A stretch of 64,000 bases of DNA from a virus (Duplodnaviria; Caudoviricetes): IMG/VR virus record IMGVR_UViG_3300017763_003980; one strand, 5' to 3'. Both the position numbers and the translations under genes were made by a program. The notes beneath the pieces are model-generated. The model made no database searches. It was not told the DNA's origin and worked only from the letters and a program-made list of their open reading frames with translations. Each line of letters starts with the position of its first letter. Within the stretch, counting starts at the first letter, position 1. Positions 1 to 64,000 of this stretch are shown here, one piece after another.

Positions 1-2
1 CC

Positions 3-47
3 GTATCTGTACCCCAACCAACTTCTTCAACTGTATCTGGTTTATAA
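3..47 (+). CDS. 3' end of upstream gene (partial, ...VSVPQPTSSTVSGL*)
   Basis: Open frame from the window edge to TAA at 45-47, directly before a promoter. Confidence 0.4.
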   Translation, partial: VSVPQPTSSTVSGL

Positions 48-48
48 C

Positions 49-76
49 TTGACTTTTTAACATTCTATGCTATAAT
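49..76 (+). promoter_or_regulatory. sigma70-type promoter
   Basis: TTGACT(49-54)-N16-TATAAT(71-76) with TGn extended -10; upstream of ORF 145 (AGGAG RBS). Confidence 0.75.
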
Positions 77-144
77 TATAGTGTCAGACCTTGCCTAGTA
101 AAGTAGGCAAGAATAATATATACTATTACTTATAGGAGTATGGA

Positions 145-498
145 ATGGACGAAAAATTATCAAAAGCATTAGATTATTCTAATTATATGGTCACACTTAA
201 TAATCAAAAAAGATTATTAGAAGAAAAGTATCAACAAGATCTATTGCATTTTTATAATGGATGTCAGTTTACAGCATCAAAAGAATTAATTAATTTTGTA
301 AAACTTCTCCTTGATAATCATCAAAATGATATTGCAGTACTCACTGATGATAACGGCATACCTACCATTGTAGAAGATGTTGATAAGTTTTATAATGAAA
401 TTTTGCAAGTTTATTTTTCAGCATCTAACTCTTATCATACAGAATATATAAAATTAAAAAAGCAGAGAAGTGTAGAAAAATTAATTGAACATGAATAA
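145..498 (+). CDS. hypothetical protein
   Basis: 117 aa ORF with RBS; overlaps the next gene in operon fashion. Confidence 0.8.
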   Translation: MDEKLSKALDYSNYMVTLNNQKRLLEEKYQQDLLHFYNGCQFTASKELINFVKLLLDNHQNDIAVLTDDNGIPTIVEDVDKFYNEILQVYFSASNSYHTEYIKLKKQRSVEKLIEHE

Positions 499-1348
499 AA
501 CTAAAGGTGTATTTTTAATTGCAAGAAATAATTCTCAAGTTGACTATGTAAAACAAGCAGTTTTTCTTGCAAAAAGAATTCGAAAATATCTAGATTTACC
601 TACTACTATATTAACAGATGGAGTAGATTACTTAAAAGAAAATTATGACGAACGTGTGTTCGACAGAATTATTCCACTTGATTATTCTTCAGAAAAAAAC
701 GAAAAATTATATTTCGACGGAGCATTATATCAAAAGTTGGCAACTTTTAATAATAGACATAGATGTCAAGTATATGATTTAACACCATACGACGAAACAT
801 TACTATTAGATACAGATTATATTATATCTAATAGCATGCTAGCATCATGTTTTGATTCAAATGATGACTTTTTAATTTATAAAGATTCTATTGATATAGC
901 ACAAGTGCGTAATGAGCAAGAGTTTAAATATATTAGTGATACAGGTGTACCATTTTATTGGGCTACATGCGTGTTTTTTAGGAAAACAGAAGTAAATAAA
1001 ATCTATTTTGATCTTTTGCAACATATAGAAGAAGAATGGCAACACTACAGAAGAGTTTATCAAATTACTTCCCCTCTTTTTAGAAACGATTTTGCATTTA
1101 GTATTGGAATACATATTATGAATGGGTTTTGCCGAGGAAGTTTTGCAAAACAACTTCCTGGTAAAATGATGTATACTACTGATCAAGATATATTATGGGA
1201 TCTTGACGAAGAAAAAATGACTTTTTTAGTTGAGAAAAAAGACTATAAAGGAGAATACACTGCACTACGCACTAATGGACAAAATATTCATGTAATGAAC
1301 AAGTTTAGCTTAGGTAGAATAATAGATAAGGTATCTGCAAATGAGTAA
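485..1348 (+). CDS. GT-A fold glycosyltransferase-like protein (GT8-like)
   Basis: TLLLDTDYII DxD motif, YFDG..NxxR, RNDFAFS; paralog of the next gene. Confidence 0.65.
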   Translation: MNMNKTKGVFLIARNNSQVDYVKQAVFLAKRIRKYLDLPTTILTDGVDYLKENYDERVFDRIIPLDYSSEKNEKLYFDGALYQKLATFNNRHRCQVYDLTPYDETLLLDTDYIISNSMLASCFDSNDDFLIYKDSIDIAQVRNEQEFKYISDTGVPFYWATCVFFRKTEVNKIYFDLLQHIEEEWQHYRRVYQITSPLFRNDFAFSIGIHIMNGFCRGSFAKQLPGKMMYTTDQDILWDLDEEKMTFLVEKKDYKGEYTALRTNGQNIHVMNKFSLGRIIDKVSANE

Positions 1349-2180
1349 TGGTATACTAGTACTAGCACAAAATAACGAAACAGTTAATTATGTAGAACAA
1401 GCTCAATTATTAGCTATGAGTCTAAGCCATACAAATCCATCTATAAAAATAAGTTTAGTAACTAATGATGATGTAGAATTTAAAAATTTGTTTGACAATA
1501 TTATTCCAATACCGTGGAAGGATGATGCATATTCAACAGATTGGAAGATAGAAAATAGATGGAAATTATATTATGCTAGTCCTTACAATAAAACAATTGT
1601 TATGGACACAGATATGATAGTGTTACAAGACATATCAGAGTGGTGGAAATTTTTAAACAATTATAAATTATTTTTTACTAATAAAGTTTATACATATAGA
1701 GGCGAAATAGCAAAAACAACCCATTATAGAAAAGTGTTTGAAGCAAACAAGCTGCCAAATCTTTATACAGGCTTTCATTACTTTGAAAAATCCGAAGAAG
1801 CTCAAGAGTTTTATCATTGGTTAGAACTAGTAGTTCAAAACTGGCAAGCATTTTATGAAGTGTTCTTAGAAGGTGTTACAAGACCTAAACATATGAGTAT
1901 AGATGTTTGTGCTTCAATTGTAGCTTTAATATTATATTGTTCTTCGGATATTACAAATGATCATGCAAACTTTCCTAGCTTTACTCATATGAAAAAGGAT
2001 TGTCAGGGCTGGGTTGACGGATCTAGCAATTGGCAGGACAGAGTAGGATTTTATATTTCTAAAGACTGTAGAATTAAAATAGGAAATTATGTTCAGTCAG
2101 GAATTTTACATTATACAGAAAAAGACTTTTTAGAGAAAAGTCCTGTAATTGAACGCTATAGGAATTTATTAAATGTCTGA
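1341..2180 (+). CDS. GT-A fold glycosyltransferase-like protein (GT8-like)
   Basis: TIVMDTDMIV DxD motif, SPYNKT, C-terminal ILHY; paralog of 485..1348. Confidence 0.65.
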   Translation: MSNGILVLAQNNETVNYVEQAQLLAMSLSHTNPSIKISLVTNDDVEFKNLFDNIIPIPWKDDAYSTDWKIENRWKLYYASPYNKTIVMDTDMIVLQDISEWWKFLNNYKLFFTNKVYTYRGEIAKTTHYRKVFEANKLPNLYTGFHYFEKSEEAQEFYHWLELVVQNWQAFYEVFLEGVTRPKHMSIDVCASIVALILYCSSDITNDHANFPSFTHMKKDCQGWVDGSSNWQDRVGFYISKDCRIKIGNYVQSGILHYTEKDFLEKSPVIERYRNLLNV

Positions 2181-3528
2181 TTTGATTGATTTTATAAAAG
2201 AGTTAAAAACAGAAGTTGAACAAAATGATAGTACTTATGTTTACTATGAAAAAGAAAATGGAAACATTGTGTCAATTAGTAGTTCTTTTGACGAAAGTTT
2301 ATTAGACGGCCAAGAAGTAATAAAAGTATCTCAAGAACAAGCATTACCGTTATTAGTTGGTGATAAAAAGACTTCTGATTATGTTGTAATTTATGATATT
2401 GCACAAAAGCAAAAAGTATTAAAAGAAAAAAATTATCAAGATCTTAACAAAGAAGCCGGTGATATGTGTCACAAGCTTCCTTATGTTAGGAAAAATAATT
2501 CTGGACATGTATCTTGTGAAGAGATATACGAAGGAATGGATGTGTTCTTTTGGCAAAAAGCTTTGTCTTATAAAAAGGATGATATAGTTTGGTATAAAAA
2601 CAATGTTTATAAGATACTTGAATCAAATTATAAAGGTAGGGGATTCAGTTTAAAAAAATCTCAACTCATAGTACCTGATGTATATATAACAGATATTCCT
2701 ACGCAAGAACTATCAATTACAAAATTTGTTCACCGCAAAGAATATTTGGGAATACACATAGATGTATGGTACGATTCTTTAGATCATCTAAAAGGACAGC
2801 ATGTATGGTTCGAAAATAATGTTTATAAAATGATCAATGACCAATCATCACACACATGTTTTGATCCTAAAAATGCTGAATTAGTTATAAGAGGCGTTAT
2901 TTTATACAACGACGAAAACCCAGACTTAGATTTTAATCTTGTATTAGGTGATGGAGATCTATTTTTAGATAATAATCAAATCTATAGTGCTAAATTGGAA
3001 ACTGTATCATATTCAAAACAAGCAAATATTTCTGCCAAAGATGTACTTTTTAAAGGAGATAAAAACAATCTTCTATTATGGAGACATCAAACAAAAACTA
3101 CTATGCTAGTTGATAGTACCAAACATACAAAGTCAATGTCAAAAGGAAATGAATTAGAATTGTATGATTCACTTGATCTTAAAAATGGAGAAAAAATATT
3201 ATTAGGTAGTAGACTTTATAGTATAGGATCTAATAAAGATTATGATATAATCATTACACAAAATCTTCCAGAAAAGCATTGGATATTAAGTTTAAATCCT
3301 TCTACATTGAAATTTTTCCAACTATCTAATTATGGACAAGATGATATGCTGTACTTTAGTATTACTTCAAAGCATGATCCTAATATCTTATATAGATCAT
3401 TACAAATACCTTTATCTAAATTAAGACAAAAAGTAATTTTACCTATGGTTCATGACGACGAATTAGAAGATCTAAGTATCTTTACTACAAAGTACTTTAC
3501 AGCATATGGACACGAGGTGGTTACATGA
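2173..3528 (+). CDS. hypothetical protein with two CBM5/12-like repeats
   Basis: WQKALSYKKDDIVWYKNNVYK (2551-2613) and WYDSLDHLKGQHVWFENNVYK (2767-2829). Confidence 0.5.
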   Translation: MSDLIDFIKELKTEVEQNDSTYVYYEKENGNIVSISSSFDESLLDGQEVIKVSQEQALPLLVGDKKTSDYVVIYDIAQKQKVLKEKNYQDLNKEAGDMCHKLPYVRKNNSGHVSCEEIYEGMDVFFWQKALSYKKDDIVWYKNNVYKILESNYKGRGFSLKKSQLIVPDVYITDIPTQELSITKFVHRKEYLGIHIDVWYDSLDHLKGQHVWFENNVYKMINDQSSHTCFDPKNAELVIRGVILYNDENPDLDFNLVLGDGDLFLDNNQIYSAKLETVSYSKQANISAKDVLFKGDKNNLLLWRHQTKTTMLVDSTKHTKSMSKGNELELYDSLDLKNGEKILLGSRLYSIGSNKDYDIIITQNLPEKHWILSLNPSTLKFFQLSNYGQDDMLYFSITSKHDPNILYRSLQIPLSKLRQKVILPMVHDDELEDLSIFTTKYFTAYGHEVVT

Positions 3529-4448
3529 GTAAAACATTTAAAGTAACTGACTATGATATCATTTATCTAAGTTATGATGAGCCAAACGCAGAAAAAAATT
3601 ATGCAGACTTATGTTCAAAAGTTCCTTGGGCTAAAAGAGTGCATGGTGTTGAAGGTTCAGATGCTGCACACAAAGCGTGTGCAGAATTGAGTGAAACAGA
3701 TAGGTTTATCACAGTCGATGGTGACAACATTGTTAATCAAGAATTTTTAAATCAAGAAATTGATTTTGATGAACACGAGGATTTACAACACAGTGTAATT
3801 AGTTGGGCAGGATACAACATTGTTAATGGACTTATGTACGGAAACGGCGGGCTTAAATGTTGGCCTAAAAAGTTTGTGCTAGAAATGAAAACACATGAAA
3901 ATGCCGAACCAGATAATGCACATGCTCAAGTTGATTTTTGTTGGGATATTAATTATATTCAAATGAATAGTTGTTTTAGTTATGTATATAATAATTATAC
4001 TCCACAGCAAGCATGGAGAGCAGGCTTCCGTGAAGGTGTAAAAATGGCACTTGATAGAGGAGTTCGTGTATCAAAAGAAGAGTTTGCACAATTACATTGG
4101 AAAAATTTACATAGATTGTATGTTTGGCTAACAGTAGGAGCAGACACTGAAAACGGATTATGGGCTATATATGGTGCAAGAGAAGGTTTGTATAAAACCA
4201 TGGCAACAGATTGGGACTTTGTAAATGTTCGTGACTTTGAATATTTAAATAACTATTGGAGTGAAGTTGAACCAAAGGTGTCAATGGGAGGACTAGCAGA
4301 CTCTATTGAAGAGCTGGGCAAAAAGTTACTAAATGAACTTGATGTTCCAATTCCTGTAGTTCCATTTAGTCCTGAACAAAGTAAGTTTTTTAAAACAGTA
4401 TACCAGAATCCAGGACGTATGGAACACTTAGTAATAGATAGGGAATAA
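3525..4448 (+). CDS. GT-A fold (GT2-like) glycosyltransferase
   Basis: YDIIYLSYDEPNA, RVHGVEG, FITVDGDN (DxD), YGNGGLK; paralog of 13492..14166. Confidence 0.65.
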   Translation: MSKTFKVTDYDIIYLSYDEPNAEKNYADLCSKVPWAKRVHGVEGSDAAHKACAELSETDRFITVDGDNIVNQEFLNQEIDFDEHEDLQHSVISWAGYNIVNGLMYGNGGLKCWPKKFVLEMKTHENAEPDNAHAQVDFCWDINYIQMNSCFSYVYNNYTPQQAWRAGFREGVKMALDRGVRVSKEEFAQLHWKNLHRLYVWLTVGADTENGLWAIYGAREGLYKTMATDWDFVNVRDFEYLNNYWSEVEPKVSMGGLADSIEELGKKLLNELDVPIPVVPFSPEQSKFFKTVYQNPGRMEHLVIDRE

Positions 4449-4449
4449 A

Positions 4450-5676
4450 ATGAGAATACCATTAGCTTATAGAACTGACGATTATGATGTAGGATTTAAG
4501 TATTGTGTTGGCTGGCCTAAAAAATACCTAACAAGTGACTACTTTGTAAGGCAAGAATACGACTCAGGTATGTTTGGTTTATTTGGAGAACCGTTTGATG
4601 TAGTGTTTAAGGATAAGCTAGAAGGTCTTTCTGGGGTAAATGAAAAATACTGCTTTCCAATAATTGTGTCTTTGTCGCAAATATCAAACATTATGGAAGA
4701 ATTTACAATACCTAGAGATGTGTTATCTGATATTAGACAAAACAAATGTAAACTATTAATATTCAATAGTTACGAAGGTTGGTCTTGGGAGTTTTGGGAA
4801 AATAAAGTTATAAACATTCTTAGATCAAAGTATAATTTAGAATTTAATCATTTTGTAATTGTTTCTGCTAATTTGGCTGATACTAACAAATTACAAACTG
4901 TATATAATAACTTTTGGGAAAGACAAACCAAAATGGAAAATTTAGATTATGTAAATGGCATTGGTTCTATATCCATAGCATTAAGAAAGCAACGTAACAA
5001 TAAATTTATTTGTTTAAATAGGCGTCCACATGCAGGAAGGTTTGCAGCAATGACATTACTGCATCCTTATAAAGATCAAGGATATTTGTCGTTTGGAGTG
5101 AACGGTCAAATGTATGACGGCTATTTTGAAGAACAGGAAAGAATGTTTTCTTTAACGTACCCAGAAACAAATAAAATTTATCAAGAAAAGAGTATTAAAA
5201 AAACTCTTCCGTTAGTAATAGATGATGGTGTAAATGCAGAATTAGCAAACCCTGTGCATGATTGGTCTCATGATAAATTTTATGATTCTTTTTTACATAT
5301 TTGTCCGGAAACTTATCAATACTATAAAGAAGGCAGAGTATTCTTTAGTGAAAAAATATGGAAACCTATGATGTTTATGCAACCGTTTGTTCTTATTGGT
5401 GAGCCTAATGGACTAAAAAAATTAAATGAAATGGGATACAAGACATTTGATAAATGGATTGATGAAAGTTACGATACTATAGAAGACAATGAAACACGAA
5501 TATCTAAAGCTGTTGAATCGTCTATTAAGTTTTTTGACAGACCTAATGATCAATTATATAATGATATGGAAAACATGCATAATACCTTATCACATAATAT
5601 AGCCCATCTAACGTATAGAGCACAAATGTCAGACTCTAATCTCCGAAACGACTTAGAAAGGTGGTTATATGCTTAG
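4450..5676 (+). CDS. GT-B (GT10/exostosin-like) glycosyltransferase-like protein
   Basis: FICLNRRPHAGR and ICPET...FFSEKIWKPM...QPFVLIG...GYKTF...DESYD. Confidence 0.55.
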   Translation: MRIPLAYRTDDYDVGFKYCVGWPKKYLTSDYFVRQEYDSGMFGLFGEPFDVVFKDKLEGLSGVNEKYCFPIIVSLSQISNIMEEFTIPRDVLSDIRQNKCKLLIFNSYEGWSWEFWENKVINILRSKYNLEFNHFVIVSANLADTNKLQTVYNNFWERQTKMENLDYVNGIGSISIALRKQRNNKFICLNRRPHAGRFAAMTLLHPYKDQGYLSFGVNGQMYDGYFEEQERMFSLTYPETNKIYQEKSIKKTLPLVIDDGVNAELANPVHDWSHDKFYDSFLHICPETYQYYKEGRVFFSEKIWKPMMFMQPFVLIGEPNGLKKLNEMGYKTFDKWIDESYDTIEDNETRISKAVESSIKFFDRPNDQLYNDMENMHNTLSHNIAHLTYRAQMSDSNLRNDLERWLYA

Positions 5677-6370
5677 GACCCTATGGACATTCGGATGTAG
5701 CCATACATACGGCCATGGATTAGAAGATTGCATTACAGATGGTAATGGTGCTTCACCTAACCCGTCTCAACTAGGTTATGCAAGTATATTAGCAGAAAAG
5801 CTAAATGTGCCTTTAAAAAATATGTCTCGGCCAGGGATAGGAAACAAGCATATCTTTTTTAGGCTACAGCAAGAGATCTCTAAAAATAGAATTAGAAGTA
5901 ATGATATTGTACTCATACAATGGTCTTACGTTGAGAGAAATTGTATAATAAGGAGTATTGACACTCCTCCCCAACACCACTTTTTTAGCTCTGATAAAGA
6001 AGATGATGTATTAATGCTTGGACCGTGGATAAACCATAAGACTTCTAAAGTTCATTACAAATTTTTGTATAATGAAGCAGATGCTGTATGGCATACAGTA
6101 AATTATATAAATTTAGCACATGCAATTCTCAAAAGTAATGGTATAAATGATACATTACATATAGCTCCACCTTATGGAAATGTTGATCGTACTTTATTTG
6201 ACCTATTAGGAAAACAATATTTAATAGACGGTATACCTATGTGTAAACAAGGCATTACTGACATGGTTGTAGACAAAGCACTTGATAATAATCATCCTGG
6301 TCCAAAAACGCAACAAATCTTTGCCGATCACTTATTTGATAACCACTATCCAAATAAAATTTATAATTAA
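5669..6370 (+). CDS. SGNH/GDSL hydrolase-like protein
   Basis: N-terminal TFGCSHTYG and C-terminal DNNHPG (DxxH). Confidence 0.65.
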   Translation: MLRTLWTFGCSHTYGHGLEDCITDGNGASPNPSQLGYASILAEKLNVPLKNMSRPGIGNKHIFFRLQQEISKNRIRSNDIVLIQWSYVERNCIIRSIDTPPQHHFFSSDKEDDVLMLGPWINHKTSKVHYKFLYNEADAVWHTVNYINLAHAILKSNGINDTLHIAPPYGNVDRTLFDLLGKQYLIDGIPMCKQGITDMVVDKALDNNHPGPKTQQIFADHLFDNHYPNKIYN

Positions 6371-7810
6371 ATGAATAAAATTACTGAAATAGATCCTCAG
6401 ACAGCCGCAGAACAAGTTGTGCCTATGCTTGACGAAATTTCACCTACAATGTGTATGGCAAAATGGTTATGGAGCAGTATACATTTAACTAACGGACTTA
6501 CTAACAGTTGTTTTCTTCCGCCTTTACATAAGATTGATGCTGAAGCCGTAAAAAAGAATCCACGTGCATTGCACAACACACCAGAGAAAAAACAACAACG
6601 TGCTATGATGCTTAAAGGGGAGCAACCAGATGGTTGTAGTAGTTGTTGGAAAGTAGAAGCACAAGGAAAACAACTTAGTGATAGAGCATATCGTAGTTCA
6701 GAGCCATGGGCACAACAAGGATGGGAAGATGTAATAGACACGGGAGCAGATGGCGATATTGATCCTACATATTTAGAAGTAAACTTTAATCATGCATGTA
6801 ACCTAGCTTGTAGTTACTGTAGCCCCCATTTAAGTAGTAAGTGGGCAGAAGACATAAATGCTAATGGCCCTTATCCTACTAAAGTTCCGCATAATAGTAT
6901 TGACTATTTTAAAAGTATTGGCCATTATCCAATCCCCAATAGAGAAGAAAATCCATATGTAGAAGCATTTTGGAAATGGTGGCCTGATTTATATCCTAAA
7001 CTAAAGCATTTTAGAATGACTGGTGGCGAGCCGCTTATGGATAAAAATACATTTCGTGTGTTAGATTATGTTGTTGATAATGGACGTAAAGATCTTAACA
7101 TGAGTATAACTTCAAATGCCAGCGTTCCTGAAAAAAATTGGAATAGGTTTGTTGATACCGTAAGTTTTATTACAGAGTATGATAAATTAGAAAGTTTTAG
7201 ATTATTTGTTAGTGTCGACGGCTGGGGAGAACAAGCAGAATATATGCGTGATCCTTTAGATTTCGATTTATTGTGGCGTAACGTAAACAATTATTTGAAC
7301 AGAACCAAAGACGGGCTAGTAACCTTTATTGTAACATTAAATATGCTTAGTATGCCTAGCATAAAAAAACTAATGGAAGGGATATTAGAGTTACAACGTA
7401 TACACAACGTAACAAAAACTAGACGAGATGATAACGGTAAACTAATTTTTTACGGCATTCATAGAGTTTATGTAGATACGCCTGCACTACATTTTCCTGC
7501 ATGGCAAAGTTTAAAAGTACTACCAAAAGAGTTTTGGCACTATGGAGACGAATGTTTGGAATTTATGAAAGCTAATCCGGATAAAAATAGAGAAAGTAGA
7601 TGGGTAGGATTTAAACCGCATCAGATAGCTAGATTCTCTCGTAGTTTAGATTTTATGAAGCAAGGATTTTCATCAATAGAAGAAGAAGCAGAAGCACAAG
7701 AAAATTTTGTAAGATTTTTCGAAGCATATGATAAAAGACGGGGACTAGATTTTCATGCAACTTTTCCAGAACTAGGACCCTACTATAATAAATGGAAGGC
7801 AAGACTATGA
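6371..7810 (+). CDS. radical SAM protein with N-terminal twitch/SPASM-like Cys set
   Basis: CNLACSYC (CxxxCxxC), TGGEP; N-terminal C...C...CSSCW. Confidence 0.85.
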   Translation: MNKITEIDPQTAAEQVVPMLDEISPTMCMAKWLWSSIHLTNGLTNSCFLPPLHKIDAEAVKKNPRALHNTPEKKQQRAMMLKGEQPDGCSSCWKVEAQGKQLSDRAYRSSEPWAQQGWEDVIDTGADGDIDPTYLEVNFNHACNLACSYCSPHLSSKWAEDINANGPYPTKVPHNSIDYFKSIGHYPIPNREENPYVEAFWKWWPDLYPKLKHFRMTGGEPLMDKNTFRVLDYVVDNGRKDLNMSITSNASVPEKNWNRFVDTVSFITEYDKLESFRLFVSVDGWGEQAEYMRDPLDFDLLWRNVNNYLNRTKDGLVTFIVTLNMLSMPSIKKLMEGILELQRIHNVTKTRRDDNGKLIFYGIHRVYVDTPALHFPAWQSLKVLPKEFWHYGDECLEFMKANPDKNRESRWVGFKPHQIARFSRSLDFMKQGFSSIEEEAEAQENFVRFFEAYDKRRGLDFHATFPELGPYYNKWKARL

Positions 7811-9111
7811 GATATTCACATCACCATAACTTACATGATGCACATAATATTTTAAATCCTAATAATAGTGGATTATACAGTAACTATCCCCTAGGTCCTT
7901 CTTGGTTTCCATTAGTAGGAAAAACATCTATGCAACAAGGTTGGGACAAATACTTTGAACAAATGGAAAAAACTTTTTTTAAAGGTTATACAAATCCATA
8001 TGCTGTTTTTATGGGTGTAGGAAGTATAGAATATTTAGAATTAGCAAGCACTATTCTTGCTACAAAGCCAAAAAATAAGATTAATAAAAAAGGATTGAAA
8101 ATTTATCTATTAGAACCTCTTAGTACGTATAGAACTGATCAATCGAATAAAGAAGGAGTTAATTCTCATTATGTAGACTATGAAACTGATGATCTTGATT
8201 ATATAAGAGCAAGAGAATTAGACAGCATTGAAATTTTTATAGAACGTAATGACCTTAGAGATGTAAGTGTATACACACCTAATTTTAAAGTAAATGAATA
8301 TTTTGGTATGAAATATCCTACTATGCAATTATATTGTTCACCAGTAGGATGGGTATATCCAGCTACTATGGAAGCAAATCTAGAAATTCCAAAAAAACAA
8401 GATATAACTAAAAAGTTTTGGTGCGGAAATTGGAAATATGCTGCTCATAGACATTTGATAGCAAGTTATCTAGCAGGAAGATTCTCTCAAGATGATATTA
8501 ATCTAAGTTGGATATATAGTTCTAGTACTAGTATGCTACAAAATAATTTATGGTTTGATCTAAAAAAGTTGACAAAGTGGAAAGATCAAATTTTAGAAGG
8601 TACCCAAGTCTTAGATAGTATTACACCAAAAACAATGGGTATAAAAATGAAACGCCCATTAGATATTACAGAAAATTCACCTAATTTACATACAGGAACA
8701 AATCCTGTAGAATATTATAGAGAATCTTTTTGTGCTATAGTAAATGAAACTAGATTTGCAGAACCTACGGGATTTATTACAGAGAAAATTATGAATCCTA
8801 TGCTTAATTGTAAACCATTTATAATGGTTGGTCCACCTGGCAATTTAGAATATATGCGTAGATGGGGATTTCAAACATTTAGCGATTATTGGGACGAGAG
8901 TTATGACAAAGAAGAATGCCATTATAAAAGGATGGGGAAAATACTGGGACTTATCGATGAACTTGGATCTAAAAGTATAGAAGAATTACAGGAATTATAT
9001 GAGAGTATGTTGCCTGTGACTATGTTTAATCAAGTTCATATACTTGACTTGCAAGAAAAATTACTAGAAGAGCCTATTACTAAAAATATATTATTTAAGA
9101 GGCTAGGATGA
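7792..9111 (+). CDS. GT-B (GT10/exostosin-like) glycosyltransferase-like protein
   Basis: FWCGNWKYAAHR; IVNET...FITEKIMNPM...KPFIMVG...GFQTF...DESYD. Confidence 0.55.
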   Translation: MEGKTMRYSHHHNLHDAHNILNPNNSGLYSNYPLGPSWFPLVGKTSMQQGWDKYFEQMEKTFFKGYTNPYAVFMGVGSIEYLELASTILATKPKNKINKKGLKIYLLEPLSTYRTDQSNKEGVNSHYVDYETDDLDYIRARELDSIEIFIERNDLRDVSVYTPNFKVNEYFGMKYPTMQLYCSPVGWVYPATMEANLEIPKKQDITKKFWCGNWKYAAHRHLIASYLAGRFSQDDINLSWIYSSSTSMLQNNLWFDLKKLTKWKDQILEGTQVLDSITPKTMGIKMKRPLDITENSPNLHTGTNPVEYYRESFCAIVNETRFAEPTGFITEKIMNPMLNCKPFIMVGPPGNLEYMRRWGFQTFSDYWDESYDKEECHYKRMGKILGLIDELGSKSIEELQELYESMLPVTMFNQVHILDLQEKLLEEPITKNILFKRLG

Positions 9112-9704
9112 TTATAAAAAATGAAAAGCCATTAAAAATTATCGGGTATGCAGAAAGTACACTAACACAAGAAAGTTTATTCTATGGAAAAAACTTTGTA
9201 ATTGAAGATACTAGCTTAATGACCCCGCAAGAATTTAAGCAGTTAGATAATAAAGATGACTTCCAGTACTTTATAGGCTTTGCACTAGACTTAAAAGAAC
9301 GGGAGCAGACTATAGATCTATTAGATGAGTATGATAGTGACTGTGTTACATATGTACATGATAGTGCTATTGTGTTTGAAGGAGCAACAATTGGTAAAGG
9401 ATCATGTGTTGCAAACTTTAGTTCACTTATGGCAGGAGCAAAGGTAGGCAACCATTGTTTTATTGAAACATACTGTTTGGTAAGCCATGAAACAACAGTA
9501 GGTAATAATTGTATGCTACACAGTGGAACAATGCTTGCTGGTAAAACTACAGTAGGTAAAAATTGTATGTTTAATTTTAAAAGTGCTGCAATTAATAATA
9601 TTGAAATTTGTGATAATGTTACTCTTGGAGCATTTAGTAGTGCAACAAAAAGTATAACAAAAGAAGGCGTATATGTAGGCACGCCTGCAAGATTTTTGCG
9701 ATGA
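9108..9704 (+). CDS. hexapeptide-repeat sugar O/N-acetyltransferase (NeuD/PglD-like)
   Basis: Left-handed beta-helix repeats IGKGSC/VGNHCF/VGNNCM/VGKNCM, VSHE, YVGTPAR. Confidence 0.85.
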   Translation: MIIKNEKPLKIIGYAESTLTQESLFYGKNFVIEDTSLMTPQEFKQLDNKDDFQYFIGFALDLKEREQTIDLLDEYDSDCVTYVHDSAIVFEGATIGKGSCVANFSSLMAGAKVGNHCFIETYCLVSHETTVGNNCMLHSGTMLAGKTTVGKNCMFNFKSAAINNIEICDNVTLGAFSSATKSITKEGVYVGTPARFLR

Positions 9705-10675
9705 AGTATTTAAATATATGGAATGATATTGAACCAGCTGTAAGATGGAAAGGTGACGAAGGACTGATTGATTTTTTTATTGAAGAAAGTCAAAAAGAAC
9801 CTATTGCTTTAATGTGTGCCGAAGAAGCTAGTATGCATGCTGTTTCTTCTTTTTTCACTAAAGAAAAATTTTTGAAAGCCAAAGATGTTTATATGGTTCA
9901 AGGCGGCTATGATATAAATTATTATGACAGTATCTTAAAAGGGTTACCTAATTTACAATACGAAATTTGGCCTTTTTATTTTTTATATGAAAGTGTTTAT
10001 CATAATAATTCAGTAAGCAATACTTGTAATCCAGAAAAGTTATTTCTATGTATGAACTATAAGCCTAGGATACATAGGAAAAAAATATTAGATCAACTAG
10101 CAAGATTAAATTTGTTAGAATCTAATTATTTTACTTGGCATAATCCAGAAGAAAGCTATCATTACAAGCCTGATAGATTTGATGAAGATTATTATGAATG
10201 GAAACACTGGCAACCTAAACAAACTTATTTGCAAGGAACAACATGGGATCAATATGCACCTCCCGCTGAAATGGGCAAGTGCGTAATTGATGTTGTAACT
10301 GAATCTTTTTTACATTGTCCATTTACTACTGAAAAGACTTGGAACGCAATTATATCAAAAAAGCCATTTATAATTTTAGGTAAGCCGGGAATACACAAAT
10401 ACTTAGAGAGTATTGGATTTAAGTTGCCTAGTCAAATTAATTATTTGTTTGATAGCGTTGAAGATAATGATATGCGTATACAAATGATAGTTGATGAATT
10501 ATATAGATTATCAAAAATAGATTTACAGGAACTACATGAAAGTATGCAAGATGTAGTAGAGCACAATTATCAAAATGCATTAAATATTGTGAAGAATGAA
10601 AACCATACCCCTCATGTAAAAAAACATTATAATGAAGTTATAACTAGAGCAAAGAAGAAAGCTAATGAACTTTGA
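9701..10675 (+). CDS. GT-B (GT10/exostosin-like) glycosyltransferase-like protein
   Basis: FLCMNYKPRIHR; VVTES...FTTEKTWNAI..KKPFIILG. Confidence 0.55.
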   Translation: MKYLNIWNDIEPAVRWKGDEGLIDFFIEESQKEPIALMCAEEASMHAVSSFFTKEKFLKAKDVYMVQGGYDINYYDSILKGLPNLQYEIWPFYFLYESVYHNNSVSNTCNPEKLFLCMNYKPRIHRKKILDQLARLNLLESNYFTWHNPEESYHYKPDRFDEDYYEWKHWQPKQTYLQGTTWDQYAPPAEMGKCVIDVVTESFLHCPFTTEKTWNAIISKKPFIILGKPGIHKYLESIGFKLPSQINYLFDSVEDNDMRIQMIVDELYRLSKIDLQELHESMQDVVEHNYQNALNIVKNENHTPHVKKHYNEVITRAKKKANEL

Positions 10676-11264
10676 AACAGTACAAGAGTTTGAAAAACAA
10701 ATTGCAAAGTTTTATGATGCGCCTTATGCAGTAGCAACAGATTGTTGTACACATGCGGTAGAATTATGTTTGAGAATAGAACCAATGTCAGCAATGACAT
10801 GTCCTACTAATACATATCCTAGTATTCCTATGACTCTAGACAAATTAAAAATACGTTGGTTTTGGGGAGAAGAAAATTGGGAGGATTATTATTATCTAGG
10901 AAACACTCGTATAATCGATGCTGCTGTTTACTGGAAAGAAAATAGCTATTTGTCAGGCACATTAATGTGTTTAAGTTTCCAATTTCAAAAACATCTTAGT
11001 CTAGGACGCGGTGGCGCCATATTATGTGACAGTCTTCATACATACCATGTACTAAAATCAATGAGTTATGATGGTAGATTGCCAAATATACCTTGGAAAG
11101 AACAAGACATACAACATATAGGTTATCATTATTATATGACACCCGAAACTGCACAGCAAGGTTTAGACAAACTTCCTGATGCAAAAACACGTAAGCCTAA
11201 AAAATGGACGTCTGCAGATTATCCTGATCTCAGGAACATGACTGTCTTTCAAAAACATCGATAA
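10665..11264 (+). CDS. short DegT/DnrJ/EryC1/StrS-family PLP aminotransferase
   Basis: FEKQIAKF..YAVATDCCTHA, IIDAA, SFQFQKHL (PLP Lys), GGAI, GYHYYM; only 199 aa. Confidence 0.8.
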   Translation: MNFETVQEFEKQIAKFYDAPYAVATDCCTHAVELCLRIEPMSAMTCPTNTYPSIPMTLDKLKIRWFWGEENWEDYYYLGNTRIIDAAVYWKENSYLSGTLMCLSFQFQKHLSLGRGGAILCDSLHTYHVLKSMSYDGRLPNIPWKEQDIQHIGYHYYMTPETAQQGLDKLPDAKTRKPKKWTSADYPDLRNMTVFQKHR

Positions 11265-11289
11265 TTATATATGTACTTAAAGGTAGATA

Positions 11290-12273
11290 ATGTTAGTAGT
11301 CGAAAATGCATATGATAATGGAAATAAGCATGAACTAAGTTTCATGCAGATGAACCCTTCTGCTAGCAAATACAATGCAGATGTTTTGATATATGATGCT
11401 TATCAGTTCTTAACTGACGGCTATATTAAACGCCAAAGCGTAATTACTAATTTCCTTAATAAAAAAATATATATTGACGGTACATATGAACTAATGTCTG
11501 AACCAGTGCTTAATTTTTTAAATAAGGCATTTGAAAGTTTAAAAAATTTTTATTATTTCTTTATTCCGAGTAACCAAACTGAAACTAGTGACATATTAAA
11601 AAAATGTCTACAAAAAGGATTAGTAATACAGTCTTCGCAATATTTTGCAGACTATCCTAGTCGTTATCAACCAATATATAATAAAGAAATTGAAAAAAGA
11701 AAATTTTTATTTTATACTGGTAAACCATCTAAGGAAAGGACATTGCTTGTTTCGTTATTATCTTATTATAATTTATTAGATAATGGTTATGTTTCATATT
11801 TTGGAGAAAGTTATGTAGATAGTAATTTTGATAATCAAAAATCCAATGATATTTTTAATAGCCGGGTACCGTTGTTATTAGATGAAAAAAATAAAGTAAA
11901 AAAAGGATTAGATAAATTACAAATACCATTAACGTTGGATGTTAACGTGTTTGGACGAGGAACTGCTCATGCAAAAAACTTTAATGGTGACTATTATAAA
12001 GCTGTTGATTTTTGTATAATATCAGAATCAGATCATGAGAATGGATTTTTTATTACAGAAAAAACAGTAAAATGTATTAATCTCAATAAAAAGTTTATTG
12101 CGTTTGCCGCTCCAAACTATATAGAAAATCTTAAGGCTTATTATAAAGACAAACTTAACACAGATATATCACACCTTACTGACTGGTGCGATACTTCATA
12201 CAGTAAAGAACAATATACTTTTAAAAGAGCAGAGAAAATAATACAAATAGTTAAAGAGGAAACTAAAGAATGA
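11290..12273 (+). CDS. GT-B (GT10/exostosin-like) glycosyltransferase-like protein
   Basis: KFLFYTGKPSKER; IISES...FFITEKTVKCI..KKFI. Confidence 0.5.
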   Translation: MLVVENAYDNGNKHELSFMQMNPSASKYNADVLIYDAYQFLTDGYIKRQSVITNFLNKKIYIDGTYELMSEPVLNFLNKAFESLKNFYYFFIPSNQTETSDILKKCLQKGLVIQSSQYFADYPSRYQPIYNKEIEKRKFLFYTGKPSKERTLLVSLLSYYNLLDNGYVSYFGESYVDSNFDNQKSNDIFNSRVPLLLDEKNKVKKGLDKLQIPLTLDVNVFGRGTAHAKNFNGDYYKAVDFCIISESDHENGFFITEKTVKCINLNKKFIAFAAPNYIENLKAYYKDKLNTDISHLTDWCDTSYSKEQYTFKRAEKIIQIVKEETKE

Positions 12274-13499
12274 AAATAGGTTTTATTGGCACAGGCAAAT
12301 TAGGAATGCCGTGTGCAGAAGCAATAGCTAGCAAAGGACACGATGTCCGTGGATATGATGTAGCTAATCAAGACAGTAAAACTGTACTAGCATGCAGTGA
12401 CATATACACTTGTGTTAAAGATAGAGACATTGTTTTTATTGCAGTGCCTACACCACATGATCCTGCATATGATGGCAGAGAGCCAACTGCACATCTAGAA
12501 CCAAAAGATTTTAATTACGACATTGTAAAAGATGTTATGCAAGAAGCAAACAAGCATATGAATCCAAATCAATTACTTGTGCTTATTAGTACAGTACTTC
12601 CTGGAACTACTCGTAGAGAGTTTGCACACTTAGTAACCAATACAAGATTTGTCTATAATCCTTATTTAATTGCAATGGGAAGTGTAGCATGGGATATGGT
12701 AAATCCTGAAATGGTTATGATTGGCACAGAAGATGGAAGCACTACAGGTGATGCAAAACAACTAGTAGACTTTTATAAAACTATTATGGAAAATGAACCA
12801 CGTTACGAAATTGGTACGTGGGACGAGTGCGAATGTATCAAAGTATTTTACAATACATTTATTAGTGCAAAAATTGGATTAGTGAACATGATACAAGATG
12901 TCGCTGAAATACAAGGTAACATTGATGTAGATGTTGTTACAAACGCATTAGCAAAAAGTACAAAACGCATTATGGGGCCACAGTATATGACAGCAGGCAT
13001 GGGCGACGGAGGAGGATGTCATCCTCGTGATAATATTGCACTACGATATATGGCACAAGAATTAGACTTAGGTTATGATTTGTTTGATAGTATTATGAAC
13101 GCAAGAGAAATGCAAGCACAAAATTTAGCAATTACGCTTGTTGATATTGCCAATGAAAAGAACATGCCAATTTATATACACGGCAAAGCATATAAGCCCG
13201 GTGTACCATATACTGACGGCAGTTACAGTTTGCTCGTAGGCCATTATTGTGCAGAATACGATTTCGAACCAACATATATTGATCCATTGACTGGAGACGA
13301 TAATAGACCAGAGGAACCTTGTGTAATGCTTTTGGCGCATAGTGCAAGTACAACATACAAATATATGCAAGAAGAAGGCGATGACACTGATAAACTATAT
13401 TGTGACATTCCTAATAATAGTGTTGTTGTAGATCCTTGGAGAAAGTATACGAATGATAACTGTGAAGTAAGGCACTACGGTAACACAAGAAATGTATGA
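12270..13499 (+). CDS. ugd: UDP-glucose/GDP-mannose dehydrogenase family protein
   Basis: IGFIGTGKLG Rossmann motif, IAVPTP, STVLPGT, catalytic GGGCHPRD, AYKP. Confidence 0.9.
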   Translation: MKIGFIGTGKLGMPCAEAIASKGHDVRGYDVANQDSKTVLACSDIYTCVKDRDIVFIAVPTPHDPAYDGREPTAHLEPKDFNYDIVKDVMQEANKHMNPNQLLVLISTVLPGTTRREFAHLVTNTRFVYNPYLIAMGSVAWDMVNPEMVMIGTEDGSTTGDAKQLVDFYKTIMENEPRYEIGTWDECECIKVFYNTFISAKIGLVNMIQDVAEIQGNIDVDVVTNALAKSTKRIMGPQYMTAGMGDGGGCHPRDNIALRYMAQELDLGYDLFDSIMNAREMQAQNLAITLVDIANEKNMPIYIHGKAYKPGVPYTDGSYSLLVGHYCAEYDFEPTYIDPLTGDDNRPEEPCVMLLAHSASTTYKYMQEEGDDTDKLYCDIPNNSVVVDPWRKYTNDNCEVRHYGNTRNV

Positions 13500-14166
13500 T
13501 ATTGTATTCATTTCCTACCAAGAGCCTAATGCAGACGAAAATTACGATAAATTAAAAGAACGTTTTCCGTTAGCAAAACGTGTGCATGGTGTTAAAGGAA
13601 TACATCAAGCACATATTGCTGCCGCAAAAAAATGTTTTACTAAAATGTTTTGGATTGTTGACGGTGATGCACATATAGTTGATGAATTTAAGTTTGATTA
13701 TGAAGTTCCTAAACACCAATTAGATCATGTGCATGTGTGGAGAGCAAGAAACGCAGTCAATGCCCTTGTTTACGGATATGGAGGTGTTAAACTATTTCCT
13801 AAGCAGCTAACTATTGATATGGATCTATCAAAACCTGATATGACTACTAGTATCAGTGGAAAATTTAAAGCAGTACAAGAATTAGCAAACGTAACTGCAT
13901 TTAACACAGATCCATTTAATACTTGGAAAGGTGCTTTTAGAGAATGTGTAAAGTTAAGTAGTAAAGTTATCGATAGACAAAAAGATTTAGAAACAGATAA
14001 ACGTCTAAATACTTGGTGTACTAGAGGAAAAACTAATCCGTTTGGAGAATATTCTATACGTGGTGCAATAGAAGGCAAAGCATACGGTGAAAAATACCGT
14101 GATTCACCGCAAGAGCTGCGTAGAATAAATGATTTCGATTGGTTACAGGACAAGTTTAATGATTGA
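13492..14166 (+). CDS. GT-A fold (GT2-like) glycosyltransferase
   Basis: YDIVFISYQEPNA, RVHGVKG, WIVDGD, YGYGGVK; paralog of 3525..4448. Confidence 0.65.
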   Translation: MYDIVFISYQEPNADENYDKLKERFPLAKRVHGVKGIHQAHIAAAKKCFTKMFWIVDGDAHIVDEFKFDYEVPKHQLDHVHVWRARNAVNALVYGYGGVKLFPKQLTIDMDLSKPDMTTSISGKFKAVQELANVTAFNTDPFNTWKGAFRECVKLSSKVIDRQKDLETDKRLNTWCTRGKTNPFGEYSIRGAIEGKAYGEKYRDSPQELRRINDFDWLQDKFND

Positions 14167-14887
14167 ATGGCAAGATGATAATGATGTGTTTGGAAGAATG
14201 TATGTACTTACAGACGAACCTTTATTTAAAAATTTAAGAAATGCAGTTAATCAATTTGATGCAGATTTTTCAGATGCACTTAGTTGGGGACAACTAAAAA
14301 GCAAACGTTGGTTGGTAGAATCTTTAATAGAATCTAATAAATTAGTACTTGCTAGTACTAACGGTCAGCAGAGTTTACAATTAGACACAATATTTTTGTG
14401 CGGTGGCTGGTACGGTACACTTGCAGATATGCTTTTTAAGACAGGATTAAAGATAGATAAAATAAGAAGTTTTGATATTGATCCTACATGTGCTCCTATT
14501 GCCGAATGTGTTAATAAACAGTATGTAATAAATGAATGGCAATTTAAAGCTGCTACTTTAGATATACATGATTTAAGATACAGTAGATTTGATTATGTAA
14601 CACACAAGGCAGATGGTACAGAAATTAAATTAATTGACGATGCCAATTGTGTAATTAATACAAGTTGCGAGCATATATTAGATTTTGAGAGATGGTATGA
14701 TCATATACCTCACGGCATGTTAGTTATAGTACAAAGTAATGACTATTTTGAAGTACCTGATCATGTAAATTGTAGCGAAACACTTGAAGATTTTAAAAAA
14801 CAAACACCAATGCGTAGAGAATTATTTTCAGGTAAATTAGAATTATCAAGTTATAATAGATTTATGCGTATTGGATTTAAAGAATAG
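14159..14887 (+). CDS. class I SAM-dependent methyltransferase-like protein
   Basis: LCGGWYG motif I, IRSFDIDP, INTSCEH; start moved to ATG 14159 (overlaps previous stop). Confidence 0.7.
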   Translation: MIEWQDDNDVFGRMYVLTDEPLFKNLRNAVNQFDADFSDALSWGQLKSKRWLVESLIESNKLVLASTNGQQSLQLDTIFLCGGWYGTLADMLFKTGLKIDKIRSFDIDPTCAPIAECVNKQYVINEWQFKAATLDIHDLRYSRFDYVTHKADGTEIKLIDDANCVINTSCEHILDFERWYDHIPHGMLVIVQSNDYFEVPDHVNCSETLEDFKKQTPMRRELFSGKLELSSYNRFMRIGFKE

Positions 14888-16158
14888 TGTACGAAGAAAC
14901 AAAAAAAGAATTAGATAAGATTAGTCCTAGCTTTTGTATAGCAAAGTGGGCTAGAACTAATGTAAGAACCTATGAAGGCACATCATACAGTTGCCATCAC
15001 TGTAGACCTATAGTTACTCCCAAAGAAGATGTAGTAGCTAATTATGAAACTTTAACAAATAATGAAAAAGTAAAACAATACAGGCAACAGATGCTAAACG
15101 GTGAACGGCCAGAAGAGTGTGGCTACTGTTGGACTAGAGAAGATCAGGGCTTTACAAGTGATAGAATTATTAAAAGTCGTAAATTTATGAAATACCATCA
15201 TATAAACCCATATGATATTACTAAAGACTTAACACATGCTCCTGTACATTTAGATATTGCGTTTGATAGGACATGTAATTTTAAATGTTCATATTGTGGT
15301 CCTCAAAATAGCAGCCTTTGGGCAGAAGAAATAGCACAATATGGAGACATAAAAGGAGTACCTGCGTTTGCTGACAGAGAATCAATACCTAACAGAGAAG
15401 TAAATCCTTATAATGATGCTTTTTGGGAGTGGTGGGAAGCAGGTCTAAAGTATAGTTTACAACATTTAACTATTACCGGTGGCGAACCGCTATTGTCAAA
15501 AGAATTTTGGAAAGTATTAGATAAAGTTGAACAAGATGATTTAGGTATGACAGTTATGGTTAACACAAATCTATGCCCACCTGATAAAATATTCAACAAG
15601 TTTGTAAATAGAATACAAAACTGGGATCCTTTAAGGATGCGTATTTCCACAAGTATAGAATCAATGAGTAAAAAAGCTGAATACAGCAGGTTCGGATTAG
15701 ATTATAATAAGTTTATGAGTAATATGCATAGGATATTAACTGAAACTGATCTAAAAGTTGAGGTTAATCTTACAAATAATGCATTAAGTTTTACTTCGCT
15801 TACTGATCTAGTTCAAGAACTAACTAAATTTAAAATTAAATACGGAGAAAAAAGAGTAACAATGCATAGTAACGATGTTACTTATCCTCAACATTTAAAT
15901 TTACGCATACTTCCTAAAGAACTTAGAAATGCTGAAGTAATCAAGTTTAAAAGATTTATGAAAATTAATAAGAAATATTTTTCCGAATCAGAGAAATATA
16001 AGTTTATGCGTACATTAAAACTTGCACTAGTTGAATATGATGATCTACAAAAACACCGCGATGAATTTTTGATATTTATTGAACAATATGACAAAAGAAG
16101 AAATTTAAATTTTGATCAAACGTTTCCAGAAATAGCAAAATTTAAGGATAAGATATGA
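14887..16158 (+). CDS. radical SAM protein with N-terminal twitch/SPASM-like Cys set
   Basis: CNFKCSYC, TGGEP; N-terminal C...CHHC...CGYCW; GTG start. Confidence 0.85.
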   Translation: MYEETKKELDKISPSFCIAKWARTNVRTYEGTSYSCHHCRPIVTPKEDVVANYETLTNNEKVKQYRQQMLNGERPEECGYCWTREDQGFTSDRIIKSRKFMKYHHINPYDITKDLTHAPVHLDIAFDRTCNFKCSYCGPQNSSLWAEEIAQYGDIKGVPAFADRESIPNREVNPYNDAFWEWWEAGLKYSLQHLTITGGEPLLSKEFWKVLDKVEQDDLGMTVMVNTNLCPPDKIFNKFVNRIQNWDPLRMRISTSIESMSKKAEYSRFGLDYNKFMSNMHRILTETDLKVEVNLTNNALSFTSLTDLVQELTKFKIKYGEKRVTMHSNDVTYPQHLNLRILPKELRNAEVIKFKRFMKINKKYFSESEKYKFMRTLKLALVEYDDLQKHRDEFLIFIEQYDKRRNLNFDQTFPEIAKFKDKI

Positions 16159-17393
16159 ATAAAACTCCTTGGTGCATGGATCCGTTCATTCAAATGGCCC
16201 ATACTGCTGATGGGTTTTTTAGAGTATGTTGTATTGGAGAAGTACATAGAGAACGCACTGATCTTAATACTAAAGAAATGACTCCTTTGGAATACTGGAA
16301 CAGCGATGTTAGTAAACAGATTCGATCGGATATGTTAAAGCCTATAGAAGAATTTAGCGACATCACAAAATATGCATGTAGTCAATGTTTAAAAAATAAT
16401 AGAGATGGTGTACGCAGTCGCAGACAAACGGAAAATGTAAGGTACCAAGATAATAAAAAAGCAAAAATAAATGTTATAAAACATTTAAAAAATATTGATT
16501 ACACGTATGATGACTTACTATATGTAAATTTTAAAGTATTAGGAAATATTTGTAATTTAAAATGCGTAATGTGTAGTGCAAATGCAAGTAGTAAAATTGC
16601 TGCAGAAGCAAAACAGCATTACGGATTTCCTCGAGGATGGAGTGCAGGCGACAAAGCAGAACTAGAACCGTTTACTCCTGATACACGTAATGACTATTTT
16701 ACAGAATTACAAAAAATAATTGACAGTATTCCAAAATTTAATTTAGTCGGCGGCGAAAATTTAATACATCCTGATTTCCCTCGTCTGTTCCAAATGTTTA
16801 TAGACAGCCCAAATATCAGTAATATTGATATGCTAATTATTACCAATGGAACAATAGTACCGGATATTGTGCAAGACAATGCACATTTATTTAAAAGTAT
16901 GACTATACTAATAAGTATGGACGGTGTTTATGAAAGAGGTTCATATGTGCGTTCAGGACTCAATTGGAAAAAGTTTGATACTAACGTAAGAAAATTTGCT
17001 AGTAATCCTCATGTATTTTTAAGACTAGTGCCAGCAATACAAATGCTTAATGCAGGATATGTTAAAGAAATGCATGAATGGATAGAGTCTGTAGGCCTAG
17101 ATCCTAAGATGTCGATAGATTGGAATAATGTTGTTACATATCCTGAAACTTTACGTGCAATTAATTTACCTAAAGAAATAAAACAAGAATATATGCGTAA
17201 GATGATAGGACCTGATATAACACACCCGTCAATACGAGTAGTTTTCGATATACTAAAACAGCCTCAATATAGTCACAAAGAGTTCCTTGAGGGACTTAAA
17301 TACTTACGTAAATTAGATAAAATTCGGAACACAAATCTACTAGAACATTTTCCTGAGTTTGAGCAGTATATAGGAGATATAGATGATAACTAA
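16155..17393 (+). CDS. radical SAM protein with N-terminal twitch/SPASM-like Cys set
   Basis: CNLKCVMC, VGGEN; N-terminal C...CC...CSQC. Confidence 0.85.
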   Translation: MNKTPWCMDPFIQMAHTADGFFRVCCIGEVHRERTDLNTKEMTPLEYWNSDVSKQIRSDMLKPIEEFSDITKYACSQCLKNNRDGVRSRRQTENVRYQDNKKAKINVIKHLKNIDYTYDDLLYVNFKVLGNICNLKCVMCSANASSKIAAEAKQHYGFPRGWSAGDKAELEPFTPDTRNDYFTELQKIIDSIPKFNLVGGENLIHPDFPRLFQMFIDSPNISNIDMLIITNGTIVPDIVQDNAHLFKSMTILISMDGVYERGSYVRSGLNWKKFDTNVRKFASNPHVFLRLVPAIQMLNAGYVKEMHEWIESVGLDPKMSIDWNNVVTYPETLRAINLPKEIKQEYMRKMIGPDITHPSIRVVFDILKQPQYSHKEFLEGLKYLRKLDKIRNTNLLEHFPEFEQYIGDIDDN

Positions 17394-18105
17394 CGAAGAA
17401 AAAGCAGAACTAGCAAAGTTCAGCTATTTAGAAGCTTTTAGAGATGGTACATTACCTGCCCCTAAAATAATGGATTTAGTTTGCGAAAGTCAGTTAGCTG
17501 CACTAGGTGATTTTGTACCATTAAAAGTAAAGATAAAATTAGGTGAATTTAGAAACGAAATAAAAAAATATGACGGTAAATGGGTGCCGTATCTGCCGCG
17601 AGAAGGTGAATTAAATGATAGACAAGGACTTAACTATATAGGGTTAGAAGGAGACACACCTTTTGATAGCATTAGTCTTCCTGAAGCAAGAAAACGCACA
17701 GGGAAAAAATTAGTAGAAATTGACTTTAGTACTAAAACACAACTATATAATGATTTACCAAGTCTGAAAGCAATTACAGATGTTTGGCCAGACCCTTGTC
17801 GTTGTACACTAGTAAAAGTTAATAAAGGTGGCTGGTTTCCTTATCATCGTGATAGTGTGTTATTAAATAGAAGAACATTTAGAATAATTGCATTTCTTAC
17901 AAATACTGGCGCAGAGTGTTATCAATGGGAGCATGACTATACAATGCGTACAATTGAAGAAGGAAGATGCTATTATGTAAACACACAATTAGCTCATAGA
18001 ACCCATAGTTATGTACCCGATAGCATACACCTAGTAATGAATATACCAAAAACACTTGAAAATGTTTTTAGGGTAATGGACATACTAAAGCACGGCGAAA
18101 CATAA
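17383..18105 (+). CDS. 2OG-Fe(II) oxygenase (AspH-like)
   Basis: FPYHRD (HxD) ... NTQLAHRT distal His, IHLVMN. Confidence 0.65.
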   Translation: MITNEEKAELAKFSYLEAFRDGTLPAPKIMDLVCESQLAALGDFVPLKVKIKLGEFRNEIKKYDGKWVPYLPREGELNDRQGLNYIGLEGDTPFDSISLPEARKRTGKKLVEIDFSTKTQLYNDLPSLKAITDVWPDPCRCTLVKVNKGGWFPYHRDSVLLNRRTFRIIAFLTNTGAECYQWEHDYTMRTIEEGRCYYVNTQLAHRTHSYVPDSIHLVMNIPKTLENVFRVMDILKHGET

Positions 18106-18842
18106 TGGGCATAGTTACTAAAACTATTCGACGTGATCAACACATACATAAACTAAAAGAAAGAATGTCACCTGCTTATAGTATAGAAAATTTTTTATCT
18201 ACACAGGAGTTAAATGATCTATATAGTTTGTGGAACAGCAAACAGGAATGTGCTATTACAAAAAACACTGGTCCTATTACAGTAAATTTAAAAGACATTC
18301 GCGATTCTGATATTATTAAGTGTGTAATAAAAAAAATACAAAAACAAATTGGTGATGAATGTAGATGTTGGGGAGGACAATTTTTCTATACTAATGTTCC
18401 TTATGTAATACATAACGACGATGATTCACACACATTTCCAGATGCATTTAAAGCTGTTAGTATGCCTATTAAAGTGTGGCCTGAAGATAAAGAAAGTTCA
18501 TTAACTGAATTAGTATGTTTTGAACAAGCATATTTTGAAGGACCGTCAAAGTTTTTTAATGGTGGTCCTGAGCAAGAAACATATTATAATGTTGCTGTAT
18601 ATGATTATGAATATGTGCATAACTTAAAAGAACAATCAATACCAAAGATAATAACAGATAAATTGTTGCCACATCTAAAAACAGAATGGTTACAAGGATT
18701 AAGTATAGATAATAAATTTAAATGGCAATTAGGCAACGCAATAGTTTTTGACTCTCTTAAATTACATGCAAGTACAGATTTTAGAAAAAAAGGTATAGAA
18801 GGAAAGTTAGGATTAAGTTTATTTTTTGAGAAGGCACTATGA
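18105..18842 (+). CDS. 2OG-Fe(II) oxygenase-like protein
   Basis: YVIHND (HxD) ... FDSLKLHAS. Confidence 0.6.
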   Translation: MGIVTKTIRRDQHIHKLKERMSPAYSIENFLSTQELNDLYSLWNSKQECAITKNTGPITVNLKDIRDSDIIKCVIKKIQKQIGDECRCWGGQFFYTNVPYVIHNDDDSHTFPDAFKAVSMPIKVWPEDKESSLTELVCFEQAYFEGPSKFFNGGPEQETYYNVAVYDYEYVHNLKEQSIPKIITDKLLPHLKTEWLQGLSIDNKFKWQLGNAIVFDSLKLHASTDFRKKGIEGKLGLSLFFEKAL

Positions 18843-19402
18843 GATTAGAAACTTTTACACAAAAAACTATAAATGATAGACAACACGATGCACTAGTTAG
18901 TTTATCTCAGTATGCAAGTACACTTAATGATCCTGCTGCAAAAAATTATGCTGTAGATGATTGGGAAGAAAGAACAGACACTTTATTATATGCTTTTTAC
19001 AAGAAAAAAAGATTTGATATATTTAATATACTATATCATAAAGACACACCTATAGCAATGGCAGGAGCATATGTTTTTAATCATCAACCAATAATAGGAG
19101 TAAGAACATTTACGCATCCAGACTTTAGAGGCGGCGGACATTGGTGCCAAGCAAGATACATACTTCCTGCACAAATAGATTACTATGATGAACAAAATTA
19201 TAAAACAGTTTGGCTTACATTTAACGACTACAATACACGGCTAGTAAATTTTATCAAACGCATAAGTGAAGGCCGATCATCTCACCTAGGAGGCGGTCCG
19301 AAAAAGATATATCAAAATCTTACTTGGCACGATGAACCAAAAACAGTACAGTATACAAAGCAAATAATTGCTGAATTAAAAATATCAGATTATAAAAAAT
19401 GA
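18839..19402 (+). CDS. GNAT-like acyltransferase
   Basis: IGVRTFTHPDFRGGG resembles the acetyl-CoA-binding motif A. Confidence 0.5.
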   Translation: MRLETFTQKTINDRQHDALVSLSQYASTLNDPAAKNYAVDDWEERTDTLLYAFYKKKRFDIFNILYHKDTPIAMAGAYVFNHQPIIGVRTFTHPDFRGGGHWCQARYILPAQIDYYDEQNYKTVWLTFNDYNTRLVNFIKRISEGRSSHLGGGPKKIYQNLTWHDEPKTVQYTKQIIAELKISDYKK

Positions 19403-19881
19403 AATTAATTAAAATTAAAAAAATTTCAGGAAGTCGAGAAAGAAGAGTATACAAATATAAAACACATTATAGAAAACATTGGAACTTCGCTAGTAATAAG
19501 TTTGCAACAAGATTGCCAATAAAAGAGCATGTAGAAATGGTAAACAAACTAGTTCCTGGATATATTTTAGGATATAAAGTTTTAAAGAAATGTATGTGGA
19601 TAGACTACAATATAGTTCCAGGTATTCCTGCATCGGACATGACTGTGTTTCCAAGAACTCCAGAATTTATTACAAAAGTATATAACTTTTGTATTGACAA
19701 TATTAGAGAAACAGCACCATATGCTCACTATGATTGGTCATTAGATAACATAATTATTGATGGTGATAATTTACAATTAATAGATTGGGATCTTTGTGCA
19801 ATTTACACAGACCAAGAAATTAAAGAAAGATTTGAATCACAGTATATTGGTCAGCTGTACTCCAAACTTCACAGTTCTTAA
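19399..19881 (+). CDS. small APH/protein-kinase-like phosphotransferase
   Basis: HYDWSLDN catalytic loop and LIDWD metal-binding motif. Confidence 0.65.
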   Translation: MKLIKIKKISGSRERRVYKYKTHYRKHWNFASNKFATRLPIKEHVEMVNKLVPGYILGYKVLKKCMWIDYNIVPGIPASDMTVFPRTPEFITKVYNFCIDNIRETAPYAHYDWSLDNIIIDGDNLQLIDWDLCAIYTDQEIKERFESQYIGQLYSKLHSS

Positions 19882-19899
19882 AACTTAAAAGATTGATTG

Positions 19900-19906
19900 A
19901 TAAATA
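19900..19906 (+). promoter_or_regulatory. late-promoter-like box ATAAATA, 5 nt before ATG 19912
   Basis: Resembles T4 late TATAAATA; no SD before the ATG. Confidence 0.55.
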
Positions 19907-19911
19907 TATAT

Positions 19912-20682
19912 ATGATAAAAGATATATTTAGATCTAACACACAGCTTTTTCCGGTAGGGCAATTAGTAAGTACAATCACGTTGCTTTATATGCTATATCT
20001 TACAGCACTAGGCTCGGTTGCTCCACAATGGTGGTTAGCAAGTCTTGCGATGTATTTTTGCACAGGTTGTCTAGGAATTACTATTACATATCATAGATAT
20101 CTAACACATAGAAGCTTTAAGTATCGTTACAAATGGATGGAATATGTATTTTCGTTTTTTGGAGCGATGGGAGGTACAGGTAGTTCAATAGGTTGGGTAG
20201 CTGTGCATAATGAACATCATAAGCACACAGATAAAGATGGTGATCCTCATTCACCACACTTAGGTTTTTGGAATGTTATAATTCCAAGATATACATTTGA
20301 TATGAATAAATTTGCTGTAAGACACTTAGTAACTAACAAGTTTCATTTAGCACTACATAATTATTACTACTTAATAATGCTAGCTTGGATAGGACTACTA
20401 TATATAATAGGTGGCGCTAACTTATCTATATTTGTTGGTGTTATTCCGGTCGCAATTCAAATATGGGCAAGTGTAATGAGTAACTATGGTAATCATACTT
20501 GGGGATATAGGAATTTTGAGACTAAAGAAGAAAGCAAAAATACATGGTGGCTTGCAATATTAACTTTCGGAGAAGGATGGCACAATAATCATCATGCTAA
20601 ACCTGGTAGATGGAACTTTTCTCATAAATGGTGGGAAATAGATATGAGTGCTTGGGTTATACGATTATTAAAAACATCTTAA
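19912..20682 (+). CDS. membrane fatty-acid desaturase (delta-9 acyl-lipid/acyl-CoA type)
   Basis: His boxes HRYLTH, HNEHH, HNNHH; GDPHSP; GEGWHNNHH; hydrophobic segments. Confidence 0.9.
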   Translation: MIKDIFRSNTQLFPVGQLVSTITLLYMLYLTALGSVAPQWWLASLAMYFCTGCLGITITYHRYLTHRSFKYRYKWMEYVFSFFGAMGGTGSSIGWVAVHNEHHKHTDKDGDPHSPHLGFWNVIIPRYTFDMNKFAVRHLVTNKFHLALHNYYYLIMLAWIGLLYIIGGANLSIFVGVIPVAIQIWASVMSNYGNHTWGYRNFETKEESKNTWWLAILTFGEGWHNNHHAKPGRWNFSHKWWEIDMSAWVIRLLKTS

Positions 20683-20688
20683 TTAATA

Positions 20689-22152
20689 ATGTATCATGTT
20701 ATTATCTTTACAGGTATACTTCAAAGTCCCAGTTCTATCTTTAAACCCCTCGGCGCATATCGTATACGCACAGAACTAGAATCTCAAGGTTATAATGTAA
20801 AAGTTATAGACCATTATCATAATTTAACCGAAGAACATATACAAAAAGCATTTGAAAAATATGTTGGAAAAGAAACATTATGGGTCGGTTTTAGCACTAC
20901 CTTTCTAAATACAACAACTTTACTTGCAGACAGATCTCATTTTTATATGAGATTAAGAAAAAAATATAATGTTCCTATAGTTATTGGCGGCGCAAAAGCT
21001 ATGGTAGAATTTTTGCCATGGGCTGACATTTTCATTACTGGATATGCTGATGATGCAGTTGTATCTGTAACTAATCATTTAGCACAAAAAGGTAGCACTC
21101 CTAAATGGAAAGATTACAAAGGTAAAAAAATTATTGACAGCAATCATGAATATGATAGAAAAGATTTATCTAACATAGGAGTAGTTTGGAAAGCAGAAGA
21201 TGGTATAAGTCCAACTCAAGCACTACCTATGGAAATAGCTAGAGGTTGTATTTTTAATTGTGCGTTTTGTAATTTTCCGTTGAATAATAAATCTAAATTT
21301 GATTATGTTCGAGTAAAAGAAGATATGACAAACGAGTTTTTACGTAACTACGAACAATTCGGTACTACTTACTATTGTTTTATGGATGATACATATAATG
21401 ATAGCATGAAAAAATTAGAATTAATGCATGATGTAATAACTAATTTACCTTTCAAAATTAAGTTCGATACATATATTAAACCAGAATTATTAGCAACATG
21501 GCCCGACCAAGCTGATCTTTTAGTAGAAACTGGACTAGTAGGAGCAAGCTTAGGACTTGAAACACTTAACAGAGATGCAAGACAAGCTATCCAAAAGGGC
21601 AAGAATATAGAAAAAGTATTAGAATCTATTGATAAACTTAAAGAAAAGAATAACGGACAAGTAAAAATACAATGTAATATGATTGTAGGCCTTCCGCATG
21701 AATCAGCTCAAAGTATTTGGAAATCTCACGAACAAATTATTAATAATAAAAGCATTGATTGGTGGAACTGGTATCCATTACAAATACATTCAAAAGATCA
21801 TCATGAATATCATTCTCCTATCGATAGAAATCCAGAAAAGTTTGGCTACAAAATAAGTCAAACAAAATTAATAAAAAATAATAGGGTAGACACTAACTAT
21901 TGGCTTACAGACTGGAATAATGAACATATGAATTCTGACATGGCAGGAATGTTATCTGTGAAGTTGCGAAGTATGGCTCAACAACACGTTAAAGTAGCAG
22001 GATGGAACTGTAGTAGTTTTGAAAGTCTAGGATTAGACTTAGATGAACATTACAGTACGCATGAAGGATTAGTGCAAAATATGCCTATTGAAGATATGAA
22101 AATAAAAAAACAAAAAATAGTAGACGACTACATTCACAATGTAATAATGTAA
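20689..22152 (+). CDS. B12-binding radical SAM protein (class B methyltransferase-like)
   Basis: PLGAYRI...GYNVKVID N-terminal domain, IVIGG, EIARGCIFNCAFC, FMDDT, LGLET, IVGLPHE. Confidence 0.8.
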   Translation: MYHVIIFTGILQSPSSIFKPLGAYRIRTELESQGYNVKVIDHYHNLTEEHIQKAFEKYVGKETLWVGFSTTFLNTTTLLADRSHFYMRLRKKYNVPIVIGGAKAMVEFLPWADIFITGYADDAVVSVTNHLAQKGSTPKWKDYKGKKIIDSNHEYDRKDLSNIGVVWKAEDGISPTQALPMEIARGCIFNCAFCNFPLNNKSKFDYVRVKEDMTNEFLRNYEQFGTTYYCFMDDTYNDSMKKLELMHDVITNLPFKIKFDTYIKPELLATWPDQADLLVETGLVGASLGLETLNRDARQAIQKGKNIEKVLESIDKLKEKNNGQVKIQCNMIVGLPHESAQSIWKSHEQIINNKSIDWWNWYPLQIHSKDHHEYHSPIDRNPEKFGYKISQTKLIKNNRVDTNYWLTDWNNEHMNSDMAGMLSVKLRSMAQQHVKVAGWNCSSFESLGLDLDEHYSTHEGLVQNMPIEDMKIKKQKIVDDYIHNVIM

Positions 22153-22745
22153 TCTTTAAATTTCTTTAAGCTCATTTTTAAAATTTGACGATGCTTTATA
22201 ATATCTAACTCTCCAGAAATAGTCATAATTATTTTTCTGTCTGGATCAGTAGGCAAATCAGAAGCATGTAAGGCATCATAGTTATTTACAGCAAACCATT
22301 TTGTTAAATTGTTAGGATGTTTTATATACAATTTATCTTCAATATCTTTATCTTTTTGAAAATACATTAACGGTTTATCGTATACCATGAATGCTTTATA
22401 AGAGTCTGGTTGATCATTACTATTAATTGTTGCCTGTGAAGTCCTATCTCGGTGTAGCATACAAGGTATTTTTTGTTCTAAAAAATTTATATATGTAATA
22501 TCAGTAAATGGCAAATAATTTTCTACTATATGTTTTAAATTAGGTATTACCTTTAGTAGACTTTCATTCCATCCACTTTCTTTTTGGTATGCAAAACTTA
22601 CCAACCAAGGAGAAATAAAATCTTTTGTACAATGTCCAATGTTGTTTGTAGTACGTTTACGATTAGCTTCATGCCATGTTATAAATTGTTGCCTGTCAAA
22701 CTCGACCTCCGGTAAGTTAATTGGAGTATATAAAGCTAGTACCAT
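22134..22745 (-). CDS. 2OG-Fe(II) oxygenase-like protein
   Basis: MLHRD (HxD) ... NNYDALHAS, RKII. Confidence 0.55.
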   Translation of the reverse strand: MVLALYTPINLPEVEFDRQQFITWHEANRKRTTNNIGHCTKDFISPWLVSFAYQKESGWNESLLKVIPNLKHIVENYLPFTDITYINFLEQKIPCMLHRDRTSQATINSNDQPDSYKAFMVYDKPLMYFQKDKDIEDKLYIKHPNNLTKWFAVNNYDALHASDLPTDPDRKIIMTISGELDIIKHRQILKMSLKKFKDYIITL

Positions 22746-23443
22746 ATTTGGTATTCCTTATGCTTTTGTGTACTATCATTAAATAGTTTATATAATCTCT
22801 CCTTATCATATTCTCCTATTATCACACAGGTTATTCTACTACCAGTTGGAGTAGGATTTTCATCTAAGCCATGCCATGCTCTATAACTGTTAAGCATCCA
22901 GGCACATCGATCTTTCGGAAATTTAGCATAAATTTTTTCATCTCTACAAAAGTCTAAATGATTGCGCCTTTCTTTCAAAGGAGTACCGTCATCATCTTCC
23001 ATAGTACGTATCCTATGATTATGTGGTTCCTTCATCCTACTAAAGTAGAGTGCTTCCTTTGTTTTATTTTTTAAATAAAATCTCATCCCCCAACAATCGT
23101 CTGGATCACTATGCGGTGCAACTTTTGCTCCTCCAATTTGATTCAGGAAGCTTATACTTTTCATTTGTTTGAATGGAAATAAATTTAGATATTCAACTAA
23201 TTCTGGAAAGCGTTTATCAAATCCACATATCCAAGGCTCCTCAGTTTTATATGTATTCCACCATTTAGCCCAACTTATATGCCAACAATATCCTCCGTAT
23301 AAATTTGTACTGTTAACTTTATTTTGATTGTGTTTAAGCATGTAAGATTTTTGTTCGCTATGCCATGCTACAAACTCATCCATATCAACCTCAGGTGGGC
23401 CAGGGAGGTCTAGTGGCGAGAATATTAAATTTTTCCAATCCAT
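22736..23443 (-). CDS. 2OG-Fe(II) oxygenase (AspH-like)
   Basis: VAPHSD (HxD) ... NSYRAWHG, SRITC. Confidence 0.6.
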   Translation of the reverse strand: MDWKNLIFSPLDLPGPPEVDMDEFVAWHSEQKSYMLKHNQNKVNSTNLYGGYCWHISWAKWWNTYKTEEPWICGFDKRFPELVEYLNLFPFKQMKSISFLNQIGGAKVAPHSDPDDCWGMRFYLKNKTKEALYFSRMKEPHNHRIRTMEDDDGTPLKERRNHLDFCRDEKIYAKFPKDRCAWMLNSYRAWHGLDENPTPTGSRITCVIIGEYDKERLYKLFNDSTQKHKEYQIWY

Positions 23444-24118
23444 TTATTTCTTTCTACCAAATATTCTTATTTGTACTCTAGGTGAAAATATTTCTGTTGT
23501 ACAGTGCGGCAAACTATCGTCGAAGTGCCAGCATTTATATTTTGATTCGTCTACTTCAAACATTTCATTGCCTACTCTATACTGTAAGTGGCCGCCTCCG
23601 TCAGAAACATTTAGCGTGATAGCAACACCGCCATTTTTAAAGTATAACAAATTATCTCTATGTCTAGCATCGGCATGTACTATACCTTTGCTAGGTGGAG
23701 TTTGGCCTACAAGCCTAACACAACTAATGTATTCTAAATTAAATTTATTAACAATGTCAATCAAGCTTTGTGGCGCATCATCTTTCCAAGTCCATGCAGT
23801 ATCATATACATGCCATATAGGACTTCTTCCTCTAAATGTTTCCAAGTAACATGTATTTGAAGTTTCTGGTATACCCGGTATATGTGTGAAGTTATAGTTT
23901 ACAAATGTTTTATATTTGTTTTCTACTAAGTTACGATTGTCATCATAATGAGTTACATCATCGTACTTTTCAAAATAACCATCTTTGTCATAATTACTTC
24001 GTCCGTCAGTGTAAATAACTGTAGCAAGAAAGCTTTCGTCAAACATATTTGTTGACATTAGATCGTTATAAAGGCTTTGTTGATCAAAGTCAACATCTAT
24101 AGGTTCAAAAGCATTCAT
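23444..24118 (-). CDS. 2OG-Fe(II) oxygenase-like protein
   Basis: IVHAD ... FDDSLPHC, RVQIR; start moved to ATG 24118. Confidence 0.6.
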   Translation of the reverse strand: MNAFEPIDVDFDQQSLYNDLMSTNMFDESFLATVIYTDGRSNYDKDGYFEKYDDVTHYDDNRNLVENKYKTFVNYNFTHIPGIPETSNTCYLETFRGRSPIWHVYDTAWTWKDDAPQSLIDIVNKFNLEYISCVRLVGQTPPSKGIVHADARHRDNLLYFKNGGVAITLNVSDGGGHLQYRVGNEMFEVDESKYKCWHFDDSLPHCTTEIFSPRVQIRIFGRKK

Positions 24119-24123
24119 AATAA

Positions 24124-24130
24124 TACTTAT
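24124..24130 (-). promoter_or_regulatory. late-promoter-like box ATAAGTA, 5 nt before ATG 24118
   Basis: Same spacing as the other ATAAATA-N5-ATG sites. Confidence 0.45.
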
Positions 24131-24142
24131 CTGGAAGTCTTT

Positions 24143-25018
24143 ATGTCTATAAACTATCTGACACACAATAATTATTTTACTACATCTGGTCACGGAAAAG
24201 ACTGGACAGTACATTTAAAATCAGTTACACAAACGCCTAATTCTTGGTTTACTGAAAGTATAAGGTCGGCACAACTAATTAAAGAATCTGCAGATAGTCC
24301 TTTAGTGCTATTATTCAGCGGTGGACTAGATAGTGAATACATGCTTAATATTTTTAGACATGCTGGAATAGATTTTAAAGTTGCAATTATTAGCTATGGT
24401 GATTATAACATACACGACAATAAGCATGCATTCGAATATTGCAAAGCACACGGTATTGAACCTATAGTTATAGATATAGATATGGATTGGTTTATAAACA
24501 GCGGGAAAATAATTGAAATAGCTAATTTAGCTAAATGCTGTGCTTACCAAATTCCTAGTATTATGCACGGAATATCACAAATAGACGGCACAGTTATAAT
24601 GGCCAACGGAGAACCATATGTAAAAAACTTTGATGGAGATTGGCGCTGGGAAGAAACTGAACGTGTAAACAGCTATATGAATTGGTTTTCTTTGTTGCAT
24701 CTTGAAGGCACTCCAGATTTTCTAAGATACACTCCAGAAATGACAGTAAGTTTTTTAATGGAACCTAGAGTAATACAGCTAGTAAATAATGAACATCCTG
24801 GCAAGCTTAGTACTCGTACAAGTAAACATATGATATATACCCAGCACTTAAAAATGTCTAAACGAGCAAAATTTACAGGTTGGGAAAAACTAGAAAAACT
24901 TCCAATAATGCAACATGAATTATTTAAAGAATTTGATTTATTGAAAGAAAAGTATAATGGAGTTTTTGAACTAGGTTATAACGACCTTGTTGATGAGCTG
25001 TTAAAGTACGGAACCTGA
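24143..25018 (+). CDS. PP-loop (adenine nucleotide alpha hydrolase) ATPase-like protein
   Basis: LLFSGGLDSE PP-loop; start moved to ATG 24143. Confidence 0.65.
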   Translation: MSINYLTHNNYFTTSGHGKDWTVHLKSVTQTPNSWFTESIRSAQLIKESADSPLVLLFSGGLDSEYMLNIFRHAGIDFKVAIISYGDYNIHDNKHAFEYCKAHGIEPIVIDIDMDWFINSGKIIEIANLAKCCAYQIPSIMHGISQIDGTVIMANGEPYVKNFDGDWRWEETERVNSYMNWFSLLHLEGTPDFLRYTPEMTVSFLMEPRVIQLVNNEHPGKLSTRTSKHMIYTQHLKMSKRAKFTGWEKLEKLPIMQHELFKEFDLLKEKYNGVFELGYNDLVDELLKYGT

Positions 25019-25414
25019 GACACCAGATCCATTTTCGTAGTTAGGATCTAATTCTGTTTTCCTTGCATGTTCTACATACGTTTCATCTCGTTCAGCAGCA
25101 AAAGTAGCAAATTCATCAAACGTTATATCTTCTACAATTGTGTCTACGTGCCCTGTTGCTGATTCTAGATAAGCACGATGAGGAGCAAAATTACTTACTG
25201 ATGTTTCCGAGTCTAAAATAAACACACAATTAATATTTTCGCCTTCGTGTTCATAATTTCTAAACCAAATGTCACCGTTTTCAGTCATAGTTTTTAGGCC
25301 ATTAAACATATTGGCATATGCTGTTTTGTCATTATCTAATTCATCAATAATTTCAGTAACAAATTGTGTAATACGTCTTCCATTATGCGGATATCTAATA
25401 GTGACTTTTTTCAT
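25001..25414 (-). CDS. hypothetical protein
   Basis: 137 aa ORF with AAGGAG RBS. Confidence 0.7.
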   Translation of the reverse strand: MKKVTIRYPHNGRRITQFVTEIIDELDNDKTAYANMFNGLKTMTENGDIWFRNYEHEGENINCVFILDSETSVSNFAPHRAYLESATGHVDTIVEDITFDEFATFAAERDETYVEHARKTELDPNYENGSGVSGSVL

Positions 25415-25432
25415 GTTTACTCCTTATGCTAG

Positions 25433-25449
25433 TATTTATCAGTTAAATA
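25433..25449. promoter_or_regulatory. back-to-back late-promoter-like boxes
   Basis: ATAAATA on minus (25433-25439) and TTAAATA on plus (25443-25449, 5 nt before ATG 25455). Confidence 0.5.
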
Positions 25450-25454
25450 TATTT

Positions 25455-26153
25455 ATGTTAAACAAATTAGGATATGAAATATTAAGTAATGCATTCGATC
25501 CAACTGCATTACTTTCTGCGAGTAATGATGTGCTAGAAAAAAGAACTCAATCGTTTATATACGAAAATGATGGAAGTATAAGAAGTGTATTCGCACCACA
25601 TTGGTATAACAAGGATGTGAAAGATTTTGTATACGATAATCCAGCAATAGCTAATGTAAAAGAAGTATTAGTTGATGATATTTATGTACATCAAGTACAC
25701 TTTAATTATAAGCTAGCAGGGGTCGGTGGCGAGTATGCATGGCACAGTGATTATACATATTGGCATCATTATGACGGTATGCCAAATCCAGATGCTATTA
25801 GTGTATTGTATCTTTTAGATGATATGACTAGTATAAATGGGCCACTAGAAGTATTAGAAGGTAGTCATCTGGATCCTGTTGAAGAACCACCAAAAGGCAA
25901 CTGGACTATAAAGCATAATAGCACAGAGATACCTAATAATACACCGTCTAAGAACGCATATAAGCGTCATACAGTAACAGGCAAAGCTGGGGATATCATA
26001 TTGATGCATGCAAATTTAAAGCATGCTAGCACGGCAAATAAGAGCCATAAAAATAGAAAAGTGCTATTTGTATGCTATAATACGGTAAAAAACGCCACGA
26101 CAGGCGCCGTAAGACCTGATTATATTACACTAAAAGATTTTACGCCTGTTTAA
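25455..26153 (+). CDS. phytanoyl-CoA dioxygenase/EctD-like 2OG-Fe(II) hydroxylase
   Basis: YAWHSDYTYWHHYDGMP, LDD..SINGPLEVLEGSH, LKHAS..N, RKV; start ATG 25455. Confidence 0.8.
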   Translation: MLNKLGYEILSNAFDPTALLSASNDVLEKRTQSFIYENDGSIRSVFAPHWYNKDVKDFVYDNPAIANVKEVLVDDIYVHQVHFNYKLAGVGGEYAWHSDYTYWHHYDGMPNPDAISVLYLLDDMTSINGPLEVLEGSHLDPVEEPPKGNWTIKHNSTEIPNNTPSKNAYKRHTVTGKAGDIILMHANLKHASTANKSHKNRKVLFVCYNTVKNATTGAVRPDYITLKDFTPV

Positions 26154-27285
26154 CTACGTTGATGTGTGCTAGTACGTTTTTCCACTTTAACTCGGCATCT
26201 AAGAGCCTTTTATCTGTAGTTATAGCGTAACCATTTAATCCGACTAGCATATCCAAACGTCTAAGATATTGTTGTGAATTAGGCATGGATAGTTCATTAT
26301 ATTCAGCACCTTCCTTCATGCTTATATTGTATTTTCCTTTTTCAAGATTGAAGTGTCTGAATACTACAGCTTTGTCTAGTTGTACTCTAAGGTCTGATTT
26401 GCATGTAATACTATCCATTACAATTCTATTGTAATCACAGTCTGCTGAATATTTTATTATAGTTTGTCCACTAGTGCTTAACCTTGGACTAAAATCTACT
26501 AGATAAGGTACTTCATCTCTAACAACAAAGTCAGCCATAAAAGGACCATTATCGTATCCTATGCTTTCGCACATTATTCTGCAATATTCTTTTATATCTG
26601 ATTGTACTGGTGTGCTAGATTTACTAGGCCATGTGAATCCTGTTTCTGCTCTATATGGAAGATCACTTATTTCAATATCATATATACAGTCTAAAATAAA
26701 TTTCCCATTTACTATTCTGCCCGATACACTTACTGTTGGTCCTTCTATATATTCTTGGAATATATAACCTGCATCTAAATCATTATAGTGTATGTCATCT
26801 AAAAAATAACGGTATTGACTCCAATTTTCAAGAACCTTTATACCGATGCCGCCTGTACCGTTTGCAGGTTTTGCTACTACAGGGAATGTTTTACGTAAAG
26901 ATGTGTGAGTCATTGGTACTGGTATACCAATATTGTAAGCATGTGCAGTATAATTTTCTTTGTTTGATAGTATATTACATTGTTCTTTTGTGATACCGAC
27001 TAGGTCGTGTATGTAAGGAAGCAACATGTCGTTATATAAGGGAAATATATAATCTATATTATTTTCATTTATAATTTTACGTAACTGATTAGCAAGGTCT
27101 GATCTATCTTTAGCTTTAATAGCATAGTGTTCTATACCGTCAGGAACACTAGGTATCATTTTATCTAGCAATGGAAATTGAGAGTTAGTATTTGCTTGCC
27201 AAGTACATAGTTTGTAATTTGTTAGTTCTTGTAGGGTATACCTTAAATTATTGCTTTGGTAATTTATAATTACTTTAGGCTCCAT
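26140..27285 (-). CDS. ATP-grasp ligase
   Basis: VVAKPANGTGGIGI, IFQEYIEG, FMADF, LVDFSPRLS. Confidence 0.8.
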   Translation of the reverse strand: MEPKVIINYQSNNLRYTLQELTNYKLCTWQANTNSQFPLLDKMIPSVPDGIEHYAIKAKDRSDLANQLRKIINENNIDYIFPLYNDMLLPYIHDLVGITKEQCNILSNKENYTAHAYNIGIPVPMTHTSLRKTFPVVAKPANGTGGIGIKVLENWSQYRYFLDDIHYNDLDAGYIFQEYIEGPTVSVSGRIVNGKFILDCIYDIEISDLPYRAETGFTWPSKSSTPVQSDIKEYCRIMCESIGYDNGPFMADFVVRDEVPYLVDFSPRLSTSGQTIIKYSADCDYNRIVMDSITCKSDLRVQLDKAVVFRHFNLEKGKYNISMKEGAEYNELSMPNSQQYLRRLDMLVGLNGYAITTDKRLLDAELKWKNVLAHINVVKQA

Positions 27286-27895
27286 AAGTAATTTTATCCC
27301 TCATAATAGTATTGGTATACTTTATTTTCATAGTAATAAATCTTATAGTAGAATCATATGGTAAGGGTTTGTTGCCTAAGCAATAGTCATACAACTTATT
27401 ACCAGTTAAATGGCCAGCTTTGACAAAAGCAGCATCTGTAACATTATATTTTTCTTCATATATTGAAGCATACTTCTTACCATACTTTGAAACATCTAAG
27501 CCTTGTACATTATGTGTATTTCTTTCTTTGTTTGCTCTTTCAATGTCTTCACTGCGTACCCAAAAAAATCCCCATTTGCCTCGAGACTCACATTCATTTA
27601 ATTGGAATTGCATTACTTTCAAAATGTTTCTAAAATTAGCAAAATGGCTTTGGTCTTTTCTTGCCAGTAATGTATCACATAACACCCACGGCATATTTGG
27701 TAAATCTTCGCCTGCAACAATTGCTTGTATTTCTTTATTTTTTAATACAGCATAAATGTGTCTATTAGGTTCTATAAATTTTATATTTTGCCAATGAAAA
27801 TCGTTCTGTAAATTATGTGATTTAATTTGGTCGTTTATAAAATTAAAGAATAAATCTTTATGATCAGGCGTTAATTTGATACATTCATCAATCAT
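27275..27895 (-). CDS. hypothetical protein (possibly GNAT-like)
   Basis: 206 aa ORF coupled between panD and the ATP-grasp gene; HIYAV...IQAIVAG pattern only weakly GNAT-like. Confidence 0.55.
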   Translation of the reverse strand: MIDECIKLTPDHKDLFFNFINDQIKSHNLQNDFHWQNIKFIEPNRHIYAVLKNKEIQAIVAGEDLPNMPWVLCDTLLARKDQSHFANFRNILKVMQFQLNECESRGKWGFFWVRSEDIERANKERNTHNVQGLDVSKYGKKYASIYEEKYNVTDAAFVKAGHLTGNKLYDYCLGNKPLPYDSTIRFITMKIKYTNTIMRDKITYGA

Positions 27896-28232
27896 AGTTT
27901 ATAGTCTTTTCAATAGTATTGTACTTATTTGTGTATATTACTGTAGCTCCATCAAATTGAAAAGAAGTAGTATAACTAAGGACTACACATGGATCTCCTA
28001 TTTCGCCTAATCTTGCACCACCGCCGTTTAGTTCAAACACACCTTTGTTTCCTGGAATTACATATGTAGTCCAACGGTCACCGGTATTCATATTTACAAT
28101 ATCAACTTTTTGATACGGATCAAGATCAACTTTAGACATTAAATCACGACAGATAGTTACACTACCATCGTAGTCTAACGATTTATCAGTAACATGAATA
28201 TTTTGAATTTTAGATTGGATATACTCTCTCAT
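27888..28232 (-). CDS. panD: aspartate 1-decarboxylase (pyruvoyl-dependent)
   Basis: SKIQNIHVTDKSLDYDG|SVTI self-cleavage site, NMNTGDRWTTYVI, LNGGGAR, GD..VVLSY. Confidence 0.92.
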   Translation of the reverse strand: MREYIQSKIQNIHVTDKSLDYDGSVTICRDLMSKVDLDPYQKVDIVNMNTGDRWTTYVIPGNKGVFELNGGGARLGEIGDPCVVLSYTTSFQFDGATVIYTNKYNTIEKTINYD

Positions 28233-28238
28233 AGTACT

Positions 28239-28267
28239 ATTGTACTATAAAAAATTTGTGTTGTCAA
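28239..28267 (-). promoter_or_regulatory. sigma70-type promoter of the panD operon (leaderless)
   Basis: TTGACA-N17-TACAAT; -10 ends 6 nt before the panD ATG. Confidence 0.7.
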
Positions 28268-28271
28268 CCTA

Positions 28272-29801
28272 TTAGTTTAAGTCTACCCAAGCTGAGCCAG
28301 TATAGCCTTGGAATTTAGTGCCAGTACTATTAAAGATTATCATACCTGCAGCTGGTGTTGTTACAGCCGCTGACCTTGCAGTATCGTCAGCAACTACTTT
28401 AAGCTGGATTGCTCCACTAAATGATGCTACAGAATCTGTTTGTGCAATTTGTAGCACTACAGTTTGATCGCCATTTGCTGCTGAATTGTATAATTCAATA
28501 TTTGTTGGTATTCTGTTTGCCTCTGGAGCTGCCGAAGCAAGGAATCTAATACCTCCTGAGGCCCTATAAGCTGTACCGTTATATCCAGCTGCTGCATATG
28601 CTCCGAGTTGATCACCCGATTGTACTGCTGTTGGTGCAGCCTTTGTACCTCTAGATCTTAATGCACCATATGTACTTCCGTAGCCTGCATCAGAAGCATG
28701 AAATGTTCTTATTGTTGTTGTACCTTGTGTGACAGCGTCATTATAAACACCAAGTGTTCTGTTGTTGCCTGTGTCTGTAACACCGCCAACTTGTGAACTT
28801 CTGCCTAATACTATCGATCCAGCAGTATTTTCAGTAGTGATTGTAAAAACATTACTTTCAGTATTTTGCTCTAAGAACATTGTATTCTTACTAGTAGCTG
28901 AAGTTAGTTTAATATTGCCAGCTAGTACGCCTAATTGTGTACTAACTTGTCCAGTAATCTTATTGTTAATACCATCTACAAGTAATGAACTATCTTCACC
29001 AAACACACTACCGCTCATAGTACCAAGTAATTGACCATTTACAGTACCGTTAAATACTGCATTAAAACTATCTAATATCTTAGACGAGTCATCAGTTGAG
29101 CTGAATATATCACCTTGTATATCACCTAACCATTGGCCTGTAGCTTTATCAAATACCTTCCTTAAACCAAGATCAAAAATGTCACCTTGGAAATTACCAA
29201 TAATATCACCGGTAAACAATTTAGTAGTTGGATTATATGCTGTTGTTCCATCACCGGCTTCGATGGTCATATTTTTAACAGTGCTAGTACTTGTATCAAC
29301 TAGCTGGGTGCCATCAAGTTTGTATAAATCTCCGCCATATACATCGCCCATAAGTCTATTATTATCATGATCAACTAATAAACTACTATTGTTTCCTACA
29401 ATACTTAATCTAATCTGTGAGTCTTTTAATTGTTCAACTTTAAAGTTACTTCCATCATGTATCAGGATCTGACCCCAACCCGGGCCACCATCTGGATATA
29501 TTACATCGTCATGATTATTTAAATTGCCTAGTGTTGCACCTGCAGGGTTTACTGCTGTCCAATAGTTGTCGCTTGAAGACCATGCTAAAACTTGCCCATC
29601 ACTAATGCTACCCAGTGTAACATCATTTAAATCATTTAGTGATGATGCGCCACCGCCGCTTCCTTGTACTACAACACCGCCAGCAGTTGTACCATCACCA
29701 ACATATAACGACTTTGTATCAGTTGTGTAGATAAGTTCGCCCGCTGCTGGTGTAATAAGCTGACGCTCAGCGTTGGTACCTCGTCTTAGCCTTAATGCCA
29801 T
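28272..29801 (-). CDS. tail fibre / virion structural protein with Mtd_N-like N-terminus
   Basis: MALRLRRGT..ER....PAAGELIYTTDTKSLYVGDG, LNDLNDV repeats, G/T/S-rich, C-terminal GMIIFN...FQGY..SAWVDL. Confidence 0.7.
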   Translation of the reverse strand: MALRLRRGTNAERQLITPAAGELIYTTDTKSLYVGDGTTAGGVVVQGSGGGASSLNDLNDVTLGSISDGQVLAWSSSDNYWTAVNPAGATLGNLNNHDDVIYPDGGPGWGQILIHDGSNFKVEQLKDSQIRLSIVGNNSSLLVDHDNNRLMGDVYGGDLYKLDGTQLVDTSTSTVKNMTIEAGDGTTAYNPTTKLFTGDIIGNFQGDIFDLGLRKVFDKATGQWLGDIQGDIFSSTDDSSKILDSFNAVFNGTVNGQLLGTMSGSVFGEDSSLLVDGINNKITGQVSTQLGVLAGNIKLTSATSKNTMFLEQNTESNVFTITTENTAGSIVLGRSSQVGGVTDTGNNRTLGVYNDAVTQGTTTIRTFHASDAGYGSTYGALRSRGTKAAPTAVQSGDQLGAYAAAGYNGTAYRASGGIRFLASAAPEANRIPTNIELYNSAANGDQTVVLQIAQTDSVASFSGAIQLKVVADDTARSAAVTTPAAGMIIFNSTGTKFQGYTGSAWVDLN

Positions 29802-29833
29802 GTTTATAACTCCTGAAACTTATTTCTTATTAG

Positions 29834-29841
29834 TATTTATA
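29834..29841 (-). promoter_or_regulatory. T4-type late promoter TATAAATA
   Basis: Exact T4 late consensus upstream of the tail-fibre gene (AGGAG RBS). Confidence 0.65.
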
Positions 29842-29866
29842 CCTTTTTAAAGATAAACTATATTAA

Positions 29867-30181
29867 CTAAGATCTCTTCATAAAGGTTTTTGTATGAGAT
29901 TTTACATCATTTACAAGTGAGGGAGTATCTAACTTAAATTCTACTGTTTTAATTACATCATTAAATTCATTAAAAAACAAGTTTAGTGTTTCTTCTAAAT
30001 CAATTTCAGCAGATTCTTTCTTTTTCTTATCTTCGTCTAAATCTATTTGCCATTCTTTGCCGTCTTTAAAGACTACTTGTACTTTGGATATGTATTTGAT
30101 GGGTACTGCTTTGATTTCGATATGCTCAAAAACTTCAGGCCAGTAGTCGACAACTTCTGTAGGGAGTTTATTTTTAGACAC
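29867..30181 (-). CDS. hypothetical protein
   Basis: 104 aa ORF, GTG start, coupled to the upstream gene. Confidence 0.7.
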   Translation of the reverse strand: MSKNKLPTEVVDYWPEVFEHIEIKAVPIKYISKVQVVFKDGKEWQIDLDEDKKKKESAEIDLEETLNLFFNEFNDVIKTVEFKLDTPSLVNDVKSHTKTFMKRS

Positions 30182-30788
30182 TCTCTACGGTCTTTTTAGC
30201 AGTCTTCTTCTTTGTAGGAACTAGCTCTTCTGCCTGTTCTCTTAGAGCCTTTGCTTCTTTAAAAAGAGCATCTGCTTGTGACCTATATTGAGCTGCTAAA
30301 TCAGCATCACTTAAAACACCATCATTGCTTGCACCTGCTGCAACCTGTTCAGCACTCAAACTTGGATCTGTAGTTTCTGTAACAACTTCTGGTCTGTTTC
30401 CAGCTTCGTCAGCTAATGCTAAATCAGCAACAGTAACACCTTTTTGTTCTGCAATAACTTCGTTAAGTTCAGCAAGGCTTATTGATGTATTATTGTTAGG
30501 AGTCATTTCCACATCAGCTGATGCAACTTTCATCATTTTGCCTGTTGCATGGAATCGTGCTAGCATATTAGAACCGTCTGGTAGTTGTGTTCTTGCCATT
30601 ACAGTTGCAAATTCATCTGCTTCTTGTCCTGCTGATCCTTCAACAGTTTTAATAAGTGTGTCATGCTCTTCTGCCATTAAACTACTAGTGTCAACAATAA
30701 CACTTTGATCAGGCTCTCCTGGTACTACCCTATAAGCTACAACAACTCCTCTTTGATTTTTGGCCATTCGACCTACATGTTTTAACAT
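30174..30788 (-). CDS. hypothetical protein
   Basis: 204 aa ORF with RBS. Confidence 0.8.
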   Translation of the reverse strand: MLKHVGRMAKNQRGVVVAYRVVPGEPDQSVIVDTSSLMAEEHDTLIKTVEGSAGQEADEFATVMARTQLPDGSNMLARFHATGKMMKVASADVEMTPNNNTSISLAELNEVIAEQKGVTVADLALADEAGNRPEVVTETTDPSLSAEQVAAGASNDGVLSDADLAAQYRSQADALFKEAKALREQAEELVPTKKKTAKKTVESV

Positions 30789-30789
30789 A

Positions 30790-31065
30790 TTATGCTCCTT
30801 GTGGCTGTTCCTGTTGATTCTGGGAGACAGCTTCTAAAAATGCTTCTAATTTATTATAAGTTTGACCAACTGTCATCATTTCGTTAGGCTTAAATGCTCC
30901 GCGTTGACTAGCAACGTCGATTATGCTTCTTAATGCCTGAAGATCTTGTACAGTTAGATCAGGACCTGCTGGTGCTTGTTGCTGAGGTGCTTCTACAGGT
31001 TCTCCTGATAGTGCTGCCGCAACATCTGCAGAATCAACTGCGTCATTTACTTCATTCTCGCTCAT
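30790..31065 (-). CDS. hypothetical protein
   Basis: 91 aa ORF with AGGAG RBS. Confidence 0.75.
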   Translation of the reverse strand: MSENEVNDAVDSADVAAALSGEPVEAPQQQAPAGPDLTVQDLQALRSIIDVASQRGAFKPNEMMTVGQTYNKLEAFLEAVSQNQQEQPQGA

Positions 31066-31103
31066 AATTTCTTTCTCCTATATAATTAATTATGCGTAAA
31101 TTT

Positions 31104-31385
31104 TTAGGTATACTTTAAATGTGGACAAGCCAACATAAAGTAACTCATTTCTTTGGTTTCTTCGAAGCCAATAGTAATTACCTGATTAACTTTGTTGTCG
31201 TTATCTAAAGTGACTTTCCTACCAATATAATAACGGTTACGAAGATTAGAGTCAATCCAATTAGATAAACTTTCTTCTATATTATAAGATGATGGTAGAT
31301 TTACGTATTCAAAATAAGGAATAGGTGTTTTAACCTTCCTTATTCCAAATACATCATATGGATTTGGTTTTTTATTTTTTATCAT
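31104..31385 (-). CDS. hypothetical protein
   Basis: 93 aa ORF, ATGA overlap with the VWA gene. Confidence 0.7.
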   Translation of the reverse strand: MIKNKKPNPYDVFGIRKVKTPIPYFEYVNLPSSYNIEESLSNWIDSNLRNRYYIGRKVTLDNDNKVNQVITIGFEETKEMSYFMLACPHLKYT

Positions 31386-32740
31386 GCAGCTTCGTCATAG
31401 TGTGCAGTAACACCAAATGGTGCCTGCAAGTTTTTATCTCTATTACTGTGTATAACAAATACTGTATCACAGTAATCCTCATCGCCCCATGAGTCCCATG
31501 CATATCCATCTGTAAACATAAGGAACTTTTTAGGTTGAATGTCATTTTCTTTCATATAAGTCCAGTTAACCATAAAGTCAGTGCCGCCTCCACCTTTTAC
31601 TTCATAGTCTTCTAGACTATCTCCGCCATCTGCACTAAAGTCAGCTTCGTTATAAACTTCTGTATCGAAGCACCACAATTTAATATTGTAGTCTCTGTAT
31701 TCGTCCATAATGCCTTTTACTTCGCTTAAGAAGTCTTTGGCTTGCACATCACCAATTGAACCTGACATATCAATACAAATACATAGATCAATTGTTTCTT
31801 GAAAGTTCATTCCTGGAAGTATAGCACCAGTGTGCCAACCTTTTCTGCCTGGACGACTAAAAGTGTAATCATCACGTATAGTAGACTGTATCTGCTGACG
31901 TAGTATTTCACGCCAGTTCATTTTAGGCTCTGTAAGTTCTTTAATCATACGTTCAACACCTGCAGGAACATTACCAGCACCTGCACTCTGTGCCGCGGAA
32001 ATCATATTCTCTTTGATTTCGTCACGTATCTTTCTAAGCTCTTCGTCACTGTAAGTTGGACGACCTTTACCTTTTTGGGTTCCACCGTCACCGTTGGCAC
32101 TAGCGCCTTGGCCTTGTTCTTCTTCACCCGGATCTTTACCCCAGTCAACGTGTTCGTCAAGTAATTCACCAAGTTGTTTTAGTTCTTCTTCGTCATATTT
32201 CTTGTGAATATCATCATATACTTCTTCAGAAGTCCAATTTTCGTATTTAAAGTCTTGATAGCAATCAATAATCTTTGGTTTCTCTCCAATACGATCACGT
32301 ACTAATATATTGTTTACAATATAGTCAGCCGCGATATTATAAATTAATGCATCGCGATCTTCACGTCTAATAAGGTGATCAAAAACGCAATGTAATATTT
32401 CGTGTGCAATAACAAATTCAATTTCACGATTTGAAAGTGCATTAAAGAATTGGGTATTAAAGTATAAGTTTCTGCCATCAACTGCGGCAGTAGGGCACCA
32501 GTCATCTGCACATTGTATTCTAAGGCGTGTTGCCATGTTACCAAAAAATGGATGTCTAAGGAGTAAGCCTACACGAGCAACAATAATTCTATCTTGGACG
32601 TCTTCACGCATTGTGTCCAATTCTGCTTCAGTAAGATCTGGGTTAGGTTGCCAATGTTTTTTACCTGCAACATTATAAATTGGAGCATGTAAATTAACTA
32701 AATCGGAATAGTGTGTTTCTATTTGTGCCAGTGCGTTCAT
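31382..32740 (-). CDS. VWA-domain protein with N-terminal HExxH metallopeptidase-like domain (DUF2201-like)
   Basis: IAHEILH; CIDMSGS (MIDAS DxSxS), GGGGTDF, FTDGY. Confidence 0.85.
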   Translation of the reverse strand: MNALAQIETHYSDLVNLHAPIYNVAGKKHWQPNPDLTEAELDTMREDVQDRIIVARVGLLLRHPFFGNMATRLRIQCADDWCPTAAVDGRNLYFNTQFFNALSNREIEFVIAHEILHCVFDHLIRREDRDALIYNIAADYIVNNILVRDRIGEKPKIIDCYQDFKYENWTSEEVYDDIHKKYDEEELKQLGELLDEHVDWGKDPGEEEQGQGASANGDGGTQKGKGRPTYSDEELRKIRDEIKENMISAAQSAGAGNVPAGVERMIKELTEPKMNWREILRQQIQSTIRDDYTFSRPGRKGWHTGAILPGMNFQETIDLCICIDMSGSIGDVQAKDFLSEVKGIMDEYRDYNIKLWCFDTEVYNEADFSADGGDSLEDYEVKGGGGTDFMVNWTYMKENDIQPKKFLMFTDGYAWDSWGDEDYCDTVFVIHSNRDKNLQAPFGVTAHYDEAA

Positions 32741-32775
32741 TGTGCTTATACCCTCTTTTCTAACTTTATATACTT

Positions 32776-32803
32776 ATTATAACATCTATACATAGTTTGT
32801 CAA
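32776..32803 (-). promoter_or_regulatory. sigma70-type promoter
   Basis: TTGACA-N16-TATAAT upstream of the VWA gene. Confidence 0.7.
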
Positions 32804-32812
32804 CCGAAAAGA

Positions 32813-32838
32813 ATGGAGGGGGCGTTAACCCCCTCCAT
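32813..32838 (-). terminator. Rho-independent terminator after the MoxR gene
   Basis: 10-bp stem ATGGAGGGGG/CCCCCTCCAT, 6-nt loop, followed by TCTTTT on the minus strand. Confidence 0.8.
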
Positions 32839-32845
32839 AATTACA

Positions 32846-33937
32846 TTAAACGCCTTGTGCGGCCTTAATGTATTTGCCATAACGCTCGTGGAATTCATCA
32901 AAACAATCCACTTCGTCTGGATCAATGGGTAATGCATACTGTGTAAGTGCGAGCTTAATGCCCATAACCACTAGTTCAGTATCGAAGTTATCCATTGCAA
33001 ATCGCAGGAAGTTATTGACTTTAGAGTCGAACTTCTTATCACCTTTATCACAAGCTTCTTTCAGCTCGTAGCATAATGACACAGTGAGGGAATACATAGC
33101 ACTGATTTCTTTACTGGTCATTTCAGTGACTTTGCCTGCGAGTATTTCAGTTGGATTGGGCATTTCGCTAGCTACTTTACGGTGTGCCATAAATTTAACT
33201 GCTAGTCCTTCACCAACTGCACCACTAACCAAATCGGTTAATGTGGTTTCGTCAATGTCGTCATCCAATAATTCGGATACAAACGACCATGAACGAGGTG
33301 TTGCAAACGAACGACTTGGACTTTTTGGATCAAAGTCATACAAGTCTTTCTTTGCAAATGTCAAGTAACCAACAACGTCTTGGTGCTGATTATTATTTAC
33401 TGACCACTGGAACCAATCATCCCAACCAACTACAAGTTCTAAGTGGATAAATCTGTTAGCTAACGGAGCAGGCATTCTGTAAGTAACGCCCTTGTCAGCT
33501 TCTCTATTACCAGCTGCAATAATTAAAACATTGTCTGGAAGCTTGTATTGTCCAATACGTCTGTTAAGAATAAGCTGATATGCAGCCGCTTGCACACTAG
33601 GCGCAGCTGAATTCATTTCGTCTAAGAAAAGAACAACCCAATCAAATTGTGCCGCAAACTCTTCACTTGGAAGTTCTGCAGGAGGTGCCCAAACCATTGT
33701 ACCTGCATTACTATCAAAATACGGAATACCTTTAATATCTGTAGGTTCCCATAGTGATAATCGAATGTCAATCAAATGACTGTTACCTAAGTCATTTGTA
33801 ATTTGTCCAACAATGTCGGATTTACCAATGCCTGGAGGCCCCCATAAGAAGATTGGACGCTTCTTTTTCAAAGCGACATTAATGCTCTTCTTTGCTTTAT
33901 TTGGTGTTACGGTTCTAAGTGCTGTTGCAGTTTCCAT
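32846..33937 (-). CDS. MoxR-type AAA+ ATPase
   Basis: WGPPGIGKS Walker A, LFLDEMN Walker B, AAGNR, LANRF. Confidence 0.88.
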   Translation of the reverse strand: METATALRTVTPNKAKKSINVALKKKRPIFLWGPPGIGKSDIVGQITNDLGNSHLIDIRLSLWEPTDIKGIPYFDSNAGTMVWAPPAELPSEEFAAQFDWVVLFLDEMNSAAPSVQAAAYQLILNRRIGQYKLPDNVLIIAAGNREADKGVTYRMPAPLANRFIHLELVVGWDDWFQWSVNNNQHQDVVGYLTFAKKDLYDFDPKSPSRSFATPRSWSFVSELLDDDIDETTLTDLVSGAVGEGLAVKFMAHRKVASEMPNPTEILAGKVTEMTSKEISAMYSLTVSLCYELKEACDKGDKKFDSKVNNFLRFAMDNFDTELVVMGIKLALTQYALPIDPDEVDCFDEFHERYGKYIKAAQGV

Positions 33938-34000
33938 CTTGTGTTTCCCTCTTATCTGTTATCAAGTAAGTTATCAGTGCTAATTTCTAACTATACATAT

Positions 34001-34028
34001 AGTATAGCACCTTTTAAGGAAATGTCAA
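34001..34028 (-). promoter_or_regulatory. sigma70-type promoter
   Basis: TTGACA-N16-TATACT with TGn; upstream of MoxR. Confidence 0.7.
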
Positions 34029-34038
34029 CCAGAAAATG

Positions 34039-34698
34039 CTATTTTTTTGAAAAAAGATTGGAAATATCTTGGGCAGATAGTGTATTAAAGTCGACTCCTA
34101 CATTAATACGTAGACTGTTTGGATTGGATTTTTGCACACTATGCCACTCAAAATGATTAAAAATTAACCATTTATCTTCTACTAATTGTGCTTGATCTGC
34201 TACTTCTAACTTAGTTACATCAGGAATGCGATATTCGTCTACTACTTTAAAGTCTTCTGTGTTCTTCCACCATGTAGTAGTCTCTTGGTCGCCTTGTAGT
34301 AGCTTAAAAATACTTGCTTTTCGATAGTGTCCTTTGTGTGGATATAACATAGTTCCGCCTGTGCTAACTTGTAGAATTGGAACCATTTCGTCTCTACCAA
34401 GTTCTTTTAAAAATTCAGGTAGACTATCTATCAGTTCATCTGCTAGATCATCTGGTAAACTGTATTGACTAAATTCTAGTCTAGTAGCATCTGGAAACTT
34501 GCGAAGCATTAATAGCTTGCGCCGCATTAGTTCTTTGGCATCGCGTACTCCGACAATAGCTTCCATTTCTTTTATTGTACTACTGTGGCTTAGTTTCCTC
34601 CATGCAGGGTTTCGTAATATAAATTTATCAAGAGGAGTATTTTTTATTTTATTACAGATATTTGTAGAAAAATCAGTTTCAATATATTCGTAATACAT
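34039..34698 (-). CDS. cupin/2OG-Fe(II)-like protein with HxG motif
   Basis: GGTMLYPHKGH ... FNHFEWHSV, RINVGVDF; same layout as neighbouring oxygenases but Gly at the carboxylate position. Confidence 0.5.
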   Translation of the reverse strand: MYYEYIETDFSTNICNKIKNTPLDKFILRNPAWRKLSHSSTIKEMEAIVGVRDAKELMRRKLLMLRKFPDATRLEFSQYSLPDDLADELIDSLPEFLKELGRDEMVPILQVSTGGTMLYPHKGHYRKASIFKLLQGDQETTTWWKNTEDFKVVDEYRIPDVTKLEVADQAQLVEDKWLIFNHFEWHSVQKSNPNSLRINVGVDFNTLSAQDISNLFSKK

Positions 34699-35318
34699 TA
34701 TTCTTGATCCATAAATGAATTAAATCTTATGTTAAAGCTAAGGCTTATTCGTTCGTGATCAGTTTTATTAGTAGCAGTTTGATGTTCTATCATTCCTGGC
34801 CAAAGATATAATGCACCTACTTCTGGCATAATAAGTTTATCTGGATTTATCATTGACATTACATAATTACTCTGCAACATTACATTAGGATTGCGTAAAC
34901 TAAGTTCACCATCTTGATTATTTGATTGTACATAATACACGCCAGCTATATCAGCATCACCATGGGAATGAAGATGGGCATGTTGTCCTTTTTTAGTTTT
35001 AGTGAACCAACTTGCAGTAATTCTATAATTAGGATGTTTACTTAAATTGTTTGAAACTTCTGAATTAGGAAGTGTATTAAGATATTGCTTGATACAAAAG
35101 TCTAAATGTCGTAAAAAATTATTACACTCATTTTTAGTAAGAATACATTCATTAAACGGATTTTCACTTAGTTCATGTGTATTACTAGTCCAGTGTCTAT
35201 TTTGTGCAAACTTTACACTATCACAAGCCTCAAATAATTCTTTCTGGACTATATCTAATCCAGAGCCTTCTAGCATTTTTCTATAAATAGGAATACCAAA
35301 GAGTTCTATAGTATGCAT
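34698..35318 (-). CDS. putative 2OG-Fe(II) oxygenase (TIGR02466-like)
   Basis: HLHSH...IAGVYYV, LYLWPG.IEH, RISLSFN. Confidence 0.8.
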   Translation of the reverse strand: MHTIELFGIPIYRKMLEGSGLDIVQKELFEACDSVKFAQNRHWTSNTHELSENPFNECILTKNECNNFLRHLDFCIKQYLNTLPNSEVSNNLSKHPNYRITASWFTKTKKGQHAHLHSHGDADIAGVYYVQSNNQDGELSLRNPNVMLQSNYVMSMINPDKLIMPEVGALYLWPGMIEHQTATNKTDHERISLSFNIRFNSFMDQE

Positions 35319-35824
35319 TATATAGCCTCCAAGCTTGGTAGTTGTCCTGTAATTTGTAATGTATAACGGTCTTTAAGACCAAGATTAGCTGCAGAATGTT
35401 CACAAAAAGCGTCAAATAAAACAAATTCTCCGCGTTTGTAATTTACAATAGCACGATGCTCGATATCAAAATAATGTCCAGGCTCCCAATCTTGAAGCAC
35501 AACTACAGCTCTCCATACTTTGGATTTTTCTACATTAAATATTTTTTGGTAAGTATTAAAATGATCTGTGTGTCTTGGCATTATATCACCTGTAGACATT
35601 TTATAAAATGTAAATCCACAATTTGACAAGCCAATTTTTTCTGCTATTTTGTTAAGCCAGATATAGTTTTCTTTTACTACATGCATTGCACCAGTAAAAC
35701 TAGTATGAGTATAACCTTGTCTTTTCCAATCTGTTATATCATATTCGTATGCTGAACGTTTTTCGTATGCTAAATTTTTATATTCGTTATAGACGGGAAG
35801 TTCTACTTGTCCTTGAAACCACAT
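35318..35824 (-). CDS. 2OG-Fe(II) oxygenase-like protein
   Basis: MPRHTD ... EHSAANLG, RYTLQITG. Confidence 0.7.
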   Translation of the reverse strand: MWFQGQVELPVYNEYKNLAYEKRSAYEYDITDWKRQGYTHTSFTGAMHVVKENYIWLNKIAEKIGLSNCGFTFYKMSTGDIMPRHTDHFNTYQKIFNVEKSKVWRAVVVLQDWEPGHYFDIEHRAIVNYKRGEFVLFDAFCEHSAANLGLKDRYTLQITGQLPSLEAI

Positions 35825-36213
35825 TATTCACCTTTCTCTGTTGATCTTGACATTGCTTTAGTAAGTCCATATTTTCTTAAATCTCCCGAAAAAAGAGTTA
35901 GTTCGACTGCTTTCTTTTCATTAGTAACTATAATAGATCGAGGACTAATGTAATATGGACAATCTATAAATTTATCTAGGAATATAATTACTTGGGTAGT
36001 TAATGGCATATCTTTTGGATAAGGAACATCGTATGTTGCTAAGTCTATTTCATTAACTACTTCAAATCCTAGATCTGTTAATCGTAAACCGCTTGCTCCT
36101 TTGTTTCTAGTGTTCTTCCACCATAGTGGCATGAACTCTTTTATTGTCAATTCGTTTGCACTTTTACCTTGTTCTTTTAAAAAGATCTTAGTATATGCTT
36201 CTTTCCAGTTCAT
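35824..36213 (-). CDS. hypothetical protein
   Basis: 129 aa ORF with coupled overlaps. Confidence 0.75.
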   Translation of the reverse strand: MNWKEAYTKIFLKEQGKSANELTIKEFMPLWWKNTRNKGASGLRLTDLGFEVVNEIDLATYDVPYPKDMPLTTQVIIFLDKFIDCPYYISPRSIIVTNEKKAVELTLFSGDLRKYGLTKAMSRSTEKGE

Positions 36214-36500
36214 TCTTCAATAACTACTTCGCCGTCTGTTAATCTATAAACAGCAAACTCTTCACTTGAAAACATATCGTTTAGTTTTTTAGCTAGATTA
36301 TGTGCATGGCCTGGGTTGGAAAAAGAAACTTTCTTGTATTTCGGACCTGGGTAGTTAGTCAGCATGTTTGCACTTTTTAAATTAAAAGGTTTATCTTTAT
36401 AAAAAACTGCCCAAATAGCTTCAGCTTCTAACACTTGATCTGACTTATAATTATCGTTATTAATATGCTCCAATATCACTGTGGGTTTTGGTCTGCTCAT
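36210..36500 (-). CDS. hypothetical protein
   Basis: 96 aa ORF with GAGGA RBS. Confidence 0.8.
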   Translation of the reverse strand: MSRPKPTVILEHINNDNYKSDQVLEAEAIWAVFYKDKPFNLKSANMLTNYPGPKYKKVSFSNPGHAHNLAKKLNDMFSSEEFAVYRLTDGEVVIEE

Positions 36501-36535
36501 ATGCGTATCCTCTTATTAACTACGCATATATTTAT
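36499..36535 (-). promoter_or_regulatory. late-promoter-like box overlapping an RBS/start-codon hairpin
   Basis: ATAAATA (36529-36535); 9-bp inverted repeat ATATGCGTA/TACGCATAT enclosing the SD and pairing the AU of AUG. Confidence 0.6.
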
Positions 36536-36547
36536 CTCTTTTAGAAG

Positions 36548-37345
36548 TTAAGTACCTATATATCCTCCAGCAAAGTCATAGTAAAAATATTGTGTACCTG
36601 TTCGAGGAACATTTGTTACCCATTCTCCGTTTATTATTACTCCACTTTCACTACTAGTTTTGCCATGATATTCTTCGCCAGTCATATGTATGCTATTATC
36701 TACAGTAAAGATAGGAATTTGTGAAGCTCTAGACAATAATCTAAAATGTGCATCGTGCCACCTTTCGAAGTATTCATCTTCATCGTTACCTCTATTGCCG
36801 TTTGTACTATGTATAAAGAGACCTACGCCGCCCGTTTTTTGTGCTTCATTTATAATACATTTTCCACCTAACCAACTGTGTCCCCATAGATCATTACATA
36901 TTAATCCAACTATTGGTATATTACACTTTTCTGTAGTCAACCAATGAATTCGAATGCCATCCTTTTCTAAGTCATTAGGTAATGATGCATCGTGTTCGAT
37001 AATATGACTTTTATTAGTTACACCAATTAATTCACCATTATTATAAAAACGTATTTGGTTCCTTCTAACTCTTCCAAAATATTCATCTTCTTGCCACATT
37101 GTTCCTAAACAAAGACCTACTTTTTTCTCTGCGGAATATTTTTCTATTTCTGTAAGGGCGGCTTGTACATCCTCAAAGTTATAATATGGCACATACCCAC
37201 TAAGACTTCCTTCAGGAGTAACTAAGTAATCAACTTTATTTTCAGAAGCCCAATCAATTGCAGTTTTTATGGTGATAATATTTTTTTGTATATCTGCTCT
37301 TACTGGAATTTGTGCTCCGCCGATACGTATTGATCTTACTTCCAT
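36548..37345 (-). CDS. carbon-nitrogen hydrolase (nitrilase superfamily)
   Basis: Catalytic triad motifs VTPEG, NKSH, LICNDLW. Confidence 0.85.
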   Translation of the reverse strand: MEVRSIRIGGAQIPVRADIQKNIITIKTAIDWASENKVDYLVTPEGSLSGYVPYYNFEDVQAALTEIEKYSAEKKVGLCLGTMWQEDEYFGRVRRNQIRFYNNGELIGVTNKSHIIEHDASLPNDLEKDGIRIHWLTTEKCNIPIVGLICNDLWGHSWLGGKCIINEAQKTGGVGLFIHSTNGNRGNDEDEYFERWHDAHFRLLSRASQIPIFTVDNSIHMTGEEYHGKTSSESGVIINGEWVTNVPRTGTQYFYYDFAGGYIGT

Positions 37346-37578
37346 CCAGACCCGCCATCAAGATTTATTTCTATTTTTTCATCTGATTGGCTACTTTGTG
37401 ATACTAATTTTTCCAAGTCGCCTTCTAATCTACTCATTACAATTCCTAATGTAAAAGCTAAATTTTTGGCTGTTGCAATATCTATTTTAATTTCTCTAGA
37501 TTGACTAGATTCAGCACTCTTTACCTGTTGAATAAAAAGTTGTAAAGGTATTGTGTTTAATGGCTCAACGGTTTGCAA
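37336..37578 (-). CDS. hypothetical protein
   Basis: 80 aa ORF, coupled. Confidence 0.7.
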   Translation of the reverse strand: MQTVEPLNTIPLQLFIQQVKSAESSQSREIKIDIATAKNLAFTLGIVMSRLEGDLEKLVSQSSQSDEKIEINLDGGSGWK

Positions 37579-38032
37579 TTGACAACTCCGATCTCATTTC
37601 AACATCTGTTTTAAACGGTCCTTTATATCCATATCTTTCCACAGTAACTAATTTAGGACAAAAACTTTTAACCCATCCTTTATCAAACTTAATAATATAA
37701 TATCCTGCACAATACAAACTATTTGATTTTAAAGACTTTGTAAACAAAGGTAGTTTGCGTTGTACATCATACATTGTATTATGTGGTGTAACACTAGTTG
37801 GATAACCGTGTACAATTTTTTCTGATGTTGTTATAGTCTTTGGGACATCCTCGTCCCAGTGTATTGTTCCTAATTTTTTACTAATTTGCTTTGTATTGTC
37901 AAAGAAACAAGTTTCGTTATTACACGAATATAGGTATCGTTCGTCATTATAACTTAGTGTTCCAACTTTTTTACCATCATCTTCTACTATCCAAAATTTA
38001 TTTTTTAAAACAGTATTTGCTTTTATTGTCAT
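37565..38032 (-). CDS. hypothetical protein
   Basis: Start moved to ATG 38032 (ATGA overlap with the RNase H gene stop). Confidence 0.75.
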   Translation of the reverse strand: MTIKANTVLKNKFWIVEDDGKKVGTLSYNDERYLYSCNNETCFFDNTKQISKKLGTIHWDEDVPKTITTSEKIVHGYPTSVTPHNTMYDVQRKLPLFTKSLKSNSLYCAGYYIIKFDKGWVKSFCPKLVTVERYGYKGPFKTDVEMRSELSIANR

Positions 38033-39015
38033 ACAGGGTACCTCGCTTGTAAAGGGGTTGCATATAGCTGTGCTTGATCTGCAATACGTTGCATATCCCA
38101 CTTAGCACAGAACTTCATAAGACGCATACCTACTTGTTGTACTTCTTTAGGGGTCATTGCTTCTTCTATAGTATCGTTAATAATAGTTCTAATGTTATCA
38201 GGCTGTGCAGTGAGATCGCACAATATAACATTACGTTGATAATCTTCTAGCACACGATGCTCTACACCATCATGATCAGTCCAACGTTGTAGCATCATGT
38301 TATTCCAGTTGTAGCCCTTTGTGTCTTTGTCTGCAAATGCTTCTAGTAGTCCAACTTTATTTTTAGTACCTTTCTTACGTACACCTGGATATGCACTAAA
38401 CACGTTGTCGCTAGTGTCACCACGCATACATTTCTCAAATAACATAAATGCAGGCACAGGTGCAGGCTTCGGCTCTTTAGTTTTCTTATCAATAACATGT
38501 TCACCTTTGTCTGTAAAATAGCCTTCATGAGTGATAGTTGTATTACTAACACCATTGTATTGTTTACAGTTAGGAGCAATTAGTTGTGCAAAGTCACCGT
38601 CTGTACTAATGATTACATGTGTGTCTTTAGGATGTGCTTGTACCCAGCCTGCAATAAGATCATCTGCTTCTAGTTGCGGATGTTGCATAACAGTACAATT
38701 AGTTTTGTCTGTAACAAAGTCCTTAAACTCATCAAAGATCTCCCAAAACAATGTATCTTCTTCTGCTTCTTTTACTGTAAGTGCATCACGTGCTACTTGC
38801 CTATTACGTTTGTAAGGTTCGTAAAAGTCCTTACGCCAACTACGACCTTCTAAGCAAAACACAACATGATCAGCATCAAAGTCTTGCCAAGCCTTCTTAA
38901 TGCTGTTAAGTGTAATATGTAGTGCCATGCCTACCTTAGTGTCAAGGTCACCACGAACTACATGTCTAGCACGAAAGAATGTATTTGCAGTGTCTACTAG
39001 TACATATGTACTCAT
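38029..39015 (-). CDS. rnh: 5'-3' exonuclease / T4-type RNase H (FEN/PIN fold)
   Basis: LVDTANTFFR, LEADDLI, ISTDGDF, RGDTSDN. Confidence 0.88.
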   Translation of the reverse strand: MSTYVLVDTANTFFRARHVVRGDLDTKVGMALHITLNSIKKAWQDFDADHVVFCLEGRSWRKDFYEPYKRNRQVARDALTVKEAEEDTLFWEIFDEFKDFVTDKTNCTVMQHPQLEADDLIAGWVQAHPKDTHVIISTDGDFAQLIAPNCKQYNGVSNTTITHEGYFTDKGEHVIDKKTKEPKPAPVPAFMLFEKCMRGDTSDNVFSAYPGVRKKGTKNKVGLLEAFADKDTKGYNWNNMMLQRWTDHDGVEHRVLEDYQRNVILCDLTAQPDNIRTIINDTIEEAMTPKEVQQVGMRLMKFCAKWDMQRIADQAQLYATPLQARYPV

Positions 39016-39044
39016 AAGTCAATCCTTAAATAATTTATAATACT

Positions 39045-39073
39045 ATTATAGCACCAGATCTGGCTTGCGTCAA
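39045..39073 (-). promoter_or_regulatory. sigma70-type promoter
   Basis: TTGACG-N17-TATAAT with TGn. Confidence 0.7.
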
Positions 39074-39759
39074 CCACTTTCGTTAGACTGTAAATCATCT
39101 TCTATATTGAAAAATTCTTCTGATATTATATTTTCGCCAACACTATAATATGGAGGCATATCGAGATATAAATCAAATGCTATACTTACCCTTGGAGTTG
39201 TTCCAGTATACTCTGGAACAGCATGTTCGACGTAACTTGGAAATAGAGTCATTCCACCTTTGAAGTTTGATACCTCTTGACCTTGCTCCATATGCTCGTA
39301 GTATGTACATGTCTCATAGTCATCCAAATGCATATTACCACTTAAATATGCACTAAACATAGCACTGTGCCTATGTTTTGTAATACGATCTCCTTTGCGT
39401 ACTACATTAAACCAACTACCAATACGTAGATTATATGGTCTAGTTCCATCTTGCATAATATAGTTAAAGTATTGAAATTTAAGCCATTTTAGTAAATCTC
39501 CTATTTCAGGACATTCATCTTTAAATTCAAATGTATTAAATCGACCATGCCTAGTAGTAACATTGTTAGCGTCTAATCCTGTTCTACCATCATTACGATA
39601 AGGTAAGTCATTAATAATCTTTTTTTCTTTAGCTAAAAGGAATTCTCGAATAGTGTCTACTTTGTCGCTTTCATCCCATTGTGCAAATCCAAGAGGAGCG
39701 TTCCAAACTGGAGCATAAGGAGATATTGGATGCTCACTTTTAAGTCTAAGTATTTCCAT
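39070..39759 (-). CDS. putative 2OG-Fe(II) oxygenase (TIGR02466-like)
   Basis: WFNVVRKG..ITKHRH...LSGNMHL, LFPSYVEH, RVSIAFD. Confidence 0.75.
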   Translation of the reverse strand: MEILRLKSEHPISPYAPVWNAPLGFAQWDESDKVDTIREFLLAKEKKIINDLPYRNDGRTGLDANNVTTRHGRFNTFEFKDECPEIGDLLKWLKFQYFNYIMQDGTRPYNLRIGSWFNVVRKGDRITKHRHSAMFSAYLSGNMHLDDYETCTYYEHMEQGQEVSNFKGGMTLFPSYVEHAVPEYTGTTPRVSIAFDLYLDMPPYYSVGENIISEEFFNIEDDLQSNESG

Positions 39760-40169
39760 TAGCTAACCTCAGACTTTCCATCTCCTGTTGAAACTATTTT
39801 AATATGTCCCATATCTCTATCTGTAGACTGTCCTTCTTCCTCTAACATTTGTACTACAATACTCTTAAACCAAGCATCTACTATAGCTTCATTTGTTTCG
39901 CCTTGATACCCTGCATCTAGTAGTTCTTCAATAAATTGATTGTTCCAATCTAATTCAAAGAATCCATTTTTAATATTTTCTGGATTAAGTTGTGTATCAA
40001 GAACTGCTACCCAAGCCTTACCTGCTTTAGTAGCTTCTTCTTTTTCACGTTCAAGCACTGCCCTACGTTCTTCTTCTGAAGTAGATTGCACTTGTACTTC
40101 AGGTTCGACTTTCTTTTTACCTAATGTATTGTTTACAAAGTTTGCAAACCAACTTTTATCTTTTTTCAT
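39759..40169 (-). CDS. hypothetical protein
   Basis: 136 aa ORF with AGGAG RBS. Confidence 0.75.
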   Translation of the reverse strand: MKKDKSWFANFVNNTLGKKKVEPEVQVQSTSEEERRAVLEREKEEATKAGKAWVAVLDTQLNPENIKNGFFELDWNNQFIEELLDAGYQGETNEAIVDAWFKSIVVQMLEEEGQSTDRDMGHIKIVSTGDGKSEVS

Positions 40170-40265
40170 ATCCTCTCCTAAAAACCTTTCTGTCTTAGCC
40201 TTTCTATATCTATCGGTGCTTTCATAGCTTTTGATAGTTTTTCTTGTCTTTCGCGTTCGACTTTA

Positions 40266-41165
40266 TCATGTACCCCATGCATTTCCGAATAAGGATATGT
40301 GGAGTCTTGGGGTGAAACGCCATCCTCTTTCCATACACGCCTCCGCAACTTCTTGAACATTAAGGTTGTACTCTTCCGAACGTCCGCCCAGCGGCATAAG
40401 ATATACTGGACAGTCGACCCCGGCGCTACGATACTCTTCGACAGCTCTAGTAACTTCATCAAAGTCATCTTTAGTAGCAACCACAAACTTAAGATAGATA
40501 TTGCTACCATCCACATTGCTATACTCACTAGCAACATCAGGCTTAATAGCAGTATCCCAAGGTTCTCCGCTAACTGATAGTTTTGGGGAACAAGACCAAG
40601 TAACTTCAAATCTGTCTTGATTGCTGAGATAGTCGCAGAAATCATCTTTGAGACGTTGCGTAGTATTTGTTTCAAATGTAACATTTTTTAAATCCTGCAT
40701 GCGTGGATGTTCGAATAGCTCAATGTAAAGCCGTTGCCACGCTAACAACGGTTCACCGCCTGTCATAATTAAATGTATATCTTGTCCATTATCCATTGTC
40801 CACTTACCTTCAGGAGTAAGTGAAAGAAGATGTTCTACTACTTCATCTACTTCTTTTTGCTTATTAAAATGCTTAAACTCAGGATAGATACTTGCATAAG
40901 TATCACAGCCTGTGTGTATAATAGGCAAATCGTTAAAGTCTACAGTTGTTTTATGTACATCTTTTGCAATTAATTCTGCAACCTCTGCATTATGCTTTTT
41001 ACCTGCTTTGTGTTGTTCCCAACGATCTCTTGTTTCATCTGTACCAAAATTCATACAACGAAAGTTACAACCGAAGGTACGTAGGAATACACTAGGGACT
41101 CCTACAAATCTACCTTCACCTTGTACAGAGTAAAAAGCTTCTGAGTATCTAAGCTTATTTCCCAC
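40266..41165 (-). CDS. queE: 7-carboxy-7-deazaguanine synthase (radical SAM)
   Basis: FYSVQGEG..VG.PSVFLR..GCNFRC...GCDT, TGGEPL, ETNTT, SPK, C-terminal PRLH; GTG start 41165 with AGGAG RBS. Confidence 0.88.
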   Translation of the reverse strand: MGNKLRYSEAFYSVQGEGRFVGVPSVFLRTFGCNFRCMNFGTDETRDRWEQHKAGKKHNAEVAELIAKDVHKTTVDFNDLPIIHTGCDTYASIYPEFKHFNKQKEVDEVVEHLLSLTPEGKWTMDNGQDIHLIMTGGEPLLAWQRLYIELFEHPRMQDLKNVTFETNTTQRLKDDFCDYLSNQDRFEVTWSCSPKLSVSGEPWDTAIKPDVASEYSNVDGSNIYLKFVVATKDDFDEVTRAVEEYRSAGVDCPVYLMPLGGRSEEYNLNVQEVAEACMERGWRFTPRLHISLFGNAWGT

Positions 41166-41844
41166 ACGCGAACTCCTGCTGAAGTTTAACATTATCGATA
41201 AACTCTTTTTTAGTTGCAGGATCGTCTTTAAATGCACCACGCAATACAGTTGTTTGTGTTAGACTACTTTTTGCTCTAATACCTCTGTTCTCACAACAAC
41301 CATGTGTCGCTTGTACGTATACGCCAACGTGTTCACTACCAGTTTGCTCTTGTATTGCATTTGCAATCATAACATTAAGCTCTTCTTGTAGTGTTCCTCG
41401 CATAGCACACCATTGTGCAATACGTGTGTACTTGCTAAGACCTAATAGTTTAGGACCTGCAATAATACCAATGTATGCCACACCTTTTACTGTTTGGTGA
41501 TGATGCGAACATAAACTTGTAAGTTCACTACGCACAACCAACATACCTTCATAACCACCTTCAATGTAGTTAGGAAATGCACTTGGGTTAGGCATTGTAT
41601 CATAACGACCAGACATAATTTCATTAATGTACATCTTAGCCATACGCCTTGCGGTGTCTTGACTGTTAGGATCTGTTTTTGTATCAATTAACAGTGTTTG
41701 TAATACATTTTCGAAAGCAGGAACTGCTTCTTCAATTAGTTGTTGCTTGTCGCCTTCTTCAAGTACTTCACTAATGTTATCATTAGCCCAGTATCTAATA
41801 CCAGCTTCTTCTAGCTTTGTTTTAATTTCTTCTACTTTGCTCAC
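41155..41844 (-). CDS. folE: GTP cyclohydrolase I
   Basis: DTARRMAK, LCSHH, LSKYTRI, LQEEL, HGCCENRG. Confidence 0.93.
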   Translation of the reverse strand: MSKVEEIKTKLEEAGIRYWANDNISEVLEEGDKQQLIEEAVPAFENVLQTLLIDTKTDPNSQDTARRMAKMYINEIMSGRYDTMPNPSAFPNYIEGGYEGMLVVRSELTSLCSHHHQTVKGVAYIGIIAGPKLLGLSKYTRIAQWCAMRGTLQEELNVMIANAIQEQTGSEHVGVYVQATHGCCENRGIRAKSSLTQTTVLRGAFKDDPATKKEFIDNVKLQQEFACGK

Positions 41845-41911
41845 GTTTTATATCTCCGATGTTAAGGCAGTGGATTGCCATTAATAATAAAATACAATGC
41901 ACAATAATATT

Positions 41912-41940
41912 ATTATACATTGTATTTAGGTTTTTGTCAA
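41912..41940 (-). promoter_or_regulatory. consensus sigma70 promoter of folE-queE
   Basis: Perfect TTGACA-N17-TATAAT; a CTAAATA late-like box lies in the spacer. Confidence 0.8.
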
Positions 41941-41945
41941 GTATT

Positions 41946-42167
41946 TTATACAAAATACTTTTCTAGCATATCAATACGGTCTTGTGCGGCCGCCATTTGA
42001 TCAAGCTCTTTCTGTATCGTTTCAATGATATCAGAATGTTCACCAATGCCTACAACCTTTTGCATGTAAACTTCGATGTTAGTCTTATGCAACTCTAACT
42101 CCGCCTCGGCGTGTTTGATAGCTGCATTCACCATTTGTTGCTTCAAATTATCCATACCTTTCTCCAA
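41946..42167 (-). CDS. small helical hypothetical protein
   Basis: 73 aa ORF, VGIGEHSDI motif. Confidence 0.75.
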   Translation of the reverse strand: MEKGMDNLKQQMVNAAIKHAEAELELHKTNIEVYMQKVVGIGEHSDIIETIQKELDQMAAAQDRIDMLEKYFV

Positions 42168-42174
42168 TATTTGG

Positions 42175-42558
42175 TTAACTTAACTGGTAATTACCTTTTT
42201 CTGGAATAACATGTCTAACGCCACCACGTGGGTCTTTAGTGTCACCATCTCTTCTAAAAATCAAATGCACGTGGGGGTACATGCAAGTTTGCCCTGCACT
42301 CTCGCCTACATTCAACCCGACATTGTATCCAGTAATATTGTTTCTATTACTTTGCACATTGTCGTAACCCATAGTAACTGCATAATTAAAACACTTGAGG
42401 ATATTCTCTTGTGTTGCTTCTCTAGGTACGATAAGAGTATGTCCTTCTGTAACCGGATAAGCATCTTTATATACTATGAAATCTCGTGTCTCCAATTCGA
42501 CATCTGTCCACGGAGCTCTGTTGTCTTGTTGTGCTAATGTTAGTGTATCAGCTTTCAT
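42175..42558 (-). CDS. HIT-family nucleotide hydrolase
   Basis: DAYPVTEGHTLIVP, YNVGLN.GESAGQT, YPHVHLI. Confidence 0.88.
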   Translation of the reverse strand: MKADTLTLAQQDNRAPWTDVELETRDFIVYKDAYPVTEGHTLIVPREATQENILKCFNYAVTMGYDNVQSNRNNITGYNVGLNVGESAGQTCMYPHVHLIFRRDGDTKDPRGGVRHVIPEKGNYQLS

Positions 42559-43115
42559 TCGTATTTACCTACGTTTTCCCAAGGGTAAACTAACCAAACA
42601 TCTTCCTCAGCTTTGTTTACTTCGTGGGCATAAAAATTAGTATGATGGAAGTCGCTAGCTAAGTTTTCTGTAAGCACTGCAAACTTTACACTGTTGCCCC
42701 AAACACTTGCCCAAGCATTATCTTCATGGGGGAAACAACCTGACATCCAGTCATTTCTAATCCAATTAAAAGTAGCACCAGTGTCATTGATATCGTCTAC
42801 AATAAGAATCTTTTTTCGTCTATCAGGATCCCATCTGCTTTTATATGTTCCTTGCTCATTATAAGGAACAATGCCAAATGCATCTTCGGCCATTGAACAG
42901 TTACTTTCTAATATGCTACCGTCACGTAGGCTAACTTTAATTGCTTCACATGGTATACCAGTCATGTTACTAATAATTGTAGCGGGAACATTGCCACCCC
43001 TTGTAATACCTACAATATAATCAGGCTTATAGTTACTTGTATACATTGTAGTTACAATTTCTGTACACATTGTTTCAACGTCTTTCCAACTATAGAAATG
43101 CTTATTGATTACCAT
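42555..43115 (-). CDS. type I phosphoribosyltransferase (purine PRT-like)
   Basis: IVGITRGG and PRPP-binding LIVDDINDTGAT, WLVYPWE. Confidence 0.88.
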   Translation of the reverse strand: MVINKHFYSWKDVETMCTEIVTTMYTSNYKPDYIVGITRGGNVPATIISNMTGIPCEAIKVSLRDGSILESNCSMAEDAFGIVPYNEQGTYKSRWDPDRRKKILIVDDINDTGATFNWIRNDWMSGCFPHEDNAWASVWGNSVKFAVLTENLASDFHHTNFYAHEVNKAEEDVWLVYPWENVGKYE

Positions 43116-43584
43116 TTAAATACTCCTCACTGTCTACCCAAGTATAACCACCGTCTGAATAAGAAGTGCCAAACTTAAAAGGCATAAAGCCCCAGCTTTT
43201 TGCTTTCTTACCCATATAAAAAAGACTCCAACAAGGTATTTCATTACCATCTTCGTCTTTAGCTAATTCTAACCAATGTAGATCATCTGAATCACGATAT
43301 CTAAAATGCCCTGGTCCTCGCCATACTGACTTACTACCTACAACAGCACCTTCTCGTGATCGAATAGGTATATGCTCATAGTAACCGCCTTTAAGAATTA
43401 GTGTTGCATAAGACCATGGATGATCATGTAACACTTCTTCGTCACTCTTTAAAACTTTGTGTAGAGTAAAGTTAAAAGGAAACCATGTACGATCTTTTAA
43501 AAATAGATAGTATCTTATAAGATAAGGAATTTTACCTGCTCTATCGTAAATTACTCTTTTTCTGTTTTTGAAAAAACTAATCAT
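43102..43584 (-). CDS. cupin-fold protein
   Basis: LHDHPW..ATLILKGGY.EH ... HWLEL, WSLF. Confidence 0.7.
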   Translation of the reverse strand: MISFFKNRKRVIYDRAGKIPYLIRYYLFLKDRTWFPFNFTLHKVLKSDEEVLHDHPWSYATLILKGGYYEHIPIRSREGAVVGSKSVWRGPGHFRYRDSDDLHWLELAKDEDGNEIPCWSLFYMGKKAKSWGFMPFKFGTSYSDGGYTWVDSEEYLNGNQ

Positions 43585-43972
43585 TTACTTTTTTCTTCCC
43601 CATCCAATCTTGATGAACCATTTTGTAAGTAACTTTAAAATTATCAAATGCTTTGCTCAATCCTGGATACTCTGCACACATGTCTTGTATTTTATTTAAA
43701 GTAGGTAATTGGTCTACAAAATCTACTGGATCGTGTGTAGTTAAAGTAATATCATCACTACCAAATGTAATATCACCACCAGTACTGATTGTAAATGTTG
43801 ATGCAGGATTACTACCAATTGTAAGTGTATCAGTTGTCCAAGAGCTCATTGTAGCAGAACTGTCGATATAACTAGTATCAATAGTATCACTTACACCAGT
43901 AAGTTTTATAGTATAATCATTATCATTTGTAAAAATATCTAACTGCTCTTTCCAATCATCGTTATTACTCAC
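43577..43972 (-). CDS. hypothetical Thr/Ser-rich protein
   Basis: Start moved to GTG 43972 (overlaps the GT stop, GAGGAG upstream). Confidence 0.65.
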   Translation of the reverse strand: MSNNDDWKEQLDIFTNDNDYTIKLTGVSDTIDTSYIDSSATMSSWTTDTLTIGSNPASTFTISTGGDITFGSDDITLTTHDPVDFVDQLPTLNKIQDMCAEYPGLSKAFDNFKVTYKMVHQDWMGKKKVND

Positions 43973-45023
43973 CTTTAATCTCCTCGTAAAGATCCTTGCC
44001 ACTAAAAAAGTTTTTCTTAAGTTTGTTAGTTTGCTTTTGTAAAGCTGGAAGATAGTCGTCATAATTTTCCATGTACTCAATTATTTTATCTATTACGTCT
44101 TGCTTATGTAACAAATAAGTTTGAAAATCTTTAGTCCATTCACTTGGATACTTAAATGTATCTGTAGCCATTTCTGAATAGCTAAGTCTGTCTGGTACCA
44201 TAGGAATTGCATCAACTACTGCGCCTTCATACCAACTAATACCTAGTGTTTCCTGTAAGTTTGCACTAAACACCATCTTAGCTTCACCAAGTAAATTATG
44301 ATATTCATTCTTTGTTAGTTGTTGCTCTTGGCATACAATAAAATCATATTGTGGAAGTGACTGTCGAAGATCATTAAAGATATCAACTTGCTTTTCAGGA
44401 GCAATTCTATGTGGAAATAATATTACATCACGTTTTTCCATATGTCGATATTGCTCTAAAGAAGTACAAAGATACTCCATAGGCCATCCAACACGTACAC
44501 TTTTTCTTTCAAAGTCTAATTCAGCTGATGCAAAGGCATCTTCGAACATATCAATGTGGAATTCGGTTGCAAAAAAATTATGATCATAACACTCATACAT
44601 ACTTGCTTCTGCAAGCCTAACCCAAGGTTTATCACCTATGAGTCTACCTAAAAAGTCTTGTGGATCATAACTACCTGCATGCCACATGCCACCAATATAA
44701 ATGTCAACACCTAGTAGCTCTGCCATATAACGAAGCTGTATAACAGTAGGGTTCCAAGCGTCGGTATACAAAAAATAGTCGCCATCACTAATCTTTCCTT
44801 TGCAGAAAAGCTCACCGATTTGTTCGAGTTGCTTGCTTTTATATACATTTGTTCCTCCGAAATTAAGGAAAGCTCCAGGCGTAGTTGCCTGAGGCGTTTC
44901 CCCTCCACTTATAACTAAAACTTCTTCATTTGTAGCTCGCTTTAATTGCTTTGGAAGATGCTCCTTCCATTGTGCAGTGTAACGAGTATCAACTGCTTCG
45001 ATATCTACAATATGAATTGTCAT
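43965..45023 (-). CDS. GT-B fold (GT4-like) glycosyltransferase
   Basis: WHAGSYD, VGWP, FPHRIAPEKQ, ETLGISWYEG (ExxGxxxxE), YPSEW. Confidence 0.75.
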   Translation of the reverse strand: MTIHIVDIEAVDTRYTAQWKEHLPKQLKRATNEEVLVISGGETPQATTPGAFLNFGGTNVYKSKQLEQIGELFCKGKISDGDYFLYTDAWNPTVIQLRYMAELLGVDIYIGGMWHAGSYDPQDFLGRLIGDKPWVRLAEASMYECYDHNFFATEFHIDMFEDAFASAELDFERKSVRVGWPMEYLCTSLEQYRHMEKRDVILFPHRIAPEKQVDIFNDLRQSLPQYDFIVCQEQQLTKNEYHNLLGEAKMVFSANLQETLGISWYEGAVVDAIPMVPDRLSYSEMATDTFKYPSEWTKDFQTYLLHKQDVIDKIIEYMENYDDYLPALQKQTNKLKKNFFSGKDLYEEIKGE

Positions 45024-45026
45024 TAG

Positions 45027-45218
45027 TTACTTCCTTTTATTAAAGCCGGCCTTCTTAGCACGAAGCCACCCACGATACCTTTCGTAAGCTTGCCAGTTTG
45101 GATCGCTCTTTTTGTAAAGAGCTTTTTCATCAAACTTCTTTCCCTCAAAGCGGCAATAGTCGCGATAAGCGTCGAGGTCGTTGAAGATCTTTGCCACAAC
45201 CGGGTTTTTAATAGACAT
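45027..45218 (-). CDS. small basic hypothetical protein
   Basis: MSIKNPVV... start ATG 45218 with upstream purine-rich RBS. Confidence 0.65.
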   Translation of the reverse strand: MSIKNPVVAKIFNDLDAYRDYCRFEGKKFDEKALYKKSDPNWQAYERYRGWLRAKKAGFNKRK

Positions 45219-45240
45219 AGTATAATTCTTCCTTTTGTCA

Positions 45241-45774
45241 TTAACTATTTGGATAAAAAATTGAACAGCCGTTTTCGTTATCTTCACTTACTTCAATTTC
45301 GACAAAACGGCCGGGATGTCGATTTGAAATTTCTTTATATAGTTCATCTGCAATCATTTCGCAGGATTTATGATCTAGAACAAGCACTTGACCTTCAGCG
45401 GAATCACTGTATAGTCTTTCAAGCCATCGCTTGAACTGAATGAATTCAATGTCTCTATCATCGTGAAACACCTCAATACGCACCCTGAAGTGGAAAATGT
45501 GACGATGAGGATGACCAAGAAAACTAACATCATCCCACCCACCTGTTGCAAGTTTGGGATCATCTAATGCTGCCGGATAACAATGAATACCTTCCTTTGA
45601 GAATGTAACCCATATACTTCGTTGTGCATTATTTAGTGCATTTTCTTTTTGCATTTTAGCATCTTCCTCTCTCATTCGTCTACCCATGTAATCATGATAG
45701 CTTTCACGATTGACTGCATCATACGATGGGTAACCTTTTTCAAAAACTGGTGATGTGTGTTCATCTTCTACCAT
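45241..45774 (-). CDS. QueD-like T-fold protein (DpdL-like)
   Basis: GIHCYP His, FLGHPHRHIF (LxxxHRHxF instead of CxxxHGH), IEFIQFK, SCEMIA, IEVSEDNENG. Confidence 0.65.
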   Translation of the reverse strand: MVEDEHTSPVFEKGYPSYDAVNRESYHDYMGRRMREEDAKMQKENALNNAQRSIWVTFSKEGIHCYPAALDDPKLATGGWDDVSFLGHPHRHIFHFRVRIEVFHDDRDIEFIQFKRWLERLYSDSAEGQVLVLDHKSCEMIADELYKEISNRHPGRFVEIEVSEDNENGCSIFYPNS

Positions 45775-45780
45775 ATTATT

Positions 45781-45809
45781 AGTATACTTTCATTTAATAG
45801 GTTTGTCAA
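45781..45809 (-). promoter_or_regulatory. sigma70-type promoter (leaderless) of the QueD-like gene
   Basis: TTGACA-N17-TATACT; -10 ends 6 nt before ATG 45774. Confidence 0.7.
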
Positions 45810-46305
45810 GGCCATATTTGGACCAATTAGTAAATTTATTTGCATCCATCAAGTCATGAAGTCTGTGACTCCAAACACCTGGATTAGTTGCGGCAAATCC
45901 TTTGTCATCAATTTTAATCATAGTGTTGTAGTTCCATAGTTTTACATATGGAATCGGAACACGGATTTGCGGAATAAAATTGTCGTACTCTGTGAGACCG
46001 TCTTCCAAAATCTCTTCTGCACAAGTAATCGGAATATCTAAACTACACCAATAATCTTGTTTTAAGAAGTGTGTAATCATTTCTCCCCAACCAGGTCCGA
46101 CCTTATTTGCTTGCACACTATGATTAGCACCAAAGAAAATATGTTTTACTTGATTATATGCCAATAGTTGTTCTTCGATATCTTTAACAGGTTGTACTCC
46201 TGTTACAAACAATGTATACATACCATATGCAGGAGTATGCTCTACTTCTGTACCAGTAAAGTATGTTACGTTATCAAACTCGCCTGCGTCATAATTTCTT
46301 TTCAT
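45790..46305 (-). CDS. hypothetical protein in the dpdA locus
   Basis: 171 aa; FTGTEVEHTPAYGMYTLFV, HIFFGANHS. Confidence 0.75.
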   Translation of the reverse strand: MKRNYDAGEFDNVTYFTGTEVEHTPAYGMYTLFVTGVQPVKDIEEQLLAYNQVKHIFFGANHSVQANKVGPGWGEMITHFLKQDYWCSLDIPITCAEEILEDGLTEYDNFIPQIRVPIPYVKLWNYNTMIKIDDKGFAATNPGVWSHRLHDLMDANKFTNWSKYGLDKPIK

Positions 46306-46514
46306 GATATAGGTCCTAGGTCAACAAGTTTCTTTTCAATTCGATGTATTTCGTCTTTAAACCATAATTTTTTTGTTTTGAGTACTACAAGTTCTTGATC
46401 TGGCATTAATTTTTTATATCCTTCGATAATTTCTTTGTCCAGTGTTCTATGCTTTTTATAAAGTTCTTGTAGGTATATTGCATATTTTTCATGCTTCGCT
46501 GTGAAGTTGCTCAT
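46302..46514 (-). CDS. small coiled-coil protein (DUF465-like)
   Basis: LYKKHRTLDKEI...LKTKKLWFKDEI. Confidence 0.6.
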   Translation of the reverse strand: MSNFTAKHEKYAIYLQELYKKHRTLDKEIIEGYKKLMPDQELVVLKTKKLWFKDEIHRIEKKLVDLGPIS

Positions 46515-48048
46515 CCTCTAGTACCTCTAACTTTTCTTCATTAAGTTCCTGCTCTTGTTCTTCTTCAACATTATCGTCTGTGTCAAACAATGAATTAAAG
46601 TAGGTTTGTGCATTAACAGTCTTTTTACCAATAGCACCTCTAGTACCTGGTATTGACATCCAGAATTTTGAAAATTCTTCAATTACTGCATTCGCTTCGT
46701 CTCGACTGTCAGTTGCGAATATTGCTTCCACAACATCTCTAAAAAATAACCTGTCGAAACGTTCTTCAACAAGCATGTTCGGAATGATTCCATTGTCGTA
46801 TTGTCTATTTGCTTCTTGTACTGCATTAATATGACTCCATACATTATGACCCATTTGGATCGCATATGAAAAACTATCCCAAGATGTTTTTCCTTCTTTA
46901 CCTATTTTATTTAGATCTCCTGGACCATATATGCATATATCTTTGGCTTGTAGTTCAGCAGTAATAGGAGAATCTTTAAAGCTAGTGTGCTTACCTTCTC
47001 TTACAAATGCACTGCCAAATGGTGTAGTATCTTGTGATAATCCTTTATCATCAATACTAGGAACCATTCGATATACCCATTTCAATCTATCTTGTGTTTC
47101 GAGTTCACAATAAATCTGTCCATTAGCAGTTGCTAAGAAAGGACTTGCACAATCAAATGTAATCATAAAGTTTGGATTATGATATTTACGAACTGCTCTT
47201 TGTATATCAGTTAGTAGTGTAGCCCACTCTAGTTTTGATGTACCTAAGAAGTGCATTACATCATGTATGCCTGTTTCCAGTAGTCCGTCGAATCTCAATG
47301 CAACTAGACGTTTAAGAACCAAATGTACATCACACATGTTCTGACCACCCATTGACCACCCATTAAAATGTGTGTCTGGATATACTTTAGGATCGCAGTA
47401 GTCTTTCATTTGATTGTACCAATCATCTGCGTCTGCGTGATTTTCGCCTTGTAATACATTTAAAAATTTACAAGCACCTGTTCTGTGCTTCATAAAATAA
47501 TCATTGTTAATACGTGTTGCGGCTACTGCTTCTGCATATGTTGAAATACCTGTTGCTTTTGCACCTTCTGGAGAACGTGCTACCCAAGCTGGAATATCAA
47601 GTATCATTCCATAGTCCATGTAAGCATCCATCCATTTAAGAACACCGTCACGTTTCTTTTGTGCTTTAGGACAGTTGGGATCTTTCCAGTCTCCTTCCCA
47701 AACGCCTTTACCAATTTGGAAACCGCCACTATCACCTAATAACCAAGTATTTGCTCTGTCTCTGTTTCGTACCATATCTTCTTTAGGTACAAACTTAGTT
47801 GTGTCTAAGTCGGCATGCCCTGCAGAATACAAACACCATTTGTATTGGAACATACCTTCTTGTTTATTAAGATAGTTTAAGCTTTCAACTCCATTTGGAA
47901 AGTTGCTAGGTACTCTAGCCGGATCAACATACGGACCTTTCACAGGATCAGGATGTCGCTGTTTACCAACATACGTTGCAAAGAACCCGCTAAGTGCTGG
48001 TAAAAAAGTTGCGTAATCCTGTTGTGCTTTTGTCAAGTCTGTAATCAT
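46489..48048 (-). CDS. dpdA: DNA 7-deazaguanine transglycosylase (TGT-like)
   Basis: LGDSGGFQ, MILDIP, VLQG, SMGG, HFLG, FDCASP, GHN: ordered TGT active-site motifs, next to folE/queE. Confidence 0.8.
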   Translation of the reverse strand: MITDLTKAQQDYATFLPALSGFFATYVGKQRHPDPVKGPYVDPARVPSNFPNGVESLNYLNKQEGMFQYKWCLYSAGHADLDTTKFVPKEDMVRNRDRANTWLLGDSGGFQIGKGVWEGDWKDPNCPKAQKKRDGVLKWMDAYMDYGMILDIPAWVARSPEGAKATGISTYAEAVAATRINNDYFMKHRTGACKFLNVLQGENHADADDWYNQMKDYCDPKVYPDTHFNGWSMGGQNMCDVHLVLKRLVALRFDGLLETGIHDVMHFLGTSKLEWATLLTDIQRAVRKYHNPNFMITFDCASPFLATANGQIYCELETQDRLKWVYRMVPSIDDKGLSQDTTPFGSAFVREGKHTSFKDSPITAELQAKDICIYGPGDLNKIGKEGKTSWDSFSYAIQMGHNVWSHINAVQEANRQYDNGIIPNMLVEERFDRLFFRDVVEAIFATDSRDEANAVIEEFSKFWMSIPGTRGAIGKKTVNAQTYFNSLFDTDDNVEEEQEQELNEEKLEVLEDEQLHSEA

Positions 48049-48251
48049 TATTTTCCCATATTCATTGGCGAATATTGTTCGCCATTATATTGAGACCCAG
48101 TTTTATTTGGTCCAGTCTCAACACCGTTATTACATGCAAATACTACAACGCAAAGAAAAATTGCACTCCACATCAAGCCTTTCTTAGACCAAGCCATAAA
48201 GCCGTCCATAGCTTGTTCTGCTTGTTTTTGTGCTTGTTCTGCTGGAGTCAT
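48048..48251 (-). CDS. small membrane protein
   Basis: Single hydrophobic segment LMWSAIFLCVVVFA. Confidence 0.6.
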   Translation of the reverse strand: MTPAEQAQKQAEQAMDGFMAWSKKGLMWSAIFLCVVVFACNNGVETGPNKTGSQYNGEQYSPMNMGK

Positions 48252-48983
48252 TTATTTGCTCTGTGCTGGAAGTATGTAATCATATTTTGCCAAACCACTA
48301 TCTACACTAATTTGCATAGCACCTTGATCACTAATACTCATAGTAATATCACCATCTAAATTTAAGATAGCTTGCACTTGTGCAACAGGCCAACTCCATG
48401 TATGAGATAATGTACCTTCGACACCAGCTTCAAAAACAAATGTACCTGCGTGTGTACTTGCATCACCAAAGCTAAACACTAAGTCATTGTCTTTAGTTGA
48501 AACATTAAATGTAGGCTCTTCTGAGTGTGCCGCACTTTGCAATTTCATTCTACCAATTGCTGCCATACTAGGTTGAAATGTTACATTCCAAGACGCACCT
48601 TTAAATTTTACACTTTTAAGTTTTTCTTCAATGATCTGTTTATTCATAAATCGATAATCATTTTCAAAGTCACCACTTGCGTTTTCAAAGTGTATATGTG
48701 TAGGAATAACTTCACCGTTCCTATCAGCAGTTACTACATCAATTTTAGCATCTTTTTGATACTCAGGATTTTTTAAATGTAATGCTAGTTTATCTAGGTT
48801 AGGCATTCCAAATGTGCCGTTAAATTCTGACACAGCTGAGTGCGTAGTAGAATTTAAAATCACAGAACGATCTTCTGCCATACTTTCGAAAGTTGTTGCT
48901 TCGCTTTCACTGTTTACCTTTACTAAGCTTAAAAAGCCTAGTGCGTGGGTTTTAGCAACAACGTCTTGTAAAATGTCTTTCAT
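48252..48983 (-). CDS. putative sliding clamp / replication accessory protein
   Basis: 243 aa, two-domain beta-rich pattern, C-terminal YDYILPA, location near DNA polymerase; no decisive motif. Confidence 0.45.
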   Translation of the reverse strand: MKDILQDVVAKTHALGFLSLVKVNSESEATTFESMAEDRSVILNSTTHSAVSEFNGTFGMPNLDKLALHLKNPEYQKDAKIDVVTADRNGEVIPTHIHFENASGDFENDYRFMNKQIIEEKLKSVKFKGASWNVTFQPSMAAIGRMKLQSAAHSEEPTFNVSTKDNDLVFSFGDASTHAGTFVFEAGVEGTLSHTWSWPVAQVQAILNLDGDITMSISDQGAMQISVDSGLAKYDYILPAQSK

Positions 48984-49744
48984 GCGGGTTCTCCATTAGT
49001 TATATTAAGTATAATGCCTTTATCAGCGTTTGTCAAGTAGTTTTCTATACTATATTTAGGTTTAAAGCCTAAGCTTTTCATTTTTTCTGTATTAGCACAT
49101 GTAAATGTCCTTTCGTTCGGGGTATTTAGACGAATAGGAGCATCAGGTGCTAAGTCACGGACTTTAATCGGGTTACCTGATCCGATGTCTAATACTCCTT
49201 TGACATGGGGTTTATTAATTAGTATTTGTATAGCATCGCAAACATCATTAATATGTATGAAGTCTCGATGATGGTTAGTTACGTATTCTAATTTATTGTT
49301 AAAAAGTTTATCAAGAAACATTCCTTTTCTTGGAGTGTCACTCCATACAGTATGAAATCTCATACCTAATGTATTTGGATAGCGTTCTGCTAATTCTTCT
49401 AGCACATATTTACTTGCCGCATAAGGATTTAAGTCTGGTTCGTATGCACTCGAACTGCTCGCATACAATATACGTGTTTCAGGATAACGCTCAAACAATC
49501 GCCTACTTGCTTCTATATTATTCTGCCAATATGCCGCAGGATCATTAATGCTTTCACGAACACCAGAACGTCCTGCTAAGTGTATAATTAAATCAAAATC
49601 TACGTTAGGTAAATCACAAGTAAGCAAGTCTTGTCCGTCTAATAAATCGATACCTACTACGTCATTGTGTAATAGTCTTTTGTGCAATCTACTACCAATA
49701 AATCCTCTATGACCTGTTAGTAGTATTTTTTGTACGGCTATCAT
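48980..49744 (-). CDS. NAD-dependent epimerase/dehydratase (extended SDR)
   Basis: ILLTGHRGFIG, IHLAG, YASSSS, YAASK, RFHTVW; start approximate. Confidence 0.85.
   Translation of the reverse strand: MIAVQKILLTGHRGFIGSRLHKRLLHNDVVGIDLLDGQDLLTCDLPNVDFDLIIHLAGRSGVRESINDPAAYWQNNIEASRRLFERYPETRILYASSSSAYEPDLNPYAASKYVLEELAERYPNTLGMRFHTVWSDTPRKGMFLDKLFNNKLEYVTNHHRDFIHINDVCDAIQILINKPHVKGVLDIGSGNPIKVRDLAPDAPIRLNTPNERTFTCANTEKMKSLGFKPKYSIENYLTNADKGIILNITNGEPA
49008..49036 (-). promoter_or_regulatory. sigma70-type promoter
   Basis: TTGACA-N17-TATACT upstream of 48983. Confidence 0.7.
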
Positions 49745-50460
49745 GATGCTATTCCAGACTCTTGAAAAAATTGTAGATACTCTCTTGTTTGCTGCCAACT
49801 ACTTACTGCTCTAGTGTGGTTCACAACTTGTGCTAAAGGATAATCGTTTCCGTCCTTATCCATTCTATCTCCGAAGAAATATTTAGTATCTTCGGCATCA
49901 AAGTCTTTTATAATTTGTGCTTTATCAGTGCCGATAGGTGATATATCGATACCTGTTTCTCCGCCTACTGTTGCCTTGATCTTAGGAAACAATGCATTGA
50001 ATTGTCTTGCAATTATTTCACGTTCAGAAGTTAAAGAGTCATAAACTACATATTTTTCTCTTTGTTCTTTTGTTGCATTGCGACCAACAACACTAAAATT
50101 TACCATACCAGGACGATGTTCAAAATGCAATCCTGTTCGTAAGTTGAAATCACTTTCTGTGAGCTCAATACTAAGCCACTCGTGTGCATCTTCTGGTAAT
50201 ATCCAATCGTTAGATCTAACATTTACATCTTTTTCCCAAACATCATTACCATTGCAATTATATACACGTTTACAGCTATTATAAATTGTTTCGCCGATTT
50301 GTTCGAGCGTTTTAGGCCGATCACTGCCTGTAACAAGATAAACATCATTTGATTGGCAAAACGATTTAAACCAAACTGCAAATCGTTCATCGATTACTTG
50401 CCTGCTCGGAGTTAATGTTCCGTCAACATCAAAAATAAATTTATTTTTTACTTTTTTCAC
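49741..50460 (-). CDS. HAD-IIB phosphomannomutase-like protein (eukaryote-type PMM)
   Basis: FIFDVDGTLTPSR, LVTGSD, GMVNFS..GRNA..EQR, GGETGIDI, FFGD...GNDYPL; GTG start 50460. Confidence 0.8.
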   Translation of the reverse strand: MKKVKNKFIFDVDGTLTPSRQVIDERFAVWFKSFCQSNDVYLVTGSDRPKTLEQIGETIYNSCKRVYNCNGNDVWEKDVNVRSNDWILPEDAHEWLSIELTESDFNLRTGLHFEHRPGMVNFSVVGRNATKEQREKYVVYDSLTSEREIIARQFNALFPKIKATVGGETGIDISPIGTDKAQIIKDFDAEDTKYFFGDRMDKDGNDYPLAQVVNHTRAVSSWQQTREYLQFFQESGIAS

Positions 50461-50620
50461 CCTTCTTTTTCCTTTTTGCATACATACCACTAGTATATTC
50501 TACTTCTTCAGATCTAGCACCATATGGATAAACTGTAATTTCGTTGCCTTTAGCTAACCATTCTTTGACTAATTTTCTGTCTGCTTCAATAGCCAATCTC
50601 TTTTCTTCTGCGTCAGTCAT
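50441..50620 (-). CDS. small hypothetical protein (59 aa, absent from ORF track)
   Basis: MTDAEEKRLAIEADRKLVKEWLAKGNEIT...; ATGA overlap with the upstream stop. Confidence 0.65.
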   Translation of the reverse strand: MTDAEEKRLAIEADRKLVKEWLAKGNEITVYPYGARSEEVEYTSGMYAKRKKKGEKSKK

Positions 50621-51033
50621 TTCTTCTCCGTGTCAGCTACTCGTGAACGTAAATCACTTGTGCTGAATCGGTGATCTCGTTTATTAAAATGCAAATCTAT
50701 ATCTCTACTACGACATATATCCTTGCCAGTAAAATCCTTATCGCGATATTCTTCTCCTAATATTCTAATGTTTATAGGATACATCTGCAAAATATCTTCT
50801 AAATCTTCTTCTGTGCCATAAGGGATAATTTCATCTACATAACCAACTGCTTTTAATTGTGTATAACGTTCTACAATAGTTTGTATTGGTGAGTTCTTTT
50901 CTTTTCTATCTACGCTAGGATCAACTTGTAACCCCACTAACAAATAGTCGCATTGCTCTTTCGCTTCACGTAGCATAATTACATGTCCTGCATGTAATAG
51001 ATCAAATGTACTGCAAGTAAATCCTACTTTCAT
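50617..51033 (-). CDS. glycerol-3-phosphate cytidylyltransferase-like nucleotidyltransferase
   Basis: TFDLLHAGH (HIGH), LLVGLQVD, RILGEEY, RDHRFSTS. Confidence 0.88.
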   Translation of the reverse strand: MKVGFTCSTFDLLHAGHVIMLREAKEQCDYLLVGLQVDPSVDRKEKNSPIQTIVERYTQLKAVGYVDEIIPYGTEEDLEDILQMYPINIRILGEEYRDKDFTGKDICRSRDIDLHFNKRDHRFSTSDLRSRVADTEKK

Positions 51034-51362
51034 TAGTGTTTCCTTTGCCCGTCAAAGACGCAAATAAAATACATGTCTGCATCACGTGGATTTATTACTT
51101 TATGGAATACACCATCATTGATAGGTACTACATCGCCTGCTTCTACTTCGATAAATTCATTATCCAATTGCATTTGTCCTGCCCCTTCGATAAACAAATA
51201 TACTTCTTCTTGTCCATCATGTTTATGTCCACTTGTTTCTTTATGTCCGTGTAATCTGGTACTGCTTAGGACTAGTGTATTACCAAAAGGATTGTCTTTA
51301 ACAACATACCTATCATCTTGTTTTGCAATATAACCGCCTATGTCATCCAGATTTACTTTCAT
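51033..51362 (-). CDS. cupin_2 protein (mannose-6-phosphate isomerase-like)
   Basis: HKHDGQEEVYLFIEG.G...GDVVPI.DG.FHKV. Confidence 0.8.
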   Translation of the reverse strand: MKVNLDDIGGYIAKQDDRYVVKDNPFGNTLVLSSTRLHGHKETSGHKHDGQEEVYLFIEGAGQMQLDNEFIEVEAGDVVPINDGVFHKVINPRDADMYFICVFDGQRKH

Positions 51363-51463
51363 TGTCTCTCCTTTAGTTCTTTTAGTACATCCATTATTTG
51401 TTCTACTAAGTCTGCATCATCAGGCTTATCAGAATCAATTTCAATCTCTACTTTAATTTTCAT
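51359..51463 (-). CDS. small hypothetical protein (34 aa, absent from ORF track)
   Basis: MKIKVEIEIDSDKPDD...; fills the gap between polymerase and cupin with ATGA coupling. Confidence 0.6.
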   Translation of the reverse strand: MKIKVEIEIDSDKPDDADLVEQIMDVLKELKERQ

Positions 51464-54133
51464 TTATTCTCCAAAATCAAATAAACTGTTAAACGTATTG
51501 TTACGCTTTGTATCTTCTAACGGATAGTTTAGCACACCAATTAAGTTGTCTAGCTTATTATCAATAATAGTTTCTGCCATTGCTGCATCGTCAAATGGCA
51601 GTTCTTTGAACCAATCAGGTATATGAAGCTCATCTGTTGGATAAGCAACACTTGTATACCCTAGTGGGTTCTGTTTTAATTTACAAACAATAACTTTCAT
51701 ACCGTCAACAATTTCTTGCGAATACTTGTCGCCATTCATGCGTTTAAGTGTATTCCAGTTAATGCTTGCTCGTACATGACCAGGCATATTTGCCTTGCCT
51801 TGTTTTTCTTCTAGTCGCTGATAGTGACCAATTTTATTAGCACGTTTCGGCGAACCCTTTTCCCAACCAGGACGTTCACTAAACTCTTTACGGAATACAG
51901 TAATACGTTCTAGTACATCTTCTACTGGCTTGTCTGTTAGTACCATTAGTAATAGTTCACTTAAAAACTCTTGCATAAACACAGGTGTATCTGATCTACG
52001 CAAGTCTAAGCCCATAGCTTTTACTTTTCCAGCTTTGCCATCAACGTCAGTTCTAAACCCTTCGTTGTCAATTACTAGTGCTGCATAACGTTTCTTAGTA
52101 ATATATAATCCGCTTTCTGCAACAATTTCTCTACCAGCTGCAATAACTTCTGCACGACTTGCTGGACAGTGAAATGCTTGGGCCATAAATTTTGTAAACG
52201 TACTATCTACAGCCTCGCTTACTTGATCATAAAGCTTAATAGCATTTTCTTTTGACCATGGAATTTTACCTGAATCAATATCAGCTTTAAGTGTTGGGTA
52301 TGCACTAAAATATACAGAGTCAGTGTCACCATAAATTACTGCTTCACCTGTGTGATCATACTTACCTGCAATGACGTTGTTAGCTTCTGCACTCATATGC
52401 TTAACAATAGTTCGACCACTTAGTGTGGTTGATTGACCAATTCTTTTATCAAAAAATCTACAGCCTGGATTTAAAATAGCACCATACAAACTATTCAAGT
52501 TAATCTTCTTAACAAGTTGACGTTTGTCCCAGTATTCAATTTCAATAGAATTGCCTGCGTCTTTTGCTTTTTTAAGTTGTGCTTGTAGATCTTTACGTTC
52601 ACTATACCAACGCTTTAGAAGTCCAGGAATAACACCTTCGTATTCTGTTGTAAAAATTGTGCCATTTGAACTAAGCATCCAAGGTTTATTACTATCAAAG
52701 ATTACTTTGTATATTTCAGCACCACTCATTACCTTTGATTCGCCGTTCTCAAAGTCAACTGTAAGTGCAACATCTTTGCGTTGCTCCATAACAGCTTCGT
52801 ATTCTTCTGTACTAAAACGCCCTTCCCAACTACCTGCAAATGACTTTTTCTTTAGACCCATATCTTCTGTTACACGAGCATCTGAAATATCAGGACGTAT
52901 TTGTCCAACAATAGTTGCCGGATCCATATTCAATGCACGAATTACACTAGGATATAGACTGTTCAAGTCCATACTTGCAATCCATTTGTGCAGTCCTTTT
53001 TTCGGAAATGCCACATACGCACCTGCGGCTTGTGTGTTTTCATCATCACGTTTTGCACGATTAGGAACTTGCATGCCTCGATGATGTGCTTCGTTGACAA
53101 TGGCTTGTTCTGTAACTGCTACGGCCCCCATAGTGGTTTGTAGCAAAACAGTGTTTGCATGAGCAAGTTCGTTACTAAGATCAATAAATCTTAGTTTTTT
53201 GTCCAGCTTGTCCAGTAGTGCGGTATCTTGTATGTTGTATTCGATGAACTTTCTAAAGTCATTGTTGTACAATGCGTCCAAAGTACCTTCATAAGGGACC
53301 TTGTTCTCGCCAACTTCGATTTCGCCAATGGCATCAAGTCTATATGTGTGTCTTTCTTCATATGTATATTTACGATATAAATTCAAACTATCTAAATGCA
53401 CTCTGCCTATTAGGTCAAAGGTTTGTGCTATTTTACCATACTTTTCATATTCACGCTTCTTAGGAAGTTGTCCCCACAAGCAAAATCTACGTGTGTCATC
53501 TTTGCTTAGTACACGAGCAGTTCTGTTTACAGTATAAGGAATATCATAACCTTCGCTGTTCCAACCTGATAAGATATCACTATCTTCAATCAGTGTCAAG
53601 AAAGTGTCAATCATGTCACCTTCTTTTTCAAACAACATTACATTGTCGATACCTTCAAGTTCTTTTTTAGCTTCGTCCATAGTAAGTGTCTTAGGAGGAA
53701 CAGCCAAGCATACCATTGTTTCTAACCATTGCAAGTATACTGAGATACTTGTAATAGGCATAAAGGGATCACTTGGATCAGCAAAGCCTCTCTCTGGATC
53801 AAAGTCAGTCTCAATATCAAAGAATGCAATGTTTAGTTTAGGTGCATCTTGATTAAGATAGTTTTCACTTAAACATTGAAATATAGGATTAATGTCGCTT
53901 TCGAATAGTTGCTTGTCTCTATTAATAGCAACTTCTTTGCGGAAGTCTTTTGTGTTTTTGCAAACAATACGACTTAGTGGGTCACCGTATATACTTTTAT
54001 ACTTGCCACGTTGGTCTTTGTAATAAAAAGTATACTTTACCGGATACTCTGTAAAATGTCTTTTGCCTTCTCGACGTTCAACAGCTCTAATAATATCAGA
54101 ATCTCTATCGAACATTGCGTCCACGTAACTCAA
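51464..54133 (-). CDS. polB: family B DNA polymerase (T4 gp43-like)
   Basis: Exo motifs FFDIETD, WNSEGYD, YNIQD; pol motifs DLNSLYPS, KINLNSLYG, YGDTDS, KKRY; TTG start with GAGGAGG RBS. Confidence 0.95.
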   Translation of the reverse strand: MSYVDAMFDRDSDIIRAVERREGKRHFTEYPVKYTFYYKDQRGKYKSIYGDPLSRIVCKNTKDFRKEVAINRDKQLFESDINPIFQCLSENYLNQDAPKLNIAFFDIETDFDPERGFADPSDPFMPITSISVYLQWLETMVCLAVPPKTLTMDEAKKELEGIDNVMLFEKEGDMIDTFLTLIEDSDILSGWNSEGYDIPYTVNRTARVLSKDDTRRFCLWGQLPKKREYEKYGKIAQTFDLIGRVHLDSLNLYRKYTYEERHTYRLDAIGEIEVGENKVPYEGTLDALYNNDFRKFIEYNIQDTALLDKLDKKLRFIDLSNELAHANTVLLQTTMGAVAVTEQAIVNEAHHRGMQVPNRAKRDDENTQAAGAYVAFPKKGLHKWIASMDLNSLYPSVIRALNMDPATIVGQIRPDISDARVTEDMGLKKKSFAGSWEGRFSTEEYEAVMEQRKDVALTVDFENGESKVMSGAEIYKVIFDSNKPWMLSSNGTIFTTEYEGVIPGLLKRWYSERKDLQAQLKKAKDAGNSIEIEYWDKRQLVKKINLNSLYGAILNPGCRFFDKRIGQSTTLSGRTIVKHMSAEANNVIAGKYDHTGEAVIYGDTDSVYFSAYPTLKADIDSGKIPWSKENAIKLYDQVSEAVDSTFTKFMAQAFHCPASRAEVIAAGREIVAESGLYITKKRYAALVIDNEGFRTDVDGKAGKVKAMGLDLRRSDTPVFMQEFLSELLLMVLTDKPVEDVLERITVFRKEFSERPGWEKGSPKRANKIGHYQRLEEKQGKANMPGHVRASINWNTLKRMNGDKYSQEIVDGMKVIVCKLKQNPLGYTSVAYPTDELHIPDWFKELPFDDAAMAETIIDNKLDNLIGVLNYPLEDTKRNNTFNSLFDFGE

Positions 54134-54146
54134 ATCTTTGCCTCCT

Positions 54147-54164
54147 CGTTGCTTGCGGCCAACG
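54147..54164 (-). promoter_or_regulatory. hairpin abutting the polymerase RBS (possible translational operator)
   Basis: CGTTG-N8-CAACG immediately 5' of GAGGAGG. Confidence 0.4.
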
Positions 54165-54209
54165 CTAACCTTACTTGCTCTTTAGTGAGCGAATCTATAC
54201 TAATATATA

Positions 54210-54491
54210 TCACTGTAACACAAACAATTGTATTAAAGCGATTGTATTCATTACAACAAACCAGCTACATAATATAATTGTAAATGCCGCTTTGCGTATA
54301 ACAGTACTAATCAAACCTAGCAAACTACCTATGAGATACATAGGAATAAAAATTTCAGTTGCAGGATCGAGTACTGTAAATGTTAGTACTGCACTAGCAC
54401 CTACTAGGAAAATAGTTTCAACTAATTCACAGTAGAATGCAAATGGACTTAGTCGATAACTTTCTTTGAAGTAGCCAACGATACCATTCAC
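54210..54491 (-). CDS. small membrane protein
   Basis: Three hydrophobic segments, 93 aa. Confidence 0.7.
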   Translation of the reverse strand: MNGIVGYFKESYRLSPFAFYCELVETIFLVGASAVLTFTVLDPATEIFIPMYLIGSLLGLISTVIRKAAFTIILCSWFVVMNTIALIQLFVLQ

Positions 54492-54748
54492 TTATCTTTA
54501 CCCACTGTTACAACAAGTGTTTCAAGATCATCAAACGCATCGGCATGTTGTGCCCAATCGCCTTTTTGTGCAATCTTAATTGCTTTGTTAATAAGAGTAG
54601 GTTTCATGTCCAATTCTTCTGCTACTGCTTTAACAGTTTCCTTTAGACCTGTGCTTAAATCTTCAATTTCTTGTAATACTGTTACGCCTTCGTTGACAAG
54701 ACGTTCTAACTTAGCTTTTTCTTCAGCGCCATAGGTGCGATCACTCAT
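54488..54748 (-). CDS. small dsDNA-binding protein (T4 DsbA / GapR-like)
   Basis: KLERLVNEG...EIEDL...LKETVKAV...KPTLINKAIK helical pattern. Confidence 0.55.
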   Translation of the reverse strand: MSDRTYGAEEKAKLERLVNEGVTVLQEIEDLSTGLKETVKAVAEELDMKPTLINKAIKIAQKGDWAQHADAFDDLETLVVTVGKDK

Positions 54749-54783
54749 ACAATTTCTCCATTAGGTGTTAGTGTAATTGTATT

Positions 54784-54812
54784 ATTATACTACAGTTTTA
54801 AGGGGTTGTCAA
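54784..54812 (-). promoter_or_regulatory. consensus sigma70 promoter of the replication operon
   Basis: Perfect TTGACA-N17-TATAAT. Confidence 0.8.
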
Positions 54813-55637
54813 CTACTTTTTTGAGTTTAATGCTGCCCAGAGTTGGGACTTTATGGATTCATTAGTATCTTTATGTTTTTGTTTACGGGGAATGGTTTTT
54901 GTTTTATCTTTATGACCGCCTGCGGCACCACTTTTTCGTAGGTCATTCATATACTGAGCATTTGGATCTCTTGCTTTGATAGGTTTTTGTTTGTTCTTTT
55001 TATTTGCTGTTAATTTGTCAACAGCGCCACCAACTGCTTTGGCTGCTAATCCTCTAGCTGCCATACCTGCTATTGCTGGTAATATTTCATCTAGCTCTTG
55101 TGATATTGCTTCAATTAAAGAATCTTGATCAAAATTTAACGATTCTTTTTGACCTTGTTGCGCCTTGTATTCATCTTTATAATCTTTAGATGTCTTAGGC
55201 TTTGGCTTGGCTGTAGGTACTTTTGGCTCTTTAGCTTTATCGTATTCGTCTTTAGCAGCCTTAAACGCTGGACTTAGTTTATGAGGATCTTTATAGCCTG
55301 CTTTTGCTCCAGTTTTAAAAGAGCTGGCACCGGACTTGACTGCAGCTTTTGCCGCTTTAGCACCAGTTTTAATAGTTTTCTTAAAATTATCGAACTTTTC
55401 GCCTTCATTAAGTTGAACGCCTGCTAGTTTAGCAAAATCACTTATACTATAATCTTTATCTACTGGCATAGTGCCTTCTGGAATATCAGAAACACTTTCT
55501 TCTAAATGATTTACTGTTAAATCTTCAGATCCAACGGATGCTTTTCCTGAAGCCATTTCAGTAAGCTTGCGTATATCTTCTGCAGGATCTGCAGGATCAA
55601 TTTCAAATAGTTTTTGCTGGAGAGCATGATAGTCCAT
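54813..55637 (-). CDS. modular Lys/Ala-rich putative internal head protein
   Basis: Alternating acidic and basic segments separated by xxE sites (LNE, QKE, LDE, TNE). Confidence 0.55.
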   Translation of the reverse strand: MDYHALQQKLFEIDPADPAEDIRKLTEMASGKASVGSEDLTVNHLEESVSDIPEGTMPVDKDYSISDFAKLAGVQLNEGEKFDNFKKTIKTGAKAAKAAVKSGASSFKTGAKAGYKDPHKLSPAFKAAKDEYDKAKEPKVPTAKPKPKTSKDYKDEYKAQQGQKESLNFDQDSLIEAISQELDEILPAIAGMAARGLAAKAVGGAVDKLTANKKNKQKPIKARDPNAQYMNDLRKSGAAGGHKDKTKTIPRKQKHKDTNESIKSQLWAALNSKK

Positions 55638-56353
55638 TATCTCTTGCCTGAAGCTTTCGCGGCATGTACTGCTTTACGGTGTGCAGCTGATTTGAACTTT
55701 TTCTTACCTTCTAATTTTAAATGTAGTTCTTCTTTGTAAGATTCTTTCTTTTTTGATAACCGGTTCATAGCTTTTTTTGCTCTAGCCGCCTTGTCCATAT
55801 GACCATGATAGAAATCTGACTTCATATCCCCAACCTCTTCAGGTGATTTTCCGCTTGTGTCTATTCCTGACTTATCGAAATTTGCAAGGTCTGATTTTTT
55901 ATATTGTTTCTTGAGCTTTCGCTTCATCATCACTTTACCGGCACCTTTAAATGGACCTTCGTTAGTTGATTCATTAGTTGCATTGCAATTACAATGCTTG
56001 CATGTCGGAGGACATCCACAGTCTTCTGCTTTAACATCTGCGCCACAGCATTTGTCTGAACAGTGTGTGTCTTTTTTTGCTTCGCCTACTACAACAGCTT
56101 CGTCTGCTAGTCCACTTTCCTCATAGTCCATATGATGATAAACACTACCGAGCATGTCTGCTGCTTTGGTAATTTTGGATTGTACCCAACCTTCTAAGCC
56201 TTCTGCTTCACTTACACCTTTGAGCATGTCATGTAGCTTAATTGCATATTTGGCAGACTTATAAAGGTCAGCACGAGCCATTTGTACTTCGTGATCACGT
56301 TCGGCAATATCTGCTAATTCGCCTAATCCTTCAGTAATCTCTTTTTCTCTCAT
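55637..56353 (-). CDS. modular putative internal head protein with Cys-rich module
   Basis: MREKEITE N-terminus; HCSDKCCG...CGCPPTCKHCNC. Confidence 0.55.
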   Translation of the reverse strand: MREKEITEGLGELADIAERDHEVQMARADLYKSAKYAIKLHDMLKGVSEAEGLEGWVQSKITKAADMLGSVYHHMDYEESGLADEAVVVGEAKKDTHCSDKCCGADVKAEDCGCPPTCKHCNCNATNESTNEGPFKGAGKVMMKRKLKKQYKKSDLANFDKSGIDTSGKSPEEVGDMKSDFYHGHMDKAARAKKAMNRLSKKKESYKEELHLKLEGKKKFKSAAHRKAVHAAKASGKR

Positions 56354-56378
56354 CTTACAGTTCCCGTTATTCTATATG

Positions 56379-56385
56379 TATTTAT
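56379..56385 (-). promoter_or_regulatory. late-promoter-like box ATAAATA
   Basis: Intergenic, upstream of 56353. Confidence 0.5.
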
Positions 56386-56591
56386 CGTTTAATAGCTTTG
56401 CCGCCCATAACGTTGGCCTTCATATCTAGTGCGTTTTTAGCAGTTCCGTCTGCTTTAGTAGCTTGGGGAGCCTTAGGTGCACCGTACTTACCTTTTTTAG
56501 TTTTAACAGTTGGATTTGCTACTACTGCCATACTACTTGCGTTAGTGCCGCCTGCTGTTGCTTCTTCGTCTAATATTTCGTACATTTTCAT
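56382..56591 (-). CDS. small basic putative internal protein
   Basis: MKMYEILDEE N-terminus followed by a Lys/Ala/Gly-rich body. Confidence 0.65.
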   Translation of the reverse strand: MKMYEILDEEATAGGTNASSMAVVANPTVKTKKGKYGAPKAPQATKADGTAKNALDMKANVMGGKAIKR

Positions 56592-56596
56592 AATAA

Positions 56597-56603
56597 TATT
56601 TAT
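56597..56603 (-). promoter_or_regulatory. late-promoter-like box ATAAATA, 5 nt before ATG 56591
   Basis: ATAAATA-TTATT-ATG. Confidence 0.55.
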
Positions 56604-56608
56604 CCTTA

Positions 56609-56899
56609 TTATTTTCTTTTGCCACGAAATCTACGTACATGACCTGTGTAGAATATCATAGTATACCAAGGATTGTGCCTATACATTTTACGAGTATATT
56701 CCCAAGCTACATTATCTTGGTCTACCCATACTACATGATAACCTCTCCATCTACGTGAAGGATACCATTCAATACTACCGCCGTCTTTAATTAATTTTTC
56801 TAGTGTCCAAAAGTAACAGTTGTTCTTGCTAGTAAATAGTCTCATAGGCCAAAACCAAAAAAAGACTGCCATAAGCAGTCCTGTGTTTAGTAACTTCAT
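56609..56899 (-). CDS. hypothetical Trp-rich protein
   Basis: 96 aa ORF, ATGA coupling. Confidence 0.65.
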   Translation of the reverse strand: MKLLNTGLLMAVFFWFWPMRLFTSKNNCYFWTLEKLIKDGGSIEWYPSRRWRGYHVVWVDQDNVAWEYTRKMYRHNPWYTMIFYTGHVRRFRGKRK

Positions 56900-57627
56900 G
56901 ATAAAAATTTATTCTCTTTAAGATACTGATATATCTTAAAATGTCCTTCTCTATTTGGATGGTGTCCATCTGGCCACATTATAGACTCTTTAGTATATAG
57001 TTCCCATAAATTATTTTGTGCATATATTCTTTTTACAGCTTTTTTGTTTGTGTTGTGTTTACTGATAGTACTAAGATGATGTACAAACATTACATCGTGT
57101 TGCTTACTATTAGGTACAAGTAATTCTAATATACTAGGTATTGCTATTTTAAGTTGTGTGTCTTTTAGTAAATCACTTGTTACTTTAGATAATCCTCCTA
57201 TTAAATATACCTGACCAAGTATTTTATTGTTTATACGAGATATATCAGCAATAAATTCACGTAAATTATTGTTATGCATCTCAACATAATCTTGGTACGA
57301 GTAAGCTTTATCCCATATTTTGCCTCTCTCAATATTACGAAGAGTATCGGTTACTATAATAAAGGTTGCATCATATGGTTTATATGGTTTAGAATCATCT
57401 TCAACTTCTTTATCTAGTAAGTGTTTCTTTCCTTGCATTCTTATTTGATAATGTATAGTTTTGAGACTAGCCCCAGGTACAGAAACATTTTTTACCTCAT
57501 GATTATCTTGTGTTAGATATTCTTCTAAACCTTTATGGGCAACAGCATCATGTCTTCCTTCTAATAGACGATTATATTCTTTCCATTCGCCGCAGCCCCA
57601 ACTATCCCCTGCTAACAATATTCTCAT
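56896..57627 (-). CDS. SGNH/GDSL hydrolase-like protein
   Basis: ILLAGDSW, NVSVPGAS, DGHHPN (DxxH). Confidence 0.7.
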   Translation of the reverse strand: MRILLAGDSWGCGEWKEYNRLLEGRHDAVAHKGLEEYLTQDNHEVKNVSVPGASLKTIHYQIRMQGKKHLLDKEVEDDSKPYKPYDATFIIVTDTLRNIERGKIWDKAYSYQDYVEMHNNNLREFIADISRINNKILGQVYLIGGLSKVTSDLLKDTQLKIAIPSILELLVPNSKQHDVMFVHHLSTISKHNTNKKAVKRIYAQNNLWELYTKESIMWPDGHHPNREGHFKIYQYLKENKFLS

Positions 57628-57632
57628 ACTAG

Positions 57633-57639
57633 TAATTAT
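57633..57639 (-). promoter_or_regulatory. late-promoter-like box ATAATTA, 5 nt before ATG 57627
   Basis: Same spacing as the other sites; no SD. Confidence 0.4.
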
Positions 57640-59612
57640 TATTTTTTAGAACGACCGCTCTTCATGTTGGCACACCAGTGATACATTTTACGCTTTTCAC
57701 CACTTGCGCCTTTGGCACGTTTGCGTAGATCAGTTACTGAGCCTTTACAACTAGCACCAGACTTTTTAACTCTACCTGGACGACTTTTGCCTTTTTTCTT
57801 ACCGTCAGCAAAGTTTTCAGTCATGCCTAGTTCTGCTCTTTTAATCCAATCACGTTCGTATTCTACTGGAATAAAGTCTTCGAGTTCTTCGTCTTTATAT
57901 TCTGAACCCATCCAATCAAATACCATAGCAGGATCAAACTGCATTTTTTCACTTGCTTTGTAGTATGCTACGTAAGGATCTAAGCCGTTTTTAATTAACT
58001 TCATAGCAAGTAATCTAATGTCTAGATATTCATCTTCAATGTCTGTAAATGCACGACTTGTCTTGCCTGTAGTATTAGTTTGTTGATACTTGTCAATTGC
58101 TTTACTAGTATCCTTGCTCATATTGCCTAATGCAACCGCTGTGTCTTTAGACATGCCAACAGGACTGTTTTCTTTTAGCTCTGGATGATATTTCCAGTGA
58201 ACATTTTTTGCATCTTTACTAACTGACTTACCGTCAACTTGAACTTCAATAGGATATTTCTTTTTAGGATCATTATACCAATAGTACGAATCATAACTGC
58301 CATCAGCATTACTACGTATAACAAGTCCTCTTGTATATTCGTCATCGTCTGCTTGCAAAACTATATTTTTACCATTTGGTAATTTTAAATCTGCATCAAA
58401 TTTAACTTTTTTTATATCACCACTATGTGCATCTTCGTCTACGTGTGCATCATCACCCTTACTACCGGCGTCTTGTGTTTTGTAGCCTGCTTTTTTAAGG
58501 CCTTTCTTAAGGTGTTTCTTTTCTTTTTCGCCACCGAAAGGAACAACCATTACATCAGGTTCATCTCTGTTGTCGCTCTTTTTTGCGTTAGATAGATTAG
58601 AAATTGTTTTGCCTACACGTAGAAAATCGTATGCTGTGTCAGCTTTTGTAAGAAAAGTATTTTTTGGGTTTTTAAAATGATGTGCTTCAAAAACTTCTAG
58701 TATTTGTTCTAGTGTATAAGGTAACCTAGCAACATCTGCTTCTTTAATACCCAGCATTTGTAGTGCAGTATATCTATGATGTCCGTTAACAATTCTATTT
58801 TTGCTATCAACTATAATTGGATTGTACTCGCCTGCAACAATATTGTCTACTTGCTTTTTAAAGTTTTCTACTATACGTTCCTCTTGTACTGGTATAAGTT
58901 TTTTTACGTTTACTGTTTCAAGAGTATGTTTGATATTTTCAAGTTGCTTGTTTTTAATTTGTGGTAGTTCATTGCGATTGTAATTTGCTTTAAGTTTTTT
59001 TGTTTTCTTTTTAGGTTTTTTATCTAATGATAGCTTTTTTACATTCATGTATTCGCCACCAACAGGTACATCCTTTGTTGCATTTTGTTTTGTTACAATG
59101 CCAACACCGTATTCTTCAATACTGTCTTTTACTTTATTTTTTACATTTTTAGCTTTACCACGTCTGTCCGGATTAGGATCATTCTTTCTTTTTCTTTTCA
59201 CAGCGTTACTTATAGCTTTTTTACCACCACTTGATCTAAGACTTGCTGCCTTAGACTTGCTTAAACATTTTGGTTTGCCTTCACCTGGTTTAGAATCTCC
59301 GCATTTTCCAATGCGTTCGCCTTTTGAATTGTAACGATCCCACCCGCCGCCGCCAGCGCCGCCTTTTTTACCTTTGCCAAACCATGCACGTAGATCTTCT
59401 TTTACTAGGATTCCATCGTTGTCCACTGTATGACCATCAGGAATTGGTTTGCATTTTTGATCTGTATTACAAAAGTATTCGCCTTCTTTGCATTGTGCTT
59501 CTGCTTCATTCTTTACACAATTAGGCACACGTTTGCCAAACATGGTTTTCATGCCCTTTTTCTTGTAGCCCTTCCAGCAACGTGTTCCTTCTTTAAAATC
59601 GTCGAACTTCAT
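57639..59612 (-). CDS. large modular (polyprotein-like) protein with ParB/Srx-like domain and basic Cys-containing modules
   Basis: MKFDDFKE N-terminus; CWKGY..PNCVK; PIIVDSKNRIVNGHHR; C-terminal basic module with HWCANMK. Confidence 0.6.
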   Translation of the reverse strand: MKFDDFKEGTRCWKGYKKKGMKTMFGKRVPNCVKNEAEAQCKEGEYFCNTDQKCKPIPDGHTVDNDGILVKEDLRAWFGKGKKGGAGGGGWDRYNSKGERIGKCGDSKPGEGKPKCLSKSKAASLRSSGGKKAISNAVKRKRKNDPNPDRRGKAKNVKNKVKDSIEEYGVGIVTKQNATKDVPVGGEYMNVKKLSLDKKPKKKTKKLKANYNRNELPQIKNKQLENIKHTLETVNVKKLIPVQEERIVENFKKQVDNIVAGEYNPIIVDSKNRIVNGHHRYTALQMLGIKEADVARLPYTLEQILEVFEAHHFKNPKNTFLTKADTAYDFLRVGKTISNLSNAKKSDNRDEPDVMVVPFGGEKEKKHLKKGLKKAGYKTQDAGSKGDDAHVDEDAHSGDIKKVKFDADLKLPNGKNIVLQADDDEYTRGLVIRSNADGSYDSYYWYNDPKKKYPIEVQVDGKSVSKDAKNVHWKYHPELKENSPVGMSKDTAVALGNMSKDTSKAIDKYQQTNTTGKTSRAFTDIEDEYLDIRLLAMKLIKNGLDPYVAYYKASEKMQFDPAMVFDWMGSEYKDEELEDFIPVEYERDWIKRAELGMTENFADGKKKGKSRPGRVKKSGASCKGSVTDLRKRAKGASGEKRKMYHWCANMKSGRSKK

Positions 59613-59803
59613 TTTTTTGACTTATTGCCCCAATTCTTTGCGCCTACTTTTCGACAGCGTACTAATGCTCCACTTGCATATGCACTTGGCCAAACTTTGT
59701 AGCGACTTTTAACTTTGTTATAGCAAGCATCTTTTTCACCTGCAGCTTCGTCAAATTCTGCTTCTGTCATAAGTTGTTGTTCTGTTACTTCATTTACTTT
59801 CAT
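59609..59803 (-). CDS. small basic putative internal protein
   Basis: MKVNEVTE N-terminus; KDACYNKVKSRYKVWPSAYASGALVRCRK. Confidence 0.7.
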   Translation of the reverse strand: MKVNEVTEQQLMTEAEFDEAAGEKDACYNKVKSRYKVWPSAYASGALVRCRKVGAKNWGNKSKK

Positions 59804-59804
59804 T

Positions 59805-60050
59805 TCACCACACCTTCTTAATATGATATTCTATTGGTTTCAAAAATTTTAATTCGTTTCTATTATTATCTAAATCTTTAAAAATAATGTGCTTTGGTGT
59901 TACCTTTACAAGTTTCTTTGCTTTGTATTTAACCTGTTTAGTAGATTCAGTTCTAGTTCCGTCAGCATGAACCAATGTATCATTAGATACTGTTAAAATT
60001 AGTTCGTATTCTTCTTTAGTAACTCTTTGCCACCAAGTTTTTAAGCTCAT
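59805..60050 (-). CDS. hypothetical protein
   Basis: 81 aa ORF, coupled. Confidence 0.65.
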   Translation of the reverse strand: MSLKTWWQRVTKEEYELILTVSNDTLVHADGTRTESTKQVKYKAKKLVKVTPKHIIFKDLDNNRNELKFLKPIEYHIKKVW

Positions 60051-60256
60051 TACTTCCTTCCTCTAAAAGTTGCTCCTGTCATATAAGGTTTACTAAACCA
60101 AAGCTCAAACCATTCCTTATCTCCAGGCTTTATATTGTTTTTCTTTTCCTTCTTCTTTAGCTCGTTAGCAGTTTTGCTCATGTTTTCTAGTGTATATTCT
60201 GTATAGCCTTTGTATTCATTTACACCTGCTAGCTCTTTAAGTCGTTCGATATTCAT
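60050..60256 (-). CDS. small hypothetical protein
   Basis: MNIERLKELAGVNE; IKPGDKEWFELWF. Confidence 0.7.
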   Translation of the reverse strand: MNIERLKELAGVNEYKGYTEYTLENMSKTANELKKKEKKNNIKPGDKEWFELWFSKPYMTGATFRGRK

Positions 60257-61269
60257 TTTTTCTTCTTTAAACGTTTTCTAAGTTTATCACTTATATCTGC
60301 TGGATGATCTGGATTGTCTTTGTCTAATGAGTAATATCCTGGTCCCCTAAGTCCCTTTAATACACGCCCAATACCTTCTTGAATATCTTCATCGCTAATA
60401 GTGTAGTATCTATTATTACGTGTTTTAATTTTCTTACCACTTAGTTGTTTTAGTATGTAGCTTAACTTTTCTACATCATCCTCTTCACGAGCAAAACGTT
60501 CTATTTCTTGTTGTAAGTGATTAACTAACGCACTTTTGTCTAAAACAAGATCGCCTTCGTTAACATTATCTTCTTTAGCAAGTTTTGTTGCTGTTGCATA
60601 CATTACTGCATCCGCATCTTTGCCATAACGCTTTTTGAATCCGCCTTTAGCTTTCTTCATTCCTTTGACAATACGTTCTTTTTCTTTTTCTTCGCCTTTA
60701 CTAAGTTCACGCTCGGTAAGTCCCATACCCTTACGTACTGCGTCATATAATGCATTAGCTAATGACTGATCGACTACACCCTGTTTAAATGTATCAAAGT
60801 CATCTGACATCGCAGACGCCCGCATTTTGCTAGCACTCATACCTTCAGCACCATCTGCGTCAGGATCACGTTCGCCTGCACTAACAACACTAATATTATT
60901 AAAGTTATAGTCCTTGCCGTTGTATTTGGTAATAAGATTTTTAAAGTCTTCAACTCTATCACTACCTGCTACATATGTAATACTTGTGTAGCCCATTGAT
61001 TCTAGCTTTTGTAGTGCTTTTATAATTGTGTTTACTTCACTATCTCCAACAGTTACATTAGGAAAAAACTTTGTTGCAAATTTTAATTTAGTTTGAAAAT
61101 CTAAAGGATCTGTTTTAGGTTTTTGTGTGTGGGTTATAAAAAGGAAAGGATCGCCAGGCTGAGATGCTACAACGTCAACAAGTTTTTTATGTCCAATAGT
61201 AGGAGGATTCATTCTTCCGAATGCTAGTGATGCAGCTTTTTCAGCTTCGTATAATTCCCTGAGTAGCAT
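60253..61269 (-). CDS. cytidylyltransferase-like nucleotidyltransferase with appended basic modules
   Basis: AFGRMNPPTIGH (HIGH), VAGSDR, SAGERDPD, GMSASKMR (KMSKS-like). Confidence 0.8.
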   Translation of the reverse strand: MLLRELYEAEKAASLAFGRMNPPTIGHKKLVDVVASQPGDPFLFITHTQKPKTDPLDFQTKLKFATKFFPNVTVGDSEVNTIIKALQKLESMGYTSITYVAGSDRVEDFKNLITKYNGKDYNFNNISVVSAGERDPDADGAEGMSASKMRASAMSDDFDTFKQGVVDQSLANALYDAVRKGMGLTERELSKGEEKEKERIVKGMKKAKGGFKKRYGKDADAVMYATATKLAKEDNVNEGDLVLDKSALVNHLQQEIERFAREEDDVEKLSYILKQLSGKKIKTRNNRYYTISDEDIQEGIGRVLKGLRGPGYYSLDKDNPDHPADISDKLRKRLKKKK

Positions 61270-61599
61270 TTAGTATGCTCCGCATTCAATCATTTTCATT
61301 TCTTCGCCATATACCTTGTTAATGCACTCATCTCGGTCTTCTAGCTTAAAAATTTTTTCTCTTTTACCTAGTTTAAATTTATTGCAATATAACTCCATAG
61401 CTTCGTCAACTATAGGTCCTAATAACTTTTGTGGTGCAATACTTTGTTGCCTACCATAAGCATCTTTCATTTGCATAATGCAAGGAAACATTTTCTTTCT
61501 ATAAAACATAGGATCATTACGCATAAAGATAGAAAGATCGTCTACCACATCAAATGGCATACGAGCTTCTTCTGGTTTTGTAAACTCGTCTATACGCAT
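61270..61599 (-). CDS. hypothetical protein
   Basis: 109 aa ORF, MRIDEF N-terminus. Confidence 0.7.
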   Translation of the reverse strand: MRIDEFTKPEEARMPFDVVDDLSIFMRNDPMFYRKKMFPCIMQMKDAYGRQQSIAPQKLLGPIVDEAMELYCNKFKLGKREKIFKLEDRDECINKVYGEEMKMIECGAY

Positions 61600-61600
61600 T

Positions 61601-62194
61601 TTACCACTTCCTACATGACCAGTAACGTGCCTTAGTGCGTGGACCTGGATTGTCGCAGTTATGTCTTGCTCTAAAACTTCTACGTGCTTTAGGATTATTT
61701 TTTCTAATACGCATGGACTTGCCTTTTACACTTGATCCACCATGGCCAAAGTTAACTTTTTTAACATTACCAGTCTTTGGATCCTTAACGTAAACTTTAA
61801 ACTTTTTTACGTCACCGGCCATTGGCTTTCCCAATTTTACTTTACGTCCTTGATACTCTGCTTCGTCCATTGGATCGTCATCTTCGTTATACCAAAGCAT
61901 ACCATATTCTTCATAAAACTCGTCATCGTCATCATAAGTTTCTTCGTCAATTGGGTCTGTCATATCTGTACTAATTTCGATATCAAAGTCTTCGAAGCCT
62001 GATTCAAACATATAGTTTGCTAAACGATTAGCATACTCTGTTGCTTCATCTTCGTCAAGTAATCTGTCTAAAGGTATTTCAATTACTGTTGCACCTTGCT
62101 CTGATTCATACACCTCGTTATTAGGAAGTATAGACTCGTCTAGCTTAGTTATACTCTCGTCTTTTTCCATTACTATTCTTACAAAGTGTTCCAT
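61601..62194 (-). CDS. acidic protein with C-terminal basic Cys/His module
   Basis: Asp/Glu-rich N-half; after MDE: KLGKP...VKKVNFG...FRARHNC...ARYWSCRKW. Confidence 0.7.
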   Translation of the reverse strand: MEHFVRIVMEKDESITKLDESILPNNEVYESEQGATVIEIPLDRLLDEDEATEYANRLANYMFESGFEDFDIEISTDMTDPIDEETYDDDDEFYEEYGMLWYNEDDDPMDEAEYQGRKVKLGKPMAGDVKKFKVYVKDPKTGNVKKVNFGHGGSSVKGKSMRIRKNNPKARRSFRARHNCDNPGPRTKARYWSCRKW

Positions 62195-62203
62195 ATTATT
62201 TCC

Positions 62204-62545
62204 TCAATGATTCATTACTATTGAATTTACAGTTCCGTCAGTATATGTTATTTGGGCTTTTAGCCATACATAATTTCCGGTAAAATTACTAATAGTACTT
62301 CCTGTACTATTTGATAGTGTTATACTGTCAACTTGAAACCAATCACCGTCTACAGGTGTAGTAGTTAATGTAGCTTCTATTTTCATTGTTCCAGTAAATC
62401 CAGTATAATTATATTGGACAGTATGCAAGCCGTCGCTACGACCGTAATATCCGTCTCCTTTGAAATGAGAGCTTTCTACTGCTACAGAAGTACTATCTCC
62501 TGGGTGGGTGTTTGCTGATAAAATTATTTCACTATTACTGCTCAT
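62204..62545 (-). CDS. beta-rich putative virion protein
   Basis: Start moved to ATG 62545, which lies 5 nt after an ATAAATA box. Confidence 0.65.
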   Translation of the reverse strand: MSSNSEIILSANTHPGDSTSVAVESSHFKGDGYYGRSDGLHTVQYNYTGFTGTMKIEATLTTTPVDGDWFQVDSITLSNSTGSTISNFTGNYVWLKAQITYTDGTVNSIVMNH

Positions 62546-62549
62546 ATAA

Positions 62550-63251
62550 CTATTTATCAATAGTTGGAGGCATATGTAATAATTTGTATACACCGCGTAT
62601 AGCATGTCCTATTAACATATGTACAATTGATAGCACCTTTTCATCACGTACATGTAAGTAAAACCCTCCCATATGTAGATTATCGTCAATACATTGCAAT
62701 GCTTTATCACCTATCCTAGACTTATCTCTATTTGCACGTAACCAATTAGCAAAGTCAGGTGATATCTTTTCATCTTTAAGCATTATTCGAAATGGAAACT
62801 CTGGAGGGCGATCAACTATAATCGTATCATGTTCTAATAAATGTTTTCCTCTAGAATTTGGTTTCCATATATTTTCTAAAGTATATTGAATACGATTAGT
62901 AATGTTATCCAATAAATTATCATCGTTAGTATAGATAGATAAACTAGTTCCGGTTTCGACTCTAACTTTAAAATTTCCGTTTTGATTCTTTAATATTAAG
63001 TATAAGTTCTTAGCATCTAAGTAATGATTCATAGGTACTTCACGTTCTGTTCTAAAGAATGTTTGTACTAATGGCTGACCATTACGATAGTTACTAGCAA
63101 ATTCGTCTAGCTTATCTCTTGTATAAGAAAGATTTTTACTTTTTTGAAGTTCGGCTCTAAAAATATGATTAAGTTCATTATTTAAGGATATTTTATAAAG
63201 ATACTTTTTATAAAAAAGTTTTTTTGTTTCATGCAGATTCGGTGATTTCAT
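62550..63251 (-). CDS. hypothetical protein
   Basis: 233 aa ORF overlapping the ClpA stop. Confidence 0.75.
   Translation of the reverse strand: MKSPNLHETKKLFYKKYLYKISLNNELNHIFRAELQKSKNLSYTRDKLDEFASNYRNGQPLVQTFFRTEREVPMNHYLDAKNLYLILKNQNGNFKVRVETGTSLSIYTNDDNLLDNITNRIQYTLENIWKPNSRGKHLLEHDTIIVDRPPEFPFRIMLKDEKISPDFANWLRANRDKSRIGDKALQCIDDNLHMGGFYLHVRDEKVLSIVHMLIGHAIRGVYKLLHMPPTIDK
62551..62557 (-). promoter_or_regulatory. late-promoter-like box ATAAATA, 5 nt before ATG 62545
   Basis: ATAAATA-GTTAT-ATG. Confidence 0.55.
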
Positions 63252-63999
63252 CTTCTACACAATCCAACTGTATCTCTTTATCACGATAATCGATAATGAG
63301 TGAACCGCCATTTTTCAGTTTACCAAATAACATTTCTCTTGCTAGTTTACGTTTGATATCTTTATCGATTACTCTTTGTAAAGGTCTTGCACCCATTTTA
63401 GGATCAAATCCTTTATCTACTAAGTAATCTAATGTATCGTCTGTAATAGTTAGTGCAATATCTTTATCTTTAACCATGTCCTTTAGCTCAACAAGGAATT
63501 TGCCAACAATTTTCATCATTATCTCTTTGCTTAGTTTAGCAAAAGTAATTGTACCATCAAGTCTATTTCTAAATTCTGGTGCAAAGAACTGTTTAAGATC
63601 AGTGTCTTCATACTGTTGTTCTAGTTCTCTTGTAAAGCCAATTGAATTTTGTTCAGCTTTATGTGAACCTAAGTTAGTTGTTAAGATAAGTGTACAATTA
63701 CGTGCATCAGCTACTTTACCATTGGATCCGGTTACTTTACCATTATCCATTAGTTGCAATAAAATTTGAGAAACATCCGGGTGTGCTTTTTCAATTTCGT
63801 CAAGTAGCAGTACACAGTTAGGTGATTCCTGTAATTTAGTAATTAGGATGCCGTTATTCTCTTCATAACCTACATATCCTGGAGGCGACCCAATAAGTTT
63901 TGCTACACTATGTCGCTCCTGGTACTCACTCATATCAAAACGTATAAGTTTAACACCAAGATTTTTTGCAAGTTGTTTTGCAGTTTCAGTTTTACCTGT
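63229..63999 (-). CDS. clpA: ClpA/ClpB-type AAA+ unfoldase, C-terminal part (5' truncated by the window)
   Basis: TGKTETAK Walker A at the window edge, RFDMSEY, LIGSPPGYVG, LLDEIEKAHPDV, PEFRNRLD, GARPLQR. Confidence 0.9.
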   Translation of the reverse strand, partial: TGKTETAKQLAKNLGVKLIRFDMSEYQERHSVAKLIGSPPGYVGYEENNGILITKLQESPNCVLLLDEIEKAHPDVSQILLQLMDNGKVTGSNGKVADARNCTLILTTNLGSHKAEQNSIGFTRELEQQYEDTDLKQFFAPEFRNRLDGTITFAKLSKEIMMKIVGKFLVELKDMVKDKDIALTITDDTLDYLVDKGFDPKMGARPLQRVIDKDIKRKLAREMLFGKLKNGGSLIIDYRDKEIQLDCVEDEITESA

Positions 64000-64000
64000 G

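What the first reader, a model, noticed from the sequence alone, without database searches (positions are those of the whole stretch)
17383..28232. Natural-product-like tailoring cluster in a phage, next to a tail-fibre gene
Seen: within about 11 kb, six 2OG-Fe(II) oxygenases, a GNAT, a kinase, a desaturase, a B12 radical SAM, a PP-loop ATPase, an ATP-grasp ligase and PanD. Known: such hydroxylase, ligase and methylase mixes typify small-molecule or peptide biosynthetic clusters. Inference: a phage pathway making an unusual amide-linked, hydroxylated, methylated substituent or metabolite, for virion decoration or host manipulation.
Basis: inference. Interest (0 to 1): 0.7.

Follow-up and report, generated by a model that had tools for sequence, protein, structure and literature searches.

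The report
Phage acyl-amide tailoring enzyme island
A very abundant, uncultured giant ocean phage carries, beside a tail-fibre gene, a block of oxygenases, a membrane fatty-acid desaturase, a B12 radical SAM enzyme and two ATP-using ligases; a core of these genes recurs together in distant aquatic phages, so it probably edits a fatty-acyl compound whose identity and target are unknown.

Summary
The genes are real and the enzyme calls are mostly right. Desaturase, B12 radical SAM, PP-loop ATPase, ATP-grasp ligase, PanD and one PhyH/EctD-like oxygenase are solid. Three more oxygenases (A, G, H) are supported by fold, one (I) by motif and language-model features, and one (B) by motif only. The GNAT call is borderline. 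The 'kinase' is weak and is found only in this strain.

The refutation test fails. The scaffold is kept in every related contig examined (about a dozen distinct contigs, 35-92% aa identity). C, E, F, J, M and AspH-like oxygenases also recur in shuffled order in distant phage lineages. There they sit with an acyl carrier protein, FabF, a fatty-acid hydroxylase and Rieske oxygenases.

My reading is a fatty-acyl tailoring and amide-forming cassette, extended in this clade by an early-promoter PanD-N-ATP-grasp operon. No scaffold synthase, carrier or exporter lies in the window, and the product and target are untested.

The start coordinate is arbitrary: A-F are the tail of a 22-kb early operon that begins with glycan enzymes.

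The island type is published: the pelagimyophage host recognition cluster and the Syn9 dioxygenase arrays. An isolated SAR11 phage, Mosig, has a smaller version. This scan had already found the same cassette on other DNA, in freshwater giant phages.

The parts
49..76 (+). Sigma70-type promoter (TTGACT-N16-TATAAT), followed by a hairpin and a Shine-Dalgarno site, in front of the 22-kb + strand gene string 145-22152 that ends with genes A-F
   Evidence: Sequence read; gene string with overlaps or tiny gaps
17383..18105 (+). A: AspH-like Fe(II)/2OG oxygenase-fold protein
   Evidence: invariant HxD..H, fold hits only to 2OG oxygenases, homologue of the Mosig Asp_Arg_Hydrox gene at 4e-25
18105..18842 (+). 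B: member of a large marine-virus family with no named domain; the oxygenase call rests on an invariant HxD..H..K motif only
18839..19402 (+). C: GNAT-like (acyl)transferase candidate; recurs with E, J and M in distant phages
19399..19881 (+). D: minimal kinase-like ORF (HxDxxxxN..IDWD), a single-gene insertion absent from all relatives
19897..20682 (+). E: membrane Delta9-type fatty-acid desaturase homologue
   Evidence: Mosig homologue
20689..22152 (+). F: B12-binding (class B) radical SAM enzyme
   Evidence: best NCBIfam matches are a lipid-biosynthesis B12/rSAM model and PhpK-type methyltransferases, both below cutoff
22134..24118 (-). I-H-G operon: three soluble oxygenase-fold proteins (G and H are paralogues); among the most conserved genes of the island (48-92% identity)
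   Evidence: promoter-like sites
24143..25018 (+). J: PP-loop ATPase (SGGxDS), a candidate adenylating or amide-forming enzyme; the family was found only on phage contigs
25001..25414 (-). K: 137-aa acidic protein of unknown family, fast-evolving
25433..25456 (-). Two T4-type late-promoter motifs (ATAAATA) upstream of K, conserved in relatives
   Evidence: the motif occurs only 11 times in the 64-kb window
25455..26153 (+). L: PhyH-family, ectoine-hydroxylase-like Fe(II)/2OG oxygenase
26140..28232 (-). PanD (O) - N (unknown, 206 aa) - ATP-grasp ligase (M) operon with overlapping genes
28239..28267 (-). Sigma70-type promoter TTGACA-N17-TACAAT in front of PanD, conserved in 5 loci; the -10 element ends 9 nt before the ATG
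28272..29801 (-). P: Mtd_N tail-fibre protein, always directly upstream of the PanD operon
29834..29841 (-). Canonical T4 late promoter TATAAATA upstream of fibre gene P, conserved in relatives

Best explanation
The region is the variable, enzyme-rich part of a tail-fibre-adjacent island of a giant marine T4-like phage. It contains a functionally linked cassette that edits a fatty-acyl chain and couples it through amide bonds.

Proposed roles, all inferred:
- E desaturates the acyl chain at the membrane.
- The AspH-like and PhyH-like oxygenases (A, G, H, I, L, possibly B) hydroxylate it.
- F methylates or rearranges an unactivated carbon.
- J (PP-loop) and M (ATP-grasp) activate carboxylates for amide formation.
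- C (GNAT-like) transfers an acyl or amino-acyl group.
- In this clade PanD supplies beta-alanine as a likely amine partner for M; alternatively it supplies beta-alanine for CoA/phosphopantetheine.

A-F are made from an early, host-polymerase-type promoter together with about 18 glycan-building genes. The end product may therefore be a glyco- or amino-lipid-like conjugate. It could change the infected cell's envelope, or it could be handed on to a virion protein.

Shown: the gene content, the conservation, the recurrent co-occurrence and the promoter motifs. Inferred: the substrate class, the reaction order, the use of beta-alanine and the destination of the product.
For: 1. Vertical conservation. 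The order A,B,C,E,F | G,H,I | J | K | L | M,N,O | P is kept in every related contig examined (about a dozen distinct contigs), down to 35-48% identity for M.

2. Independent co-occurrence.
- Of the ~9 distinct distant J loci (29-39% identity), 7 have E and/or F within 10 kb: L009 J-F-x-E-AspH; L010 seven E paralogues with FabF, Rieske, J and C; L022 fibre-J-F-F; L023; L024 with C, I, H, E, H, AspH and J; L026; L027.
- A distant M homologue (about 186 bits) lies in one co-directional string: C, FA_hydroxylase, M, E, ACP (with the GIDSLD motif), E, AspH, rSAM, F, Rieske, J.

3. An isolated SAR11 phage, Mosig, has the A homologue (4e-25) directly followed by the E homologue (7e-35). TauD, a methylase, a C homologue and AspH follow, just upstream of its tail fibres.

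4. Cassettes inserted inside the PanD-to-M operon in relatives belong to the same enzyme classes: desaturase, TauD, rSAM and AspH-like.

5. Catalytic motifs are intact and conserved in E, F, O, J and the oxygenase-like proteins.

6. From established knowledge, not tested here: bacterial AspH-family enzymes LpxO and OlsC hydroxylate lipid acyl chains, PhyH hydroxylates acyl-CoA, and viral Delta9 desaturases are active (Roitman 2018, PMC5776448).
Against: - No ACP, FabF, acyl-AMP ligase or thioesterase was detected in the 64-kb window (phmmer with the distant ACP found nothing), so a host carrier would be needed.
- All oxygenase-like proteins are predicted to be soluble, unlike LpxO.
- L is closest to ectoine hydroxylase, which acts on a small polar substrate.
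- PanD, N, K, L and B were found only in this clade, so their link to the recurrent core rests on synteny alone.
- Phage synteny can persist by descent without any shared function.
- J, K and L are single genes on alternating strands, which is typical of independently inserted morons.
- F's best family matches are far below their cutoffs.
- No biochemical data exist for any member.
Confidence: 0.45

Rival explanations
1. Virion-protein maturation. The oxygenases, ligases, GNAT and (in relatives) a sulfotransferase post-translationally modify the adjacent tail fibre P or the small late protein K. The modifications would be hydroxylation, then sulfation, acylation or amino-acid ligation, tuning host recognition.
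For: - Fibre gene P is always directly upstream of the PanD operon, and in two relatives a sulfotransferase sits between them.
- The Mosig cassette ends at its tail-fibre genes.
- K has conserved T4-type late promoters like P.
- K, M, N and B evolve as fast as the fibre (33-53% against 40-50% identity), while E-I and PanD stay mostly at 60-79%.
- Iyer et al. 2010 (PMC2938197) proposed that beta-hydroxylase, PhyH, sulfotransferase and acetyltransferase neighbourhoods modify co-encoded phage tail-collar or collagen-like proteins.
Against: - A membrane desaturase, and ACP, FabF and FA_hydroxylase in distant versions, do not fit a protein substrate.
- A-F and PanD-N-M carry early sigma70-type promoters, whereas P and K are late.
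- P has no Cys-rich EGF-like or collagen-like hydroxylation motif.
Confidence: 0.2
2. Hyperplastic-region cargo. The genes are separate auxiliary metabolic genes or morons that pile up where insertions are tolerated, between the tail-fibre/glycan block and the replication genes. Each acts alone on host metabolism: membrane fluidity, beta-alanine/CoA supply, osmolyte hydroxylation and so on.
For: - There are at least six transcription units, alternating strands and different promoter types.
- Single-gene and cassette gains and losses occur: D only here, H or N missing in L015, extra TauD, desaturase and rSAM elsewhere.
- The host recognition cluster is described as hypervariable (PMC7029224).
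- Single viral desaturases work alone (PMC5776448).
Against: - C, E, F, J, M and AspH-like genes are found together again in distant lineages in a different order.
- The J, M, H and I families have no hit in 50,697 isolated phage records, and J's only two hits among cellular genomes look like mis-binned phage contigs. They therefore do not look like host-derived metabolic genes.
Confidence: 0.17
3. Pure glycan or LPS tailoring. The region only finishes the sugar chain built by the upstream glycosyltransferase island, by amidating uronic acids, hydroxylating or methylating sugars and phosphorylating Kdo or heptose, with no acyl chemistry of its own.
For: - A-F are in one gene string with UDP-glucose dehydrogenase, DegT, a hexapeptide transferase and twitch radical SAM genes.
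- From established knowledge: ATP-grasp and PP-loop enzymes can amidate sugar carboxylates.
- D has a Kdo/WaaP-like kinase motif.
- L037 has glycosyltransferases beside the cassette.
Against: - Distant versions of the cassette occur without glycosyltransferases but with ACP, FabF and many desaturases.
- Desaturases have no known sugar substrates.
Confidence: 0.1
4. Diffusible small-molecule natural product. This would be a beta-alanine-containing, hydroxylated and methylated metabolite released to manipulate the host or its competitors.
For: - PanD plus an ATP-grasp ligase plus an EctD-like hydroxylase.
- A distant M homologue lies next to a tryptophan-halogenase-type gene.
- Iyer et al. 2010 suggested metabolite synthesis for cyanophage dioxygenase arrays.
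Against: No scaffold synthase, exporter or self-resistance gene was found in the window or in the related loci.
Confidence: 0.08

Closest known systems
Host recognition cluster (HRC) of pelagimyophages and cyanomyophages (Zaragoza-Solas et al. 2020, PMC7029224); concrete example in Pelagibacter phage Mosig EXVC030M, genes 00072-00081
   Same: - A large variable island with tail fibres, glycosyltransferase/LPS-type genes and radical SAM cassettes.
- Mosig has homologues of A, E and C, plus TauD, a methylase and a second AspH, directly upstream of its tail fibres.
   Different: - The HRC is a descriptive label with no assigned function.
- J, M, H and I have no tblastn hit in any isolated phage record, Mosig included; PanD's 15 phage-record hits do not include Mosig. 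F, G, K, L and N gave no HMM hit in the 18.5-kb Mosig locus scanned.
- The defining flanks (VrlC and neck gp14) were not seen. Here the island runs into replication genes.
Tandem multi-dioxygenase arrays of cyanophages (Syn9, 10 dioxygenases), and bacterial beta-hydroxylase/PhyH/sulfotransferase neighbourhoods with tail-collar proteins (Iyer et al. 2010, PMC2938197)
   Same: Several unrelated Fe/2OG oxygenase families clustered in a T4-like aquatic phage, with acetyltransferase, sulfotransferase and ATP-grasp partners and a fibre-type protein nearby.
   Different: - That paper does not mention desaturases (0 occurrences).
- Apart from L, the oxygenase-like proteins here reach no Pfam threshold.
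- The proposed substrates there are peptides or halogenated metabolites.
Cyanophage Delta9 lipid desaturases (vFAD; Roitman et al. 2018, PMC5776448)
   Same: E has the Delta9-type His boxes and transmembrane segments of a membrane acyl-lipid desaturase in a T4-like marine phage.
   Different: - At E <= 1e-5, E's only hits among phage records are Pelagibacter phage Mosig (30% identity) and two 'Acinetobacter phage' metagenome-derived records (28%); it hits no cyanophage record.
- E occurs with 1-8 paralogues and fixed partner genes, whereas vFAD is described as a single stand-alone gene.
Bacterial aminolipid and lipid A acyl-chain modification (OlsB GNAT-type N-acyltransferase; OlsC and LpxO of the AspH family; OlsE), from established knowledge
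   Same: The same enzyme classes act on one lipid: a GNAT-fold acyltransferase, an AspH-family acyl hydroxylase, an amide-linked amino acid and further hydroxylases.
   Different: - No detectable homology to OlsB, OlsA or OlsF.
- The oxygenase-like proteins are soluble.
- There are two ATP-dependent ligases and a B12 radical SAM enzyme with no counterpart in those pathways.
Thiotemplated desaturase cassettes (JamABC terminal alkyne; bacterial polyyne clusters). This is a lead from earlier scan notes and from memory; it was not tested here.
   Same: An ACP, an ATP-dependent activating enzyme and several membrane desaturases in one cassette, as in the distant loci L010 and L037/L038.
   Different: - The activating enzyme here is a PP-loop or ATP-grasp protein, not an acyl-AMP ligase.
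- This window has one desaturase and no ACP or thioesterase.

Membership tests
Fe(II)/2-oxoglutarate dioxygenase superfamily (A, B, G, H, I, L) | Double-stranded beta-helix fold | tested here: inconclusive
   - L: Pfam PhyH 7.5e-24.
- A: model pLDDT 72; the top 20 PDB hits are all 2OG oxygenases (E 1e-5 to 1e-3, TM 0.3-0.5).
- H: model pLDDT 59; hits are again 2OG/AspH-like, and the Atlas gives TM 0.58 to a viral Asp_Arg_Hydrox cluster.
- G: by paralogy to H.
- I and B: not folded.
Fe(II)/2-oxoglutarate dioxygenase superfamily (A, B, G, H, I, L) | HxD/E...H iron-binding triad conserved across homologues | tested here: met
   Invariant residues:
- A: H155, D157, H205/H208.
- B: H103, D105, H221 (20 sequences).
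- H: H111, D113, H191.
- G: H98, D100, H160.
- I: H148, D150, H205.
- L: H97, D99, H190.

The motif is short, so on its own it does not prove membership.
Fe(II)/2-oxoglutarate dioxygenase superfamily (A, B, G, H, I, L) | Significant match to a curated family model | tested here: not met
   Only L matches. A, B, G, H and I gave no Pfam, PHROG or NCBIfam hit. Profile searches of the PDB gave E >= 0.07.
Aspartate 1-decarboxylase PanD (O) | Pyruvoyl-forming Gly-Ser cleavage site and family-level sequence match | tested here: met
   - Pfam Asp_decarbox 3e-28, above its cutoff.
- NCBIfam panD scores 80 bits, below the equivalog cutoff of 106.
- The motif Y(D/H)GSVTI is conserved in all 5 loci.
- Activity was not tested.
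Class B (B12-binding) radical SAM enzymes (F) | N-terminal B12-binding domain plus the CxxxCxxC radical SAM core | tested here: met
   - Radical_SAM 1.7e-17.
- B12-binding 1.7e-4, below its cutoff.
- CIFNCAFC is conserved in 10 of 10 homologues.
- The subfamily is unresolved: the best matches, TIGR04072 and PhpK, are both about 73 bits against cutoffs of 360-600.
Delta9-type membrane fatty-acid desaturase (E) | Three His boxes (HxxxxH, HxxHH with DPH, HxxHH) and transmembrane segments | tested here: met
   The substrate and regiospecificity were not tested.
PP-loop ATP pyrophosphatase (J) | SGGxDS PP-loop motif in an N-terminal Rossmann-like domain | tested here: met
   FSGG(L/I)D(S/G) is invariant in 8 sequences. 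There are weak matches to QueC, TilS, AsnB, NadE and ArgG-related models (E 1e-4 to 0.02), and no subfamily could be assigned.
Self-contained natural-product biosynthetic gene cluster | A core scaffold enzyme or precursor (NRPS, PKS, terpene synthase or RiPP precursor) and export or resistance functions | tested here: not met
   None was found among the ORFs of at least 60-70 aa across window 1-33937. An ACP and FabF occur only in distant relatives.
Host recognition cluster (HRC) of T4-like aquatic myophages | Variable island lying between vrlC and the neck gene gp14, containing tail fibres and LPS-type genes | tested here: inconclusive
   Tail fibre, glycan genes and radical SAM cassettes are present. 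The right flank holds a DUF2201/VWA protein, an AAA ATPase, a nuclease, deazaguanine genes and the DNA polymerase rather than a neck gene. The left flank lies outside the window.
GNAT acyltransferase (C) | Significant match to a GNAT model or structure | tested here: inconclusive
   - Acetyltransf_1: 20.0 bits against a cutoff of 20.7, E 8.7e-4.
- A profile of 10 homologues hits only the GNAT structure 3t9y, at E 0.0055.
- The Mosig homologue is annotated as an N-acetyltransferase.

The most novel reading that the evidence does not exclude
Giant aquatic T4-like phages encode their own multi-enzyme lipid-type pathway. It takes a host-derived or ACP-bound fatty acyl chain, desaturates, hydroxylates and C-methylates it, and amide-links it. 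In this marine clade the amine would be phage-made beta-alanine. The resulting unusual amino- or glyco-lipid is either inserted into the infected cell's envelope or covalently attached to the neighbouring tail fibre. That would be a phage-specified lipid or a lipidated receptor-binding protein, for which I found no published description.
Probability: 0.22. Interest if true: 0.85.

Novelty: new variant of a known kind. Interest (0 to 1): 0.6.

Why it matters
This phage is very abundant and genetically stable. Near-identical DNA (at least 99% of sampled words) is present in 14 seawater metagenome runs from 11 studies, 2017-2025. Gene family B alone has more than 248 clusters at 90% identity.

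The tail-fibre-adjacent islands of SAR11- and cyanobacteria-type myophages have been catalogued since 2005-2020 without any function being assigned. Part of the island turns out to be a recurrent, rearrangeable cassette whose partners are ACP, FabF and fatty-acid hydroxylases. That turns 'hypervariable region full of oxygenases' into a testable hypothesis about phage-directed lipid or envelope chemistry. It also identifies Pelagibacter phage Mosig with host HTCC1062 as a cultured system holding a reduced version. Several of the protein families (B, G/H, I, J, K, N) have no named domain and would be new enzyme families if they prove active.

Tried and rejected
- Pfam, PHROG and NCBIfam scans gave nothing for A, B, G, H, I, K and N, or for their divergent orthologues.
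- Profile searches of PDB sequences with the small alignments of A, B, G/H, I, J and N gave only chance-level hits.
- hhalign comparisons among the A, B, G/H, I and N profiles were not significant. The exception was a weak match between B and G/H around the HxD strand.
- megablast of the region against 50,697 phage records found no match.
- tblastn of M, H, I and J against the same records found no match.
- The first IMG/VR scan with M as a single protein found nothing, because the patterns were too strict.
- Complex prediction for N with M gave no verdict (score 0.17, below the mark). This is not evidence either way.
- I considered N as a PanZ/PanM-like maturation factor for PanD (lead from PMC3398536). 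I dropped the idea because N stays next to M, not PanD, when cassettes are inserted, and N has no GNAT match.
- I considered K as a RiPP-type precursor because of its variable C-terminal tail. I dropped the idea because the tail shrinks to 0-3 residues in relatives.
- I considered J as the missing QueC of the phage's deazaguanine locus. The scores are far below the cutoff, and J's conserved partners are desaturases, rSAM and Rieske enzymes.
- The genome-contig scan for J found only two MAG contigs, and these look like mis-binned phage DNA.
- RNA-library contigs from three studies lie on E, J, K, PanD, P and others at 99-100% identity. These are contigs, the oligo-dT libraries cover nearly everything, and DNA carry-over cannot be excluded. 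I therefore draw no conclusion from covered or uncovered parts.

Full report
**What the window is.** The window has 29-39% G+C. It carries a T4-type DNA polymerase, deazaguanine genes and an Mtd_N tail fibre. No whole genome is held for it, and it matches no isolated phage at the DNA level. Close relatives sit on contigs of up to 335-338 kb, filed under bacterial MAG names. It is therefore an uncultured giant T4-like marine myophage. Near-identical DNA occurs in 14 seawater metagenome runs from 11 studies.

**Checking the observation: coordinates and boundaries.** All ORFs are present. Three long ORF calls overlap divergent neighbours. The likely starts are I 24118, J 24143 and L 25455. The 5' edge of the finding is arbitrary: A-F overlap or abut each other and the upstream twitch radical SAM genes. 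They belong to a + strand gene string from 145 to 22152, which begins with glycan enzymes: UDP-glucose dehydrogenase, DegT and a hexapeptide transferase.

**Checking the observation: enzyme calls.**
- The following are solid:
  - E, a Delta9-type membrane desaturase.
  - F, a B12 radical SAM enzyme.
  - L, a PhyH/EctD-like oxygenase.
  - M, an ATP-grasp ligase.
  - O, PanD with an intact Gly-Ser site.
  - J, through its PP-loop motif.
- Of the 'six 2OG oxygenases', only L reaches a curated threshold.
  - A is supported by an AlphaFold model whose PDB neighbours are exclusively Fe/2OG enzymes, and by homology to the AspH-annotated gene of phage Mosig.
  - G and H are paralogues. A low-confidence H model again finds only 2OG/AspH-like folds.
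  - I rests on an invariant HxD..H and on language-model similarity.
  - B rests on the motif and a weak profile match to G/H.
- C is a borderline GNAT.
- D is a weak kinase-like ORF absent from every relative.
- K and N are unclassified.

**Transcription architecture (sequence-level inference).**
- The T4 late motif is strongly depleted. TATAAATA occurs 2 times against 13.5 expected, and ATAAATA only 11 times in 64 kb.
- One copy sits 32 nt before fibre gene P and two sit before K. All are conserved in relatives.
- PanD-N-M has a TTGACA-N17-TAyAAT promoter conserved in five loci. Its -10 element ends 9 nt from the ATG, which implies a near-leaderless mRNA.
- The 22-kb + string starts behind TTGACT-N16-TATAAT.
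- The enzymes therefore look early, while P and K look late.
- I-H-G has a late-like ATAAATAC immediately before the ATG in four relatives, but ATAAGTAT in this window.

**The refutation test.**
- Vertical conservation. Five IMG/VR loci found with F, ten found with J, and ENA/Logan contigs found with M all keep the scaffold: fibre P, PanD, N, M | L | K | J | I, H, G | F, E, C, A/B.
- Identity to the window falls into tiers:
  - A, E, F, G, H, I and PanD: mostly 60-79% (G and F drop to 45-55% in the most divergent loci).
  - J, L and C: 49-72%.
  - B, K, M, N and the fibre: 33-53%.
- Within the PanD-to-M operon, relatives carry extra TauD, desaturase, radical SAM or AspH-like genes. Two relatives carry a sulfotransferase next to the fibre.
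- Independent co-occurrence around J. J homologues of only 29-39% identity lie beside F- and E-type genes (L009, L022, L023, L026). Others lie beside C, I, H and E (L024), or beside seven E paralogues, FabF, a Rieske oxygenase and C (L010). A Rieske oxygenase is J's direct neighbour in five loci.
- Independent co-occurrence around M. An exhaustive HMMER search with M found 48 representatives below 1e-30. One of them lies in a single string: C, FA_hydroxylase, M, E, ACP (GIDSLD motif), E, AspH, rSAM, F, Rieske, J.
- The genes therefore do not assort independently. C, E, F, J, M and AspH-like oxygenases behave as a linked set. PanD, N, K, L and B are additions found only in this clade (A also has a Mosig homologue), and D is found only in this strain.

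**Interpretation.** The recurrent partners are ACP, FabF, FA_hydroxylase and multiple membrane desaturases. Together with what AspH- and PhyH-family enzymes are known to do to acyl chains, they point to a fatty-acyl substrate. That substrate would be oxidatively tailored and amide-linked by the two ATP-dependent ligases, with beta-alanine from PanD as a likely amine in this clade. Co-transcription with a glycan operon suggests a glyco- or amino-lipid-like product. This remains inference:
- The window has no ACP.
- The oxygenase-like proteins appear soluble.
- L resembles ectoine hydroxylase.
- There is no biochemistry for any member.

The main rival reading is virion-protein modification. It is favoured by the fixed fibre adjacency, by the late gene K, by the fibre-like evolutionary rates of K, M, N and B, and by the published proposal of Iyer et al. 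2010. It is disfavoured by the membrane desaturase and the acyl-carrier partners.

**Comparison with what is known.**
- The island type is described as the host recognition cluster of pelagimyophages and cyanomyophages (PMC7029224; PMC12379486).
- Cyanophage tandem dioxygenase arrays are also described (PMC2938197).
- Single viral Delta9 desaturases have been shown to be active (PMC5776448).
- Pelagibacter phage Mosig holds a reduced version next to its tail fibres.
- The papers found by the five literature searches and read here do not describe the linked cassette, PanD with an ATP-grasp ligase in a phage, or any product.
- After I had reached the acyl reading, a look-up showed that this scan had reported the same kind of cassette in freshwater giant phages. 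Those notes agree with my reading but are not independent proof.

**Verdict.** This is a new variant of a known kind of phage island, of moderately high interest. The product and its target are open.

Noticed in passing
window 28233-28271 and 24119-24142: The PanD promoter's -10 hexamer ends 9 nt before the ATG and there is no Shine-Dalgarno site. The late-like motif before gene I in relatives is equally close. Both suggest near-leaderless mRNAs in this phage.
   Followed up: partly
whole window: The T4 late-promoter word is strongly avoided. TATAAATA occurs 2 times against 13.5 expected from shuffles, and ATAAATA occurs 11 times in 64 kb of AT-rich DNA. The few copies are therefore informative.
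   Followed up: partly
window 19399-19881: D is a 160-aa minimal kinase-like ORF (HYDWSLDN..LIDWD, similar to OspG or Kdo/WaaP-type kinases). It is inserted between C and E only in this strain; in relatives C and E are adjacent.
   Followed up: partly
L010 (JGI 3300023179 contig, 73 kb) 6551-20396: A freshwater phage contig carries at least seven desaturase paralogues together with FabF, a Rieske oxygenase, a cupin, and J and C homologues. This is an extreme expansion of membrane desaturases in a virus.
   Followed up: partly
L010, L011, L023, L026, L027: The PP-loop protein J is paired with a roughly 275-300-aa Rieske/Ring_hydroxyl_A oxygenase in five distant phage loci, usually convergent and overlapping. 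In this window K occupies that position instead.
   Followed up: partly
L022 10788-12324: In a distant relative a SET-domain protein and a class-III aminotransferase lie directly after the fibre-J pair.
   Followed up: no
window 10665-12273: The DegT/DnrJ-type aminotransferase match covers only a 199-aa ORF (profile positions 24-58 in its best stretch). The following 327-aa ORF has no family hit. This may be a split or highly diverged aminotransferase.
   Followed up: no
L039 (PBPT01000016.1, 335 kb) and L040 (JBDNIA010000282.1): Two contigs filed under bacterial MAGs (Neomarinimicrobiota and Crocinitomicaceae) carry the phage island at 57-70% identity for J. They are probably mis-binned giant-phage genomes.
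   Followed up: no
window 31382-33937: A DUF2201 metallopeptidase/VWA protein and a MoxR-type AAA ATPase (a CobT/CobS-like pair) follow the fibre block. They are 71-85% conserved in relatives.
   Followed up: no
L036 335-3089: A distant homologue of ATP-grasp M (203 bits) is translationally coupled to a tryptophan-halogenase-type flavoenzyme on a small marine contig.
   Followed up: no

Follow-up and report, generated by a model that had tools for sequence, protein, structure and literature searches.

In its textbook role, the aspartate 1-decarboxylase PanD supplies beta-alanine for pantothenate (PMC3398536), alongside PanB and PanC and with PanZ/PanM. The carnosine pathway of animals joins a beta-alanine-forming decarboxylase to an ATP-grasp enzyme, carnosine synthase (PMC7367687). 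Among phages, thymidine hypermodification clusters are known from M6, ViI and PaMx11 (PMC8989533). A 5-hmdU kinase and an aGPT-Pplase amino-acid:DNA transferase are their defining enzymes, and the decarboxylases they encode are PLP-dependent and act on residues bound to DNA; neither PanD nor an ATP-grasp enzyme is reported from them. Literature searches returned no description of phage PanD, beta-alanine ligation or beta-alanine DNA adducts, in line with the original prediction, which knew of no phage system of the form described here.

The locus lies in a window of 64,000 nucleotides, the whole stretch of viral DNA that was analyzed (IMG/VR record IMGVR_UViG_3300017763_003980). Its minus strand carries a three-gene operon encoding PanD (pyruvoyl-dependent, 114 aa; 27888..28232), a 206-aa GNAT-fold protein (27275..27895) and an ATP-grasp carboxylate-amine ligase (381 aa; 26140..27285), all three ORFs at the coordinates first proposed. 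Each downstream gene starts within the end of the one before it: 8 nt are shared at the PanD/206-aa junction and 11 nt at the 206-aa/ATP-grasp junction.

A sigma-70-type promoter, TTGACA-N17-TACAAT-N6-ATG, precedes PanD on the minus strand (28239..28267; -35 at 28267-28262, -10 at 28244-28239). Only 6 nt separate TACAAT from the PanD ATG, which implies that the mRNA is leaderless or nearly so. This site was the top sigma-70-like match within 24000-30500 (11/12 positions), and the full TTGACA-N17-TACAAT pattern occurs once in the window versus 0.08 expected. Promoter-like sites overall were at chance level in 24000-30500 (29 versus 30.1 expected), so the weight rests on cross-lineage conservation: promoter sequence and position upstream of PanD are kept in 9/9 other lineages, while the flanks diverge. 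The claim of a translationally coupled operon behind its own promoter was thus borne out by the gene overlaps and by a promoter present in all 10 lineages. At the other end, 28 nt past the ATP-grasp stop, a terminator-like hairpin and T-run on the minus strand (26085..26112; hairpin 26112-26095) is the sole such site in 24000-30500 and sits within the 3′ end of a convergent dioxygenase gene.

By motif reading, the fibre-like gene upstream carries a T4-late-type TATAAATA 33 nt before its ATG, whereas the PanD promoter is of the sigma-70 type and resembles those of nucleotide-metabolism genes. This difference argues for a timing distinct from that of the virion genes. Judged from these motifs, the operon is probably expressed apart from the neighboring late fibre gene, through the host sigma-70 polymerase. 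Contigs X15-X18, from RNA libraries of two studies, are identical to parts of the PanD, GNAT-like and ATP-grasp genes. We set these contigs aside as proof of transcription, since they carry no strand or 5′ end and DNA carry-over is possible. One RNA-library contig spans the fibre/PanD junction, reflecting either read-through or DNA.

PanD matches Pfam PF02261 (Asp_decarbox) with an E-value of 3e-28 and 98.5 bits against a cutoff of 25, across model positions 3-113 of 115. The self-processing site, Gly23-Ser24, is present, and alignment to the solved PanDs 3oug and 2c45 equates K8, Y21, R53, T56, Y57 and N69 with Lys9, Tyr22, Arg54, Thr57, Tyr58 and Asn72 of those enzymes. The catalytic residues and the Gly-Ser site are invariant in 13 homologues (alignment A4). 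With the Pfam match and every catalytic residue in place, the predicted intact PanD with a Gly-Ser pyruvoyl site stands. In comparison with the canonical pathway, the phage enzyme is homologous and catalytically complete, but it falls below the NCBIfam TIGR00223 equivalog cutoff (80.3 versus 106 bits), carries its own clade signature, LNGGGARLGEIGD, found in phages and prophages adjoining ligases, and belongs to an operon without panB or panC. As far as its sequence tells, phage PanD is a divergent clade and not a housekeeping orthologue.

The absence of panB and panC had been predicted for the window, and Pfam gave no match to either among the window ORFs at 145-34698. Neither Pantoate_ligase nor Pantoate_transf was found in the 2.4-Mb bin that holds a relative's 335-kb phage contig, and related phage PanDs have no vitamin B5 (panB/panC) gene neighbors. 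Single bottleneck enzymes are commonly carried by phages, and the textbook role of PanD would fit plain auxiliary metabolism, in which PanD only raises host beta-alanine for pantothenate and CoA and the GNAT-like and ATP-grasp genes are unrelated to it. We regard this as quite unlikely, given the relative's bin without panC or panB, the place of PanD as the promoter-proximal gene of an overlapping three-gene unit, and the occurrence of its clade beside ligases or acyltransferases at essentially every locus with enough flank, in at least five architectures.

The third gene encodes an ATP-grasp ligase, as first read. Its product matches PF02655 (ATP-grasp_3) with an E-value of 1e-12 and 48.8 bits against a cutoff of 23.2, and its AF2 model (pLDDT 87) has the predicted fold, with >500 ATP-grasp matches in the PDB. 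Residues K139, K150, Q177, D252, D264 and R268 are invariant in 16 homologues. A profile search of the PDB gave BL00235 (3vot) as the best sequence match (E 2.3e-10). The same structure was the top Foldseek match to the model (TM 0.79), with BacD/YwfE (0.76), RizA and DdaF also among the listed matches. These Lal enzymes are the best structural matches over the whole 381 aa (TM 0.69-0.79), and the likeness implies a shared chemistry of acyl-phosphate formation followed by an amide bond between small carboxylates and amines. On the modeled fold, the phage enzyme appears closest to L-amino-acid (dipeptide) ligases, the identity of 13-16% marking a resemblance rather than proven orthology. The sequence match lies mainly in the ATP-binding domain and the substrate pocket is not comparable; furthermore, the Lal enzymes are bacterial and are not paired with PanD or a GNAT-fold protein. 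A tblastn search of GenBank phages with the ATP-grasp protein gave no match, and none of the three operon proteins had a counterpart in PHROGs.

Carnosine synthase had been cited as an ATP-grasp enzyme that ligates beta-alanine, but it is absent among the best 30 Swiss-Prot and best 50 PDB structural matches, although a specific likeness could still lie below those ranks. The nearest solved relatives are instead the bacterial L-amino-acid ligases. The phage operon and the carnosine pathway share the logic of a dedicated decarboxylase feeding beta-alanine to an ATP-grasp ligase. However, the animal decarboxylase is PLP-dependent rather than pyruvoyl-dependent, and the animal pathway has no GNAT partner or oxygenase tailoring. 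We also considered a graspetide/microviridin-type RiPP, which would combine ATP-grasp and GNAT proteins, and rejected it: the ATP-grasp enzyme is Lal-like rather than a RimK-type macrocyclase, and the tightly packed operon leaves no room for a precursor-peptide ORF.

The 206-aa protein between these two enzymes has no Pfam, PHROG or NCBIfam match, and a sequence search of the PDB gave chance-level matches only. Its AF2 model, of moderate quality (pLDDT 69), matched PDB GNATs in Foldseek (E 1e-5) and in VIA-align (Z 10-12.5 over ~130 residues). An ESM Atlas structure gave TM scores of 0.52-0.62 to GNAT clusters, and AFDB GNAT clusters match too. The ORF that had been listed as unknown therefore exists where it was placed, but these structural matches give it a GNAT fold. 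Its family is small and confined to phages, with only 18 representatives among 1.84 billion proteins. As judged by eye on the predicted structure, the protein lacks the canonical Q/RxxGxG/A CoA pyrophosphate loop between strand 4 and helix 3; residues 79-84 read RKDQSH, and homologues have RRDQSH, RRDQGH, KKGLTH or NHKLHG there, and a glycine pair is not conserved (alignment A2). Among relatives, this gene is always found next to the ATP-grasp gene, and up to five genes separate it from PanD.

Escherichia coli PanZ (4cry_B, 2k5t) is among the structural matches to this model (Z 11.3, rmsd 2.7 over 127 residues, 13% identity), and in two unrelated phage architectures PanD is found together with a GNAT domain. 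Both observations would suit a protein that, like PanZ/PanM, matures or regulates PanD and is no transferase, with the ligase acting independently. Such a role seems very unlikely, as dozens of other GNATs match as well as PanZ does, the gene adjoins ATP-grasp and not PanD in most lineages, and PanD homologues outside Enterobacteria self-process.

Convergent with the operon, and overlapping the 3′ end of the ATP-grasp gene by 14 nt, is a plus-strand gene for an ectoine-hydroxylase-like Fe(II)/2OG dioxygenase of the PhyH family (25455..26153). It matches Pfam PhyH with an E-value of 7.5e-24 and TIGR02408 with 8.6e-35, the latter at 120 bits against a cutoff of 336. Synteny makes this gene a conserved neighbor of the operon in all lineages, and its product is likely the tailoring hydroxylase of the operon product.

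The window comes from a family of marine jumbo phages whose contigs reach 335 kb. The 335-kb phage is widespread, occurring in seawater metagenomes of at least 11 studies; a DNA search of GenBank phages with 24000-30000 gave no match. IMG/VR loci were found by an alignment-based scan; a single-protein scan gave no confirmed locus. The promoter, PanD and ATP-grasp are retained in 10/10 lineages compared, and the gene-neighborhood survey suggested with the original prediction found PanD and ATP-grasp paired in every family lineage, the opposite of the missing linkage that would have spoken against it. Because a 30-kb region is collinear throughout the family and its PanDs form one clade (support 99/96), this linkage counts as a single evolutionary event. 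Most lineages have 1-5 tailoring genes between PanD and the GNAT-like gene (range 0-5 overall), encoding TauD dioxygenases, radical SAM enzymes, a desaturase or a sulfotransferase. The window thus shows the operon in its smallest form, with three genes; in most relatives it also includes tailoring genes. One lineage (L024/L038) has ATP-grasp and no detectable GNAT-like gene.

Evidence of greater weight comes from beyond this family, where the same phage-type PanD clade adjoins amide-forming enzymes in at least four further architectures. PanD occurs with an ABC-ATPase::GNAT fusion and a CoA_transf_3-like gene in ~30 viral contigs and the cultured Rhodococcus phage Jace, with Amidoligase_2 paralogue arrays, and with other ATP-grasp types, namely a 908-aa ATP-grasp protein and a pre-ATP-grasp protein plus M20 peptidase. 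At least four changes of context are required on the PanD tree. The Jace cassette (gp85-88) comprises ParB_N, ABC-ATPase::GNAT, PanD and CoA_transf_3-like genes, and Jace-type PanDs are the nearest relatives outside the marine clade (42-55% identity). As in the marine operon, the partners of PanD are a GNAT-fold protein and an enzyme possibly able to activate a carboxylate. However, activation would use the CoA-transferase-like protein and ABC-type ATPase rather than ATP-grasp, the GNAT is a recognizable Acetyltransf_1 domain, and the cassette lies beside terminase in small siphovirus-like genomes and prophages. As far as our literature searches reach, it is undescribed.

Collectively, the linkage of PanD to ATP-grasp, the occurrence of PanD beside other amide-forming enzymes and the absence of panB and panC support the proposal that beta-alanine serves a conjugate rather than CoA; use of beta-alanine by the ATP-grasp enzyme is a further step that we infer. 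Beta-alanine most likely enters an ATP-dependent ligation, and we favor, at about even chances, a reading in which the operon makes beta-alanine for amide formation and yields a small molecule, a tailored beta-alanyl pseudodipeptide. Going by homology and its conserved catalytic residues, PanD would cleave itself at Gly23-Ser24 to create the pyruvoyl group and convert host L-aspartate to beta-alanine. The Lal-type ATP-grasp enzyme would then turn a carboxylate into an acyl-phosphate and couple it to an amine, with beta-alanine as one partner, so that a beta-alanyl or N-(2-carboxyethyl) amide results. In turn, the GNAT-fold protein, whose gene is translationally coupled, may acylate or transfer the ligation product, and its donor may not be acetyl-CoA because the usual CoA-binding glycine loop is missing. 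Finally, the convergent dioxygenase would tailor the product, with the TauD dioxygenases, radical SAM enzymes, desaturase and sulfotransferase as equivalent tailoring enzymes in relatives.

That the nearest structures to the ATP-grasp protein are ligases of free amino acids counts for a small-molecule product, and the coming and going of small-molecule-type genes between PanD and ATP-grasp counts for beta-alanyl ligation. Against this reading, the substrates of the ATP-grasp and GNAT-like proteins are not readable from sequence or fold, the family linkage is one inherited event, PanD scores below its equivalog cutoff, and L024/L038 lacks the GNAT-like gene. In addition, another viral contig, L017, carries an ATP-grasp homologue (28% identity) with no PanD in its neighborhood. 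With regard to the acceptor, phage DNA-hypermodification clusters draw on the same enzyme palette (PMC8989533), so it may also be a macromolecule.

Thymidine clusters combine amino-acid attachment with decarboxylases, radical SAM, GNAT, Fe/2OG dioxygenases and amidoligases (PMC8989533), and their likeness to the present operon lies in this phage-encoded, natural-product-like mix. By analogy, the ATP-grasp and GNAT-fold proteins could attach beta-alanine to a modified base of phage DNA, for example as an amide on a 7-carboxy-7-deazaguanine or 5-hydroxymethyl-pyrimidine derivative, with oxygenases, radical SAM enzymes and a PP-loop ATPase sculpting the adduct. The window encodes FolE and a QueE-like protein, and Jace-type PanD, with ParB_N and ATPase::GNAT, sits beside terminase, a typical site of DNA-modification genes. 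Yet the operon is 12-20 kb from the deazaguanine genes, its ATP-grasp is most like free-amino-acid ligases, Pfam and NCBIfam place no DNA-binding or base-flipping domain in the three proteins, and we found no paper tying beta-alanine to DNA modification. Neither 5-hmdU kinase nor aGPT-Pplase had a Pfam match among the window ORFs at 145-34698. The adjoining PP-loop ATPase (24143-25018) was rejected as QueC: it resembles several families only weakly, over an N-terminal PP-loop, and has the SGGxDS loop only. We therefore consider modification of the phage DNA unlikely. A broader version is likewise unlikely. Here, phage-type PanD would mark a family of systems that beta-alanylate nucleic acid or virions; activation of the beta-alanine would fall to ATP-grasp in the marine jumbo phages, to a CoA-transferase-like protein and ABC-ATPase::GNAT in Jace-type cassettes, and to Amidoligase_2 in a third group, before its attachment to a base of phage DNA, for example at the carboxyl group of 7-carboxy-7-deazaguanine.

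The operon lies directly behind a fibre-like (Mtd_N) gene in every lineage, and the window encodes a UDP-glucose dehydrogenase, a DegT aminotransferase and a hexapeptide acyltransferase; relatives' islands include Asp/Arg-hydroxylase-like genes. These neighbors would accord with decoration of the virion or cell surface, beta-alanine being amide-linked to a virion protein such as the fibre, or to a glycan, for instance at the carboxylate of a uronic acid from the phage's own sugar operon. We find this improbable: the PanD promoter is separate and of the sigma-70 type whereas the fibre gene is late-type, the nearest structural relatives of the ATP-grasp protein use free amino acids, and the fibre-gene association is inherited synteny that is missing in other PanD contexts.

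Phage metabolic genes are usually read as single boosters of host pathways. Here, a vitamin-pathway enzyme would instead feed dedicated ligases, and PanD has apparently been recruited to that end several times in viruses, with a 335-kb marine phage at one end of the range and a cultured soil actinophage at the other. Should the product of the marine operon be a small molecule, it would be a tailored beta-alanyl metabolite that these phages make for themselves while they infect. Should the product be an adduct on DNA or the virion, the operon would represent new hypermodification chemistry; beta-alanylation of a phage DNA base, if true, would be a previously unknown hypermodification class, protective against host nucleases. 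In either case, the operon offers a testable handle on the large "oxygenase / radical SAM island" of marine jumbo phages: it has three small genes and a mass signature of +71.04 Da, and phage Jace provides an analogue in culture.

Three overlapping minus-strand open reading frames fill positions 26140-28232 of the window. The first encodes PanD (27888-28232, minus strand, 114 aa; Pfam PF02261, E = 3e-28), the second a 206-aa protein (27275-27895, minus strand), and the third a 381-aa ATP-grasp protein (26140-27285, minus strand; PF02655, E = 1e-12), with overlaps of 8 nt and then 11 nt. In the 39-nt gap between the PanD gene and the upstream fibre-like gene Mtd_N (28272-29801) sits TTGACA-N17-TACAAT, with the ATG 6 nt further on. 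The original prediction of a three-gene operon behind its own promoter is therefore borne out in each of these parts. A terminator-like hairpin lies 3' of the ATP-grasp stop codon, and the end of the operon is overlapped by a convergent gene for a PhyH-family dioxygenase that resembles ectoine hydroxylase.

The promoter ahead of PanD, TTGACA-N17-TAyAAT-N6-ATG, is kept in all ten lineages compared within the marine jumbo-phage family, and its flanks are not conserved. A T4-late-type TATAAATA is located at 29834-29841 (minus strand), 33 nt before the start of the Mtd_N fibre gene, and the nucleotide-metabolism genes of the window are preceded by sigma-70-like promoters. Because the operon has its own conserved promoter and the fibre gene a late-type motif, these motifs suggest that the operon is a separate transcription unit, probably early or middle, outside the late fibre transcript. 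ATAAATA motifs also occur at 25433-25456 (minus strand), ahead of the gene for an acidic 137-aa protein. A second promoter, TTGACA-N17-TATACT at 45781-45809 (minus strand), ends 7 nt ahead of the gene that begins at 45774; this phage may therefore make regular use of leaderless sigma-70-type starts.

When aligned to PanDs of solved structure, the window PanD retains both the Gly-Ser site of processing and six catalytic residues (Lys, Tyr, Arg, Thr, Tyr, and Asn), as expected for the intact pyruvoyl enzyme that had been proposed. The processing-site and catalytic residues are invariant across 13 homologues. Since the protein scores 80 bits against the NCBIfam equivalog model, below the cutoff of 106, we assign it by sequence to a divergent PanD clade.

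The 206-aa protein has no match in Pfam, PHROG, or NCBIfam, in keeping with its earlier description as unknown, but its predicted structure reveals a fold. An AlphaFold model built with eight homologues (pLDDT 69, moderate) shows the GNAT order beta-alpha-alpha-beta3-alpha-beta-alpha-beta. Foldseek matched this model to aminoglycoside, ribosomal-protein, and histone acetyltransferases (E about 1e-5), and an exhaustive VIA-align search returned many GNATs at Z 10-12.5. The same fold emerges from AFDB clusters and from the model that the ESM Atlas itself provides. The canonical CoA-pyrophosphate loop Q/RxxGxG/A is replaced by RKDQSH, and the family has no conserved glycines there. The family is tiny: a search of 1.84 billion proteins gave 18 representatives at E<1e-3, each about 200 aa long. 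Escherichia coli PanZ is among the structural matches, which could mean that the protein regulates PanD as PanZ does. However, PanZ is tied with many other GNATs and is therefore not singled out, and we regard a PanZ-like role as very unlikely.

The ATP-grasp protein was modeled with higher confidence (pLDDT 87). Its closest structural matches are the L-amino-acid ligases BL00235 (TM 0.79), BacD/YwfE (TM 0.76), and RizA; biotin carboxylases and PurT rank after these, with lower TM. BL00235 was also the best match of a profile built from 16 homologues (E = 2.3e-10). The nearest Swiss-Prot models are alanine-anticapsin ligase, an ATP-grasp::argininosuccinate-lyase fusion, and the dapdiamide synthase DdaF. 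The analogy to carnosine synthase drawn in the original prediction holds insofar as the enzyme is an ATP-grasp protein, but carnosine synthase is absent among the structural matches listed, the nearest of which are L-amino-acid ligases. This structural resemblance suggests an enzyme that ligates small carboxylates and amines. A homologue with 28% identity is encoded on a 95-kb viral contig with no PanD nearby (L017:8969-12511). There, its gene lies between one for a TctC-like solute-binding protein and two for phosphatases, and an Mtd_N fibre gene follows closely.

We compared the region across the ten lineages, in which ATP-grasp identity is 41-87%. The common order is AAA, DUF2201, further genes, Mtd_N fibre, PanD, variable genes, GNAT-like, ATP-grasp, convergent PhyH, the acidic 137-aa protein, and a PP-loop ATPase. 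The minimal three-gene form of the window is found in two lineages (L011/L037 and L012/L034); the others have one to five genes added between PanD and the GNAT-like gene, namely one or two TauD-family dioxygenases, a SPASM/MoaA-like radical SAM protein, a desaturase-family protein, and orphans of about 190 aa. A sulfotransferase, in the relatives that carry one, lies just upstream of PanD. Where present, the GNAT-like gene always abuts the ATP-grasp gene, although the copy in L009/L035 was seen by profile only; none was detected in one lineage (L024/L038). The PanDs of the marine family form one clade on the PanD tree (support 99/96). Thus PanD and ATP-grasp are linked in other genomes, as the proposed pathway would lead one to expect. 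Because the whole region is collinear, we count this linkage as a single evolutionary event.

More informative than any other result of the analysis are the contexts of PanD across families. Scans based on the PanD alignment found PanDs with the LNGGGARLGEIGD signature at 39 viral and 10 genomic loci, and the neighbors of these genes fall into five distinct architectures, of which the marine ATP-grasp form is one. In the second, a cassette of four genes that usually adjoins terminase encodes a ParB_N protein, a fusion of an ABC-type ATPase with a GNAT domain, PanD, and a short protein resembling CoA transferase III. About 30 viral contigs carry the cassette, as do contigs, probably prophages, with assignments to Actinomycetota, Planctomycetota, Acidobacteriota, and Pseudomonadota; its loci include L021, L022, L029-L031, and L040-L064. 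We found no description of this cassette in the literature. It corresponds to gp85-88 of Rhodococcus phage Jace (L019:2347-5112) and is directly testable, as Jace is cultured. In viral contigs of 44-133 kb, two or three paralogues of Amidoligase_2 (PF12224) come directly after PanD (L065:6001-8949, L067:6001-8928, and L068:6001-8923), and these PanDs form a separate long-branched clade. The remaining architectures pair PanD with a 908-aa ATP-grasp protein in a Schlesneria contig (L026:902-4016) and with a pre-ATP-grasp-domain protein and an M20 peptidase in an Uhrbacteria contig (L032:6001-8957). At least four changes of context are needed on the PanD tree, which is unrooted and from which no direction is claimed.

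An amide-forming enzyme lies beside PanD in every locus with enough flank except L027. No panB or panC was found beside PanD in the loci recovered, and both genes are absent from the bin that contains the 335-kb relative. PanD could simply supply a CoA precursor, but its association with ligases and the missing panBC argue against this, and we consider it quite unlikely. The repeated pairing with carboxylate-activating ligases or acyltransferases, together with the lack of pantothenate genes, instead suggests that this PanD clade probably supplies beta-alanine for a conjugation reaction. The proposal of a conjugate in place of CoA is strengthened by the ligase pairing and the panB/panC result, although the reading as a whole is one that we infer.

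As judged from its sequence, the window is phage DNA. Among its products are a DNA polymerase of T4 type, an exonuclease, and an AAA and DUF2201 pair resembling CobS/CobT, and no GenBank phage is closely related to it. Marine metagenomes are the source of the homologues, whose contigs reach 335 kb. Two assemblies made independently, L018 (PBPT01000016.1, 335,231 bp) and L001 (an ERZ908619 contig, 335,299 bp), yielded nearly the same contig with a related locus. One of these is filed under a 'Candidatus Neomarinimicrobiota' MAG, and another relative was binned as Crocinitomicaceae; the 335-kb contig has the look of an entire jumbo-phage genome that was sorted into a bacterial bin. Of the words sampled from window positions 25900-28400, 98-100% were present in 14 DNA runs, which came from 11 seawater or marine studies. 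Four RNA libraries, belonging to two studies, also have contigs that match parts of this region; as contigs, they are no proof of transcription. Given these occurrences, the phage is common in the sea and possibly active.

The operon lies within an island where radical SAM and sugar-modifying enzymes abound and which also encodes a desaturase, a GNAT, a PP-loop ATPase, and unassigned proteins; the Pfam scans of the window covered ORFs at 145-34698. The stretch at 6371-22152 (plus strand) contains four genes for radical SAM proteins, one of which has a B12-binding domain. Interspersed among them are genes for UDP-glucose dehydrogenase, a DegT-type aminotransferase fragment, a hexapeptide acyltransferase, a GNAT, and a desaturase-family protein, which makes this a tailoring and glycan island of unusual density for a phage. 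The PP-loop ATPase (24143-25018, plus strand; 291 aa, SGGLDS) is kept in all island relatives, and its matches to QueC, TilS, asparagine synthase, and ArgG-related models are weak and limited to the PP-loop. Decoration of fibres or glycans would fit the adjoining Mtd_N gene and the phage's own uronic-acid and aminosugar genes, but we judge it improbable. DNA hypermodification is a serious alternative, since the hypermodification clusters already described in phages draw on the same range of enzymes (PMC8989533). The window's phage also carries, at 40266-41844 (minus strand), a gene for FolE (GTP cyclohydrolase I), which matches solved structures at E = 2e-29, and one for a QueE-like radical SAM protein whose N-terminal part weakly matches 7-carboxy-7-deazaguanine synthase. 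However, these genes are distant from the operon, in whose three proteins no DNA-directed domain was detected, making DNA hypermodification by its products unlikely.

We instead favor a pathway to a small molecule, to which we give about an even chance; past the PanD chemistry, we infer all of its steps. PanD, with its conserved catalytic residues, would make beta-alanine, which the Lal-type ATP-grasp enzyme would couple to a partner via an acyl-phosphate. The GNAT-fold protein could then acylate or transfer the ligation product, and the convergent hydroxylase could tailor it, joined in relatives by the inserted oxygenases, radical SAM protein, desaturase, and sulfotransferase. A small-molecule product is preferred on three grounds: free amino acids are the substrates of the ligase's structural neighbors, the genes that vary between lineages are of the kind seen in natural-product pathways, and the operon's promoter belongs to a different class from those of virion genes. 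Literature searches returned no paper on a phage PanD with a ligase or on beta-alanine adducts in phages, which agrees with the earlier statement that no phage system of this form is described. A review of jumbo phages covers other ATP-grasp and secondary-metabolite-like clusters without a PanD-ligase operon (PMC7824862). The parts are known kinds of enzyme and the logic, a precursor-supplying decarboxylase with an amino-acid ligase, is also known; there is nonetheless a real chance that the operon leads to a new metabolite or a new modification.

Follow-up and report, generated by a model that had tools for sequence, protein, structure and literature searches.

A DpdL-type, QueC-less 7-deazaguanine locus carrying a predicted GT4-type glycosyltransferase in a large T4-like marine phage

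The window analyzed here, a 64,000-nt stretch of phage DNA, contains between positions 40266 and 48048 a cluster of genes that are all encoded on the minus strand (Table 1). A first-pass annotation had described folE, queE, a QueD-like gene and dpdA in ~8 kb, together with genes encoding a glycosyltransferase (GT), a phosphoribosyltransferase (PRTase), a HIT hydrolase and a cupin, and each of these genes was found where it had been placed. The phage is a large, T4-like marine phage, and the module sits among its replication genes, between the polymerase/clamp genes and a 5'-3' exonuclease gene. Because the gene order is conserved in many marine contigs at about 80% protein identity, the arrangement is not due to chance.

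Table 1. Features of the modification locus and its upstream neighbors (positions in the 64,000-nt window)
Feature	Coordinates	Strand	Basis
QueE-like radical SAM CDG synthase	40266-41240	-	phrog_2076, 4e-54, residues 25-323
FolE, GTP cyclohydrolase I	41155-41844	-	PF01227, 1.8e-37; NF006824, 2.6e-41
Sigma-70 consensus before folE (TTGACA, 17 nt, TATAAT)	41912-41940	-	12/12 positions, consensus match only
HIT-family nucleotide hydrolase/transferase	42175-42558	-	PF01230, 3.3e-7
Purine PRTase, xanthine/guanine-PRTase-like	42555-43115	-	PF00156, 1e-8
Cupin-like protein with H-x-H metal motif	43102-43584	-	phrog_4786, 1.6e-29
Small protein downstream of GT	43577-43900	-	106-aa gene in relatives; weak match to PA5oct gp319, 6e-4
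Predicted GT4-type GT-B glycosyltransferase, 352 aa	43965-45023	-	AF2 model and Foldseek; no Pfam match
63-aa basic protein, dpdL-GT gap	45027-45218	-	ORF with ribosome-binding site; 66-aa gene in same place in relatives
DpdL, QueD paralogue	45241-45774	-	LxxxHRHxF signature; match to phiST CGPG_00067
Sigma-70-like site (TTGACA, 17 nt, TATACT)	45781-45809	-	11/12 positions, consensus match only
171-aa protein, unknown family	45790-46305	-	phmmer 7e-8 to ACP17 L009:8323-8721, gene just upstream of ACP17 dpdA
DUF465 small protein	46302-46514	-	PF04325, 6.7e-8; kept in relatives
Divergent DpdA, candidate TGT-superfamily DNA transglycosylase, 519 aa	46489-48048	-	AF2 and Foldseek
Putative sliding clamp	48252-48983	-	Between polymerase/sugar genes and dpdA; similarity to annotated clamps
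NAD-dependent nucleotide-sugar epimerase/dehydratase	48980-49798	-	PF01370, 9.9e-23; phrog_540, 6.7e-43
HAD-IIB, phosphomannomutase-like enzyme	49741-50490	-	PF03332, 6.9e-21; TIGR01484, 3.5e-14
Sugar-phosphate nucleotidyltransferase (CTP_transf_like)	50617-51033	-	PF01467, 1.3e-13; phrog_7878, 1.2e-35
Small cupin (Cupin_2), first gene of nucleotide-sugar module	51033-51362	-	PF07883, 3e-12; position kept in relatives L003-L006
Family B DNA polymerase	51464-54133	-	PF00136, 5e-35; PF03104, 1.4e-17

Several gene calls require comment. The true start of queE is probably about 25 codons inside the listed ORF, and NCBIfam QueE models match its product at 1e-8 to 1e-12, under their cut-offs. The dpdL gene likely starts at the ATG at 45654, and the shorter form of the gene downstream of GT is likelier because the listed 167-aa ORF, with its TTG start, overlaps the GT gene. 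The nearest NCBIfam model to the PRTase is xanthine PRTase (NF006613, 1.7e-9, under its cut-off), and homologues occur in the corresponding clusters of PA5oct (4e-8) and BUCT-ZZ01 (4.8e-16, where it is annotated XGPRT). The cupin-like protein encoded within the cluster distantly resembles cysteine dioxygenase, with an Atlas CDO_I lead of 0.82 only, and the 171-aa protein matched no Pfam, PHROG or Atlas family. GT had been placed downstream of the promoter of the QueD-like gene; the layout holds (a site at 45809-45781 precedes dpdL, the small ORF and GT), but the promoter is a consensus match only, and promoter-like sites in the window overall are not commoner (42 found) than expected in shuffled sequence (43.4).

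The gene that had been labeled QueD-like is dpdL. Its product contains the L-x3-H-R-H-x-F signature that defines DpdL (PMC10516641), matches the founding member from phiST (phmmer, 5e-13), is 56-67% identical to the copies in PA5oct, Phosso and ACP17 (BLAST), and aligns with phage QueD with 82.6% probability (hhalign); the trio of FolE, QueD and QueE in 8 kb should therefore read FolE, QueE and DpdL. For the phiST system, DpdL has been proposed to decarboxylate 7-carboxy-7-deazaguanine (CDG), although phiST and ACP17 dpdL, each expressed in E. coli with its own dpdA, gave no dDG (PMC10516641). Its presence favors the 7-deazaguanine (DG) branch followed by phiST, and we found no indication of host preQ0 or preQ1, which had been offered as an alternative source of the base.

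As the first-pass annotation had noted, the window contains neither queC nor queF. We considered and rejected one QueC candidate, the plus-strand ORF at 24077-25018, whose sub-threshold match (19.6 bits, versus a cut-off of 22) covers only the PP-loop and is not QueC-specific, as the ORF scores equally on AsnB-, TilS- and ArgG-related models. QueC was likewise not found in a complete 357-kb relative (CheckV 100%), PA5oct, Phosso or ACP17. All four encode QueD outside the locus, and in the complete relative the true QueD gene is ~55 kb away from dpdA; in the present phage it falls outside the window.

The dpdA label is apt as to fold: the AF2 model of the protein (pLDDT 89.5, with residues 471-500 under 50) matches TGT only, as the best 50 Foldseek matches in the PDB are all TGT (top E value, 2.6e-7). 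The protein is not a typical DpdA, however, but a very divergent one that has no Pfam match and in which the TGT zinc site (CxCxxC...H) is missing. Residues of the conserved DSGGFQ, LD-IP, HFLG and FDC blocks are invariant, and those identical in 46 sequences are D106, S107 and G109 (DSGGFQ), D151, H266, G269 and D299 (FDC).

The C-terminal tail of DpdA is acidic and disordered and carries the peptide FNSLFD (46582-46599). Across the six reading frames of the window, this peptide is present at just one other site, the C-terminus of the polymerase (FNSLFD-FGE; FNSLFD at 51476-51493). The polymerases of T4-family phages bind the clamp through a hydrophobic-acidic peptide at their C-terminus (PMC3012046, PMC2988020). 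The tail motif covaries with that of the polymerase (FDSLF/FNSLFD in PA5oct, SLDDLFE/TLDELFE in ACP17 and SLLF/SLLF in relative L174), and such a motif is present in the last 55 residues of 40 of 97 full-length DpdA family representatives, compared with 11.3 +/- 3.2 in shuffled tails. That the two motifs change in step suggests that DpdA is tethered to the sliding clamp via a polymerase-like peptide, which is new here. The gene immediately upstream of dpdA putatively encodes this clamp. Its product matched nothing in sequence searches of the PDB, and the assignment follows annotations in relatives: it is 38% identical to a PA5oct-group protein annotated PCNA (phage PAC2) and 30% identical to a Phosso protein annotated sliding clamp, and the gene is near that of the polymerase in all relatives.

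Structural modeling identifies the protein encoded at 43965-45023 as a genuine GT4-type GT-B enzyme. A QueC-less 7-deazaguanine locus with a GT-B glycosyltransferase is a part of the original reading that stood. In PDB comparisons of the AF2 model (pLDDT 84.6), BshA ranked first (1.1e-7, TM 0.67), followed by PglA, MshA and PimB', nearly all of the best 30 matches among Swiss-Prot models in AFDB are GT4-type GT-B enzymes, and the best viral match is the ACP17 orthologue (TM 0.86). The E-x7-E motif (E258, E266), R206 and K211 are invariant in four lineages. QTMAN_N (PF12038) did not match at E <= 0.01, and the 30 top-ranked Swiss-Prot fold matches do not include QTMAN.

Proposed with the original reading was a survey of dpdA-GT co-occurrence, and the linkage it predicted is borne out. 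Full-length GT orthologues were found in seven divergent lineages that share little else; each of the 17 phage records that contain one also encodes DpdL, and GT adjoins dpdA or dpdL, often overlapping it, in PA5oct-like phages, ACP17, BUDD/X1, BCSR5, Phosso and BUCT-ZZ01. Weaker, partial GT matches (in PhiXhv-15, for example) have unrelated amino-sugar surroundings. QueC-paired members of the same DpdA family, which occupy the same genomic slot, have neither DpdL nor GT (checked on DNA for L174 and from gene calls only for P0244). Conversely, no GT is located near dpdL in at least four DpdL lineages (phiST, RHph_I1_18, Ahp1 and Bakedbeans), and the core pathway can run without the enzyme, since phiST makes dDG with DpdL and no GT.

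The first-pass annotation missed the nucleotide-sugar genes at 48980-51362, which lie just upstream of dpdA and beyond the boundary it had drawn. The nearest models to the nucleotidyltransferase are heptose-1-phosphate adenylyltransferase and glycerol-3-phosphate cytidylyltransferase (TIGR02199, 7.2e-20, under its cut-off). This four-gene module is absent at the PA5oct, ACP17 and Phosso loci and may serve another target.

One of the known systems closest to this one is the DpdL/DpdA3 dDG system of the Cellulophaga phage phiST (Cui, Hutinet et al., NAR 2023, PMC10516641). Both include FolE, QueE, a DpdL with the LxxxHRHxF signature and a TGT-superfamily DpdA, both lack QueC, and QueD is present in the genome. 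The two DpdA proteins (259 aa in phiST, 519 aa here) have no recognizable pairwise similarity, although a profile of the DpdA family described here weakly reaches phiST DpdA3 (3.6e-4 in a set of 112 sequences). Unlike the locus here, which lies between polymerase/clamp and exonuclease genes and encodes a DpdA with a polymerase-like peptide in its tail, the phiST system is without a glycosyltransferase, PRTase, HIT or sugar genes.

Given the gene assignments, the folds, the conservation of catalytic residues and the pattern of linkage, we think the chances about even that the locus is a DpdL-type, QueC-less 7-deazaguanine DNA-modification module with one further, undescribed step, GT4-catalyzed sugar transfer onto the deazaguanine. 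FolE, QueD (encoded elsewhere) and QueE would convert GTP to CDG, which is the established chemistry of these families. DpdL would then process CDG, putatively by the decarboxylation to DG proposed in the literature, and the divergent DpdA would replace guanine in newly synthesized DNA with the deazapurine while FNSLFD anchored it to the sliding clamp at the fork. GT would add a sugar, most likely after insertion of the base into DNA; the adjacent nucleotidyltransferase, mutase and epimerase could supply the donor, and the guanine-type PRTase could recycle excised guanine to GMP and GTP. If so, phage DNA may hold a sugar-bearing purine, of which we found no description in the literature.

Alternatively, and with perhaps half that likelihood, the locus could be an ordinary DpdL-type system whose product is dCDG or, as in phiST, simple dDG. 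GT would then only accompany the replication and deazaguanine genes and act on some other acceptor, for instance a small molecule, a protein or a glycan belonging to virion or host. Full replacement by dDG is achieved in phiST without a GT, plain 7-deazaguanine has no obvious hydroxyl for O-glycosylation, and the nearest folds to GT are small-molecule or lipid-linked GT4 enzymes (BshA, MshA, PimB' and PglA) and not T4 DNA glucosyltransferases. Numerous other glycosylation genes are also present in the genome. Against this reading is the distribution of GT described above: no full-length orthologue was found outside DpdL-bearing phages, the gene directly neighbors dpdA or dpdL in seven lineages, and QueC-type relatives in the same slot lack it.

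It is improbable that GT works on the free base or a pterin/deazapurine intermediate ahead of insertion, so that either DpdA would install a base already bearing the sugar or the pathway would end in a soluble glycoside. Huimycin HuiG does glycosylate a free preQ0-derived 7-deazapurine, and the huimycin BGC family includes glycosyltransferases with PF13439, the GT4 N-terminal domain (bioRxiv 10.64898/2026.04.15.718813). Tetrahydrobiopterin glucosyltransferases are also among the fold matches of GT (ranks 21, 28, 30, 32 and 47), but under generic GT4 enzymes, and DpdA retains D106, D151 and Q200, which motif mapping equates with the TGT residues that read the 2-amino-6-oxo face, leaving little space for a bulky N2 substituent.

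A nucleotide-level route, in which the PRTase joins CDG or DG to PRPP, as in the tubercidin and toyocamycin pathways, and the product is processed (by HIT, among others) and incorporated by the polymerase while the TGT-like protein has some other role, is very unlikely. The PRTase does recur in the clusters of PA5oct and BUCT-ZZ01, three lineages counting this window, and here it adjoins the HIT nucleotide enzyme, but it is absent at the examined loci of ACP17, Phosso, BUDD and BCSR5, its nearest model fits salvage of excised guanine, the catalytic residues of DpdA are invariant, and all phages known to have 7-deazaguanines encode DpdA, with insertion held to be post-replicative (PMC10516641).

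Sugar transfer onto the base in DNA would give the locus some likeness to T4, in which a phage GT-B enzyme alongside base-modification genes likewise decorates a modified base. The T4 alpha- and beta-glucosyltransferases act on 5-hydroxymethylcytosine, however, whereas the acceptor here would be a purine analogue, and no relation to them is detectable past the GT-B fold (neither was named in the best 50 PDB or viral matches). QTMAN, also called GTDC1, and HuiG offer another parallel, as both belong to the GT4 family and attach a sugar to a 7-deazaguanine scaffold, but QTMAN acts on tRNA queuosine (at the cyclopentenediol hydroxyl) and HuiG on a free base, unlike the base in DNA proposed here.

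A further close counterpart of the locus is in the Pseudomonas jumbo phage PA5oct (Wroclawvirus), in which gp316-gp322 are syntenic (a clamp-like gene, DpdA, GT, DpdL, PRTase and QueE, followed by RNase H) and DpdA, GT and DpdL are 36%, 44% and 58% identical, respectively, to those described here; a truncated SDR gene takes the place of the four-gene sugar module. The PA5oct paper names QueE and PTPS only and makes no mention of DpdA, DpdL or GT (PMC12191111). It also reports, without assigning a structure, resistance of PA5oct virion DNA to five restriction enzymes in a pattern that its authors ascribe to a modified G (PMC12191111).

The genes that the first-pass annotation had named in this 7-deazaguanine DNA-modification locus (folE, queE, a QueD-like gene, dpdA and a glycosyltransferase gene, GT) are all present where it had placed them, and lie on the minus strand, as indicated by family matches and predicted folds. 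From roughly 22 kb onwards, the window is transcribed on the minus strand up to its end, and a megablast search of 50,697 phage records returned no close DNA relative of the locus. Between the DNA polymerase gene and a gene for a putative sliding clamp lies a set of nucleotide-sugar genes that falls outside the interval first delimited and that is kept in the relatives L003-L006. A perfect sigma-70 consensus (TTGACA, 17 nt, TATAAT) is located directly upstream of folE, so the locus is likely split into at least two transcription units.

Features of the deazaguanine locus and its surroundings, with positions in the window
Feature	Coordinates	Strand	Remark
Family B DNA polymerase	51464-54133	-	first in transcription order
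FNSLFD, polymerase C-terminus	51476-51493	-	
Nucleotide-sugar module	48980-51362	-	the four genes below
Cupin	51033-51362	-	nucleotide-sugar set
Sugar-phosphate nucleotidyltransferase	50617-51033	-	nucleotide-sugar set
HAD-IIB/phosphomannomutase-like enzyme	49741-50490	-	nucleotide-sugar set
NAD-dependent epimerase/dehydratase	48980-49798	-	nucleotide-sugar set
Putative clamp	48252-48983	-	243 aa; relatives annotated PCNA or sliding clamp
DpdA	46489-48048	-	519 aa
FNSLFD, DpdA tail	46582-46599	-	
DUF465 protein, then 171-aa unknown		-	between dpdA and dpdL
DpdL	45241-45774	-	first labelled QueD-like
63-aa ORF		-	between dpdL and GT
GT	43965-45023	-	
Small ORF, cupin-like, PRTase, HIT, 73-aa ORF		-	in this order between GT and folE
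Sigma-70 consensus	41912-41940	-	
FolE	41155-41844	-	
QueE	40266-41240	-	
2OG-Fe(II) oxygenase, 5'-3' exonuclease/RNase H		-	downstream of queE
136-aa gene	39759-40169		
CN-hydrolase and three oxygenases	36548-37345, 39070-39759, 34698-35824	-	just downstream of the locus
PP-loop ATPase ORF	24077-25018	+	

DpdL is a QueD paralogue in which the CxxxHGH signature has become LxxxHRHxF; it is found in phages that have DpdA, FolE, QueD and QueE and lack QueC, and it has been proposed to decarboxylate 7-carboxy-7-deazaguanine (CDG), giving 7-deazaguanine in DNA (dDG) (PMC10516641). The gene labelled QueD-like is better read as dpdL, since its product carries the signature (L-G-H-P-H-R-H-I-F) and is homologous to the founding member, CGPG_00067 of the Cellulophaga phage phiST (tblastn 7e-7, phmmer 5e-13). 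L46, H50, H52 and F54 are invariant in eight lineages, and the copies in phages PA5oct, Phosso and ACP17 are 56-67% identical to that of the window (ACP17, 56%, 6e-40). With regard to a QueD-like T-fold, an hhalign comparison with phage QueD gave 82.6% probability over 52 C-terminal columns, and no Pfam PTPS match was obtained. On these sequence grounds the protein is DpdL, with decarboxylase activity as its predicted function. In Vibrio phage Bakedbeans (L177, 6260-7411), DpdL is the C-terminal portion of a fusion protein of 383 aa, in which an N-terminal domain accounts for about 250 aa.

The gene company of DpdL is also as described, with FolE, QueD, QueE and DpdA and without QueC. QueC was searched for in the window and, alongside it, in a related contig rated 100% complete by CheckV (357.6 kb) and in the full genomes of three cultured phages, PA5oct, Phosso and ACP17; it was absent from all of them, and the search applied to these four genomes recovered it from 14/14 control genomes. 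Within the window, the only QueC-like candidate was a PP-loop ATPase ORF on the plus strand, which we rejected: it scored 19.6 bits, below the cut-off, matched over the PP-loop only, and scored equally against other PP-loop families. Its neighbours encode oxygenases, a B12 radical SAM enzyme, a desaturase and a GNAT protein. The earlier statement that the window has no queC thus holds. QueD has no counterpart within the window and is encoded away from the locus in the complete 357.6-kb relative, PA5oct, Phosso and ACP17. FolE was identified by PF01227 (128.9 bits, cut-off 27). The QueE candidate matched phrog_2076 (4e-54), with all curated QueE models scoring below their cut-offs; its radical-SAM cysteines are arranged as C-x3-C, about 49 residues, then C-D-T, and not as the compact CxxxCxxC.

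Searches of Pfam, NCBIfam and PDB sequences left DpdA, GT and DpdL without an assignment, and the three were resolved only by folds and profiles. DpdA itself matched no Pfam family, including PF01702 (one of 46 family members matches, at 0.043), no NCBIfam family and no PDB sequence or profile. We aligned the window protein with 45 relatives drawn from two protein searches, down to 27% identity, and an AlphaFold model built on this alignment (pLDDT 89.5, pTM 0.89) had only tRNA-guanine transglycosylases (TGTs) among its best 50 PDB fold matches (best E 2.6e-7, probability 1.0, TM by target about 0.5). Invariant in the 46 sequences are D106-S107-G109 (DSGGFQ), D151-x-P153, H266/G269 (HFLG) and D299 (FDC), and we take the aspartates among these, mapped by motif, to correspond to D102/D156/D280 of TGT. 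The zinc-site motif CxCxxC...H expected after the barrel is absent from the DpdA sequence, and the family alignment has no conserved Cys or His at that position. According to the model, DpdA is a TIM-barrel enzyme of the TGT superfamily, with the catalytic aspartates (in DSGGFQ and FDC) and base-reading residues in place, and guanine exchange in DNA is its predicted activity. The family is large, with 965 representatives at 50% identity. At 90% identity it forms more than 7,800 clusters, many of which derive from marine and TARA samples, the contigs reaching about 340 kb. A family profile, scored within a small sequence set, recovered the DpdA of ACP17 (7e-9), a TGT-annotated gene of phage BUDD (2e-4) and DpdA3 of phiST (3.6e-4).

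The DpdA tail, which is acidic and disordered (pLDDT <50 at residues 471-500), contains the peptide FNSLFD, and the polymerase ends in FNSLFD-FGE. Among 229 stop-to-stop segments of at least 60 residues in six frames of the window (33,297 residues), the peptide occurs in these two places only. The tail motif shifts in step with the polymerase motif between lineages: the polymerase C-terminus and the DpdA tail read FDSLF and FNSLFD in PA5oct, and both contain SLLF in the more distant contig L174 (Logan SRR26074200), while in ACP17 the polymerase ends in SLDDLFE and DpdA in TLDELFE. Across the family, 40/97 full-length representatives have a clamp-type motif within their last 55 residues, compared with an expectation of 5.5 +/- 2.3 from body windows of the same proteins and 11.3 +/- 3.2 from shuffled tails. 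In T4-family polymerases, a hydrophobic-acidic C-terminus is the clamp-binding peptide and is common to other clamp clients (PMC3012046, PMC2988020). Because the polymerase-type peptide is shared and has this precedent, we infer that DpdA docks on the sliding clamp as a putative client. Such docking would agree with where dpdA lies in the genome and with the complete replacement that DpdA3-type systems are reported to achieve. The clamp is itself called putative because the protein has no PDB sequence or profile match, and its identity rests on the annotations of its relatives.

That a GT-B glycosyltransferase is embedded in the locus, as originally noted, is supported by a model (pLDDT 84.6) with the two Rossmann domains of this fold and by the retention of GT4 residues. 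The best fold matches are BshA, PglA, MshA, PimB' and glycogen synthase (E 1e-7 to 1e-5, TM 0.6-0.67), and by its modelled structure GT is closest to the retaining GT4 enzymes; among viral proteins, the ACP17 orthologue matches best (TM 0.86). E258-x7-E266 (QETLGISWYEG), R206 and K211 do not vary among four GT lineages of 37-46% identity, and we presume that they have their GT4 roles as the E-x7-E motif and the basic residues for the donor diphosphate. At E <= 0.01, GT matched neither Pfam Glycos_transf_1 nor Glyco_transf_4, PF00534 being found only on Atlas look-alikes. Neither the alpha- nor the beta-glucosyltransferase of T4 is named in its best 50 PDB or best 50 BFVD fold matches. A QTMAN/GTDC1-like reading was rejected for this copy of GT, with no PF12038 match (E <= 0.01) and QTMAN absent from the best 30 Swiss-Prot fold matches. 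A complex prediction for DpdA(1-470) with GT scored 0.00, which counts neither for nor against contact, and the acidic pI of GT in all lineages (4.85-5.98) is uninformative because DpdA is acidic too.

The first-pass annotation had suggested a survey of dpdA-GT co-occurrence, and its outcome favours linkage, in that GT orthologues adjoin dpdA or dpdL in other phages. A full-length GT orthologue is present in 17 of the 50,697 phage records, and DpdL accompanies it in 17/17. The arrangement is dpdA, GT, dpdL in PA5oct and dpdA, GT, dpdL, queE in ACP17; GT adjoins dpdA in BUDD and BCSR5, and in Phosso dpdL adjoins GT beside folE. A profile of six GTs revealed a seventh (2.5e-34) directly after dpdL in Synechococcus phage BUCT-ZZ01. 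Weaker partial matches to GT lie in unrelated amino-sugar contexts. DpdL also occurs with no GT nearby, in phiST, RHph_I1_18, Ahp1 and Bakedbeans. Two more distant DpdA-family members, on L174 and on a further contig (the one carrying P0244), of 47% and 33% identity, are likewise placed behind the polymerase gene and a clamp-like gene, and they are followed by QueC; DpdL and GT are absent from L174, as confirmed on DNA, and from the gene calls of the P0244 contig. The pattern across lineages suggests that QueC on the one hand and DpdL with GT on the other act as alternative cassettes, and that GT follows DpdL and not DpdA as such.

Several further genes were noted in these clusters. That of L174 also contains a myo-inositol-1-phosphate synthase gene. 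BUCT-ZZ01 (L179; 3376-4719 and 6367-7533) has two GT-B genes, of which one is the orthologue after dpdL and the other encodes a 447-aa group-1 GT, and an annotated xanthine-guanine PRTase gene adjoins its queE; the PRTase of the window resembles guanine/xanthine enzymes and is found again in the clusters of PA5oct and BUCT-ZZ01. Just upstream of GT, BUDD (L172:5374-5868) and BCSR5 (L173:5137-5784) share a conserved gene of the PAPS-reductase family (PP-loop) along with two genes of unknown function, and this gene and its neighbours may provide a carboxylate-activating step, unlike the gene set of the window.

FolE, QueD and QueE are enzyme families that make CDG. The earlier reading had this product, or host preQ0/preQ1, built into DNA and possibly glycosylated; it is borne out in part, as the genes and the linked GT stand, the QueD-like label gives way to DpdL, and nothing was found that points to host preQ0/preQ1. 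We tentatively propose, as a possibility that falls somewhat short of being probable, that the phage DNA contains a sugar-bearing 7-deazapurine made at the replication fork, where a clamp-tethered DpdA swaps guanine and a dedicated GT4 enzyme decorates the inserted base, enabled by the free C7 that DpdL leaves. In this scheme, DpdL would turn CDG into 7-deazaguanine (DG), as proposed in the literature, DpdA would insert the deazapurine, GT would add a sugar to it using a donor supplied by the upstream nucleotide-sugar module, and the PRTase would recycle the excised guanine. The chief obstacle is a chemical one: DG has no hydroxyl, so the acceptor would have to be C7, N2, O6 or a group that a further enzyme installs, for which the cupin-like protein of the locus is one candidate. 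The free C7 would account for the occurrence of GT with DpdL only, and never alongside QueC. Huimycin biosynthesis provides an example of GT4-family chemistry on a free 7-deazapurine (bioRxiv 10.64898/2026.04.15.718813). The sole experimental hint comes from PA5oct, whose DNA resists five restriction enzymes in a pattern that was assigned to a modified G (PMC12191111).

If correct, this would be, for any genome, the first purine analogue found to carry a sugar. Pyrimidines of DNA are known to bear sugars, in the form of base J and, in T-even phages, of glucosyl- and arabinosyl-hmC, and our literature search found no paper describing a sugar on a DNA purine or deazapurine, nor a glycosylated deazaguanine in DNA. 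It would bear on the nature of the modified G of PA5oct, on the lack of product from dpdL plus dpdA in E. coli (should GT or a clamp be required), and on the complete replacement achieved by some DpdA enzymes (should these be carried by the clamp). Bases of this kind are relevant to the evasion of restriction and CRISPR, to defence nucleases that sense hypermodified DNA, and to tools for sequencing and enzymology. The module is very common: abundant marine phages have it, as do cultured phages that infect Pseudomonas, Acidovorax, Xanthomonas, Burkholderia, Sinorhizobium and Synechococcus, so the chemistry is directly testable from existing stocks.

Two further observations concern the region downstream of queE. 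The locus is closely followed, on its downstream side, by a CN-hydrolase (nitrilase-superfamily) gene and three genes for oxygenases of the 2OG-Fe(II)/Asp-Arg-hydroxylase type, and no link between them and the deazaguanine genes was found in other lineages. Between queE and the 5'-3' exonuclease gene, three of the close relatives (L003:18233-18643, also L004 and L006) have a 136-aa HhH-GPD (DNA-glycosylase superfamily) gene. At this position the window has a 2OG-Fe(II) oxygenase gene and a 136-aa gene that we considered as the counterpart and rejected as unrelated. Host END nucleases sense hypermodified DNA via an inactivated EndoIII domain, and for this reason the HhH-GPD gene of the relatives may matter.
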